Positions 1-64,000 of a stretch of 64,000 nucleotides of DNA are shown piece after piece. A program made the position numbers and the translations under genes. The notes under the pieces are model-generated. The model searched no databases and was not told the origin of the DNA. It saw only the letters and a program-made list of their open reading frames with translations. How positions within the stretch are numbered: position 1 is the first letter of the stretch; the number at the start of each line of letters is the position of its first letter. Source of the stretch: Anthoceros angustus (Eukaryota > Plantae > Anthocerotophyta); NCBI GenBank assembly GCA_010909165.1, contig MU008172.1, positions 1,313,962 to 1,377,961 on the forward strand, read 5' to 3'.

Positions 1-21
1 TTAATGGTTGTGTTGTTTTAG

Positions 22-180
22 GTTGTGACCTTGCAGGAAGATGGTCAATTTCGCCCAAGTCCTCAGCTTCATCAATTGGTTGCCAATTATGATAATGCTG
101 TACAAGTACCAATCAAGCCAAGTGGTCGTGAAAATTACATTTTCAATCTGTATAATTGTACAGTAAATTTCCCAAAATAA
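22..180 (+). CDS. Possible terminal exon of a gene lying mostly upstream of the window (VVTLQEDG...ENYIFNLYNCTVNFPK*)
   Basis: AG at 20-21 after a T-rich tract, then 52 open codons to TAA at 178-180. No recognised domain. Confidence 0.3.
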   Translation, partial: VVTLQEDGQFRPSPQLHQLVANYDNAVQVPIKPSGRENYIFNLYNCTVNFPK

Positions 181-1129
181 GGTGAGTATCAATGTTTTTA
201 TTTTTAGTGTTTACTAGTAGCAGCGTAATTGAGGTTTGGGTGCTAATTTTGGTTTTGTTTGTAGGTTTCTTGTTGAAGCGAGTTCACTATATCGGTATTT
301 ACTCTTCATTAGTTGAATTCAGATTTCATGCACGGATATACAGGAAACTCGCAAAGAAAAGGTTCTTTGTTGGTTTTTTGTATATCCTGGATCCGCATGA
401 ATATTATTTAACAGAAAATGTTTTTGTCAGATTAGCGATTTTGGTGGGATTTCTAGAATGAGCTTACTAGACGCACCTGGTTTTCACTTGGTCGTCATGT
501 TTTCTACTCTAGTGCTCTGTTTTCCACCTTGATGGTAGATCATATTCACCCCACTTGGCATGTTTTCTACTATATTGTAATGAATTTTACTATACTGTGT
601 AAAATAATGGCCAAAAGGTCGATTCTCTCTTAAAATTCACCTGCACTACCCCGAAAAAAAACCAACGGTAGCGTGAGGCCCCTGCACGAGGCAGCGACTT
701 CCACGATTTTACGTGGTGCCGACCAGAGTGAACGGGTGGAAGGTTAAGAAGTACCTTCAACCCAAGGTACCTGTTGTTTGCGAGGACGCAAACAGGTGAG
801 GAGGGGAGTATGTGGAACGCAAAAGTTTGGGCAACCAGCCCAAACGAGCCGGAGGGAGAACGAACTTGATTTTTTTTTGGCTAGGAACGATTGAAAAGAA
901 GCATGCCAGGAAATTTCTGAAAGTCTTGGAGCTAGAGCTGTAAAATATTGTTAGGAAGACGAAGAGGATATCCCATGAAGAAGAACGTCAAAACCCCCAT
1001 TTGCGCGCGGGGAGGGCAGTCCGAAGGTTGGTAGGTCGGCGACTATCACCGAGGGTCGCCACACACGCCCGTAGGTCAGAAAGAAGGACCATGTAAGTGG
1101 CAGACTACCATAGAGACGAACCTCGCAAA

Positions 1130-4100
1130 AAGGAAATTAGGATAAGGGGGATATCCACTATGCTCACCAATAGGGAGATAATAGGATTAATTAGAAGGTA
1201 ATTAATTTGAGGTCATGGATAGGAAAATAGGTAATTGGCGTGCTTGGTAATTTAGGATGTTGAACCGGATCTAGGGTTGGGAACTCCGTGGCGCAATCCA
1301 AGAGGGCAAAGTGCAATTTGGCGCCAACTTCCTTCGAATCGAGCCAACTTACTCGATCGAGCCGAGCGTAACCACAAGGAGAAGGAAAAGGAGGGAGAAG
1401 TGTAGACTGCCATCGCCATCGCTGTCGCCGCCATCTACGCCCAAGAGGAAGACGGTCCGCGAGCTGAAGAAGGGAAGGAAGCCCAATCATGGCGGAGCGA
1501 GGAACATCCGACAAAGACCGAGGAAGCTGCTCGGCGAAGTGAGAAGCACGCCAAGCACTGGAGAGAAGAGCCGACGGAGGGCCCCCAGAGCAATCAAGTG
1601 AAGGCCGGAAGGTCAAAGAAAGGAGCTCCACACGCTTCACCGCCCGCGCCTTGCGGAGGAGAAATCGCGAAGGGGAAATTGGCGCCGTGGTTCGCACTGT
1701 GGCTAACGTTTGTGCCTGTGTTGGGTGTTGCTCCTAGTGACAAGGAAGGTTGGTAGGTCGGGACTATCGCCGTGAGGTACGCCACACCACGCCCGATGGT
1801 GGGAAATGAAGCGACTTCGTGGTAAGCTTGGCGAGACTACCACGATAGTGTGTCAGCGTAAAAGGAAATTAGGATAAGGGGGATATCCACTATATATGCT
1901 CACCAATGGGGAGGCGACCAATAGATTAATTAGAAGGTAATTAATTTGAGGGCTGCGGATAGAGAAAGTAGGTAATTGGCGGGGCTTGGTAATTTAGGAT
2001 GTTGAACCGGATCTAGGGTTGGGAACTCCGTGGCGCAATCCAAGAGGGCAAAGTGCAATTTGGCGCCAACTTCCTTCGAATCGAGCCAACTTACTCGATC
2101 GAGCCGAGCGTAACCACAAGGAGAAGGAAAAGGAGGAGAAGTGTAGATCGCCATCCATCGCCGCCGCCATCTACGCCCAAGAGGAAGACGGTCCGCGATC
2201 AAGAAGGGGAAGGAAGCCCAATCATGGCGGAGAGGAAGACATCCGACAAAGACCGAGGAAGCTGCTCGGCGAAGTGAGAAGCACGCCAAGCACTGGAGAG
2301 AAGAGCCGACGGAGGGCCCCCAGAGCAATCAAGTGAAGGCCGGAAGGTCAAAGAAAGGAGCTCCACACGCTTCACCGCCCGCGCCTTGCGGAGGAGAAAT
2401 CGCGAAGGGGAAATTGGCGCCGTGGTTCGCACTGTGGCTAACGTTTGTGCCTGTGTTGGGTGTTGCTCCTAGTGACAAGGAAGGTTGGTAGGTCGGCACT
2501 ATCACCGTAGGTCGCCACACTACGGTAGGTCGAAAGAGCGACTACCGTGGTGTTGGCGTCATCAATGGCAGACGACAACTCTCAAAAAGGAAATTAGGAT
2601 AAGGGGGATATCCACTATATATGCTCACCAATAGGGAATAAATTAATTAGAAGGTAATTAATTAGGAGCGGGCGGATAGAAAATAGGTAGTTTAGATGCT
2701 TAGGTAATTTAGGATGTTGAACCGGATCTAGGGTTGGGAACTCTCCAGTGGCGCAATCCAAGAGGGCAAAGTGCTTTGGGCGCAACTTCCTTCGAAGAGC
2801 AACTTCGCGACCGAGCCGAGCGTAACCACAAGGAGAAGGAAAAGGAGGAGAAGTGTAGACCGCCATCGCATCACGCCGCCGCCATCTACGCCCAAGAGGA
2901 AGACGGCCGCGCGAAGGGGAAGGAGTAGCGAGCGGAGCAAGAGAGGAAGACATCCGACAAGGGTGCCGTGCGCGAAGTGAGAAGCACGCCGCCAAGGAGA
3001 GCCGGAAAGCGAGGAGGGCCCCAGAGCAAAGGCTGAAGGCCGGAAGGTCGGGGAGCGGAGCTCCACACCGACCGCCTCCGGAGGAGAAATCGCGAAGGGG
3101 AAATTGGGCCGGGTTCGACTGGCTAACGTGATTGTGCCTCAGTTGGGTGTTGCTCCTAGTGACAAGGAAGGAGTGCTTGGGAGTGAAGCTTTGGAGCACA
3201 ACGCTTGAATTGGAAAGTAATTTGGAAGTAAGGAAGGTGCCATGCCGCCGCCTGAAAGGCAAGGGAAGGAGCCGCCAAGGGTTCCTCAGGAGGAAGGAGA
3301 AGAAGGCGGCAGCAGAGGCCGCCGGGGAAATGAAGCGACTTCGTGGTAAGCTTGGCGAGACTACCACGATAGTGTGTCAGCGTAAAAGGAAATTAGGATA
3401 AGGGGGATATCCACTATATATGCTCACCAATGGGGAGGCGACCAATAGATTAATTAGAAGGTAATTAATTTGAGGGCTGCGGATAGAGAAAGTAGGTAAT
3501 TGGCGGGGCTTGGTAATTTAGGATGTTGAACCGGATCTAGGGTTGGGAACTCTCCAGTGGCGCAATCCAAGAGGCAAAGTGCAATTTGGGCGCCAACTTC
3601 CTTCGAATAACTTCACTTCGATGGGCTGGGCGTAACCACAAGGAGAAGGAAAAGGAGGAGAAGTGACCCATTGCCATAGCCGCCATCTACGCCCAAGAGG
3701 AAGGCAGTCCATGATCCCAGAAGGGGAAGGAGGTGGCCAAGGCATGGCGGGAGCGAGAGGCATCAGCCGGACAAGCGATGCGAAGTCTTCTCCTCAGCGC
3801 AACTGTGAGAAGCACGCCATGCCTGGAGGCTGGGCGAGTCAGAGCCACGGAGGGCCCAGTGCTCAAGGCATGAAGGCTGGAAGGTCGAAAAAGCGGAAAG
3901 GAGCTCCACGGCATTTCACCGTAGGCGCCTTGCCACAGAGGAGAAATCGCGAAGGAAAGTTAGCGGCGGAGAGTTCGAGACCAGGCTAGCAGTACTTGTG
4001 CCTCGGGTTGGGTGTTGCTCCTAGTGACAAGGAAGCGCTTGGGAGTGAAGCTTTGGAGCACACAACGCTTGAATTGGAAAGTAATTCTCTTTGGAAGTAA

Positions 4101-4190
4101 GGAAGGTGTCACGCCTAGGAAGCAAGGGAAGAGCCGCACCTTAGGGTTCTTCCTGAGGAGGCAGGAGAAGAAAGTGAAATGCACGCCTTG
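1130..4190 (+). repeat. Tandem repeat of ~730-800 bp, about 4 copies, inside the Gypsy 3' region
   Basis: Marker aaggaaattaggataagggggatatccac recurs at ~1132, 1862, 2588 and 3387; internal blocks are collinear. Confidence 0.9.
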
Positions 4191-4199
4191 AGGAAATGA

Positions 4200-6390
4200 G
4201 CTTGTAATGCCCCAATTTACGTGTTTTCTGAGGGCAGCTCAACCCCGTGATTTAGTGGATTTCCGCAATGGGCGTAAGAGGATAATATCCAGTTGGGATG
4301 GGTGTATGGCCAATGGGCCTACACCAATTTGGAGTCGATTGAGGGCTTCATCAATCTCCATCAATCGTAGGCAGCCCTTGCAGTCGAAAGGAATGCTCGA
4401 ACGGATCCTCCATTGTTGGACCGTAAGGAGCATTCGGCGTGTACGGGAGGAGGAAAGCTCGAATTGCTCTCTCGAAAGGTCGAATGGAGGAAGAGGACGC
4501 CCTCTCCGATTCCGCAAGAGCCTCGACATGATGGAGGAGGAAGGCCCATGCCAAGAATGGCTGGAAAAGAGCATCAAGGAGTCAAGTGGAGGCTCTTCAA
4601 GATTGTGTTGGGGTAAATTACCAGGACGCCTATTTCAAAGACCAACTTCGCAATTTTGTGGAAGATTTCGAGAGGAGCCAAGCCGATTGGGGCACCATCA
4701 TGTATGAGGCCTACATCCACCAGAGAAGCTCCTCAAGCCAAATTGTGGATGAGGAAGGCCAAGGCTCTACCTTAGCACCTATTTGGTGCATTTGTGGGAA
4801 ACAAGGGCTTCTCACAAGCAAGGAGTTGGAAGATGCTTGGCATCCTTGAGATAATCCATCTCCAGCTTGGAAAGGCCTTTGCCTTTGCATTGAGGAAGAC
4901 AAGGGGAGGTCGACTCCACAAGCATGCTAGGAGCAAGGGAGGAGGAGGCAACAAGGTTGCCGAGTGGGAATCTTTTCCCCACAAGAGCAAGAGGAGAGGA
5001 AGAACCGCCGAGGAAGGCCGAATGGTAGTCTATGAGAGGAGGACTACCACAGAGGGGTGATGCCCCAAGGGTGGGGAGTCCCCACCATCTCATCTTTGGG
5101 AGAGGCACCCCACACCTCACCCAGGGGAGGCACCACCCAAGGTGCGATCAGGAGCGCCCACCATGGTAGGTAGGCGTACTCACCAGGGGAGCACCACCGC
5201 TGTAGGCACCCACGCCAGAGGTGGCCCAGGAAAGGGGAAGGGGCGCATGAGAGCCGCGGGCGGCGCCGAGGCCACCATCTCCGCTGGAGGAAGAGCGGAT
5301 GGAGCGACGGTGAGGGACTCCACCGCTGATGGCCGAGGCAAGAGAGCTGAGATTTCCAGCAAGAAGAAAGTGGAATTGGGCCCCTAGGAGAATTGGCCGA
5401 GTGCTTGTGAAGCACTCACCGTGTGGATTTGAAGGGGCTAGGAGCCAGCCTCCTTGTGGGCCAAGAGGAAGTGAAAGCCCAAGACATGGCCGGAGGAAGG
5501 CAGGACCAAGTGGCAATTGAGGCCATGGAGTCCGGGCAGCCAAATTGGAGAAGGTCAGAGAAGCTCCAACACCTCATGGAGAGCCGAGAAGGTCCTAGAG
5601 GGAAGGTTGTCACATCAAGAAAGAGCTATTCGGGCAACAACCCAAAGGGACATGGAGGTATATGAGGAGCATTTTGCCCAATTAGAGCAAGAGCGAGGGC
5701 AAACGAGGTTAGGAAGGAGAAGCTCCCAAGGACGAAGAGTGTGTGATGGCTACCCAAGCCATCAAGATCCGGACATGGAAAGGAATCCGGACCTCAATTT
5801 GGAAGAGAAGCGCTGAGGCTCAAGACCAAGACTGCAAGAGTTGGAGCGCGAAAAGAGTGCTTGGCAAGAGAGAGACCAAGATGGCCGAATTGGAACAAAG
5901 GAGGTTCCAAGAGGAGGAGCACCACAAGAAGGTGGTACACAGGATGCTGGTGGTGAGAAAGCGATTTTGGGCGGACTATGCCCTTCAAAATGGCCAACCA
6001 AAGGAAGTGAGGGAGGAGAATGTGACCTCCATGTCAAGGTGGGGAATTGACCACCCAAGGGACGCCTACAAGGTAGGTGAAGATGGAGAGTGGCCCACTG
6101 AGATTGATGATCTCCAAATGCAATATCATAGCTTGGGGCTCACCTCCACAATAGATTTTGAAGGCCAACAATGAGATTCGCTTGGCCAAGAGGAGGACAT
6201 TGGGTCCTCATGATGATGACAAAAGGAGTCAGAAGTGTGCAGAGGCCTCCGATTTTGATGAGGCCATCAAAATGGACTCCGAGGAACTGAGGAGTCGAGA
6301 TGGGGAGCGCAGAGCGCCAAGGGTGGAAGATGGCGCGAGAGCAAGGAGGGGGAGCCCACCTCCGGGGTCAACCTACCACGAGGGGTGACC
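4200..6390 (+). pseudogene. Frameshifted extra (non gag-pol) ORF of the Gypsy 3' region, charged/coiled-coil-like, copy A1
   Basis: Chained ORF fragments (WGTIMYEAYIH; SWKMLGILEIIHL; E/K/R-rich helix; KRRTLGPHDDD), conserved in copy B. Confidence 0.6.
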
Positions 6391-7519
6391 ACGTAGTCCG
6401 CCAGCACCGTGGTGTGCCACCACGCCTAGTCCGCTGCTACCGAGGGCGTGCGGGCGCAGAGCTGGGAGTCGCCGCCAAGGCCCCGGCCGAGGATGAAGGA
6501 GCCGGGGGTCCGAGTATACCCCTGAGGAGCAACTGAGGTGGTGGGGAGACAACCCCACCTGAGGAGACTAAAGACGGGTCCGACCACGAGGAAGGGAGGG
6601 GAAGTTCTCCCCACGAAGGGGAAGGCTGTGAGAGAGTCCAATGCAAAAGGGCCCGGAGTTAGACAGACAAATTGAGGGAGGAAGAACCTTTGAGATGCCC
6701 ATGATAGGTATGGACAACCAACAAGAGGAAAGGAGCAAGATTCCAACCCAAGAGGCCAGATGGAGAAAGAAGGAAAGGGCCGACTACCATGGTAACCACC
6801 CCTAGTCCGCCGCATCAGCGGTAGGGTGCGATGACGAGCGACCAGCAGAGGCTGGAGAAAAGGCGCGGGCGGGAGGGCGCGATTGCCGGGGGACTGAGAA
6901 CTGGCGCCGCCTGGAGATGGAGGAAGGGGCAGATTGTACTTGCCCCACACATTAGGAAGATGACAAGATCGGGAAGGAAGAGCAAAAGGAGGGCGAGGGA
7001 GCCAATCCACAAGGAGAAGGAAAGGAGGGAGAAGTGTAGATCGCCATCGCCGCCGCCATCTACGCCCAAGAGGAAGACGGGCCAAGAAGAAGGAAGGAGC
7101 CCCAAAGCAGGCGTGGAGCGCGAGGAAGACATCCGAGCATGAGAAGTCTTCTGTGAATGAGAAGCACGCCACAATGAGAGTGGAAGCAGCACGACGGAGG
7201 GCCTCGCCGAGCAAAGGCGGAAGGGGAAGCTGAAAGGAGCTCCACACCAGACGGCGCCTTGCCCGGGAGGAGAAATCGCAAGGGAAATTGGCGCCAAGGT
7301 TCACCGGCTAACGCGACTTGTGCGTTGTGTTGCTCCCAGTGACAAGGAAGGAGTGCTTGGGAGTGAAGCTTTGGTCCAACGCTAATTGAGTAATTCTCGC
7401 TAAGTAAGGAAGGTGCCATGCCTGGAAGAGCAAGGGAAGGAGCCGCCAAGGGTTCTTCCTCGCGAGGAGGCAGGAGAAGAAGGCGGCAGCAGGGGCGCCC
7501 GCCAGGGGAAATGAGCTTG

Positions 7520-9750
7520 TAATGCCCCAATTCACGTGTTTTGCGGCGTACCAACCCCGGATTTAGTGATTTCGCAATGGGCGAGGAGGATAATATCCTG
7601 ATGGGTGTATGCAATGGCCTACACCAATTTGGAGTTGATTGAGGAGTGTTCATCAATCTCCATCAATCGAGGCAGCCTTGCCGTACCGGAAAAGGAATGC
7701 TCGAACGGATCCTCTGACCGTAAGAAGCATTCGACAGTGTATGGAGACCGGAGGAGCTCGAATTGCTTCCTCGAAAGGTCGAATGGAGGAAGAGGACGGC
7801 CCTCCGACATTCCGCAAGAGCTCGACATGATGGACGAGAGTGAAGGCCCATGCCAAGAATGGCTGGAAAAGAAGCATCAAAGAGAGTGGAGGCTCTTTGC
7901 AAGATTGTGTTGGGGTTGGTAAATTACGAGGACATTTATTTAAGACCAACTTCCTCCAATTTTGTGGAAGATTTCGAGAGGAGCCAAGCCGATTGGCACC
8001 ATCATGTATGAGGCCTACATCCACCACCGGAAAAGCTCCTCAAGCCAAATTCGTGGATGAGGAAGGCCAAGGCCTCGCTACCTTAGCACCTATTTGGTGC
8101 ATTTGTGGAAACGGAAGGGCTTCTCACAAGCAAGAGTTGGAAGATGCTTGGCATCCTTTGAGATAATTCATCTCCAGCCAGCTTGGAAAGGCCTTGCCTT
8201 TGCCTTGAGAAGATGGGAGGTCGACTCCACACATGCTAGAGCAAGGGAGGAGGATGGAGGCAACAAGTTGTGAGTGGGAATCTTTTCCCACCGAGCAAGA
8301 AAAAGAGGAGAGGAACAAGAACCGCCGAGGCCGAATGGGTCATGAGAGGAGGACTACCAGGAGGGGTGATAGCCCCAAGGGTGGGGAGTCCCCACCATCC
8401 CTTTGTGCCTAGCAGGAGGCACCGCCACTACCCCAGGGAGGCACCACCCAAGTGGGCGGCATCAGTGAGACCACCACGTAGGGTGCACTACCGCCAGGAG
8501 CACCTCACCGCCAGTAGGCGCACCCCACGCCAGGTGCACACGGTAGGAAGGGGAAGGAGAAGCCGGAGCTGCCGCGGCGCCTAAGCCACCACCACCCGCT
8601 GGAGGAGAGCGGATGGAGCGACGGTGAGGGACCACGCCGATGGTCCGCTGAGGCAAGAGAGCTGAGATTTCAAAGAAGAGGGAATTTGGGCCCTAGGAGA
8701 ATTTGCCGAGTGCTTGTGAAGCACTCACTGCAGGTGGATTAAAGGGCTAGGAGCTAGCAGCTTCCTTGTGGGCATGCCAAGAGGAAGTGAAATCCCAAGA
8801 CATGGCCGGGAGGAAGGCAGGGACTAAGTGGCAGCTAGAAGCCATGGAGTCCGACGAGAAGGCAGCCAAATTGGAGAAGGCTGTAGAGAAGCTCCGCGAC
8901 CTCATGGATGAGCGGCGCGCGGGAAAAGTCCTAGAGGGGAAGATGTCACAAACCGAAGAAAGAGCTATTCGGGCAACAACCCAAAGGGACTCTTGGAGGC
9001 AAAAGGCGGAGGAGCATTTTGCCCAATTGGAGCAAGAAAGGAGGAAGGCACGAGGCATTAGAAGGGAGAAGGTATCGCCAAGTGACGCCAAGAAGAGCGG
9101 TGTGATGGCTACCCAAGCCATCAAAATCCGGACATGAAGGAAGCGGACCCAGACAACTGGAAGAGAGCGCTGAGCCGGGAGGCTCAAGACCAAGAACAAG
9201 AGAGTTGGAGCGCGAAAAAGATGCTTGGCGAGGAGAGGGCTTGCCAAGAGGACTGGAACAAAGGAGGTTCCAGAGGAGGAGCACCACAAGAAGGTGGTAC
9301 AATGCCGGGTAGTAAGGAAACGAAGATTTTGGCATTATGCCCTGTGCAAAGATGGCCAACCAAATAAAAGAAGTGAGGGAGGAGAATGTGACCTCCATGT
9401 CAAGGTGGGGAATTGACCACCTCAAGGGATGCCTACAAAGGGGAAGATGGAGAGTGGCCCACGAGATTGATGATCTCCAAATGCAATATCATAGCTTGGG
9501 GCTCACCTCCACAATAGATTTTGAAGGCCAACAATGAGATCTGGCTTGGCCAAGAGGAGGACATTGGGTCCTCATGATGATGATGAAGGAGCCGCAAGCA
9601 GCCTGAGGCCTCGATTTTGATGAGGCCATCAAAAATGGACTCCGAGGAACTGAGGAGTCGAGATGGGAGCTCAGAGCCCAAGGGTGGGAAGATGGCGCGA
9701 GAGCAAGGAGGGGAGCACCTCCGGGGTCAACCTACTTGGGGTGACCACCA
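7520..9750 (+). pseudogene. Second copy (A2) of the frameshifted extra ORF
   Basis: Duplicate of 4200-6390 with the same peptide blocks. Confidence 0.6.
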
Positions 9751-10472
9751 CTACAGTCCGCGCTACCGCAGACAAATTACCACGCCCTAGTCCGCTGATC
9801 ACCGGAGTAGGGCTGTGCGGGCCAGAGCTCGAGGGGAGCAAGGCCCGGGCCGAGGATGAAGGAGCCGGGGTCCGAGTATACCCCTGAGGAGCAGAGGTGG
9901 TGAGGAGACAACCCACCGAGGAGACTAAGACGGGGTCCGACCGAGGAAGGGGAGGGTGAGAAGTTCCCGCCCACGATAAGGGAAGAGCTGTGGCCGGGAG
10001 GAGTCCAATGCAAAAAGGCCCAGAAGTTAGACATCACAACAATTGAGGGAGGAAGAACCTTTGAGAACGCCCATGATAGGTATGGACAAATTAAACAAGA
10101 GGAAAGGAGCAAGATTCACCCAAGAGGCAACAGATGGAGAAAGAAGGAAAAGGTCGACTACCATGAAAGTCACCACCCTTAGTCCGCGACTACCGCGTAG
10201 GGTGCCGATGACGGGCCACCAGCGAGACGGAGAAAAGGCGCCAGCGCGGAGGGGGGCGCGACCGATGAAGAGGAATCAGGGCGCCTGAGATGGAGGAAGG
10301 GGCAATTGTACTTGCCCCACACATCTAGGAAGGCGACAAGATCCGGGAAGGGACAGAGCAAAAGGAGGGCGAGGAGCCAATCCACAAGAGACACGCCGCC
10401 ACCCCAAAGAAGATAAGGACTAAGAATGGTCAATGACCATAAATGAGCTTTGGGAATGGGAAGGATAGGTGG

Positions 10473-11446
10473 TGTAGGACATCCTTAAGGATGATCTTAG
10501 GTGAAGTTGCTAGAATAGAATTTACCAACTGGACAATAGATTTAGATGCCAGCCTTAAATGTCAAGTGTAGGAAATAATAGAAATTGGAAAAGGTGACCG
10601 CAGAGGGGTCACCTAAGGGGAGGTTGTATGTGGAAGGCCTCCTATAAGAGGAGGAGGATTTCACAAAGTAAAGTATCACTATGCGCCCACCCTCATCGAG
10701 TCCTTTGCCATTACAGAGGAATTTCGTGCGGCCGTGAGCCAACGCTGGGTAGAGAGGAAGTCGTGGTCTGAGTGTTGGTGGAGGACTTGCTCACGCAAGT
10801 GCCTAAACGAGTTGCTCCTTGTGAATGGTTGCGTGAAATTGCTTTGCTTTGGGTGTGTGGCAATGCCTGTGAACACTGAGATTGATCCGTAGACTGGAGG
10901 TGCTCCGAATGGTGTCAAACTCAGCAACCGCCCAAGGAAGAACTTGCTGGTGGAGGCCGACCCTGTGCGCCAGCTGGCAGGGCGAGTCAAGCCAAGTCAA
11001 CCGAGGTTAGAATAGGAGGAAGAGGATGAGAAGATGAGAAGATGAGTAGAGGATTAGAGGTGTAGGTGTTAGTGGAAGGCCAGGCGGGACGAATCCCAAC
11101 TGCAAGTAAAGAGCGCCCGAGTGGAGAAGAGTGGTCTTAAGTAGGGACGAAATCTGTGTGGACTGGGGTCCTGGCGCCCGTGATAGGCTCTCACACGAGG
11201 CAGACCCGCAATTGTGTGTGTCGCTGTAGGTTGAGGATTGGCGATTTTTCGCAAGCAGGGGCAAGAGGGTGAGTAGAGGGCGCCTTGCTCGCTGAGAAGG
11301 CGAGAATTTGTGTCTCGCAGTAGCGACGCCATCACAAGACCAACTTTCACACAAGTCTCATGGGACAAACCCAACGACGGCGACAAAGTGAGATAAGTGT
11401 GGCCGCTATAGTGGGAGGACCTGAGTGCCCCGGTTTTCCTACCACA
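10473..11446 (+). repeat. 3' LTR of Gypsy copy A (~974 bp)
   Basis: Starts TGTAGG after a PPT-like tract, ends ACCACA, and is homologous over its length to 31111-32104. Confidence 0.8.
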
Positions 11447-12894
11447 ATCCTAAGACTATACCTCGCCTGGGAATCCTACAAGACTTTGTTTCTTAGACAT
11501 TTGGCACAATAATATCTTCCTGACCGATGTTTCTTGATTCGCCCCGCAATGCGAACGAAGTGGTATGGTGTGCACTTGGAGTCGGGCCCAAGCCAAATGT
11601 CTAAAGATTCAAAAGATGCACAAGGTTCTCTCTATTGTTTTGCCGTTGTTTGAGGTTTTGTTTTGTTTTATGTTTTATGTTTTATTCTTTTTTGCTTTAT
11701 TATGCCTTAATTTTGTTGTGCTAGTGGTTTAATTTATATTATTGTAGTAATGTTTTTTCCGTTTGGCCATGAAATTTGAAAATGGAGATAAGATGAGAAT
11801 CCCAATGCTTATGTATTCACAAGAAAAGCCCAAAGTAGGTCAAACCTGCTATTCCACAACGCAAAGTCTCTCACGACTAACCTCTTATCCTACAAGTCTA
11901 GGTTTGTTTTACGCTCTACGTAGTTTGATAGTCCTTGAAATCATCCTTGAAATCATGATGAGTAGTTCTTTATGTAAAGTGTACAAATTGGATGGTCTCA
12001 TCTACACTAAAGTATTGGGGTCTCCTAATTGCCGCTTGCAATATTGGGCACCTTGATAAAGATTTCGTGCCAAACTAGATATCTGAATGGCTCCTTTTGA
12101 TGAAGGTTTGAATGCCATGGACAGCCCTTAGTAAGAAGCAGTTTTGGGAGGCCATCGTGAGCTTCAACATAAAAGGTTCGTGGCAATCAAGGCCAGCCTT
12201 AAGTTGACGTAAGTTTAGCACGCAATTCATAACATTAATAAGGTTAAAACTATGACCATGTTACCACATTTGGGCTGAAGTGTTAGGCATGACATTGCTT
12301 AGTTCACGTACAAAAGTTCATCAAGGAACGAAACAAATGCCTTTGTCTAATCACGTGGTAACTATTTCCCACATCAACTTCTATTCCTACAGCATTTGGT
12401 GTAGTTTAGTTCTCCAATTGACATGTTGTACATTAAGAAGGCAAGGTGAGGAGACTTAATTATTAAGTTGCACAACCATGCCATTTTGTTACTAAGATGG
12501 ACCAATACGAGCAGCGTGAAAGAAATTCAAAGATACCACAAAAGAAAATACCAAATATAAATATAATATCGCTACCACAAGAAAACAATTAGAACATGCT
12601 GGAAAGGAAATATCATATATCCATTAATAGTATGTATTACAAGAAAAACAACTTGAACGTGCCATAAAGGAAATATCAAATATCCATTTATAGTACCTAT
12701 CACAAGAAAAAACAATTTGAAGATGCTAGAAAGGAAATATCAAATATCCCTGTATAGTATCTAGTATTCAAGGTCATCTATAAAGGAGCCATCATCTAAG
12801 TGGTTGGTTGAGTTGCCCACCTGCAACGCTTGCACCTTAGGAAAGCCTAACAAGAAGTGGTTTGTTGTTGCTCATCCTCGCCACGCTCCACCTC

Positions 12895-13247
12895 GAACAT
12901 CTATCAAACAATAAGTGGTCATCTATCCAATAAGTGTGAACATCTATCAAACAATAAGTGGTCTATAAAATTGAACATCTATCAAACAATAAGTGCTCAA
13001 AATTGAACATCTATCAAACAATAAAAATTGAACATCTATCAAACAATAAGTGGTAAAATTGAACATCTATCAAACAATAAGTGGTCTATAAAATTGAACA
13101 TCTATCAAACAATAAGTGGTCTATAAAATTGAACATCTATCAAACAATAAGTGGTCTATAAAATTGAACATCTATCAAACAATAAGTGGTCTAAAATTGA
13201 ACATCTATCAAACAATAAGTGGTCTAAAATTGAACATCTATCAAACA
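12895..13247 (+). repeat. ~35-bp minisatellite (aaattgaacatctatcaaacaataagtggtctata), array 1
   Basis: About 10 head-to-tail copies with no spacers. Confidence 0.95.
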
Positions 13248-14445
13248 ACAATTGAGAGGATATTGAGCAAAATTGAATATACAAAATAATCCATATTGAC
13301 CAATTTTAAATATTATAGAACAAACATCCAAGCAATAATGAATCACAACAATAATTATGATTGCTCAATAAGACAACTGGTCATCATCTTGATGACTTGA
13401 TCAAGCTCAATAAGAATTGGATTTGATCAAGCAAAAAATCACCACATGCATGATTCAAAATAAAATTGAGATGACTTGATCAAGCTCAATAAAAGAATAA
13501 GCATGACTTGATCAAGCTTAAGGCAAAATACATCACCATATGCAACCTAAGCAGGTGGCATCTAAGTCTTGATGACTTGATCAAGCTCAATAAAAGAAAT
13601 CTTGATCCAATGCATGAAGCAAGGCAGTCATGTTGACACACGACTTCTCAATAGCAAAGAATCGCATACTTAATCAAGGTTTGTAATACACACGGTGGCG
13701 GTTAGATGCAATATGGTGGAAGGCAAAGGACTTGTGAGCTTGATATATGATCAAACTCAAAAGCAAGGCGATGTCAGTGTTGAAGTCTCAATGTGATACT
13801 TGAGTGACTGTTGCATGTAAGGGTTCTCGAGTAGCTGGAACCACTAAGCCAAACAACCACTTGATCTGATGGCAAACCAATGACCATTGAGGCAATTGAG
13901 CAATGATAATCAAGCAAACCAACACTTTGGTGTGTGGCATGTTATAGGAAGAAGTGGAACTGCATGTAGTGCAGGTCTTGTGCCTAGATGTACCATGGTA
14001 GATGCTTGTTATGACTTCATTTTAATTTGTTACTTTGTGGATTGCTGATTTTGTATATTTGAGTTTCTGTTGTTGCAACTTCTAATTCTAATTTTTATTT
14101 ACTATGCTAGTAATCACTATACTAACATGTTGCAAACCAATGAAAGTTTGATCAAATACAATTAATTGTAAAGAAGAAGAAGAGGAAGGGGGAATGGAAG
14201 GGGGGGGGAAGGGGGGGGGGTTGGGGGAAGAGGAGGAGGAAGAAGATGCAAGAAGGTGGAGGAGAAGGCCATGAAGCACAAGAAGGGAAAAGGTGGAAGA
14301 AATTTACAAGTATGATTGATTTCATATGTTGTATTCTTTTGTTTTGCAATAGACATAATTTTAAATAAAAATACTAAATAAAATTACAACATGTACAAAA
14401 AAATTTATGAAGAAGTTTCATAGTTTTCTAAATACAATTAATAAC

Positions 14446-14620
14446 GAAGAAGAAGAAGAGGAAGAAGATGAAGAAGAAGAAGAAAGAAGAAGAACAAGAA
14501 GAGAAGAAGAAGAAGAAGAAGAAGAGAAGAGGAAGAAGAAGAACAAGATGAAGAGGAAGAAGAAGAAGAAGAACAACAACAAGAACAACAAGAAGAAGAA
14601 GATGAAGAAGATGAAGAAGA
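14446..14620 (+). repeat. (GAA)n imperfect microsatellite
   Basis: Seen directly; followed by atttattcaagtccactaaggacggat. Confidence 0.95.
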
Positions 14621-16727
14621 AATTTATTCAAGTCCACTAAGGACGGATCTTCATAGGATTGAAATATGGCAACTACAGATTGTGTAAAATGGTCTAGAAA
14701 TGCAAAGGTAAAATTCAAACAAGACAAATAATCTTCAATCAATCAATAATGTTAATGAAATGCATGAACGAGGGCTAAACACCACATTCATCCCCATGAA
14801 AGAAAGCCGTGACTTGCAAGACGACATCTAAAAGGGTCTCCTTCTTAATCTTCCATTGCAATGGTGTAAGATCATTGATATATAAGAGTCGAACATAGAC
14901 CTAGCCTTCATAACTCACGATCATCCATGGAGTGAAAAGTCATAATCATGCGGTCTCAAAAGATCCTTTCCAAGGCTCGAGCAAACTACATCGACTGCAA
15001 AAACAATGTTGACCATAAATTGAAGTTCAATGCACGCAGCATGCCGATATTGTGTGTTACCAAGACAAGCAAGGGGATCATATCATTAACTCCCAAGGGT
15101 TTCTAAGAATAGTCATAGAAAGTTTCTCCATTTTAATACACGGACATGCAAAACCCCAAATTGCATGCTAAAAATCCGCACTAAAAGACCATTTTGAATA
15201 GTTTAGGTCTTGTTTACGTGCACACAAACCATTTGATTTTCAATTTTATCCAATTTTGAGCCTTAAAGAAGGTCATTCTCACAATCCGCACGTGTACAAA
15301 CATTTAGAGTGTTAGGCTTGCTGGATTTTGGTGCAAACTTGTTTACGATCAACCTTTCACTGCATCACCAATCCTAAGACTATACTCCTAATCCTACAAG
15401 ACTTTGTTTCAGACATTTGGCACAATAATATCTTCCTTGACTGATGCTTGATTCGACAACAATGAAACAAAGGTATGGTGTGAGGATGGGCCCAAGCCAA
15501 ATGTCTAAAGATTCAAAAGATGCACAAGGTTCTCTATTGTTTTGCCGCTTGTTGTTTGAGGTTTTGTTTTGTTTTATGTTTTATGTTTTATTCTTTTGCT
15601 TTATTATGCCTTAATTTTTGTTGTGCTAGTGGTTTAATTTATATTATTGTAGTAATGTTTTTCCGTTGGCCATGAAATTTGAAAATGGAGATAAGATGAG
15701 AATCCCAATGCTTATGTATTCACAAGAAAAGCCCAAAGTAGGTCAAACGCTATTCCACAACGCAAAGTCTCTACGACTAACCTCTTATCCTACAAGTCTA
15801 GGTTTGTTTTCTTTATAGTTTGATCATCCTTGAAATCATAATATGATGAGTAGTTCTTTATGTAAAGTGTACAAATTGGATGGTCTCATCTACACTAAAG
15901 TATTGGGGTCTCCTAATTGCGCTGCCTTGCAATATTGGGCACCTTGATAAAGATTTCGTCAAACTAGATATAAATAATGGCTCCTTTTGATGAAGGTTTG
16001 AATGCCATGGACACCCCTTAGTAAGAAGCAGTTTGGGAGGCCATCGTGAGCTTCAACATAAAAGGTTCGTGGCAATCAAGGCCAGCCTTAAGTTGACGTA
16101 AGTTTAGTACGCAATTCATAACATTAATAAGGTTAAAACTATGACCATGTTACCACATTTTGAAGTGTTAGGCATGACATTGCTTAGTTCACGTCACAAA
16201 GTTCATCAAGGACGAAACAAATGCCTTTGTCTAATCACGTGTGGTAACTATTTCCCACATCAACTTCTATTCCTACAAGATTTGGTGTAGTTTAGTTCTC
16301 AATTGACATGTTGTACATTAAGAAGGCAAGGTGAGGAGACTTAATTATTAAGTTGCACAACCATGCCATTTTGTTACTAAGATGGACCACGAGTAGAAAG
16401 AAATTCAAAGATACCACAAAAGAAAATACCAAATATAAATATAATATCGCTACCACAAGAAAACAATTAGAACATGCCGGAAAGGAAATATCATATATCC
16501 ATTAATAGTATACAAGAAAACAACTTGAACGTGCATAAAGGAAATATCAAATATCCATTTATAGTACCTATCACAAGAAAAACAATTTGAAGATGCTAGA
16601 AAGGAAATATCAAATATCCGATAGTATCTAGTATTCAAGGTCATCTATAAAGGAGCCATCATCTATGGTTGGTTGAGTTGCATAAGCTGAATAAGAAGTG
16701 GTTTGTTGGTTGCTCATCCTGAGTATG

Positions 16728-17055
16728 CATCTATCCAATAAGTGAGCATCTATCACAATAAGTGGAAAATTGTCTATCGTCTCATCTATCAAACAATAAG
16801 TGCTCGTTTGAACATCTATCAAACAATAAGTGGAAAATTGAACATCTATCAAACAATAAGTGGTAAGAAAATTGAACATCTATCAAACAACAAGTATAAA
16901 ATTGAACATCTATCAAACAATAAGTGGTCTATAAAATTGAACATCTATCAAACAATAAGTGGTCTATAAAATTGAACATCTATCAAACAATAAGTGGTGT
17001 AAAATTGAACATCTATCAAACAATAAGTGGTCTATTGAACATCTATCAAACAACA
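16728..17055 (+). repeat. 35-bp minisatellite, array 2
   Basis: Same unit, head-to-tail copies. Confidence 0.9.
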
Positions 17056-18078
17056 AGTGTGGTATTAACAAAATTGAATAAATCTATAAACAATAAGATA
17101 AAACATTAAAACAAACATGTAACAATAATGAATCTATCAACAATAAGTCTATAAGACAATTGCACATCATCAATTCAATAGAAATTGATATTGATTTATC
17201 ATTGACCAATAAACTCTAACAAATTGACATCCATCAAGCAATGAATAACATATTGATCAAGCACAAAGGACCTATGCCACTATAATTATGAGTTCACAAG
17301 GAACAACAGTCTTGATGACTTGATCAAGCTCAATAAAAGAAAGCTGCATGGACCAAGAGATGCTAAACAATGAGTCTATGCACCACATGCAATAAAGTCA
17401 AGATCACTTAATAAGGACAAAGTGTCGGAGATCAAGCTTATAAGGCAAAGGACTTGTCAGCTCAAAGATCAACCTCAAAAGAGGCACGCTCAATTGATCT
17501 CAATGTGGACTTGATGCTGTTCACAAGAGTGCTCAAAGTGGTCAACCACTGAAACAAAGGTCTTGATAAACCAATCTTAGGCAATTGATATCTTGTAAGC
17601 ACAACTTGTATCACTGTTAGAAAATGAACTTGATCAAAACTAGGTTCTTATCACTTGTACTTAATTTAGTTGCTTGAACTTGTTACATTTGTGATGCTTT
17701 GTGACTAATTTTATATTTTTGTTTCTTTGTTGTTTGTCTCTCTAATTTTAATTTTTATACTTGCTATGATAACCTATCTAAACTGTTGCAACCTAATAAG
17801 TTTGATGTCAAACTTAATCTTGGCAAAAAAGAAAGGGGGGGGGGGAATGGGGGGGTATGAAGAGGGGGGGAATTTGGAAGAATGAGGAGGAGGAAGGGCA
17901 AAAGTGAAGAGGAAAAGAAGGCACACCGCACAAGAAAAGGGGCTGAGAAGAAATATGTATGGGTTTCTTTATTGTTGGAATAGCATAAATAAAAATAAAA
18001 AATATTTATTATGCTAGGAAAAAAATACAAAAAAATATTATGAGAAGTTTCATAGTTTTCTAAATACAATTAATAACT

Positions 18079-18081
18079 GAA

Positions 18082-18116
<35 letters not shown>

Positions 18117-18147
18117 AGAAGAAGAAGAAGAAGAAGAACAAGAAGAT

Positions 18148-18191
<44 letters not shown>

Positions 18192-18260
18192 GAAGAGGAA
18201 GAAGAAGAAGAAGAACAATAAGAACAACAAGAAGAAGAAGATGAAGAAGATGAAGAAGAA
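18079..18260 (+). repeat. (GAA)n imperfect microsatellite
   Basis: Seen directly; followed by the same motif (slightly degenerate). Confidence 0.95.
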
Positions 18261-20269
18261 ATTTATTCAAGTCCACTAAGGACGATCAGGATTGAAATAT
18301 GGCAACTACATAGATTGCGGTAAAATGGTCTAGAGAATGCAAAGGTAAAATTCAAACAAGACAAATAATCTTCAATCAATCAACAATAATGTTAATGAAA
18401 TGCATGAAGAGGGCTAAACACCACAAATTCATCCCCATGAAAGAAAGCGTGACTTGCAAGGATAAAGGTGTAACTCCTTCTTAATCTTCCATTGCAATGG
18501 TGTAAGATCGATTGATATATAAGAGTGTGTAACATAGACCTAGCCTTCATAAGGAGGCGATCATCCATGGAGTGAAAAGTCATAATCAAATGCGGTCTAA
18601 AGATCCTTTCAAGCAAGGCAAACACCACATCGACCTCTAGCCTATTGAGAAACTCCTTGCAGAAGTGGTGCAACAATGTCATTACCAAGACCATAAATTC
18701 TGTTCAATGCATGAGAAATGTTGATATTGTGTTTACCACCAGACAAGAAGGAGCAATCCATATCATTAACTCATGGGTTTCTACCAAGAATAGTGGGTAG
18801 AAATTTCTCCAGAACCTTGCATGACTTGCAAACCCCAAATTGCATGCTAAAAATCCGCACTGACCATTTTGAATAGTTTAGGTCTTGTTTACGGTGCACA
18901 AAGCATGATTTTCAATTTATCAATTTTGAGCCTTCCTAAAAGAAGGTCATTCTCACAATCCACGTACAAACATTTAGAGTGTTTAGGGCTTGTGATTTTG
19001 GTGTGCAAACTTGTTTGCGATCAACCTTTCACTACCACCAATCCTAAGACTATACTCAATCCTAAGACTTTGTTTCTTAGACATTTGACAATAATATCTT
19101 CCTTGACCGATGTTTTCTGATTCGCCACAATGCGAGAAAAGGGTATGGTGGACTATCAGCCAAGCCAAATGTCTAAAGATTCAAAAGATGCACAAGGTTC
19201 TCTATTGTTTTGTGTTGTTTGAGGTTTTGTTTTGTTTTATGTTTTATGTTTTATTTTTTTGCTTTATTATGCCTTAATTTTTGTTGTGCTAGTGGTTTAA
19301 TTTATATTATTGTAGTAATGTTTTTTCCGTTTGGCCATGAAATTTGAAAATGGAGATAAGATGAGAATCCCAATGCTTATGTATTCACAAGAAAAGCCCA
19401 AAGTAGGTCAAACCGCTATTCCACAACGCAAAGTCTCTCTCGACTAACCTCTTATCCTACAAGTCTAGGTTTTGTTTCTCGCTACGAGTTTGATAGTCCT
19501 TGAAATCATAATATGATGAGTAGTTCTTTATGTAAAGTGTACAAATTGGATGGTCTCATCTACACTAAAGTATTGGGGTCTTCTAATTGCTGCTTGCGCC
19601 TTGCAATATTGGGCACCTTGATAAAGATTTCGTGCCGCAAACTAGATATACGAATGGCTCCTTTTGATGAAGGTTTGAATGCCATGGACAGCCCTTAGTA
19701 AGAAGCGCTTTGGGAGGCCATCGTGAGCTTCAACATAAAAGGTTCGTGGCAATCAAGGCCACCTTAAGTTGACGTAAGTTTAGCACGCAATTCATAACAT
19801 TAATAAGGTTAAAACTATGACCATGTTACCACATTTGGGCTGAAGTGTTAGGCATGACATTGCTTAGTTCACGCCACAAAGTTCATCAAGGAACCAAACA
19901 AATGCCTTTGTCTAATCACGGTGGTAACTATTTCACATCAACTTCTATTCCACATTTGGTGTAGTTTAGTTCTCCAATTGACATGTTGTACATTAAGAAG
20001 GCAAGGAGGAGACTTAATTATTAAGTTGCACAACCATGCCATTTTGTTACTAAGATGGACCAATACGAGGTGAAAGAAATTCAAAGATACCACAAAGAAA
20101 ATACCAAATATAAATATAATATACCACAAGAAAACAATTAGAACATGCCGGAAAGGAAATATCATATATCCATTAATAGTATGTATTACAAGAAAACAAC
20201 TTGAACGTGCCATAAAGGAAATATCAAATATCCATTTATAGTACCTATCAGAAGAAAAAATTGAAGAAA

Positions 20270-20770
20270 AGAAATATCAAACAATGTAGTATCTATCAAG
20301 TATTGAACATCTATAAACAATATGGAAAATTGAACATTTATCAAACAATAAGTGGTTGGTAAAATTGCTCATCCTTCAACGTTCCACCTCGAACTCTAAA
20401 AAATTGATTTGAATATTGAACAACCACCACTTGAATATATAACAAAAATAACCATATTGAAATTTTAAAACATCTATCAAACAAACATCTAAAATGAACA
20501 TCTATAATAATATGAGTCAAAAAACAAGTATCATCTAAGTTGAACATCAAGCTCAATAAAAAGAAGTGGTCTTATCAATTGGCAAACATCATCAACATAT
20601 AAGTAAAACAAATTGACATCTATCACAATAAGAATAATAAAATTGAACATCACAAAACAGTCAAAAATTATGAACTATAAAACAAATCATTTGAACATCT
20701 ATAAACAATAATTATAATTGACATCTACAAACATAAAACACATCAACAATAAATATCAAATAACCTCTAT
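20270..20770 (+). repeat. 35-bp minisatellite, array 3 (highly degenerate)
   Basis: Scattered aacatctatcaaacaa cores at the equivalent position in the unit. Confidence 0.6.
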
Positions 20771-21443
20771 CAAACAATGTCAGAAAGAGCAAAACAATAA
20801 GTGCGTCAGCTCAATATGAAAAGGAACCAAAGAGACTTGCTCACGAAGCAACGATCTTGATGACTGATCAATAATGATGGCTCACAAAAGTATACTTAAA
20901 ACAATATCTTGATGGACTGCCAAGGCAAATTGAATCGATGATAATCAAGCTCAAACCAAAAAATGAGTGTGCACAAAGACCAATGATCATGCAGAGGTCT
21001 TGATCACCAATTTAAGTCTGATGCGTTTAAATTTGTTGCACAACTGTGATGCTTTAAGTGTAACTTTGAACATATGTATGATTGTTGAGTTTTGTTGCTG
21101 AATGATGCTACTAATTCATAATTTTTATTTACTTGCATGATTTCACATACTAAACTGTTGCAACCCAGATGGGTTTCTGAGTTTCTTTAACCACTAAGAA
21201 GGAAGAAGAGGAGGAGGGGGGCAAGAGGGGGGGCGGGGTGGAAGAGGGGGGGGGGGGAGGAGGAGGGCAAAAGTGAGAGGAGGGGCTCACAATTTGGCAA
21301 AGAAAAGGATGAAGAAGTTTATTCAATATCATTTTGTTTCTTATATTGTTGTAAACAATTTAAATTTTATATTTAAATGCTAGTGAAAAATTCACTACAC
21401 AAAAAAATTTATGAAGTTTCAGTTTTCTAAATACAACAACTGT

Positions 21444-21477
<34 letters not shown>

Positions 21478-21620
21478 AGAAGAAGAAAAAGAAATAAGAA
21501 GAAGAGAAGAAGAAGAAGAAGAAGAAGAGAAGAAGAAGAACAAGAAGAAAAGAGGAAGAAGAAGAAGAACAACAACAAGAAGAACAACAAGAAGAAGAAG
21601 ATGAAGAGGAAGAAGAAGAA
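21444..21620 (+). repeat. (GAA)n imperfect microsatellite
   Basis: Seen directly; followed by the same motif. Confidence 0.95.
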
Positions 21621-23772
21621 ATTTATTCAAGTCCACTAAGGACGGATCTTGATAGGATTGAAATATGGCAACTACATAGATAAAATGGTCTAGAGATGCA
21701 AAGGTAAAATTCAAACAAGACAAATAATCTTCAATCAATCAATAATGTTAATGAAATGCATAGGCAAAACACCACAAATTCATCCCCATGAAAGAAAGTG
21801 ACTTGAGACGAAAGAAAAGGTGTAACTTCTCCTTCTTAATCTTCCATTGCAATGGTGTAAGATCAAGATTGATATATAATGAGTCGTCAACATAGACCTA
21901 GCCTTCATAATGAGGCGATCATCCATGGAGTGAAAAGTTAATCAATATGCGGACCAAAGATCCTTTCAGCAAGGCAACACATCGACCTCTAGCCTATTGA
22001 GAAACTCCTTTGCAGCCACAAGTGGTGCAACAATGTCATTACAAGACCATAAATTGGTTCAATGCACGAGCAGGCCTTCGATATTGTGTTACCACCAGAC
22101 AAGAAGAGATCATATCATTAACTCCCATGGGTTTCTACGAATAGTAGAAAGTTTCTCCAAGAACTGCACAGCAAACCCCAAATTGCATGCTAAAAATCCG
22201 CACTGACCATTTTGAATAGTTTAGGTCTTGTTTACGCAGCACAAAGCATGATTTTCAATTTTATCCAATTTTGAGCCTTCCTAAGGTCATTCTCAATCCG
22301 CACGTGTACAAACATTTAGAGTGTTTAGCTGTGATTTTGGTGTGCAAACTTGTTTGATCAACCTTTCACTGCATCACCAATCCTAAGACTATACTCGCAA
22401 TCCTACAAGACTTTGTTTCAGACATTTGGCAATAATATCTTCCTTGACCGATGCTTCTTGATTAGCAATGCGAGAACGAAGTGGTATGTGTGCACTATCA
22501 GCCCAAGCCAAATGTCTAAAGATTCAAAGATGCACAAGGTTCTCTATTGTTTTGTTGTTTGAGGTTTTGTTTTGTTTTATGTTTTATGTTTTATTCTTTT
22601 TTGCTTTATTATGCCTTAATTTTTGTTGTGCTAGTGGTTTAATTTATATTATTGTAGTAATGTTTTTTCCGTTTGGCCATGAAATTTGAAAATGGAGATA
22701 AGATGAGAATCCCAATGCTTATGTATTCACAAGAAAAGCCCAAAGTAGGTCAAACCTGCTATTCCACAACGCAAAGTCTCTACGACTAACCTCTTATCCT
22801 ACAAGTCTAGGTTTGTTTTCCGCTCACGAGTTTGATAGTCCTTGAAATCATAATATGATGAGTAGTTCTTTATGTCAAAGTGTACAAATTGGATGGTCTC
22901 ATCTACACTAAAGTATTGGGGTCTCCTAATTGCCGCTTGCCTTGCAATATTGGGCACCTTGATAAAGATTTCGTGTCACAAACTAGATATCGAATGGCTC
23001 CTTTTGATGAAGGTTTGAATGCCATGGACAGCCCTTAGTAAGAAGCGTTTTGGGAGGCCATCGTGAGCTTCAACATAAAAGGTTCGTGGCAATCAAGGCC
23101 TTAAGTTGACGTAAGTTTAGCACGCAATTCATAACATTAATAAGGTTAAAACTATGACCATGTTACCACATTTGAAGTGTTAGGCATGACATTGCTTAGT
23201 TCACGCCACAAAGTTCATCAAGGAACAAACAAATGCCTTTGTCTAATCACGTGGTAACTATTTCCCACATCAACGCCCTACAAAGATTTGGTGTAGTTTA
23301 GTTCTCCAATTGACATGTTGTACATTAAGAAGGCAAGTGAGGAGACTTAATTATTGTTGCACAACCATGCCATTTTGTTACTAAGATGGACCAATACGAA
23401 GTGAAAGAAATTCAAAGATACCACAAAGAAAATACCAAATATAAATATAATATCGCTACCACAAGAAAACAATTAGAACATCCGGAAAGGAAATATCATA
23501 TATCCATTAATAGTATGTATTACAAGAAAAACAACTTGAACGTGCCATAAAGGAAATATCAAATATCCATTTATAGTACCTATCACAAGAAAAACAATTT
23601 GAAGATGCTAGAAAGGAAATATCAAATATCCTCAGATAGTATCTAGTATTCAAGGTCATCTATAAAGGAGCCATCATCTAAGTGGTTGGTTGAGTTGCCC
23701 ACCCAACGTTGCACCTTAGGAAAGCCTAACAAGAAGTGGTTTGTTAAGTTGCTCATCCTCGCCACACCTCGT

Positions 23773-24050
23773 GAACATCTATCAAACAATAAGTGATAAA
23801 AATTGAACATCTATCAAACAATAAGTGCATTGAACATCTATCAAACAATAAGTGGTCTATAAATTGAACATCTATCAAACAATAAGTGGTCTATAAAATT
23901 GAACATCTATCAAACAATAAGTGGTAAAATTGAACATCTATCAAACAATAAGTGGTCTATAAATTGAACATCTATCAAACAATAAGTGGTCTAAAATTGA
24001 ACATCTATCAAACAATAAGTGGTCTAAAATTGAACATCTATCAAACAACA
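23773..24050 (+). repeat. 35-bp minisatellite, array 4
   Basis: About 8 head-to-tail copies. Confidence 0.9.
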
Positions 24051-25090
24051 AGTGCCTAAAATTGAACAAATTGAATAACAAAATAATCCATATAAATTTT
24101 AAATACATTGACACAAACATCAAACAATAAGTGGTCTAAAATTGATCTCAAAACAGACAAGTGGTCATGTTTGAACATCAATCAACAAAAGAATTGATAT
24201 TGATCTAGGCAAACTCACCAATATGAATAAAACAAATATCATATTGACCAATAAAGAATAAGCAACATCAAGCAATAAATACATCAGCACATATTATGAT
24301 TGCGCTAAGGACATGAGTCTTGATGACTTGATCAAGCTCAAAAAAGCAATGGCGGTCATCCAATGCTATAAGAAAATAAGTCATGTTGACAATAGCAAGT
24401 AGCAAACAATAACACTTAATAAGGAATAAAGGTGTGCGAGATCAAGCTTATGGAAGGCAAAGGACGCAGCTCATAAGAGCAACTCAAACATAGGCATCTT
24501 GCTCACAATTGAAGTCTCAAGTGATACTTGACATCAAACAGAGTGCTATGAAAAGCTTGAACCACTAAGAAACAACCACTTGATCTTGATCAAACCAATG
24601 ACCATTGAGGCTTGAAATGATAATCAAGCACATAGTGTGCTGTTTGGAATGTGAATTGTAGTGCATCTTGTGAGCTAGATGTACTTCAAGTGATATGCAT
24701 TAACTTTGTTGCACATCAGATGCTTTGTGCAACTTTTTTATTGTTGTTGTTTCTTTGTTGTTGATGTCTCTAATTAAATTAATTTTTTGTTACTTGCTAG
24801 TGTAATCTCTAACATGTTGCAATACCAAAACTGCAAACTTGATCTTGAAAAGAAAAGAGGCAGAGAGGGGGGGGGGGGGGGGGGGGGGGTTGAAGAAGGG
24901 GGGGGAGGGAGGAGGGCAAGAAGTGAAGAGGATGCAAGAAGAAGCACAACCAAGCACAAGAAGGGGGTGAAGAAGTTTATGTATGATGTTTCTTTGTTTT
25001 GTTGTTTACATATTATATATAAATACTATTATACTATAAAAATGTATAAAACAATTGAAGAAGTTTCATAGTTTTCTAAATACAATTAAT

Positions 25091-25266
25091 AAGAAGAAGA
25101 AGAGGAAGAAGATGAAGAAGAAGAAGAAGAAGAAGAAGAAGAAGAAGAAGAAGAAGAAGAAGAAGAAGAAGAAGAAGAGGAGGAAGAAGAAGAACAAGAA
25201 GATGAAGAGGAAGAAGAAGAACAACAACAACAACAAGAAGAAGAAGATGAAGACGAAGAAGAAGAA
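25091..25266 (+). repeat. (GAA)n imperfect microsatellite
   Basis: Seen directly; followed by the same motif. Confidence 0.95.
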
Positions 25267-27045
25267 ATTTATTCAAGTCCACTAAGGACGGATCTTCGTC
25301 ATAGGATTGAAATATGGCAACTACATAGATTGCGGTAAAATGGTCTAGACGAATGCAAAGGTAAAATTCAAACAAGACAAATAATCTTCAATCAATCAAT
25401 AATGTTAATGAAATGCATGAACGAGGGCTAAACACCACAAATTCATCCCCATGAAAGAAAGCCGTTGACTTGCAGACGAGAAAAAGGTGTAACTTCTCCT
25501 TCTTAATCTTCCATTGCAATGGTGTAAGATCGATTGATATATAAGAGTCGTCTGTAACATAGACCTAGCCTTCATAACTGGAGGCGATCATCCATGGAGT
25601 GAAAAGTCATAATCAATGCGGTCTCTACCAAAGATCCTTTCCAAGCCAAGGCTCGAGCAACGACCATCGACCTCTAGCCTATTGAGAAACTCCTTTGCAG
25701 CCACAAGTGGTGCAACAATGTCATTACCAAGACCATAAATTCTCAAGTTCAATGCACGCGAGCATCCGCCTGATATTGTGTTACCACCGTGACAAGAAGG
25801 AGGGGGGATCGATATCATTAACTCCCATGGGTTTCTACCATAGCGTGGTAGCCAAGAACCTTTTGCACACGATATGCAAAACCCCAAATTGCATGCTAAA
25901 AATCCGCACTAAAAAGACCATTTTGAATAGTTTAGGTCTTGTTTACGGTGCACAAACGCATTTGATCAATTTTATCCAATTTTGAGCCTTCCTAAAAGAA
26001 GGTCATTCTCACAATCCACGCGTGTACAAACATTTAGAGTGTTTAGGGCTTCGTGATTTTGGTGTGCAAACTTGTTTGCATCAACCTTTCACTGCACATC
26101 AATCCTAAGACTATACTCGCTGGGAATCCTACAAGACTTTGTTTCAGACATTTGGCACAATAATATCTTCCTTGACCGATGCTCTTCTTGATTACCGCAC
26201 GAGAACGAAGTGGTATGGTGTGCACAGGAGTCGGGCCCAAGCCAAATGTCTAAAGATTCAAAAGATGCACAAGGTTCTCTCTATTGTTTTGCTGTTGTTT
26301 GAGGTTTTGTTTTGTTTTATGTTTTATGTTTTATTCTTTTTTGCTTTATTATGCCTTAATTTTTGTTGTGCTAGTGGTTTAATTTATATTATTGTAGTAA
26401 TGTTTTTCCGCTTTGGCCATGAAATTTGAAAATGGAGATAAGATGAGAATCCCAATGCTTATGTATTCACAAGAAAAGCCCAAAGTAGGTCAAACCTGCT
26501 ATTCCACAACGCAAAGTCTCTACGACTAACCTCTTATCCTACAAGTCTAGGTTTGTTTTACGCTCACGTAGTTTGATAGTCCTTGAAATCATAATATGAT
26601 GAGTAGTTCTTTATGTCAAAGGTGTACAAATTGGATGGTCTCATCTACACTAAAGTATTGGGGTCTCCTAATTGCCGCGCACCTTGCAATATTGGGCACC
26701 TTGATAAAGATTTCGTGCCAAACTAGATATACGAATGGCTCCTTTTGATGAAGGTTTGAATGCCATGGACAACCCTTAGTAAGAAGCAGTTTTGGGAGGC
26801 CATCGTGAGCTTCAACATAAATCAAGGTCAGCCTTAAGTTGACGTAAGTTTAGCACGCAATTCATAACATTAATAAGGTTAAAACTATGACCATGTTACC
26901 ACATTTGGGCTGAATTCAGTGTTAGGCATGACATTGCTTAGTTCACGTCACAAAGTTCATCAAGGAACGAAACAAATGCCTTTGTCTAATCACGTGTGGT
27001 AACTATTTCCCACATCAACTTCTATTCCTACAGCATTTGGTGTAG

Positions 27046-30000
27046 TGGATGGAACCTTCTCAGGTGGTGGTAGTATATGTGACTGGATCCGTGCAACTGC
27101 GAGTGCTGGATGGGGATTTGCTGCCAACTATGGTGAATGGGTGGAAGGTTAAGTACCTTCATGAGTACTGTTGTCGCAGACGCGAAAGCGGTGAGGAGGG
27201 AGTAATGGCATAAAGTTTGGAGCAACAGCCCAAGCGAGCCGGAGGAAGAGCAGACTTGATTTTTTGGCTAAGAATGATTGAAGGGATCATGCCGGGATTT
27301 TACGAAACTTGAAGGCTGGAGTTGTAGGATCTTTGTGGGAGGCGAGAGGATATCTCGGGGAAAAGCAGGTCAAAATGACCCACAGTGAGATGGAAGGCAG
27401 CCGAAGAAGTGAGGCGGCGGCACTACCGTGAGGGTCGCTCACACTACGCCAAGAGGTCGAGAGGAAGAGCGCAGACTACGGGTGAGGCTGGGGCGTCTCG
27501 GCCAAAAGGGAAAATTAGGATGGGAGATATCCACTATATGCCCACCAATAGTGGACTAGATAAATGGGTCGAATAGGAAATTAAAAGCTAGATTGGGCCG
27601 TTAGGAAACTAGGGGAAATAGTATCTTAGTATAAGAGGAATTGGAAACTCAATCAAGCTGTGGAAAAGGTGCCACGTGGTGCATATCCAAGGCGAGTAGA
27701 TTGGTAGTTACCATTCCTAACCCCAAGTTATCTTTATAATCTGCATGTGTGTAGGAGGTCACAACTTGAAGGTGAGGAAGCGCCAACAGGAAGGCGCCAC
27801 ACCAAGAGTAGAAGAGCCCCACATTACACGATGTACGTGCGCTGCGGGGATAGAGAGGCGCAAGCTAGGCGTAGAGGAGGAAAATAGGCAAGACAAGTAG
27901 GGTGCAGAAGAAGAAGGAAGGAAAGGGCCGGGTGGAAGGAAGAAGGCAATGCTTGCCCAAGCCCAAAGGTGTTGGGAAGAGCAAGGCATGTCAAAATTGA
28001 AGAGAAATTGCGAGAAGGGACTCTCAACTTGCTGGAAGATGTAAGAATCCGTGAAACGCCCTTAGAGAATTCCTTCTTTCGAAATCACAGCAATTGGAAA
28101 CTCGTCCTGGAAAAGCAAGGGTATAAGAGCTAGGGGAATTGTGAGCAAGGGCGAGGTCAAGGCCAGGGTGTGTGTGTGGAAATTGCAAGGAGCTGGAAGG
28201 TTCTTGGCATCCATTCAATTGTCCATCTCGAGGCCAAGCATGGAAAGACCATTGCCTTTTATGACACTCGGAGGATAGGCATCATCAAGCGCTGCAGCAT
28301 CAAGGCTGGAGGACTCTGCGAAGGAAGAGGAGGAAGCAGTGGTAGAACCCGAGGGGTTGCTGCCGGAGGAGGAGGAAACCTCCATGAGCGAGCCCCAGAG
28401 AGGAGCTCAAGAGATGCGAGGATAGGCCAAATGGTGTATAGGGAGACGCCTACCATGGTAGGTGCACACCCTACCGTGATAGGAACAACACGTAGGGAGT
28501 GGAGTGGGTGGGTAGGCAGCCCTCAGTGAGGAAGGGGGTGGAGTGCCTAGCACATGTTGCGCGGTGAAGGCCAAGGATGAAGAAGATAGAAGAGAGCTGA
28601 AGTTATGGTGCACCAATGCTAGTCATTTGCAAGAGGAGGCCATGGCGTGCGAAGCATGTGGAAGTACTTGCGTGGAGTAATGATGTGAGGATGGCATGAT
28701 AGGGCCGTGTGCTGAACTAGGAGAGGCCATGGTAGAGCTCTCATGGCAAGCTGAATTTGCAGCTGGGCTGCAAGATGGAGGTGGCATAGCCACAGGAAGG
28801 TAGTATTGCAGATGGGCTGCGATATGGAGAAGGAATCGCAATGGGGTGTGCATCATGAAGGCAAAATTCGCAGTTGGGCTGCAAGTAGGTGTGAAGGGAG
28901 GTCGTTGTGGTGGCCGCGAGGAGAATTGGGCAGCAAGGTAGGCTGATTCGAGAGTTGGTCAAGGAGTTCGCTAAGGAGAAATGTGGAGAAGGAGCTTGGT
29001 GAGGAGTTCAATAATGAATCACTAAAATGTATGTGGCAAGATATGCACAAGGAACTTGGTGTGTTGGATATGTGGATATAAGAACTCCAGAGTTAAGCGT
29101 CCTATGGGCGGATCAGTACTCAGATGGGGTGCCTTTTGTGTGAGGAGTATGAGCTTATATTTGCAAAAGACACAGGAGCTGATTGGGAAAGTTCTTAGTA
29201 GGGAGTTGCAGTGCCGGCACATTTTGGAGGCTGAGGATTGAGCTTTTTCCTTGGGTTTTGGGGTAGGATGGTCTCTATGGGAGCGCCTAGGGCCAAGGAG
29301 ATGCAGGAATGTTGCTCTTGCACAAGAGCTGAAGGATTGATGACTTAAGAGCCTTCTTGGTGCAAACCAACTAGGGTCTTGAATTTGTGCAAGATGGATG
29401 GAAAGGATCCTTAGATTCATGGTGGGGATTGATGGCTACGATAGAAATTAGAGGTTATGGCTGGCTGTGCGAAATAATGGATGGGATATGGCCACATGCT
29501 TGCAGCAACCACTCAAATCTATGGCTGCAATTTAGGAGCTCTGTTGCTATAATTGTCGCATGAGAAGACCTGGGCATCTAAAAGTGCAGAGAGGGAGTGA
29601 GAGCTAGAGCTGTGTGCGCTCTCAGTGTGTGTGCCTTCTTAAGAGTGATGCCATCTCCTCTTGGTGTTCTCTTTTCTTGTGGCACCAATTTCTTGGGTCT
29701 TGGTGTGCCTTGGCTTGGTTTTGAGTGAATTTCTTCTAAGAGGGATGTCCTTAGTGTTCTTGGTGCTTAGCTTGGTGTTTGTTCTCCTCATGGGATTGCT
29801 AAGAGCCAAGCAGGATGAGGTGGTTCGGAGGAAGCGTGTGGATGCCGTGAAGGGTTTCGGCCAAGAAACCCCAACTCATGAAGCGCATGGTGGTAGTTTG
29901 GAGTGTAAACCCATTGCCAAAAATATTGGGCGATGGCATGTGTGTGGAGGCCTACAATAATTGTGAAGAGGAGGATGCTTGGGCCACACGATGATGATAG

Positions 30001-32104
30001 GGAGGCCCTCATGCAGATTAAGCCGGGGCCTTAGATTTTGATGAGGTCACAAGCGATATGGACTCAGGAGTTTGGAGAAGAAATGGCGAGGAAGGAGCCT
30101 ACAGCAGGGAGAAGGCGACCTACGGTAGGTCTGTCGAAGGAGGCAATGGATGCAAGTGCTATTGAGGGAGCGATGGTAGGGAGGCAAGTACTTTGGCCCC
30201 ACAGAGATGTTAAGGAGGAGGTTGTCTCCCTAGGAGAATGAAAAATCACAAAGAGGAGCTCAACCTACCAACATAAGTGCAGGGAAGGAGGTCACTTGTT
30301 CCACAAGTGAGGAGGATGAGTCCTCGGCGCCAAAGGAAGGAGATGGCGCAGGGAAGCAGGTGAGGTCACCCTACCACGGTGAGTGACCACCCTACACGGT
30401 AGTGCAGTGCGTGGTAGGCCCACCACCCTCGCGTGACGGCTGTGAGGCGGTACCACAGGCGTGGGACTGAGGGGAGCCGGGCCACGAGGCTTTGAGGATG
30501 AAGGGCGGGGTCGAAGATACCCTAAGATGATGGAGTGGTGGTGGGAGCAACCGGGAGGAGAGAGGCAGGGGTCCGACCCGTGAGAAGGGAGGGTGAGGGA
30601 GAACACCCCACGGATAAGGGAGGCAGGCCGAGAGGAGACCAACGCAAAGAAGGCCCGGAGGAATTAGTGACAACATCGGTCAAATGGGGAGGAACCTTTG
30701 AAGACATGCTCCATAATAGGTATGGACAAATCAAACAAGAAAGGAGCAAAAGGATCTCAGGAGACCATCACCGATGGAGAGGAAGAGAAGGAGATAGGGA
30801 CGGACTACCATGGTAGGTAGTCACCTACCGATGCCGGACTACGCGTAGGGTGCCTTTGAAGGAGGCCGCGGTGGAGGCTAGAAAAGGCGCTGGCGGAGCG
30901 CGATTGCTGGATGGCAAGAGGAATCAGGCGCCGCCCAGCGGAGATGGAGGAAGGGGCAGATTGTACTTGCCCCAAATTAGGAAGATGACAAAAGTGGGGA
31001 AGGGGCAAGAGCAAAAGGAGGCGAGGCCAATCCACAGAGAGGGTCCCCGCAAGATAAGGTGGAATGGTCAATGACCATAAATGCTAGATGAAGAATAGGA
31101 AGGACGGTGATGTAACAACATCCTTAAAGACTTAGGTGAAGTTGCTAGAATAGAATTTACCAAGGATCGGACAATAGACTTAGGTGCCAGACATTAAATC
31201 TTGTAGGAAATAATAGAAAATTGGAAAAGGTGACTGCGGTAGGGTCACCAAGGGAGGTTGTATGTGGAAGGCCTCCTATAAGAGGAGGAGGATTTCACAA
31301 AGTAAAGTATCATGTCTTGCGCTTCCACGCTCGAGTCCTTTGCCATTCTGAGAGGAATTTCGTGTGAGCCAACCACGTCACAGAGGAAGTCGCGGTGGTC
31401 GGAGTGCTTGGTGGAGGACTTGCTCTGCAAGTGCCTAAGCGAGTTGCTCCCCTTGTGAATGGTTCTTTGTGAAATTGCTTTGCTTTGGGTGTGTGGCAAA
31501 TGCCGGAGAACTCTCGGCTTGAGGGTAGACTACAGGAAAGACTCCTGGAGGTTCTCGTTGTCACAGTGTCAAACTCATACCGGCCCAAGGAAGAACTTCT
31601 GGTGGAGGCGGACCCAGGCGGTTGTGCCGTAAGGCGGTCGAAACCAGTGCCAGGCGAGGTTAGAATAGGAGGAAGAGGATGAGAAGATGAGTAGAGGATT
31701 AGAGGTGTAGGTGTTAGTGGAAGGCCACAGAGGCCCTAAGGGACGAATCCCAAACTGCAAGTAAAGGCGCTCACAGTGGAGAAGTGGTCTTAAGTAGGGA
31801 AATCGCGGTGTGGATCGGGGGTCCACTGGGCGCCGTGATAGGCTCCTCACTGGCGGGACACACAATTGTTTGTCGTGTAGGTTGAGGTTGGCATTTTGGA
31901 GCGGTGCAAGTGTGCTGTGGAGGAGTAGAGGCGCCTTGCTTGTTTAGAAAGAGAAGTGTGTCTGCGGTGGCGATCGGGCATCACAAGACCTCGAACTTTC
32001 ACACAAGTCTCATGGGACGAAACCCAGCGTGAGCGGCGATTGGGATAAGTGTGGCCGCTATAGTGGGAGGACCTCGGGAGTGCCCCGGGTTTTCCCTAAC
32101 CACA
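27046..32104 (+). mobile_element. Ty3/Gypsy (Tat/Athila-like) 3' portion, copy B, 5'-truncated inside the integrase tail
   Basis: 27046-27156 translates as WMEPSQVVVVYVTGSVQLRVLDGDLLPTMVNGWKVKY (GPY/F-type integrase end). Extra-ORF remnants follow, then a PPT at ~31090-31110 and the LTR. Confidence 0.85.
31111..32104 (+). repeat. 3' LTR of Gypsy copy B (~994 bp)
   Basis: TGTAAC...AACCACA, homologous to 10473-11446. Confidence 0.8.
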
Positions 32105-32247
32105 CACCCCTACTTCATAGTGAGTGAGAGTGATCAAATATTTGACATATTAGGGCCCTATTCATAAGGTAGCTAATTTTCACCCCTACTTCATAGTGAG
32201 TGAGAGTGATGAAATATTTGACATATTAGGGCCGTATTCATAAGGTA
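32105..32247 (+). repeat. 67-bp direct repeat x2 immediately after the LTR
   Basis: The cacccctacttcatag...ttcataaggta copies at 32105-32171 and 32181-32247 differ at 2 positions. Confidence 0.9.
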
Positions 32248-32329
32248 TCCTTTAAATTCTCATTATTTATTTCTTAGGGCGATAATTAGATTAATTAGTT
32301 ACTTAATTGGTTATTTGGTTACAACATTC

Positions 32330-33000
32330 TATAACAGCGTGTGGGTGGAAAGGGGTCTCTCCAGTCACCCGTTTTTGCACGCGCCCGGACTTTTGCGGAT
32401 GCCAAATTGTACGCCGAAAAATCCATATTGAGAACAGCAGTTTTGAAGAGTTAGGTCTTATTTACGCGTTTACAAATGTATTTGATTTTAAACTTTATCA
32501 AATTCTGAGGTATCCTAAAAGAAGGCCACTCTCACGACCAGCACGTGTACAAACATTTACAGTTTTAGGGCCTCTACTATGATTCTGATGCGCAAACAAG
32601 TTTGCGTATCAACTTTTCACTCGCAGCACTCAATCCTAAGACTATACTCTCGCTATGTGAATTCTATAGGACTTTGTTTCTCAAACATTGGCAGGATAAT
32701 ATCTTCATTGATCTAATGCTCTTGATCCGCGTGCAATGCGAGAATGAGATTGGTATGGTCTGCACTTACACGCCAAACGTCTCAAGATTCAAAAGAATGG
32801 TTCTCACTACTAGTTCAAAGCTTTGATCACTACAGGAAAAGATGAGGGCTAAGTCAAGATGAGGACATATTCAAATTAGGGAGGTGCACAAAAAGGGTTG
32901 AAAACAACAAAAGGAATCTTTTAAAACAACAAAAATACCAACAACAATACTAAAAAACGCACGAAAAGGCCAAAATTTTATAGCAAGTGCGCTCACTTGC
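32330..33000 (+). mobile_element. Dispersed repeat family member (possibly a non-autonomous TIR element), homologous to ~61130-61720 and to part of the macrosatellite unit
   Basis: Shared blocks tacaaacattta, caatcctaagactatactc, caagattcaaaaga and ttagggaggtgcacaaaaa. Confidence 0.6.
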
Positions 33001-33523
33001 CCCGAGAACCTGAAATTTTTTTTGGATGTATTTCATATGTTTTTGGATTTTTTGCTTATTTTGTGCAAATAGGCTTGCACACTGCCACATTGGGTGCGTA
33101 AACTTGTCTGCGCACTCATCTCGTTCCGTCTGTTTTCTAACATAAATGCTTGTATGAGATGAAGGGTGGACATGCAAAAATAGCCTATAACTGATGGTTC
33201 TGCTTATTTTCACCCCTTCAAAATTGCAGTGTCCACCCATGGATGTGGTACATTGTGACCAAATGAAAATACAAGGTGTGGCGCCGCGACTTTGAACACC
33301 ACATTTAAGTTAGCAAACACCCTTATCGTGATGACATCAGTATCAGCCAGTCATGTGTCATATAATACCATCCAGGCTACAACCATGCATTTCAGTGACA
33401 CATCGTGCACCTTCAAACCATGCTAAGTCGGTAGCGTCGGTCACTCCCATTCCATGATCTAAGTTTATAACAACAAAACAAAACAAGAATCGACATAATT
33501 GTCAGACCTCATCAGAGGTTCGA

Positions 33524-34005
33524 GCTAAATGCGTCAGCATCCGCTCAAGTTAAGTGGAGAGTTCCTAGTCCACAAAAAGCGCGCATCATCAGCGTGAGAA
33601 TGTGGGCTCATGCTCACTGATCATGCAACCTATTGTTCCAACGGATGAATTGCATAGAAAAGAATGACAATCGTGAGCCTTTGCTCGGTGATCTCGCGAC
33701 CGGCGCTTTCCGACTGAGACTCTCTGGCGGACTCGGCTACCAACACGGGACCTCTTAAGCTCGTCCCGTCTCATCGTCTCCATCTAGGTGCCCAGCCTGA
33801 TTCTCTCCGCTCCATACATCACTCCTCGGTAACCTTGTTACATCATCATTCATCTTGGATTCTCAAGCAAAACTTAAATCTCGCCCTATTCACATAGGCA
33901 CCGGCACTATTGACCTAATCGTGCTTCCATTTACCACGCATTTATACCCACATGCGAATTAACCTATGCCCCAGCCTGGCCCTACATATCATGATGGCGG
34001 TGACA
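33524..34005 (-). repeat. 3' LTR-like repeat of the DNMT-bearing Gypsy
   Basis: ~480-bp collinear match to 40927-41422. Confidence 0.8.
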
Positions 34006-34207
34006 CATGTACACACCTTCAAACCATGCTAAGTAAGTGGCGTCGGTCACTCCCATTCCATCTAAGTTTATAACAACAAAACAAAACAAGAATCACGACA
34101 TAATTCGACCTCATTCCCAGTGGGCGAAGGGCGTCAAGCCCGCAACATCAAGCGGAGAACCAAACAACCAAGAAGACTCACATGCCAGCGCTCCCAGTAC
34201 CCTTACT

Positions 34208-34335
34208 CCGACAGCAGGGCAATACCAAACACCGGCACCTCGGTGAGTGGTGGAGACAAACAAAATAGATGGAATCCACCATTGCATCAGTCACACAACA
34301 ACATAAGCTCCGGATCGTCTGTTGGCGGCATGGAT
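34208..34335 (-). pseudogene. PHD finger at the pol C-terminus
   Basis: DYPC..[29 protein letters not shown]/WYCPA, a C4HC3 pattern with one stop and frameshifts. Confidence 0.8.
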
Positions 34336-34399
34336 AATCGGAAGGTGGCACCCAATCCGCATACGATCGTGGGGTCCAGTTGGGAAGATGGCAAGGAGC

Positions 34400-35600
34400 A
34401 CAATTCTTCATGTGCTCTTGAGGATCGTCCGTCGACCCTTGCAACACCAACACACATTGTCGGCACCTCTTTAACTCGCAATACATGTCTACGAGTAGAA
34501 GGTTCCAGTATTGGCGATCATCTCGTAGATAAACATAGTCTCCGTGTGAAACTTCTTCAATTTAGGCGGAAGTGGCCGCATGCGAGTGTAAGCATAGCGG
34601 CGTGTCTCGAGCAATCGAAGGTTAGCCATAGCCATGGGCATAAAATAAAGCTACCGCTCACCAACGATCGGGCCCATGTGGCGGGATCATCCGGGGCCAC
34701 TACGATGCATTTCCTTGGCAATGGAGCGGGAGCAGGATCCACCCAAAGAGCAAGAAATAGGGAAAAATGGGCCAAGCGTGCTTACTCATACGATACCCCA
34801 TCGCCACATACGGCGCGAGTCCCAATCAACTTGAGGCATTGTCAACAGCAGTTTCGTAAACTTGCTTAATGGTACAGACCAAGCGCTCGCCAACCCATGG
34901 GGATGATCTCGACTAGTTCGTCGATGATCAATGAAAGCATGATCCAACAATCTGAAATTCTCCACGAAACTCCGTACCACGATCGAGACATTCGCCAAAC
35001 CGACTAAGCACATCTTTGTAAAAAAGGCGTGCTCCTCGAGCTCTTATCGGGCAAAGCAACAATCTCAGCCCACTTAGAAAAGTGTTCTACCATCACCATC
35101 ACATAAACATTACCCCGTGCTGTCTTAGGCAACTCACCAATAAGATCGCAAGACCCGGTGAAGAAAAGACCCACGATAGGTAATGGCTGGGCTGCGATGG
35201 CTTGATATTAAAAGAAGCCTTTACCTTTGCTCGCATTGGGCTATCGGATCACGAACTTGACCATACATGCCACTCCAATGAGGAGCCAACAAACTATCGT
35301 TCGTTTGGCAATGCCCCATGTCGGCATGAGCCAGCTTGACCAATCATGGCGGCGGCACGGTCGAAACGCTTCTTTGCCGGTCTGCATCGAGATAACCATC
35401 TCGCCAATTGTATCGGCCGCCCGTTCTTTGAATCGTGTTTTACGCTTGTACACCCTAGGGTATGAACCGGTTGCAAATAATGCATGGTTCCGAATCATCC
35501 AAATGTCTCGCTCATGCCAACAATCGGTATAAGCAGGCACAATGCTCAAGTCTCCCAAAGCGGCGACAGGCCATCTAGTCACCATCCCATTCTCGTCAAA
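34400..35600 (-). pseudogene. Integrase (disrupted)
   Basis: DHRRTSRDHP.GLA core motif at ~34880-34930 and EHMKNCAPCHLPN tail at ~34385-34415. Position follows RH. Confidence 0.75.
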
Positions 35601-36850
35601 ATCTTGTCGTGCCTATGGTCTTCTTAGATTCCACGGATGCCGTGATAACAAACAAATCGGCGTGCGGTGACAAGCTCCGGACGATGAACAACCTCAAAAT
35701 CATAATCTTGTAAGGTCATTGCCCACGAGCCAACTTGCCACTCAATTGGGTGTTAGTCATCAACCACTTCAAGGCGATGGTCGTCACGGTGTAAACTGCG
35801 CCCATACAAGTAAGGCCGAAAATGACATACACCACGGCCGCCAAACACTCCCTTCATAACTAGGGTAATTACTCTCAGCTCTATTGCAATCTGAGAAGCA
35901 TACAATTACACGTTCATGACTGCATCATCAATTTGGGCGAACCCAAACCAGTGACTCAATCCAAGTATACTGTGAATGGTTTGTCAAAATCGGGTCTAGC
36001 CATGACGAGCATCTCGATCAACTGTCCTTCAACATAAGAAACGCTTGCTCACACGCTCCAATCCCAAGCGACATTCTTGCGTAACAACTCATTGAGAGGC
36101 TTGGCAATGCGACTAAAATCCGTAAATGCGATAATAATTGCGAGGCCCGGATATGCCCTTAACGTGGACACGCTGGTAGGCGCAGTACCTCAAGATAGCT
36201 GAACCTTAGCGGCGTGAGGCATAATGCGTTAGGCACAATCCTATGACCTAGAATCTTGATCATTATCAACACCCAGCTCACACTTGGCGGGATGACACTT
36301 CAATCTTGCCTTCGGCCGAAAATAGGTCCTCCAAGTGAACCAAATGTGTCAAAGTCTCGTGAACCAACACATCATCGATGTAACACAAGAGATGTGGTGC
36401 ACCCGCCAACACCTTGTCCATGATTCTCTGAAACGTAACAGGAGCATTACGGAACCCAAAAGGCATGAACAGCCACTCCCAAAGTTGTTGCGAGCCGTGG
36501 AACGCCATCTTCTTGATGTCCTCATCCGCCATGGGCACCTGGTTAAATCCCTGACGCAGGTCCAACACCGAAAAAAACGAAGATTGTCCAATCTGATCAA
36601 ATAACTCCTCCGGGGTAGGCAGATACGATCTGCTGCCGGCTGCGTTCGAGGCCGATAATCACCACATGCGTTTTGGTCCACAATCACGACTATCCTTCTT
36701 GGGTGGAAGAGCATTGGCAAAATCGACGTGGATGGCGAATCAACCTTCATGTAACTCCTTACGTCGTCCACGATCTCCCACTCGGCGGGCTAAGGCGGTA
36801 CCGGCGCAACCGGCTCATTAGTGGTCGGTGAACACGGAACTTCATCATTA
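35600..36850 (-). pseudogene. Reverse transcriptase / RNase H (disrupted)
   Basis: LDLRQGFNQV, MPFGFRNAPVTFQRIMD and YIDD (36371-36382); PDFDKPFTVY at the RNase H start (~35965-35995). Confidence 0.95.
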
Positions 36851-37179
36851 CAAGTACCGGCTCCTTCATAGAAGGCAAAACAATCTCGGTGCCCAGCGGT
36901 CACTTAACTGCCTCGATCTTGTCAGCGAGACCCATATTCCGAAACATATCGAGGCTCAAGCCGCTGCGTGATGATAAACCGGTCTCCGAATCCGAATTGC
37001 TCGACCATACAAGCCGAAACCGAATGATGGACACGAGCTATTGACTCCCCAGCATCCAGGTATAAGAGATCGAATCAGAAAGGGCAAGTGAAAGACATGG
37101 ATGACATGCTCCAGCCACGTGAAATAAACCCACAAAAGCGGAGCACGACAAGATTTGAAACACTAAACAAATGGTAACA

Positions 37180-38030
37180 AGCCGTGGCATAGCAAATCCA
37201 TAGCACGCCGAAAGAGCAATCCGATGACGTAAGTGGCGCCAACATGTAGCATATCAAACCCCATGATACGTTCTCGTTCTTCCACGATGGGCTCCTCCCA
37301 TCGTTGAGTCGAACATTCAACAACAGCCCATTGCCAGCCCACGATCGCATAAGAACCGGAAAAGCCGGTGTGGTAGTGCGGCGGCATGCGGCCGATTAGT
37401 TGGAAACCACGGAGACTTCTCCACCTTCACCGGACGGACTATGATATGGTTCCAAAACATCTTGCAACCGGAGCTGATCATCACGAATCTTTGAAGTGCC
37501 AATTGCAAAATTGTGCATGGAGCCCAATTGGTCCAATAGTGCGTAAGCGGTGGGCAAAGCTACGACTGCGACATCCATGACAAACGGAGATCCCACCACA
37601 TGTTGGATCAAGCGTGGCATCGACAAACAAGTGCGGCCGAGGATCTAAATGTGCGGGTATTCTCGAGCACATACACCATATGAGGTGCACTGTTGAAGCC
37701 AATGCAAAATACGAGCCAACAAAAAGCGATCCGCTCGTGGATCACGCAAACCCGCACCTTGGCCAGCAGGAAAACCCCGGCACTCCCATCCGATCACCGG
37801 ATCAACCGGGCAAAGCACGGATGTGAGATTGGTGAATGTCAGACATCTTGAGGTAAGCGTGAGCGTAGTCACAAATCGATCGAAACAAACTAGATGGCGA
37901 GAATGTCTGCAGCGATGCCCGACAATCTGACCGGACAATTGTCCGGTAATAATATTGGCGCGCAAAGCGCCGCGTAATAGAGCCTCCAAGCGATTACAAA
38001 CCTAATTCCAATACCACATAACCGGCCTAC
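37180..38030 (-). pseudogene. C5 cytosine DNA methyltransferase domain (DNMT3-like) inside the Gypsy pol
   Basis: Motif I GYVVLEL..LEALLRG (38023-37969); RLPQDV/DI; motif IV VD.VIGWECRG..AGQGAGLRDPR (Cys at 37780-37782); motif VI YVLEN (37673-37659); motif VIII SFAHRLR/YWTN (37561-37527); motifs IX-X WEEPIVEERERIMGF...RAMDL (37300-37193). Confidence 0.88.
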
Positions 38031-38449
38031 ATGGGCCAAATAATGGTATGTTGATTCAAAGGTGGAAACAGCGTTAGGCAGACTCAAAACGGCTTTGTCC
38101 GGCCTCAATCCCGGCCGCATGAAATTCTTTAAAGCATACTCCACATGCAGGCGGCACTCTCTTGCTGACTCGACAACGGGGCTCGCGAGGCAATGGTATC
38201 CACATCATCGAAACAGCAGGTGGCATCATCCTCTGTAAAATCCAAGAGATGTGATGATCATCACGAGGTAACAAAGGATAGCATCGGACATGCTTGGCGG
38301 TCGACTAATGCGTCACCGGCTAGCTGATGATGTAAGTCAAAGGAATGTAGGCTGCGACCACCCGCCGTAATCCGGACGATAATATACGCTCCGTCCGGTT
38401 GTCAATCCCAACTCGGTGAGCGAAATTCCTGCCAGGATGTCATAGTTGG

Positions 38450-38750
38450 TGGCGGTGATACCAAAGCAGGCAAGTCCGGTGAACAACATCGTTAGTACCG
38501 AGTTTCAAGGCGATAGAAGCGGACACCTGTCTCGCCAGGCGGCTCGATGGCCCTGGCGGTCGAATACTCCACGGGGCTCTTGAGAGCATCTCCCCACGTC
38601 TGCGTACGCCAAGGCTTGACCGATGATAACAGGTTGTGCTCCGTGTCCAAGAGCACCACCGTGGTGCTACTCCATTGTGATAACACAACTTTGATTGTCA
38701 ACCACGGCATGGTTGATAGGCACTGCATCCGCTGAGTAGGCTGGATCATG
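38450..38750 (-). pseudogene. Aspartic protease
   Basis: VLLDTG AQPVIIGQALA is restored by one 1-bp correction at ~38640. Confidence 0.75.
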
Positions 38751-39499
38751 GGATGACCATGACTCGAGCCAATTGTGACATCACCTCCTTGCCGGTCGGT
38801 TGCTCAAAGCTAAGCCCCTTGACCAATTGTAGCCGCCGGCCGTAAGCCGACTCCTCGGGTGGTACAGCGCTCGGGGGCCCGTCCGAGCAACCAGGGCTGC
38901 TGGCGTGGCGGCATATTGATCGCCAACATCCGGATCCGCTAAGGTGAACAAAGGAGCCGTGCAATCTTACACTCGAAGTTGACCATGCACGGCGGGAACA
39001 GATGGTTCCTACCAACCTATGATGATTGTGGTGGCTCCAAAGCCTCCATCAAATGATCCGCACCACGTGAATGGAAGTTCACGGTGACAATGGCACAAAG
39101 GACTTGGGCATATGACTACGGGTGATTGGTGCGAGCAGCAAGTGTTACATAAGCACACTGCTGATCATCATGCCCCAGCCATGTTGCGAGGCATCCTCTT
39201 CCTCCACATCCACCTTATGAACGTACATGCAGTAGGGATCTCCATAATCCTCACCTTGACACCAGCAGGGTGAAGACACGCACCGCAGCCACACCGGTAG
39301 GTTTAGTCGTCAGCGAGGCGGTCAACATATGGCGAGTAGTGGTGTGGGCGACTGAGACTCAAAGCCGTCATCTTCTCGAGATACAGCACCACCTTGTGTT
39401 TGCCCTTATCCGCTTGACTTGCTCTTAGTGAGACACCCCCCATGCTTGGGCTGCAGGTCAAGGCTCCGATGGCTCTGCGGTGTGGGAGTTTCTCCTTCA

Positions 39500-40650
39500 C
39501 TCCCCGATACGCCCGTTGGGAACTTACGAAAACATCTGTAACAACATGACCCGTCTTGTGGCAATGTGTACAATATAATGCTTCCACGCACATTTGCAAG
39601 CGGTGACAAATGATCGAGCGCCCAAGTGATTACACATAGTAATCGTGTTGGTAGGCGGATAGACCACCTTAGCCATCTTAACTTTGTCGGGCTTAAGCAC
39701 ACCCAGTGATAAATGCACCGGAAGATACACCCTTCCCGGCAAACATGGTGCGATAATGAGCATACGACTTAGTGTGCTTATAAGCATAAGCGACGCCAAC
39801 TCCTTATTACGCCTCCTGGAAGACGATCTAGAGTGTATTGATCTCCATATTTGTCCTAGCGAGGTAAGTGAAAATGAAACAATGGTTAGTCTCGAAGCGA
39901 CCCGAAACTTTTGTCTTTGCCTCTTGATCGATCAACATACCGATTCCATCCACAGCTTTTCAGCGGCGAAATGCCATTTACCTTTGTCTCTCCTTCTTTC
40001 GTTGGAAAGCGACAAGTTCACTATCTTCTCGGGGTTTTAAATGGAAAAGCCTTCTCCAATATAGTGAAAAACTCCTCTGATTGGCAAACTTGGGTACAAC
40101 AACGTGCTCATCAATCCGGCGATTAGCCCTCTCTTGAGTCATGCGACCAGCAGGCCCTTACCGGCGTGGCCTTCCTGCGCAACTTTGAGCTTGATGATGA
40201 GCCATTCATTCTTTGCATGCAAATTATTGTATGCAGTACCGCGCTGTGATAAGCGGATTGGGAGAAAGCCGATTGCCGACAAATCGGGTGTGTGCTTCAT
40301 ACAAATCCAACGCCTCGTCACTCATATATCCGGAAGTTGTTCAAACATATCTTGATGAGAATATGCGGACCATGCTTAAACTTCACCACCGGTAAGGAAA
40401 TTGAAAAACATTAAGAAATCTCTCAGCGTTTGAGTCCGAATGCTGAAAATTTATCGCCCTAAGCGGCCGATCAAGCTCGCCATCTCTTACGAACCACTCG
40501 AATCTTGCCTCTTCAGAATCGTCCTCGTGATCACCAGCGTTTACAATACCCGACAAGGGTGACCAGCTAGCCAATTGTTGACCAGCATCACGCGTAGCGC
40601 GCCTCCCTCCTTTGTCAAATCGCTCCTGGTTCAAGTTACGTAAACTCCAC
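39500..40650 (-). pseudogene. Gag with CCHC zinc knuckle(s)
   Basis: CTHCHKTGH at 39546-39572 and a second degenerate knuckle at ~39600-39645. Position is 5' of PR. Confidence 0.7.
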
Positions 40651-40926
40651 CGTCTCGGGTAACCCCTCTTCGACAGTAACCTGCGGATGACGAGGAACCA
40701 CTCGCGATCTCAAGCAATAGCGTGGCTCTTCATCCTCCTCGTGACATGCATTACCAGCGGACATGTCAGAACCACGCGAGCATGAGTAGAAAACCTCCTA
40801 CCTCGCTAACCAATGTCGATGGCGGTGATGCTTCTCTCACGACCAGCGAGCAAATTGTCATACCTCCCCTCCTTCCACCCAAAGCCAAAATGCAAAGACT
40901 CACTTCCCGGTGAGCGATTGTGAGAG

Positions 40927-41422
40927 TAGAGGTTCGAGCTAAATGCATCGACATCCGCTCAGGTTAAGTGGAGAGTTCCCTAGTCCACAAAAAGCAGCAT
41001 CATCAATGTGCGGTGTGGACTCATGCTCACTCGATCATGCAACCTATTGTTCCAACCGGATGAATTGCATAGAAAAGAATGACAATCGTGAGCCATTGCT
41101 TTCGGCGATGCTCAGCGACGCTTTCCACTGAGACTCTCTGGCGACTCGGCTACCAACACGGGACCTCTTAAGCTCGTCCCGTCTCATCCGTCTCCATCTC
41201 GTGCAAGATTCTCTCCGCTCCATATCACTCCTCGGTAACTTTGTTCGCATCATCATTCATGCGCGGATTCTCAACCAAAAGCCTAAATCTACTGGCGCCC
41301 TATTCACATAGGCACCGGCACACCATTGACCTAATCGTGCTTTCTGTTACCACGCATTTATACCCACATGCACGAATTAACCTAGAACTGCTTATGCTAG
41401 CCCTACATATCGCAGCATGACA
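40927..41422 (-). repeat. 5' LTR-like repeat of the DNMT-bearing Gypsy
   Basis: Match to 33524-34005. No clear PBS was identified. Confidence 0.75.
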
Positions 41423-42507
41423 CCCTTAAAAAAAGCCTAAAACAAAAGGAATGCACATTTTCGCCCAAAAGACGACGGGATTTTAGCCATAACTCCTTTT
41501 TGCCGGAGAAACCCCTTTCTACCCAAATGTTATTCTATAACCATATACTTTGTATAAATATTATGTACTTTTTATTATGATAATGAATGCCTAAGATCTT
41601 TGAGCTTGTCCTTGATTCTCGTCATGACTTTCTGTGCATGTTAATCAAACTGCTGGCTACATACACATCGCCTCTTCTTGTCCTATGGTCTTATGTTTGT
41701 AGCTACCTACTAAGACGTAAAGCGCTCTAGAGGAGCAAGGCGGCCATACACATGCCTGCGGCAAGCTCACAAATAACGAGAAGGCAATAGATTTGGGTAG
41801 AGCCATGCTCTCTTCTTGCACAGCACTATGGAGGAAGGTCTGAATACCATGCCGGAGATATCCTGCTTCGTGGCAGCCTATATAGAGGACTTTGCTGTGC
41901 TCACTTTCGACGAGCGTCGGACAGGGTGTGGCAACGGTAGCATGAGGCAATTTGGCTATTATCTTGTGAGAGCTAGTACCTCGTCAAGTTCTCTTGCTCG
42001 GCCCAGTAGATCTACCACACATGTGGCAGTAGTTCACCATGGAAATGATGGAGTGTTGTCTGCTCGTACCCTCGATGAATTCTTGTAACTTAAAAATCTA
42101 ACTTACAATTTTCTACATTCATATTTCTCTGGGAAGTTCATTTTGAAAATAAGTAATAAAGTTATGGCTAAGCTAACTTTCCAAACGAGTTGAAACTAAG
42201 CATATTTGACATATTCCAACCTTCAGTCTCATGTTTGCATATTCTCCCATCATTGCGTGTGCCAACTACTAGGGACTACAACATTATGAAATAGGAATCT
42301 ACTCAATAATTTTTTTTGTCATCAGGTTCAGCTCCTGACACTTGTGGCATAAACCCAACTTCCGTCTACAATGCATTGATAGGTTGAAGTTGGTATCGGT
42401 GGCTTACTCCTGATAAATTGAAGCAATCTCTTGAACAACTCTACATTGCAAGGAATATGCAAGTTGCCTTTTTGAAGAGGCAACTTGCATATTCCTCAGG
42501 TCAGTCC

Positions 42508-42732
42508 TCAGCCAAACTCAGCCTCCATATAGTCTAATAAGGGCCTGAACAAGGCATGGTTGAGCTTGTCCATTGAAAGAGGAAACCTAATCCTTTCATC
42601 CCCCACCTCCACAACTATGTACCCTTTCATAGGCTTCTGGCTTTCTTTTCCATTGCTATCCTCATCACATGCATTACTTCTAAAACCCAGCAACGGCTTA
42701 AGAAAGTTCATGGAGTTTTGTTTTGATTTCAT
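42508..42732 (-). pseudogene. SAUR: SAUR (small auxin-up RNA)-like ORF, truncated
   Basis: PMKGYIVVEVGDERIRFPLSMDKLNHALFRPLLDYMEAEFG matches the SAUR core (KGY..V.VG....RF.....LNHP.F..LL...E.EFG). It stops before the usual L.IPC motif. Confidence 0.75.
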
Positions 42733-43439
42733 TTTGAACTATCAAAATGGTTGCTGCAAGAACAAGTGCTAAATTTTTGCAAGAACTGTATACTCACTTT
42801 ATATGATATATCGTCTTTCCTACTCTGATATACATATATGTAGCATACTATCTCAAGTGAGGAATCACTCTTTATGGTAGTCTTTCATACTATGACATGC
42901 ATGTATAGCATACTATCCTAGAAGTGTAACTACTTTTTATGATAGTCTTTTCCACTAGGACATACATACATAGCATACAATTATCTCCTTGGATCTTGAC
43001 CTCACGTGATCTACCAAAATGGAAGGAAAAGAAAATAAATCCATTAATTAATCAACAAATGAATTGATCAATTAACACTTCCTTGGGTTTTGAACCGATT
43101 GGGATCACTCTTTTGCACTATGTATTACATTCATCCAAATTATTCTACTACTCTAAACTACAAAGATATCAAAGCGGTGCTCATGCAAGATATCATTGTG
43201 TTCTCTATTGCTCACTCATATGTGCAAGATACAACCTCAACATGGACCATTTCATCCAATTTCAATACTACTCCATGGGAGAGTAGTTTGTAATGGTTTG
43301 TTTGAAATGGCTAAATTGAGACTGGTGAGCCTTTTTAATTAGATAAGCAGCGCCCTTTTTTCATACGGACTTGGTAAAAAGCATGTGGTGACCTCACCAA
43401 ATGAGTGATGTGTCTAGCGTCATAAAGCTACTAGGGTCT

Positions 43440-43902
43440 ACTGATCCCAGCATTCTCTGTGGAAGCACTATTTAAACTTGAGCAAGGATTTTGTCAGCAC
43501 ATCCGCTGTGATGTTGTCTGCTGGTGCATATTGTACCTTCACGATCTCCGCTGCATCACGAATATAGTGATTTTGAATCTTTATGTGCTTCGTGTGTGCA
43601 TGGCATATGGGGTTAGCAACTGAAGCAATTGTTGACATATTATCACAATTAAGAGTCGTTGACCCTTCTTGCGGCATATCCAGATCCTCATATCATAGCT
43701 TCCTTCCCGCTCAGCCTCCTTAGTGGCTCCTGTGAACGCCTTGTACTCCGATTATGTTGATGAAAGTAATATGGTTGCTTGTTTTCTACAAGACCAGTTA
43801 AGGAAGGAGTATGATGAGATACTTTTCCGGGTGTCTGCATTTGAAGCCCAATTTGCATCCACATAACATGTAAGCAGAAGGCACTTTTTTCTGCTTGGTT
43901 TA
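43440..43902 (-). mobile_element. Older Copia element, RNase H segment (left part)
   Basis: CYVDANWA, CDNMS..S.ANP..HAHTKHIKIQNHYIRD, ADVLTKSL. Confidence 0.9.
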
Positions 43903-46900
43903 TGTAAATTATCGGAGCACGATCATTTGACTAAGGCCAGAAGGCTTAGAGACTACACAAAGTTTTGTGTGTGTGCAAAAACGATGAATAATCAAAGGAA
44001 TAATAAAAGGTCTCATATGTGTTCATTATATACCACGTAACCCTAAATATCAAACGGTATGTATATATCAAACTCAGCTAGGTTAAGCGAATAACAGATT
44101 AACCCTTAACACTCCCTCTTAAGCTTATGAGCTTAACGAGAGAAACATAACTCCAGGCATAAACCCGTTTACAAAACCCAAAACCCCGTACGCGATCCCA
44201 TGCGAACCATGAGATAAGGGACTTCCCACGAGAAGCAGGCGGCTAGGTATCACAAGGAACAAGCTCCTGGCGGCGCACGCTTGGGCGTAAACCGGTGGTT
44301 GGGGCGATCCATCTTGAATCCTGCAATCAAGTCCGTGGCTACAAGAATGGAGCTCCACCTGTGCTCACCGCCAAATCTCAACTCGCGCTCTTCATCTTTA
44401 CCGTCATGGATTTTCATTCTTGACCATGAAGACAAGGCGGCGGTGAGCCTCGAGTTCCTCAGCAGGAGGCGGAAGAGAAGTGGAGGCCTGGTAACCATCC
44501 CAGCATTCCCACGGTCCACAGCGACGAAACGCAGGCGTCCTCTTCATCGGATGTCGTGCCTCACGAGGGAGGAACAACAAAGGATGGGAGTGGGACGGCC
44601 CGGACATGAGGTCGGTAAGCATGTGCGCTTGGGAACTATCATGGGCAGAATGTGTCCTTGGTGATAGGCAAAGTGAGGCAGGGATACCCACATCTCGAGC
44701 CTCCAACTCGTGAACAAGCGAGGAAAAAGGCGAGGTCTTGTCGAGAGCTAGAGGACACTATCAGTGCTAAAAAGGTGGACTTTGACAAGGTTTGAAAAGC
44801 AGGCATCTGAGATGATTAGCTATATCCCTCACGCTTCATCCATCTGATCCTGTGTGTCCTTTGTTGTTCAAAATTTGTAGACTCTGAGGTATTGTCGTTG
44901 CTTGTGCGGCTTAAATCATCCAGGAGGCGGTGGAAGCTTGTTGGCAAATTAAATCACAGGTGTTGTGCGAAAACATATATATGTTGTTCACAACAAGTTC
45001 ACAACAACCCTAAATAGACTTGGATGCTCATATAAAACCAGATAAAGTACACCTTAGATTTGTTCATAAGGCATAATCAATGCCTAGGCCTTCCATATAT
45101 TCATAATGTTTATGTTTGGGAAGGCCCTTAGTAAGGATGTCGGCCGTGTTAAGTTACATTGATACATAGCTAACTTTCACGATTCCACGTTCGACCACGT
45201 CTCTAACATAGTGGTGCTGTATTTCTATGTGTTTCGTTCTTGCATGGAACTTAGGATTGGCAACAAGTTCCAAAGCTGACATATTGTCACACAGGAGAGG
45301 AGTCGGCATGTCTTGCTTCTGTCCTAAATCGGACAAGAAGGTGCGTTCCCACTCAGCCTCCTTGGATGCCTCTGTTAAACTTTTATACTCAGCCTCAGTT
45401 GAGGACAGAGCTACTGAAGTTTGTTTCTTACAGCTCCAATTAATAACAGCTGATGAGAGGAGAAAGCAATACGTGGAGAGGCTTCGACGTGACTCTGTAT
45501 CCGACGCCCAGTCAGCGTCTGTGAAGCCCTTCAAGGTAAGCTGCTCTCCACTGCTCCTGTATGCGAGCCCATAAGACTGCGTCCCCTTTAAATAGCGAAA
45601 GACACGTTTAGGCTCATCCAATGCACCGGCACAGGTTTTCAGTGTGACAAGGTCGTGAGAATATTGAATATCGGGTCGTGTCCAGTTAGCTATAAATATG
45701 AGGCGCCTGTGCATGCACTGTAGGGAACTGTCCATCTCAATCTAAATGCACCTTGTGGACACTGTAGGCTAGTCAGCTTAGTTCCTAGTGCATAGGGTGT
45801 GGTAGATGGTCTTGCCTGTTCAAGCTTAAATTTGTGCAGCAGTTCTTGTACGTATTGGTACTGGTGGATAATAATTAGCTTCTCAGGTCTTATCCTTAAC
45901 AAGCGAACTTTAACTCACCTATGTCCTTCATATCGAATACGCCCTTAGCATCTCTTTAACCTCTTGCCGGTGGTGACTACTATTAGTATACATCGTCAGC
46001 GTCTGATGATAGAATAACATATTCAGCTCCCTTGGTCAACTTGTATCTGATTACCATCAGTGAGCTTTGAACAAAAGAGTTGTTGATCGGATGTTCGTGG
46101 ATGGTGAAATACCAAACTACGCCACTTTGTTTGGACCATAGATGGTCTTTAATAGCTTCGAACACCTTAGGATGTTTAGGATCCACATAGCCTTGATGGA
46201 CCATGTATAAGTCTTCGTCAGGCACCATATAAAAAGGCATGCATCGTCCATTTGATGCGGTCTAAATCAAATTTGCGCCGATTAATATCATCCTTATTGG
46301 TGAGCTTTCTGGCAGGTGAAAAGGTTTCCTGGTAGTCTAGTCCCTCAACCTGTGTGAATCCTCGTGCAACCAGCCTAGCCTTATATCTGGCGATTTCTCC
46401 CTTAGCATTCAGCTTAAGCTTAAATACCCATTTGCAGGAGATAGGTTTTCTGCCAGGCGGGAGGTCCGCTAGCTTCCATGTCTTATTCTTGACTAGGGAA
46501 TTGTACTCATCATCAACTGCATGCTTCCATTTATCCTTTTCGGATCCACGAGTAAGCCTCATCAAAGACTTAGGCTCCGGTGTAGAGTGCTTGAAGCGAG
46601 TGCATGTCTTGCATATCTTTATAGTCAATTGATTCATAACGTAGCTCTTTCCTGATCGGAGGCGGTTTAGTTGACCGTCTCGCGGAGGATCGAGGTTCTT
46701 CATATTGAGCGGCTAGTAGAGGTTCATTTTCTTGGTGGGTCCTCCTCAGCGGTGCATAGCCCTCATCTCCCTCTGCTGGCTGCATGATAGTTAGGTTGAT
46801 GATCATCTTCTTGTGGAATAGGAGGTGGATCTGGATTAACGGCGTTTGCGGTGATCTTTGTCTGGTGGGGTATAGGTGAGCAGGGAGGTGTACCCCAGTG

Positions 46901-49900
46901 GGCCAGTGGTTCATCTCCCTCGTCAATTGAATCATCAGAAGGGAAGTCTACAGTGTCATCATCTGTGGTAGGTAAAACAGCTCCCTCTGTGGTGGTTTGA
47001 CCTAAGATGAGAAGTTTGTCAATTTCCAGAAAGGTAACTGATCGAGCTAACACCACTCGTTGTTCGTCGGGGTGATACAATTTGTAAGCCTTAGACTGTT
47101 CACTGTACCCAATGAAGATGAGTGCTTGGGCTCTTGGATCCAGCTTCTTTCTCTTCTCCTCTGGGATGAGAGCAAAAGCACGGGAACCAAAGACGCATGA
47201 TGCTTCAAAGGTTTCGCTTCCAATAAGCCTCATATGGAGTCGCAAGGGGCCAGGCTGGTGAAGAGTCGGTTCGAATATAGGTTAAACGATTGCCTCATTA
47301 ATATTCTTGAGATAAGTTAGCCCACAATAACATGCTCTGGTCATGGCTAATAAGGTCTGATTTTTCCTTTCGGCCACGCCATTTTGTTGTGGGGTATATG
47401 GAATTATGTCGTATCGTTGTATCCCCCTCTCTTGTAGGAAGCTATCAAATGTTGTGTTAACAAATTACATTCCATTATCGATCCAGAAGATATTTAACGG
47501 GTACACATACATTTTCCATGATCGTGACCAATCATGGAAGAGTTCAAAGGTATCACTCTTGGTGCATCGGGAAAGTCCAAGTGTCACAGGAATAATCATC
47601 GATGATGCATAGGTAATAGATAGAACCGCCAAAGGGCCAGGACATGTATTTTGCAGAAATGCATGCACTAACTCGGGGGCAGCGGATGCTGTGAGGCGTG
47701 AAAAGGGTGAGCTTTTGCTTGGCAGCAATGCAAGCTTCACAAGAAGGTAAATCTTTGAAAACACAGGCAAGGGTTCGGTGACATTTCAGCAATGACATGT
47801 CTATAGCTTATTTACATGACCAAGTCGTGCATGCCACAGGACAGCAAGGCTTTGGGACTTCTTAGAGACAAGACTGGCCTGGTGTCTAAGGGTACAAATA
47901 TTCAGTCTGTAGAGATCATTATTTAATGTACCTTTGAATGCCAGCATGGAAGGTTCTGACCTCTTATAGAAGAGACAAGTATCCTCACTGGCTTTCATAT
48001 CATATACTCGAAGTTGCATCAGTTTGCTGAGAGAGACCAGATTCTTAGCCATTGACGGCACAAACAGGGGTTCATCCAAGGTAAGAATTGATCCATCGTG
48101 TAGAGTAAACTTGCATGTTCCATGAGATGGAAGCTGGATTGATTTCGTTCATCTCCCAATAGCACTCTTTCAGCTATTTTGTGTGTCTGTAGCAAGTAAA
48201 ATTGCTCTTTACTTCTGCAGATGTGTGAAGTAGCGCCAGAATCCAAGTACCATCCATCTTCATCACATATGGGGCGGGCAAAGCAGACTGTTAGTATCTT
48301 CACCACTGGTTTGGCGTCACCTGATGTCTTCTCCTTAATAGCAACAGTTGCAGAACCTTTAGGAGTGCGCTTAGGTTCCACGCTTTTCTTCTTACATTCC
48401 CCAGCGGTGTCGGCTATACCACGATTCCAGTTTCACGGGCGCTTTGATGAGCCAGTGAGAATCAAGTTTGGCGAGTTTACCTCCGGCTTTGCCTTTTCCT
48501 TTGAAGGTTCTCGACGCCATTAATGCCTTCTCCGTTTTACTCTTAGGAGTTCTGAAGAAAGCGCTGCTTTCTTCTTCCGATATAAAGCACCTATCACCTC
48601 TTCCAAGGTGATGTTTCCGATGCCTCAGAAACTACGGCATTGGCACTGAGAGGGCCATTCGACTTGTGATAAAGGCGATAAGATGGAGGGAGCCTTGCGA
48701 GTTCAGCTACAACATGACCTCTTCCATCTTGGTTCCGATAGAGAAGCCATTTGTGCTCTAAGGTGGAATTTACTTGTGAATGCACCTTATCTCCTCTTCA
48801 TCTTTAAGGCATAGAATTCATGTTTTACACCAACAAGAGTCATCACGTTGGTAACTTTGTATGTTTCTCCATGTGTCTAGATATCGGAGGCTTTATCGAG
48901 GAACTCCACCTCGGGTATGAGATCGCATGAAGTCCCCTATCAGAGAGCTATGGCAATCTCGTCTGGTCCCAATCAACAATCGATCGTGAAGGTCTTTGGA
49001 TTTGCAATTGATTTGGTTTGGGAGTAGTTCCATCTACTATTTTCCACACGTCGGGCCAATAAAGTTGACTTCATTCGGATCGCCATACAGTATTGTGTGC
49101 CGTGAATCGATCTTTCTCTTCGGCTGCGTGTATGAGGGTTTATGACTACGGTGATTCTCGTTACAGATCGGGGAGTGTCACTAGCTGTCAAGGCTAAGTG
49201 CTTGGAATAGGCTACTTAGGCGTCTATAGACAAGGATGGATCTGCGGACATATAAGACTAACAAGATAACTAGAGCTATGGCTTTAGTAACACAGCCCTG
49301 ATCCTACACTTTCTTAATTATGTGCATAAATAAGTGTCGGCGTAATGCGTGTATGGTGACCGTAGATGCAGACGAGAATACACATTTGTAGCTATGTGAG
49401 TTTGTCTATGCTCACTAGTGATTCCTCTTCCAATACTCAAACACGTTAGCAAATAAAAAGTGATCAAGGGGTCATGAGAGAACAGAAACAAAAAGCAGTT
49501 AACGCGTTTGATTCTTTGTACTTTTACCAAAAGCGGCGTTGGTTGGTGTTTCAAAATGAGCAGACGCGAAGGCGCCTCTTCATTGCTCGCAGGAAAATAA
49601 CCAGATCACAGCAGGCGTGGATCCTTGCTTCAGCAGTCGCGAGGGGCCTGTCGGGTGTACACCTGGCAGTACTCGATGCGGCGCTTCAGGTGAGATCGCG
49701 ACGCTTGCAGTCTGGTGTTTCCCACGGCGCAGCGGATTCAGAGAATTGAGCGCCGACAACCTCCTCGATTGGGAGATCTGGGTGACGCATACTTGATTTG
49801 ATGTTCTCTAATCTTGGCTGTCATCTCAGCTATGCTCCGAAGGTGATTCATGATCGTTATATTTCGTAGATGAATTGCTCTTAGAAAACTCTGATATTGC

Positions 49901-50484
49901 TCTTCAAATAGAAGCCCAAGAGCAAGATGTCTATCAAAGTCAAACTTGTCAACGTATTTGGTGGTGAAAAGCGTCGGATCTGGAGTGCATGAGACGATCG
50001 AGTTACTGCCCTCTCCTTCCACAACGTTCTCTGTACAACCTATCTACCTCCATTTTTATTGGTCAGGATGTAGGCTTGTCTTTGCAGCGCTTTAGCGAGA
50101 GGGTTGGGTAATCTTGCTCGTAGAGATCCGGTGTATCTATTGGTACTCACTGCTCGAGATGAGGCACCTCGATGTATTTTGTATCTAGGAGGTCCCCTGG
50201 CAAATCCTCTCTGCGAGCCACCCGCCTCGGCATTTTCTAGCGATGTCGAAAGTCTGAGGCATTTGTGCTCGATACCATGTAAATTATCCAGACACGATCA
50301 TTTGACTAAGGCGGAAGGCTTAGACTACACAAAGTTTTGTGTGTGTGCAAAAAGCGATGAATAATCAAAGGAATAATAAAAGGTCTCATATGTGTTCATT
50401 ATATACCACGTAACCCTAAATATCAAACGGTATGTATATATCAAACTCAGCTAGGTTAAGCGAATAACAGATTAACCCTTAACA
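43903..50484 (-). mobile_element. Full-length Ty1/Copia element with short LTRs
   Basis: LTRs at 43903-44111 and 50278-50484 (TG..CA, near-identical). GTTTA TSD at 43898-43902 and 50485-50489. tRNA-iMet-type PBS TGGTATCGAGC at 50267-50277. PPT AAGAGGGAG at 44112-44120. Confidence 0.97.
45154..49100 (-). pseudogene. Copia gag-pol (frameshifted)
   Basis: PR WYLDSGATSH; LWHARLGH; INT (IIDDYS, QQNGVAER); RT (WVFKLK..YKARLVARGFTQ); RH (TDADWA, SSTEAEY, HARTKHIE). Confidence 0.95.
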
Positions 50485-50489
50485 GTTTA

Positions 50490-52000
50490 TATTAGAGGCG
50501 AAAGATTTGTGTACCCTTAAGGTAGTGCATAATATGTTTGAGAGCAATCAAGAATCCTTTCCTAGATTCTCTGAGAATTGAGGAGCTGCATTCACGGTGT
50601 TTGAGATGTCTAGTCTTGTTTGATTACTTAAGAACGTGAGAATACCAACTCCCATGCATAGGGTATAGTCTCCATCTCCTTCTTGTCCTCTTCAGATTGT
50701 GGATAGGAGGCAGATGAGAGCTGAACGCCAACGGCACCTGGTATGGCTACCGCCCAAGCGTTCTTCTAGTTGAAGCCCTTTATTTAACATACTAGCTACA
50801 TATTTGCCTTGGTGAAGATAAATAGGTCCAGTACTTCCTCTATGTATATGCATTCCAAGAATATATTTAACTTTGCCGAGATCCTTCATCTCGAATTCTT
50901 TGCTAAGATAAGCTTTTATCTTGTTGACTAATTCAATTTTCTTATTTGGAATAACTAAGTTATCGACATAAAGTGCAACTAGCACAAGTCAACTGTCTAG
51001 ATGAAGTACATAGATATTGGTGTTTGTTTCACTCTGGACAAAACCTATCTTCTTGAGATAAGAGTCCATTCTCTCGTACCACAAACGTGGGCTTTGCTTA
51101 AGTCCATAGATAGAACAAATAAGTTTACACACTTTGTGATGGAACGTTTTATCTTCATAGTCTTCGGGTTGATCCATGTAGATCTCTTCTTTATGATGAC
51201 CATAAAAAAAGGCCATGCCAACGTCAAGCTCATAGATCTCCAAATTAACCTCAATACATAAAGGTAGAAGCATCCTTGCACGAATACATTTCTAAATTAA
51301 GCTCAACACATAAAAAGGTAGAAGCGTCCTTACTAGGTAGCTTTAATGAGATGTGAGTAAATTCTATTAACTTAGTAATCCACTCTCTCTAGGTGACTAT
51401 AACTCTTGACTTTGTGTCACCGACTATAATCCTTGGGGACTAATCCTAAGATCACCTTGGAAACCCACTCATTCTTTGTGGTTATAACCCTTGACTACTA
51501 ATCTAACCTTCTAGTGAAATTCTAGGCTCAACTTCATGGAACCCTTTTGGAAGGACCAATTTGCATTTCCCGATCATCCTACCCTTGAGAGATTGACTAC
51601 ATCCAGGTGGTCTAATAGAAAAGTGAGATCATACAAAAAGTGAGATAATACAAATAGTGTATACGTGATGCCACACCCCAACCGGAAGTCGAGCGCCATG
51701 CATATTGATATGCATTTGCTCCACCACTTGGTGGAAAACCAACCTAATATTATCATATGTGGATTATCATACATGGCATCGGAAGTGGATAATTAAGTCA
51801 TCAAACATTGTTCCAAGAATATTCCCTGTTAGTGAAAAAACTGTTGCACATGAATCAAGCAGCTGAACTGCCATTTGGTGAAAGTTACGAAGATTTAAGA
51901 CCTCATGAGCCACACTAGAAGTGAAAAGCAAGGTGCTCATGAGGAAAGATAAAACCCATGTCACAGAACGTTGAGATCAAACTGAAGCACGCTCACACCT
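50490..52000 (-). mobile_element. Older Copia element, RT segment (right part)
   Basis: LDV..AF.YG..KEEIYMDQP, IYGLKQSPRLWY, LYVDN, MKDLG. The frame joins 43902 once the nested element is removed. Confidence 0.9.
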
Positions 52001-52273
52001 TGGTTACTGAAAGACAACCTAGTAGGCAAACGCTCTGCTTCACCACCAACTTGTACAAATGTCTGAGCCTCCTGAATTCTCAAATCCCTTCCTATATTTT
52101 CTAATGCCAGACACGTCCTAGTTTCTCCCCAAGAAATATCCTTCACAGCACACACTCAGCACACAAGACATCCACAATCAACAGATTCAACCATATATAT
52201 TCAGAAACAACAAACGGACCCCCTTGAAATGCACAGGCTACATCACAGAAAAGAAATAGCAACCACCAGAATC

Positions 52274-55200
52274 TCAGAAGCAGCTATCCGACAATCGAGC
52301 ACATGACGCCAAAATGGACTGTAAAAACTCCAGCTGATAAGGTTGCAGAGAGGAGCACGCAGGTGTCCGCTGCAGCTGCCTCAACAGATTCAATATCCGA
52401 GCAGCTGTGTCATCAGTGGCAAGCTCTGTGCCTGAACTCAGAATCTGCAATCAGATGAATGCAATGAATACAAGTGACAAAATCACTCAAAAAAAAATTG
52501 CTGTGATATAGAATCAGACCTCGATGAAAACTGACATAATCCTGGGTGTATTGCAACTATTAGGTCCCAGAACCACCAAATCTGACCTGCAACTTTCCCA
52601 CCAGATGAGTAAAACACTGCAGTGTAAATGAGTGCTTGGTCAAACTTATGTCTAAACGAAAATACCTTTCAACCATTGAGCACAGTTGCTCATGCACTAT
52701 CTTTGCCTCTAAAAGGTCTCCTCTCAAGGGGAGGCAGTTGAGCCAGACTGGTACAACCTGTGTAAGAGCAGCACAAGGCACTAAAGATTAAGGATGTGTA
52801 CTAAAGATTAAGAATGTACCCCAAATAGAAAATATGGCTACCTTAGGTTGTTGCACCTTACTCAGGCCGCATCCACATGCATGCCAGAGGAAAGACCTCT
52901 AACCTGGATTGTGTCTATTCCTGCTCTTTGATATTCACAAATCTTCCCAAGAGCAGAAACAGCATTGTCAGTTGCCATAATGTTGTCTTGATGTTGTGCT
53001 GAGGAATCCGTGATCACAGCAGTAAGCCTCTGCAACGCCTCTGAAATGCAGGCAATGTTTAGACACAAACCAACATACTCTGACGATTGCTGGGACCATA
53101 ATTTCAGGCTGAAATGAGAGACATACCAGACACAACAGGCTGAAATGAGTGACCACCAAACTGCGCACACACACCGATGCCATATACTGCTGCCTGTTCA
53201 ATTAATTTAACTTCGTTATTTCAGAACTACACTGCTTAGGACTTAGTATGAGTACAAACAAAAGCAGACACACCTGCCTGACATCAGGATTAATGTCTGT
53301 ACTTGCTTCCAAAAGATAAGGCAGAAACACACCATAATATCTGCAGGCACATATTCTTAGATGGCAGTCAATGGTGGTTTCACCTATGATGTTAAAGAAA
53401 GGACACTTCAGCTTACTTCACAGCTAGGTCGCGTGTTTGCTCTGAAACGTCATCAAATATACAAATGGTTACTCTTCTATCCTCTGGCGAACTGTCTGTT
53501 CTCTGCACATTTCACCAACCACTATGTAAAAATAAGCGACACTTGACACTTGACACTTGACCTGCAATATTAAACTAACTTCACATACATGTGCCCTCAA
53601 GCTCCAATTGATTTGGGATAAAGATGCAGGCAGACTAGCATTCTGTATATCCACAATCAGATTGGGCATTTTCAAACATTCACCTACCAACATTGGAAGG
53701 AGGTATGTCAATAGCTCGTCAAAATAGGGTAGAAAAGCTCCCTTGAACGTTTTGATCAATGTTCCAACGCATTCTCCAACCTGGACCACATCAGAACAGT
53801 GTGTAAATTGCATCCAAAAACTTCGAGACTGCATTGAAATGTTCAGTCAACCCCCAAGGCAAGACTCATCTGTAAAGGACATTGTCTTCCCAACAAGCAT
53901 CTGTAACAGTTGCCTCACAGGAAGAGCGTATACAAAAGTACCTGCTCAAACACTTCCTCTTCCTGTTGATTCTCCTCCTCAAGAAAAACACCTTCTTCAT
54001 CATCAAAATCTTCAGTTTGCTTCCTTTCTGCTCTTCCCTTCTTTCTCAGGTTGCTGGCAATGATAACCTGCTTAAACTCATCGATGATCAATGCAATTTG
54101 TCCCGAGTCAAGCAAGTGTCCTGAGATCTGCGAAAGCAATTGGCATCAGTGAACATGGCATGTTTGAAATCCCTCAAGAACTGATTCAGCTTCCTTCAAA
54201 TCGAAACATGCATGTAGCTTATCAACATCCCCCAGAAAGACAACAACAACTTTCCTCTACAATAGTAGAAGGATCAGCAAATAGTAAACATTCAATAAGT
54301 CATGATCGCACCTGCAAACATTCATTTAGAGACTCCAGCATACTTGCACATAAGTCTATCTCTGGCTCCTGCAGCAGGCAGTGCAGCTATGATAACCATG
54401 TTGTTGAAAACATATTTCGCTTCCGACAAAGATATTACACTGCAAGTCCCAACCTTCCCCCCCAAAACCCCACCTTATGTAGAGCCTCAGTCAGTGGTGA
54501 CACTATATAATCCAACAACTGTTTTACATATGCTTGGTCGCGCCCTTGAGCATGCCCTCTCTCAACAGCCAATTTGCCAGACCGTAGAAGCTCAGGCATC
54601 GCTACAAGGAAAAAACATGACTATCAGGTACACACTTCCACATGCCATATATATAGTGCAAATTTACAAGAGGCTGATATGTGATCATTGCTATCTACAG
54701 AATCAGCTTCAAAATAGATACCTGAAACAGCAGCCCTGCGAACCTCTTCATGAAAATAGAACTTCAAAAGAGGGACAAGGATTGTTGCCACCTGTCAATT
54801 TCATCTCCCTTTCAAAGAGTTACAAATTTATCTGAGCCAAACTTTTCTTCAACCTGTAAACACTGGCAGAGATAGCACAAATCTACCTGTCTAAACCTAC
54901 CTGATCAATCCAGGGATAAAAACCCTCCTTAAGCTCATCTGCATAACAACAAAGCATGTTGCAAGCTGTGGCCTTCTCCTCTAAAACGCTTGTCCGTATA
55001 CCAATTTTCTTGTCACCAACTGTGATGGTCTCCACACTTCACAGCACCCAAGAAAAACAGGATTAAAAAAATTATCCAACTTTTGTGCCATTCATGGGTA
55101 GTAAAGTTCTGCCCAACTTCACCTGCCATCAAATTCTTCACTTTTTCGTCTTACGGATGAAGGAGGGTCAGTGGGGAGGGGATGCCATACCTTCCATTGT

Positions 55201-58163
55201 CAGAGTCATCATCATCATTCTCTGAATCAGCATCCTTGACCATAACATCAGGCTTTAGTTGGGCTGATCGAAGAAGAGGAGGCATGACGACATCCATATA
55301 CGGCAGGAACTCATGTCCTAGGCACTTACACAACCTTGCCCATGCCTGCATAAGAATCCATGCAGAAAACCATTACATAGAGAGGACCACAAGTCGTCCT
55401 GGAAGACAAAACTTAGTCCCAACAGGCAATGATCAAACCTGGAGCATATAGCTTATAGTGGGATCATCGTCATCCATTTGTCTGCCTTGCAGGTTCGTAA
55501 GCACCTCCATGACCTGAATGACCAAAGCATTACATTCATGAACACCTCCTCCAACTAGATATGACAACATTTCAGCTCAGCCACGTGTCCAATAGATTCA
55601 TCACAACATCCAACAAAGGTCTAGTAATGTCAAAGTATGCAGTTTATGACATCTGCCTTACTTGCTTGGCATCATGTCTGAATTTATCTTTGCCAACAGC
55701 CATGCCCACAAGGCTGATGCATTCCATAGACTTGGCTCGCAACATCCGATTGGTGTTATCATTGGCATTCAATAAAATGGCTTTAAGATATGGCATTACA
55801 GTGTCATAATACTTCTCAAAGTATCCCTACAAAAAATACGGAAAAGTAGTCTCACATCATCAAGCATCGAAGTATGGCATACACTAAATCACTAAAAACA
55901 AGGTGATACCTGTGAAGAGTCAGCAACTGAAGCCAGAGCAGTTAGAGCTCCCTCCTGGACCATTTTGTTCCCATTCTGCACATCGCAGAGCCCCGAATCA
56001 GACAACAAAGAAAGGTAGCAAAATCTCCAAACAAGGACAAATATGAGTGCTTAGATGTCTACCTGCAGTAGCACAAGGAGCTTAGAGATCACACTCTCAA
56101 GGTGGGACACCAGAACTTCAGGAGAGCAGCTCTCACTGAAGTTCAGAATAGCAGCTGCTGCATGTGCCTGCACAATGGGAGGGTGTTTGCTCATGAGAAA
56201 TGTCATGAAAAGACAGGACACGACAGGCTGCAGTGCCAACTTTCACAAGCGTAGATCAATTAGGACTACATGCAAAGCCCACTTTTCAGAAAGAAAGTTG
56301 ATCTGACCTGTACTCTTGGATTTTGAAAGTCGTCCATGGCCCCAACTAGGGCAGGAACCACATGCTGATGGTAGCCTTGTTGCAAATCTGGACCCAGATC
56401 CGTTGACAGCTGACCAACAGCATTTATGGCCGCCCACCGCACACGAGGATGGGGGTCTTGAAAGGATGACAATACCATGGCCAACACAGCTTCGAGACTC
56501 TTAATCATTACCTGCATAGGTCACGCAGTCCAGATAACTCAGAGCAAGACTTTGAAGCCATTGCTTCTCTATGTGTTCCTTACAGCATCTCCAATCGTTC
56601 GGAACAGCAATTGCTCCAGGCAACCAAACGCAGTTCAGTATACTTAAATTACTAGCAACCTAAAAGCACTGGAAAGAATCCCTGTAGTTTCCAAACTGGT
56701 TATCAAGCTGGTCAAACGAATCCAAATACTGCAATCAGCAAGTTACAGCATTTCAAGTTGAAGAGACTCTTTCGAGAGGAGGCTTGCACAGCACTGAGAA
56801 GTTTGAGCAATCAATCTTTTGACATATCAAGAGCAGACTCATCATAACACTGCACACAAAAGGAGAGATCACATCTTGCAGCCTCTGCTGTCTGATCCCA
56901 CAGAGTGCTGATTCCTGCATAACAGGAGAATTTCACCTTTGAACAACCTTCAGCAATTTGAGCCAGGGTTATGAGTGCCGCATGCCGCTTCTTCCAATCT
57001 CCATCAGTGATATAAGCGGGGAGCAGCTGCGATGCCACGGGCAAAATGGAATTTCCGCCCATAGAGATCGCCAATCGGTCAAGGGATTCCTGCGCAACTG
57101 CATAGTTGCCTGAGTACCCCGCATCCTCATCTTCGGTATCAGCAGCATGCCAGATGCGATCATCTTCGATATCCAGCAGCATGGTCATTAGAGCAGCAAA
57201 TAGCCTGACAATAAAATGAGGCAGCTTTCTCATCATGCCAGGTGCGCGCTCTCTTGCCTCAGCTAATGTAATAAGAAACTCCACGGCCAAATGCCGAGTG
57301 CCTTCTTCTAACTGGTTCGACTCTGTGACCTGCAACATGCTGGACACAACATTCACAAGCTGTCGGCGAAGGAAACCAGGCTCTGTGCCAGCAACCTCGA
57401 TGAACATTTCGAGAGCGTCTTGAGCAGTTGCCTCCTCGTTGCTGCTGAGTGCTAAGGACAATGCTTGTACCATTCCGGGTACAAGGTCCTGAAAGCGCTC
57501 CAAATCATCCGCGTCTTCTAACGTCTGCACGAAGTTGGTCGTGGCTCGCAAAGCAGCAATACGAACATCGTTCGACGTCGAAGACACCAGACACTGCCGC
57601 AAGACAGCATGCAGCGTGGGTAGGTGAGAGCGCAGCTGGGAGCCCATACACTGGGCAAGCTGTGCGAATATATGCAGGGCACTTCCTTGAAGCCGCTCGG
57701 AGTCCGAACTGACACACTGAAACATAAATGGCAACAATTCCGGCCATAACCCCTCATCCATGATGCCAGCCGCCAGCTCTGCAACCGTATCTCCAAGCTT
57801 CTTTAGTATGCTTTTGTCGTGCTCCTGCTGCACGCAGAGCAGAAGCTGTGATTTAACAGCGCTCTGACTGGCTGAAGTAAGCTGCGACCAAAGACTCACG
57901 TCGTCCTTAGTAATAAGCTTTCTCAGAAGCACGGCGCTCAGAGCACGGACTTCGAGATGCAGCGAGGTCTGCAGAGTGAATACTAACTTGGATACCAGCA
58001 AGTCTGGGTACTTCATTTTGCACATGTTAAAGACGCGCTCAGCCTGTCCCCGCTGCTCGTTGCTAGCAGTCATCAAATGACTAATAAGAGACTCGAAGGG
58101 CTTCGCATCCTCTCCAAATACCAACATCGCCTGAATGTCCTGCTGATCTCCTGCGGCTACCAT
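52274..58163 (-). CDS. IPO5: Importin-5 / importin beta-3 (KETCH1/EMB2734-like karyopherin), 20 exons, 1117 aa
   Basis: Exons, all GT-AG and phase-consistent: 58163-56937, 56511-56308, 56167-56063, 55975-55910, 55826-55662, 55513-55439, 55345-55191, 55036-54901, 54791-54722, 54601-54474, 54368-54312, 54127-53942, 53780-53688, 53502-53417, 53340-53274, 53193-53127, 53040-52904, 52757-52666, 52586-52520, 52444-52274. Total 3354 nt. HEAT motifs include [47 protein letters not shown] and FYFHEEVR. Confidence 0.96.
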
Positions 58164-58228
58164 TTTGACACTCCGGATGGTACGCTGTCACCGCTTCATA
58201 CTTCACAAAATCTTCAATCTAACATACT

Positions 58229-58365
58229 TCGAATGTCTCAACCTGTTTCTCTACACCGCAGCTGTCTTGGTCCGGACTCCGGTTGACATATAAATACCGT
58301 CGAATGTCTAAACCTGTCTCTACACCGCAGCTGTCTTGGTCGGGACTCCGGTTGAGATATAAATT
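58229..58365. repeat. ~70-bp tandem duplication just upstream of the importin ATG
   Basis: tcgaatgtct.aacctgt.tct.ctacaccgcagctgtcttggtc.ggactccggttga.atataaat occurs twice. Confidence 0.9.
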
Positions 58366-58374
58366 CCCTGACAT

Positions 58375-60290
58375 AGAAGAAGAAAGAACAAGAAATTTAT
58401 TTTAAGTCCACTAAGGACGGATTTCCGTTATGGGACTTGGTACTTAACAACTTGTAGCATGGTGTGCCTAAGATACTTGCACCAAGGGCATCCGCTCCCT
58501 TTATGCACCCCATCTAAGTACCCATCTAAGCGCAGGATGTTTAATCACGAAGTTCTTATAAATGTGTGTCCATTTGGCCTAAGCCATTTGGACACACATA
58601 CATAGGTTTAGTAGTACTTCACCCCTCATCTTTACTCCGGCTTGGTCGATGCTTTTTTTAATACGGTACCAAGGGCCAAACTCTTGCAGTCGTTAGACGA
58701 CCTTCCAAACCCTCCGATTGCGGCTAGACAAATTTGAGCCTCAGAAGGTCAAGCCACTCATAGGGCGGGTTGCCATTTGAAGCCCAGGCCGGAGACCAGG
58801 CTCGGGTGATTCGTTGCATCCCATAACCCTGTTCACATATCTCTCTTTTTAACCGTCAATACCCGGGCAAGGTAATAGATTTCCTAAGCGTTTTTGAACC
58901 CTCGGTTATAGAACGCACCATATACCCCTTGTGCACTCATCTCGCATCACCTGCCATTTCTTAAATAAACCTAGCTCGTTCATGGGTTGGTTTCACTACT
59001 GGACAAAGCTTACTGTGCGTGAGACCGTTATCTCGAATTGAATCGAATTGAATTGACACTAGATAGAGAAAATTAGACCCCTGGAGATGTTGTCTTGAAA
59101 AAGAGATGGGGAAATCCATCTAGCCCAAGAGAAGGGGGAACAACCCTTAGGAGGGCACCAGACTAACCCCCGTTGTCGCCAATCTTGTAACTGCCTACCA
59201 TGCCAAGAATATCAAAATCGGGGATACGAAAAGGCCTACCCACCAACGGTGCCGAAGAAGCCGCCTGCCTTGCGCTTGCTGTCGTCCTATACACCGCGTT
59301 GGCCAGTGGCCGCTGCAAGGTGATGGACACCCGTTGCCTGTAGAAAGCCACGATACATAAAAGAGGGAGACTAACCCCATTCCTGCGGCTGTGGTACTCC
59401 CTGACACAGTTCTTCAGGAACCTAGAAAAGGCCTTGCCCATGGCCCCATGGATCTCAATGGCGAGGGGGATGAAGGCGTGCCTCTGCTGCATAGGAGAGT
59501 ACTTACAAACCTTCGCCGTGGCACATCCCTCCGCACCCAAGCCCGGAGGGTTGAGGATCACATGCTCACTAATGAAATCCCAAGTAGGGTCAGTGACAAC
59601 CACATTTGCAATCGAAACCTGGTCCCTCTAGGCCAAAAAAAGGTCCGCCCGGAGGGAAACCCCGTTAAATAGAGTATAAGGGCACTCCCTATAAGGAAAG
59701 AAGCCTTCCTCCTTAGCCAATGAAAACATGGCCTTGTGACAGTCATGCCGAGCAAGGTGGGTCTCACGAGTCGCCGAGGCGCCCATGCAAGCCTAGAAGC
59801 GGACCAGCTGGACCGGGCCAGTGAAACCTTATCACGGTAGAAAAAGAGGCTGGTGCAATTCGGAAAGCATGGATGCAAGGCCAAGCAAAAAGCCATGAAC
59901 CTGCTCTCTTACCTAAGCAAGAGTGTAAACGGGCACGAGCCGCCCTAGGGATGCATGAGTCTCAAAGAAGGGCCACCTGCGCCTAGCGATATTGCTTCTT
60001 TAGGAGGGACGCTTGAAACCCACGGAATCTGACCTCGGTGAGCGAAGCAAAAGAAGGTAGGGCAACCCTAGCCTCTGTGCGTAGGGAGCCTCTAGCCAAA
60101 TGAAGGGACACCTGCAGGGGAAAAACTCCTTCCTCCACTCCCGCAATGAAAGACTCCAAAATGCGAGAATCCCTAATGACAAAGCGAGAGACCAGGATGG
60201 GAGCAGGAGTAACTCCCAAGGGAAGGCCTTGACGAGGCTTCCATAGCCAAAAGACCGATTGCACCAGCCTTGACGGGGAGGGACATGTCC
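58375..60290 (-). mobile_element. 5'-truncated non-LTR retrotransposon with restriction-like endonuclease (CRE/R2-type), TTC-repeat tail
   Basis: RARLHSCLGKRAGSWL..P; RHD..FSLAKE.G..RE..RADL; VVVTDPT..AKVCKY..FIPLAIEIHG..FL..FYRQRVSITLQR (59163-59620). The 3' end is ATCCGTCCTTAGTGGACTTAAAATAAAT followed by a short TTC-rich tail. Confidence 0.85.
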
Positions 60291-60951
60291 CACGAGGTAA
60301 GTACTTGCATTCATATGAGCGCTTCCTCAACGGACAACTAAGCAAACAAATCAAATATGCAAATATAGGTGCAAACTAATAACAATAGGAGGAAGTAGCT
60401 CGCACATTGTGATACAAATACACTTTTCCCACGAGCACAACATACAAATTCCTCACACATTGCTCTCGGAGTCATAGCTTTGGCCTCCTCACAACACTCT
60501 TGCATTGCATATCTAGAGGACAAGCTATGATCTGAGCTTGTTCTCTGTGAAAGGGTCTATATATACTAGCGCTTGGCATCGGTGTATTCCTCATATATCC
60601 TATTGGCATTAGCATATGCCGAAAATATCCTAAGAATACACTATAATATGAAAGGAATATGCTAAAGCATATTACTTGTGCTTATCCACTTAGCTATTGC
60701 TAACCATGTTTAATTAACTCTAATCAATTCTTAATTAACATAAGCGCTTTAAATTAATTAATACTAGTTACTTACTAAAAGATAAATAATTAGATTAATT
60801 AATGCTAATCAAACACTAGACCCAAGTGCAAAGATTTGTATCACACGACATGACAGCTATCGCACGAGGGTAAGTACTTGTTTTCATATGAGCACTTCCT
60901 CAACAAATAACCAAGCAAACAAATCAAATATGCAAATATAGGTGCAAACTA
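60291..60951 (+). repeat. ~90-bp direct repeat pair (60291-60378, 60863-60951)
   Basis: cacgag(g)gtaagtacttg...caaatatgcaaatataggtgcaaacta occurs twice. Confidence 0.8.
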
Positions 60952-60954
60952 TAT

Positions 60955-62513
60955 GACATACATGTAGAAAGAGGTTCTCACGAAACCCCTTTTGCACCAG
61001 ACGTGCCGGACCCCTTTTGCACTTGAAAAAATGCATTATAATCGACCTTTTTGGTTTCTCTGCAAACATGTCACCCGCAACCTTTTGAATAATTGTTTTG
61101 ATACACATTATTTGAGATTGTATATTGCAAGTACGTGGCAAAAACCTAAAGTCCTATTCTCGTTCGGCTTTTTCTTTCAAACTGGACACAAAATTCGTGC
61201 GCAAACTTATGCGCGCACTTACATCTAAATAGTCTCCAACACCTAACAATCATTGCCAGGTGTTGGACGTATACAAACATTTAGAATTTTTAGGGCTTAC
61301 TGTAATTTTGGTGCGCAAACAAGCGCACCAACCTTTCATTCATACCAATCAATCCTAAGACTATACTCTCGCTCTAAGAATTTTACTGGACTTTGTTTCT
61401 TAGATATTGAGACAATAATATCTTCGTTGACCTGATGTTCTTGATCCACGTGCAGTGCGAGGATGAGAGTGGCATGGTCTGCACTTGGAGTTGGGTCCAT
61501 GCCAAACGTCTCAAGATTCAAAAGATGCAAAAGGTTCTCACTAGTACTTCAAAGTTTTAACCACTAGAAAAAAGATGAGAGCTAAGTAAAGATACGAACA
61601 TATCCACATTAGGGAGGTGCACAAAAAAGGTTGAAAACGTCGAAAGGAACCTTTAAAACAACAAAAATATCAAAAAAATACCAAAAAATTCAAAAAATTA
61701 TCAAAATTTTAGGGTAAGTGCACTTGCCTCAAAAATTGGACTTTTCAGGATTTTTAGGGGTCTTTAAATTTTTGCTCTTTTTATTTGGATGCAGAGGGAA
61801 TGCGCTAGGGAGGCGTGAACCATATGGGTTCATGCTCCTGGGCCTTCTTGACCTTGCGGCGCACTTGGGCCTCGCCCTTTGGCCTCCTTGCAGACCTCAC
61901 CTTTCAGTGCGCGCGCAATTTCATCAGTGGGCCCAGCATGTTTGATGATAACCGGTACTAGGTCACCGCTTGAAGAGATGGAAACACCGTAAAGGATAAA
62001 AGGGGATAGGGTGTTCTTTGTCGATTAGGGCATAGGATAGATATATGAGAGCGGTCTAGGTGAACCTCCGATGTCTACTACTAGTTATTTTGTTGAGTTC
62101 GAGATCCTCGCACTCCAAGAGGACATGTTTCATTAGAAGATCATTTTTCGCGTTCTTTGCACAATGCGCCGCACAAGTTTGCGCGATAGCATTGTACCGA
62201 ACTTGCGCCAGCGCGCCTAGGTCTCCTTAATACATCATAGAGAACCACACAAAATGCGTAAGCTACGGGCATGACGGTGGAACAATGAGGTCACCGACCC
62301 TTCATCACGCCGACTAAATCGCCATGAATCATTAGAAGGCGCCTAGCTCGATGTAAATGACTTGACAGAAGTGGCACCGAGGAGAATGCCGTAAACCGAT
62401 GGATGAACACTACAAAAACAACAAAACCAAACCAAGTTGAGTTTCGGCAAATAGGGTTGGGTTTTTACCAAAACCCTTTGACAGAGAAACCCCTTTCTAC
62501 GTACGCCTGTATA
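60955..62513 (+). mobile_element. Dispersed repeat, possibly a TIR-bounded non-autonomous element
   Basis: The internal ~600 bp is homologous to 32400-33000. GTAGAAAG.GGTT.CTC motifs occur in inverted orientation at 60964 and 62484-62500. Confidence 0.4.
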
Positions 62514-63179
62514 ACTAATATGGTTGTGGAAAGTATGTAGAAGTTATGGAACGCCTAATTGCGTGGGCAATAGCAGTAGATTGAATTGCACAATTCATAT
62601 TCTTGCGTCGGAGATGTGGAGGTGTTTAACCCTATCCTCGACTCAAAGAAACACAGCCGAGAAAAATTTAAGGATGTAGTGAAGGGATGTCATCCGACAA
62701 GACCTTATAATGAGTCCCCGACATTTCTTCTTTCTGAATGTTTCCTCTTTATAGTATTGAGCATGCTTTGATGTTTCCCATGCCTTATTACTACCGTTAT
62801 TACCAACCAACATAGGCCGTACCATTTGTAATTTGTACCCTACACAAGTATGGCTACTAGTGACGCAGTGAGCCATGTGTTCAATTGATGGCCCGGCAGC
62901 CCAATTATGCATATGCATGTGTGTGGAAGACCACATGTACACTAACCCTCAAGTGCCGGATGGACGATTTTGTTTTGGGTGTGTTTGTTTGGCAAAGTGC
63001 TTGAGAATCGCTGGGTAAGGTCTTTTATCGGAATGGTCCTTGGCCCTTGGTGATAATAATTTATTTTTTTTTCGGACCTTAGTTTTCGACCCCGGATATG
63101 TAAGTCGGAAATAGAGTCCTTGGGTTTTGTAATTTTAGAAATAAGAAAGTGTCTATATATGTTAGGTGCCCTACATCTT

Positions 63180-64000
63180 GCCATGGCGATCAAGGTGGCC
63201 GGCTCCACCACGGTGGCGAAGGACGTCACGAGTTTACAACCCTAGTGGCGGGCGGGTTGCCGACGGCAGGGCCGAGAGGCAGACCACCCGGCCCCAGCAT
63301 GAGAATTTCGAGCCGGGGCGTCGGGAGTGAGGCGCAGCGCATGCACAGCTCTGGGCCGAGTCTCTGTTGTCGGTGGCGGCGTCGGTCAGTCAGGGCGTGG
63401 CGAGGAAGGAAAACCAAGTGGCGAAGCGAAGGAGGAGGAAAAAGAGCAGCGCCCGGTAGAGGGAGTGGGAGGCGTGCAAGGTGGTGTTCCCTTTTTCGAC
63501 CGTTGCGGTGGGTCGAGTTCTTTTCTAGGAGAAACAAGGAGAAAGGGAGATGGCGCCCATTGAAATCCCCATGCGGTGGCCCAACATGGACCTTTGGAAG
63601 GTGAGGCGGTGCTGGTGGGGGCTGGGGGAATTTATGGAGAAGAAATGGTGTTCTGACGACACATTGGTGCAAGAGTCGTGTGAGAACCAAGTTCGCAGAG
63701 GCGGCGAGAGGATTTGGGGCTCTTTCGGCGTGTATGGCGAAGCATGAGGATGGAAGCTTGGTTGACCCCGGAGAAAGACCCAGTGCGGCTCGAAACTGGA
63801 AGTGAGGGTGAACAATGGATGGGTGACTCGCCAACTCGTGTCTGTGGTGGGATTAGCCAAGTGGATTTTGTGTTTCTGCAGCAGGAGTTGGATCATATGG
63901 CGGACCACTTCACGGTCTTTCTTCATGGTGGTTAAAGGTACACAAATCGATTGAGGCGGATGATCTTTGAAAGAGCACATGAGGGAGGCTTTGCTCTCCC
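63180..64000 (+). mobile_element. GC-rich disrupted ORF, possibly the 5' end/ORF1 of an L1-type LINE running off the window
   Basis: Low-complexity charged N-terminal stretch followed by QVDFVFLQQELDHMADHFTVFLHGG. The resemblance is weak. Confidence 0.25.

What the first reader, a model, noticed from the sequence alone, without database searches (positions are those of the whole stretch)
37180..38030. Gypsy retrotransposon carrying its own DNMT3-like cytosine DNA methyltransferase between protease and RT
Seen: stitching the three minus-strand frames gives all main C5-MTase motifs in canonical order. These are I (VVLEL-G..LEALL), IV (VIGWECRG..AG.GAGLRDPR), VI (YVLEN), VIII (DVAV.SFAHRLR.YWTN) and IX-X (EERERIMGF..RAMDL). 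They fill the otherwise unexplained ~1.4 kb between PR (38.6 kb) and RT (36.8 kb). Known: motif VIII closely resembles DNMT3 (DA..VSAAHRARYFWGN), and the order is not the circularly permuted DRM order. Retrotransposon-borne DNMTs have been reported from dinoflagellates and charophyte algae. Inference: this window looks embryophyte, so a self-methylating or chromatin-writing LTR element may exist in a land-plant lineage. The enzyme would be cut from the pol polyprotein and could methylate the cDNA before integration.
Basis: partly seen in the sequence, partly recalled or inferred. Interest (0 to 1): 0.95.

Follow-up and report, generated by a model that had tools for sequence, protein, structure and literature searches.

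The report
Broken DNMT3-type methylase inside Gypsy retrotransposon
A decayed jumping gene of the Ty3/Gypsy kind in a plant genome (other agents' notes call it probably a hornwort) carries, between its protease and reverse transcriptase, the remains of a DNA-methylating enzyme of the DNMT3 type; such cargo is published only for a freshwater alga, and this copy cannot work as assembled.

Summary
The core of the finding holds. A minus-strand LTR element (33514-41411) has direct LTRs and Pfam pieces in the order RT, RNase H, integrase, PHD. A custom frameshift-tolerant alignment placed the window's best match to a DNMT3-superfamily profile at 37450-37849. The score was 34.9 bits, against 15.6 +/- 1.9 (max 22.6) elsewhere, and 0 of 500 shuffles reached it. 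The match covers motifs IV, VI, VIII and the start of the target-recognition region, in canonical, non-permuted order. With motif VIII masked it is still the top match. Reversed and scrambled profiles score at background.

The signal depends on cheap frameshifts: z is 9-10 at penalties of 3-5 bits and 2-3 at 7-10 bits. No single reading-frame piece reaches PF00145, PDB or 1.84 billion proteins.

This copy has at least six frame breaks, stops, and Glu in place of the catalytic-loop Pro. Some breaks may be assembly errors.

A Gypsy-DNMT3 is published only for the alga Klebsormidium. This one has plain LTRs and a PHD finger, so I call it a new variant.

First readers of this scan noted the same architecture more than 100 times elsewhere in this genome.

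The parts
40928..41411 (-). 5' LTR
   Evidence: blastn of the element against the window: 85.6% identity to 33514-33990 over 500 columns. In the MAFFT pair, 414 of 466 aligned bases are identical, with 16 gap events.
39300..40710 (-). gag-like region (inferred), with a degenerate CCHC-like knuckle CTHCHKTGH near 39546-39572
   Evidence: Position upstream of PR and direct reading of the ORF pieces. No Pfam hit.
38400..38700 (-). Protease-like stretch: LLDTEHN (about 38639-38647, Asp motif with Gly to Glu) and YDILAGISL (about 38418-38444)
   Evidence: Direct reading, compared with the retropepsin motifs D(S/T)G and ILGMDWL from my own knowledge. No Pfam hit. This stretch produced a spurious 'motif I' hit of 10.3 bits.
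38061..38096 (-). Best motif I candidate, KAVLSLPNAVST (DNMT3: VLSLFDGIAT); the glycines of FxGxG are absent
   Evidence: Chain alignments to the prokaryotic DNMT3-like HMM and to fish DNMT3. Weak on its own; see the next part for the N-terminal sub-profile test.
37968..38026 (-).
   Evidence: Frameshift-aware alignment of the N-terminal sub-profile, HMM 15-33: 14.1 bits, reached by 36 of 728 segments (P about 0.05); fish chain alignment.
37735..37809 (-). Motif IV: PVIGWECRGFPAGQGAGLRDPR. The catalytic Cys is kept; the Pro of the PC dipeptide is Glu
   Evidence: hhalign against alignment A1, columns 67-98, P 0.009; part of the 34.9-bit alignment.
37617..37682 (-). Motif VI: HMVYVLENT.., in a different frame from motif IV
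   Evidence: Block of the 34.9-bit alignment, HMM 108-129. Block score 5.0 bits, rank 53 of about 128,000 positions, with the independent bacterial profile.
37521..37596 (-). Motif VIII across three frames: VGSPFVMDVAVV / SFAHRLR / YWTNWA (DNMT3: NPVMIDA.EVSAAHRARYFWGN)
   Evidence: Frame changes occur at about 37561 and 37538-37541. The DNMT3B alignment printed shows the same motif in solved DNMT3B.
37450..37494 (-). Start of the target-recognition region: SKIRDDQLRLQDVLE (fish DNMT3 exon: DKLELQDCLE)
   Evidence: hhalign P 0.1 at the collinear position.
37322..37387 (-). Best IX-X candidate: MPPHYHTGFSGS / YAIVGWQWAV (profile: LPDNYTEAVSDS / KKLLGNGWTV)
   Evidence: C-terminal sub-profile gives 15.8 bits, reached by 8 of 510 segments; hhalign P 0.12.
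37190..37282 (-).
   Evidence: Chain alignments to fish DNMT3 and to L022 pick ERERIMGF against ELERIFGF / ECERFLGF. Bacterial motif IX block 7.5 bits, rank 31. The combined profile scores it below 37322-37387.
36281..36790 (-). Reverse transcriptase
   Evidence: PF00078, E 3.6e-16, 59.9 bits, on 36281-36658.
35959..36048 (-). RNase H (piece)
   Evidence: PF17919 RT_RNaseH_2, E 0.065; position after the RT.
35007..35343 (-). Integrase: H2C2 zinc finger (35224-35343) and catalytic core (35007-35207)
   Evidence: PF17921, E 0.053; PF00665 rve, E 0.0012.
34150..34335 (-). PHD finger after the integrase (..ELMLLCD / CNGGFHLFCLSPPLTEVP / GVWYCP), split over frames
   Evidence: PF00628, E 0.02, on 34206-34286; direct reading.
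33514..33990 (-). 3' LTR

Best explanation
The stretch is the decayed, or badly assembled, catalytic domain of a DNMT3-type cytosine-5 DNA methyltransferase. It is an integral part of the pol region of a Ty3/Gypsy LTR retrotransposon. The layout is gag, protease, DNMT3-like domain (about 38096-37320, roughly 260 codons), reverse transcriptase, RNase H, integrase, PHD finger.

Shown: the homology, the canonical motif order, the position inside the element, and the broken state of this copy.

Inferred: in intact family members the domain would be translated as part of Gag-Pol. It would either be released by the protease or stay attached to the N-terminus of RT. It could then methylate cytosines of the new cDNA or of DNA near the insertion site, as the Klebsormidium and Symbiodinium retrotransposon DNMTs do de novo at CG in yeast (PMC5890265). 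The PHD finger on the integrase would read a histone H3 tail state and steer integration, as chromodomains do in chromoviruses.

This particular copy makes no enzyme as assembled.
For: - Element anatomy: direct LTRs; RT E 3.6e-16, rve, H2C2, RNase H and PHD in Gypsy order.
- About 540 codons separate the protease ILG-type motif from the RT. I would expect roughly 100-130 from my own knowledge, so there is room for about 400 extra codons.
- DNMT3 profile: 34.9 bits, z 10, 0 of 500 shuffles, top of the window.
- The focal segment is also the top of the window for fish DNMT3 alone (29.5 bits, z 6.1), for the eukaryotic DNMT3 of L022 (28.5, z 4.7), and for the prokaryotic DNMT3-like HMM (30.9, z 7.0).
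- With motif VIII masked it is still the top: 22.8 bits, 1 of 500 shuffles. Chain tests with masking: 0-1 of 400 shuffles and 3-4 of 400.
- The independent generic C5 profile gives z 4.6. Decoy profiles give null scores.
- hhalign places three pieces collinearly.
- The reference family is truly DNMT3-like: L020 hits DNMT3B and DNMT3A in the PDB at E 7e-33, against 4e-13 for the next non-DNMT3 class.
- GC (0.51) and CpG o/e (1.05) of the DNMT stretch match the rest of the element (0.50 and 0.97) and not the flanks (CpG o/e 0.59 and 0.65). This fits an integral part rather than a later insertion.
- First readers noted the same PR-DNMT-RT layout in more than 100 other places of this genome. These notes are unverified.
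Against: - No piece reaches Pfam PF00145, any DNMT in the PDB, or any protein among 1.84e9.
- Plain tblastn with Dcm or with L017/L020 does not single out the region.
- The statistic is my own and depends on a low frameshift penalty: z 2.2-3.3 at 7-10 bits.
- The DNMT3 references were fetched with a motif VIII pattern partly taken from this window. Only the masked results and the generic-profile result are free of that.
- The ends of the domain (I, IX-X) are only weakly supported (P about 0.05 and 0.016) and have competing placements.
- No other copy could be examined, so stable membership of the domain in the family rests on unverified notes.
Confidence: 0.8

Rival explanations
1. Chance resemblance. 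The PR-RT spacer is some other, unknown pol domain, and the motifs come from choosing among three frames.
For: - All single-frame searches are negative.
- With frameshift penalties of 7-10 bits the region ranks only 3rd to 6th of 251 segments.
- Competing placements exist for motifs I and IX-X.
- A protease motif scored 10.3 bits as a false 'motif I', which shows how easily such motifs appear.
Against: - The null sequences had the same frame freedom, yet 0 of 500 shuffles and 0 of 498 natural segments came near 34.9 bits.
- Four different references all put their window-wide best hit here.
- The masked and the independent-profile tests remain at P about 0.002.
- Decoy profiles are null.
- Motif spacing (IV to VI to VIII to TRD) matches DNMT3.
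Confidence: 0.07
2. One-off capture. A fragment of a host DNMT3 gene or pseudogene, or of another element, landed in this one copy and is not a family feature.
For: Only one copy could be inspected. There is no second copy in this window. An odd 115-bp repeat flanks the 3' LTR, which shows the locus has been rearranged.
Against: - The segment is on the same strand as pol and in line with it, exactly between PR and RT.
- Its GC and CpG o/e match the element and not the CpG-poor surroundings.
- No intron-like interruptions appear in the aligned part.
- Many first-reader notes report the same layout elsewhere in this genome (unverified).
Confidence: 0.08
3. The domain is a family feature but is not a working methyltransferase even in intact copies. 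It would be a degenerate DNMT3 fold kept for DNA or SAM binding, or for recruiting host factors.
For: - The motif I candidate lacks the SAM-loop glycines (PNAVS in place of FDGIA).
- The PC dipeptide reads EC and ENV reads ENT.
- A first-reader note reports another DNMT-Gypsy family in this genome with Cys to Ser and missing motifs (s1-258144, unverified).
- The element shows no CpG depletion.
Against: These substitutions are seen in a single broken copy and may be private to it. The Klebsormidium elements keep the functional residues and are under purifying selection (PMC5890265).
Confidence: 0.15

Closest known systems
KnitGypsy-Dnmt3 of the charophyte Klebsormidium nitens (de Mendoza et al. 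2018, PMC5890265)
   Same: A non-permuted DNMT3-type domain lies inside the Pol polyprotein region of a Gypsy-superfamily retrotransposon in a streptophyte.
   Different: - The paper describes the Klebsormidium element's repeats as DIRS-like. This element has plain direct LTRs.
- This element also has a PHD finger after the integrase; 'PHD' does not occur in that paper's text.
- The host here is probably a land plant.
- Sequence relatedness could not be tested. The 118-codon piece found nothing among 1.84e9 proteins.
- The position of the domain within the Klebsormidium pol was not available to me.
SymbioDIRS-DNMT3 and SymbioLINE-DNMT of Symbiodinium (PMC5890265)
   Same: Retrotransposons that carry a cytosine methyltransferase. 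Their DNMTs methylate CG de novo in yeast.
   Different: They belong to other retrotransposon classes (DIRS, LINE), have another host kingdom, and were acquired independently.
Host DNMT3 of animals and bryophytes (solved DNMT3A/3B structures; moss DNMT3, cited in PMC10952607)
   Same: Motif VIII of the form S.AHR.R.[YF]W.N, a D.L.LQD.LE stretch after it, and canonical motif order.
   Different: No PWWP/ADD or plant DUF partner domain was seen. The domain is embedded in pol, has no introns and is broken. The region from motif I to motif IV is very divergent.
Chromoviruses (Gypsy elements with a chromodomain at the integrase C-terminus; my own knowledge)
   Same: A histone-reader module is fused to the integrase C-terminus.
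EpiLTRs, LTR elements with both adenine and cytosine methyltransferases plus a chromodomain (bioRxiv 10.64898/2026.05.21.726589)
   Same: An LTR retrotransposon that combines a DNA-methylation writer with a chromatin-reader module.
   Different: Their DNMT is sister to DNMT4, they also carry a DAM domain, and that paper reports them absent from Streptophyta.

Membership tests
C5 cytosine DNA methyltransferase (PF00145 type) | Significant match to the family profile | tested here: inconclusive
   Single-frame pieces give no PF00145 hit at E up to 10. Frameshift-aware alignment to an independent phage/E. coli C5 HMM gives 27.4 bits, z 4.6, rank 3 of 251. A read-through with X at the breaks could not be submitted to Pfam, because the sequence has no reference and is too long to type.
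C5 cytosine DNA methyltransferase (PF00145 type) | Motif IV with the catalytic Pro-Cys | tested here: inconclusive
   GWECRGFPAGQGAGLRDPR aligns to GSPCQGFS.AGK..NF.DPR (hhalign P 0.009). The Cys is present but the Pro is Glu.
C5 cytosine DNA methyltransferase (PF00145 type) | Motif VI, ENV | tested here: met
   YVLENT at 37659-37673, aligned to FLLENV. The Val is Thr.
C5 cytosine DNA methyltransferase (PF00145 type) | Motif I, the FxGxG SAM loop | tested here: not met
   The best candidate, VLSLPNAVST, has no glycines. The N-terminal sub-profile gives only P about 0.05. This may be private to this copy.
C5 cytosine DNA methyltransferase (PF00145 type) | Motifs IX-X after a target-recognition region | tested here: inconclusive
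   There are two competing placements: 37322-37387 (8 of 510 segments) and 37190-37282.
C5 cytosine DNA methyltransferase (PF00145 type) | Open reading frame | tested here: not met
   At least six frame changes and several stops between 38100 and 37320.
DNMT3 subfamily | DNMT3-type motif VIII (D...VS.AHR.R.[YF]W.N) | tested here: met
   VMDVAVV / SFAHRLR / YWTN, spread over three frames. The same motif is seen in solved DNMT3B and in vertebrate DNMT3 exons.
DNMT3 subfamily | Canonical (non-DRM) motif order | tested here: met
   IV, then VI, then VIII, contiguous over HMM 52-173.
DNMT3 subfamily | Closer to DNMT3 than to other C5-MTase classes | tested here: inconclusive
   34.9 bits against the DNMT3 profile and 27.4 against the generic profile. 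DQLRLQDVLE matches the TRD of a fish DNMT3 exon. The DNMT3 set was fetched through motif VIII, and no tree was built.
Ty3/Gypsy LTR retrotransposon | Direct LTRs flanking the element | tested here: met
   33514-33990 and 40928-41411, 85.6% identical.
Ty3/Gypsy LTR retrotransposon | Pol order PR-RT-RNase H-INT | tested here: met
   RT E 3.6e-16, RNase H E 0.065, H2C2 E 0.053 and rve E 0.0012, in that order on the minus strand. PR is identified by motif reading only.
Ty3/Gypsy LTR retrotransposon | PBS, PPT, TG..CA ends, target-site duplication | tested here: inconclusive
   The LTR ends are blurred and no clear TSD or PBS could be seen.
KnitGypsy-Dnmt3 (Klebsormidium) | DIRS-like repeat structure with Gypsy domains | tested here: not met
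   This element has ordinary direct LTRs. The Klebsormidium description is in PMC5890265.
KnitGypsy-Dnmt3 (Klebsormidium) | Sequence relatedness of DNMT and RT | not testable with these tools
   No Klebsormidium sequence could be fetched by reference. The exhaustive search with the 118-codon piece found nothing.

The most novel reading that the evidence does not exclude
A Gypsy lineage of a land plant (probably a hornwort) carries both a DNA-methylation writer (DNMT3-type domain) and a histone reader (PHD finger) in one polyprotein. It would have acquired them independently of the Klebsormidium elements. In reality it would be far less broken than this assembly shows, that is, recently active, and either self-methylating or escaping host CG methylation.

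Two observations fit this reading. The element is the least CpG-depleted stretch of the window. Its 'decay' is rich in single-base indels and has a transition:transversion ratio of about 1.
Probability: 0.2. Interest if true: 0.8.

Novelty: new variant of a known kind. Interest (0 to 1): 0.55.

Why it matters
Retrotransposons that carry their own DNA methyltransferase are known from dinoflagellates and from one charophyte alga. They raise the question of whether mobile elements write their own epigenetic state.

A family in a land plant with ordinary LTRs and an added PHD reader would extend the phenomenon to embryophytes. Methylomes, chromatin maps and transformation are available for some hornworts. 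That would give a system to test whether such cargo serves to hide the element, to target integration, or to disturb the host methylome.

This single copy adds little by itself. The value lies in the family.

Tried and rejected
- Pfam on eight single-frame pieces of the region: no PF00145.
- phmmer of three pieces against the PDB: no DNMT.
- Word-indexed search with the 118-codon piece: nothing. Exhaustive protein search with the same piece: nothing.
- ESM Atlas: noise, best score 0.75, DUF4096.
- The search for related loci in viral contigs with the DNMT piece and the RT piece: nothing.
- The look-up of sequencing runs: none was listed. Expression and assembly errors could therefore not be checked, and read laying was not used.
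- tblastn with E. coli Dcm and with the marine DNMT3-like proteins: the region is not singled out.
- hmmsearch on 50-residue windows in six frames, with the bacterial and the DNMT3-like HMMs: motif IV reaches only 3.5-3.6 bits, at the top of the noise.
- Ungapped block chain with the bacterial profile: no signal. Its best 'motif I' (38453) turned out to be the protease ILG motif.
- Chain tests with jump cost 12: not significant.
- Frameshift-aware test with motif VIII masked, using L022 alone: not significant.
- A read-through with X at the breaks was not sent to Pfam, the PDB or a fold predictor, because it has no reference and is too long to type.
- No tree of the domain was built. The sequence is too broken and no Klebsormidium or plant DNMT3 sequences were at hand.
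- Rfam on the window: nothing.

Full report
**Element.** A self-comparison of 33-42 kb shows two direct repeats, 33514-33990 and 40928-41411, that are 85.6% identical. Between them, on the minus strand, Pfam recognises:
- a reverse transcriptase (PF00078, E 3.6e-16, 36281-36658);
- a piece of RNase H (E 0.065, 35959-36048);
- the integrase zinc finger (E 0.053, 35224-35343);
- the integrase core (E 0.0012, 35007-35207);
- part of a PHD finger (E 0.02, 34206-34286).

This is the Ty3/Gypsy order. The protease is recognisable only by eye: LLDTEHN near 38645 and YDILAGISL near 38430. Every domain is cut into pieces of 30-130 codons by frame changes, so even undoubted domains give only weak Pfam hits. 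That matters when weighing the negative searches below.

**Negative searches.** The single-frame pieces of 37166-38204 hit no C5-methyltransferase in any of the following:
- Pfam;
- the PDB;
- the word-indexed protein search;
- the exhaustive search of 1.84 billion representatives;
- the ESM Atlas;
- viral contigs.

A profile of E. coli Dcm plus ten phage C5-methylases gave only 3.5 bits for motif IV in a window scan, which is the second-best locus of the window but still noise. An ungapped block-chain test with that profile gave nothing. Its top 'motif I' hit (38453, 10.3 bits) is the protease ILG motif. This is a warning about motif hunting.

**Getting DNMT3 references.** I scanned metagenome contigs for the pattern D-x3-V-S-x-A-H-R-x-R-x-[YF]-W-x-N. 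These are the positions shared by the window's stitched motif VIII and DNMT3A as I remember it. The scan returned eleven loci:
- vertebrate DNMT3 exons (L014, L015, L016, L023, L024);
- a DNMT3 gene of an unknown eukaryote (L022);
- five intronless marine proteins (L017-L021).

The marine protein L020:4473-5420:- hits solved DNMT3B and DNMT3A at E 7e-33. The next non-DNMT3 class reaches only 4e-13. It also has thousands of relatives, many of them named 'DNMT3A' by JGI. From these I built three references: a prokaryotic DNMT3-like HMM, exon-joined fish and L022 domains, and a combined DNMT3-superfamily HMM.

**Tests.** I wrote a local aligner of DNA against a profile. It uses affine gaps and allows frame changes at a fixed cost. 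I ran it on every 1-kb segment of both strands and on shuffles of the focal kilobase.
- With the combined profile the focal segment scores 34.9 bits. Elsewhere the mean is 15.6, sd 1.9, max 22.6. No shuffle of 500 exceeds 22.8. A Gumbel fit (my own calculation) gives about 1e-6 per segment.
- The alignment runs from 37849 to 37450 and covers profile positions 52-173. That is motif IV (PVIGWECRGF..AGQGAGLRDPR), motif VI (YVLEN), motif VIII (VGSPFVMDVAVV / SFAHRLR / YWTNWA) and the start of the recognition region (SKIRDDQLRLQDVLE).
- The focal kilobase is also the best of the window for fish DNMT3 alone, for L022 alone and for the prokaryotic HMM alone.
- Because the references were fetched through motif VIII, I masked those 18 columns. 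The region still tops the window: 22.8 bits, 1 of 500 shuffles.
- Chain tests with masking gave 0-1 of 400 shuffles and 3-4 of 400.
- The fully independent Dcm/phage profile gives 27.4 bits, z 4.6, rank 3 of 251 under the same aligner.
- Reversed and column-shuffled DNMT3 profiles score at background.
- hhalign, a tool not of my making, aligns three pieces at the expected collinear profile positions with P 0.009, 0.1 and 0.12.

**Limits of the tests.**
- The result needs cheap frameshifts. At 3 or 5 bits z is 9-10. At 7-10 bits z is 2.2-3.3 and the rank is 3-6 of 251.
- The ends of the domain are weak. The N-terminal sub-profile gives P about 0.05 and the C-terminal one P about 0.016.
I cannot settle this from one copy.

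**State of the copy.**
- There are at least six frame changes between 37810 and 37320, for example at about 37561 and 37538-37541, and several stops.
- The catalytic loop reads EC instead of PC, and the motif I candidate has no glycines. As assembled it encodes no enzyme.
- The pattern of damage is odd. The LTRs differ by 52 substitutions, 25 transitions and 27 transversions, and by 16 indel events in 466 aligned bases.
- Motif VIII keeps most DNMT3 residues and yet sits in three different frames within about 75 bases, with a further change before the TRD block.
- The element has the highest CpG o/e of the window, 0.87-1.07 against 0.3-0.7 in the flanks.
- An old, methylated element should lose CpG and show a transition excess. 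Another agent's note on this genome says that breaks in one gene vanish in RNA of the species (s1-285826, unverified).
- So part of the damage may be assembly error in a poorly polished repeat. No run was listed for this stretch, so I could not test this.

**Host.** An intronless importin-5-like ORF (56814-58163, minus strand) is 75% identical to unnamed plant contigs. One of these comes from a JGI metagenome (L013) and one from a Logan assembly (L012). It is 65% identical to a Ginkgo fragment and 62% to Closterium and to angiosperms. This says streptophyte, most likely embryophyte. Other agents' notes say 'probably hornwort'.

**Literature.** In the library I could search, Gypsy-DNMT3 is reported only from Klebsormidium nitens (PMC5890265). 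A 2025 survey (PMC12344493) and a 2026 preprint (10.64898/2026.05.21.726589) still cite only that case for streptophytes. A search for hornwort, DNMT3 and retrotransposon gave one chromatin paper with no such element. The Klebsormidium element is described as having DIRS-like repeats. This one has plain LTRs and a PHD finger. I therefore file it as a new variant of a known kind, in a new host lineage.

**Earlier notes of this scan.** First readers noted the same PR-DNMT-RT layout, often with the PHD finger, at more than 100 other places of this genome. This speaks for a family feature, but I could not check it.

**Mechanism.** All of this is inferred. In intact members the domain would be made as part of Gag-Pol, next to the RT. 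It could methylate the newly made cDNA or the DNA around the insertion site. The PHD finger on the integrase would choose chromatin by the state of the H3 tail. An alternative is that the family's domain is a dead fold kept for binding. The degenerate motifs of this copy and the missing CpG depletion would fit that reading.

Noticed in passing
window 34000-42000: The DNMT-bearing element is the least CpG-depleted part of the window. Its CpG o/e is 0.87-1.07, against 0.3-0.7 in the flanks. Its LTRs nevertheless differ by 12% (K2P), with a transition:transversion ratio of about 1 and 16 indel events in 466 bases. This does not look like natural decay of a methylated element. Assembly error or escape from CG methylation are the options.
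   Followed up: partly
window 33395-33512 and 34000-34114: A 115-bp stretch just inside the 3' LTR is repeated (87% identity) just outside it, so the 3' LTR is flanked on both sides by the same sequence. This may be a trace of recombination or of nesting in another copy.
   Followed up: no
L017-L021 (e.g. L020:4473-5420:-), proteins P0121-P0240: A large family of intronless proteins of about 300-320 residues from marine and other metagenomes is far closer to animal DNMT3A/3B (PDB E 7e-33) than to bacterial methylases (E 1e-11 to 1e-13). All 8000 scored candidates had E below 1e-5, and JGI names many of them 'DNMT3A'. Whether the source organisms are prokaryotes or viruses was not checked.
   Followed up: partly
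L022:7400-8100: A metagenome contig (Ga0209960_1003236) carries a DNMT3 gene of an unknown eukaryote. It has all motifs, split into several reading-frame pieces.
   Followed up: partly
window 56814-58163 (-): An intronless 450-codon ORF covers only the N-terminal part of an importin-5/IPO5-like protein. It may be a retrocopy or one large exon.
   Followed up: partly
window 45154-47245 (-): A Ty1/Copia-type element has long open pieces of 193, 161 and 160 codons, far better preserved than the Gypsy element.
   Followed up: no
window 34150-34335 (-): A PHD finger follows the integrase (..ELMLLCD / CNGGFHLFCLSPPLTEVP / GVWYCP), where chromoviruses carry a chromodomain.
   Followed up: partly
window 38418-38453 (-): The protease motif YDILAGISLTELGL gives the best 'motif I' score of the whole window against a bacterial C5-methylase profile: 10.3 bits, rank 1 of about 128,000 positions. 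It is a false positive worth remembering for motif-based reading.
   Followed up: yes
window 2000-10000 and 28000-32000: These are GC-rich stretches (0.50-0.56) with strong GC and AT skew and long spurious ORFs rich in Pro, Leu and Ser. They are probably tandem or satellite-like repeats.
   Followed up: no
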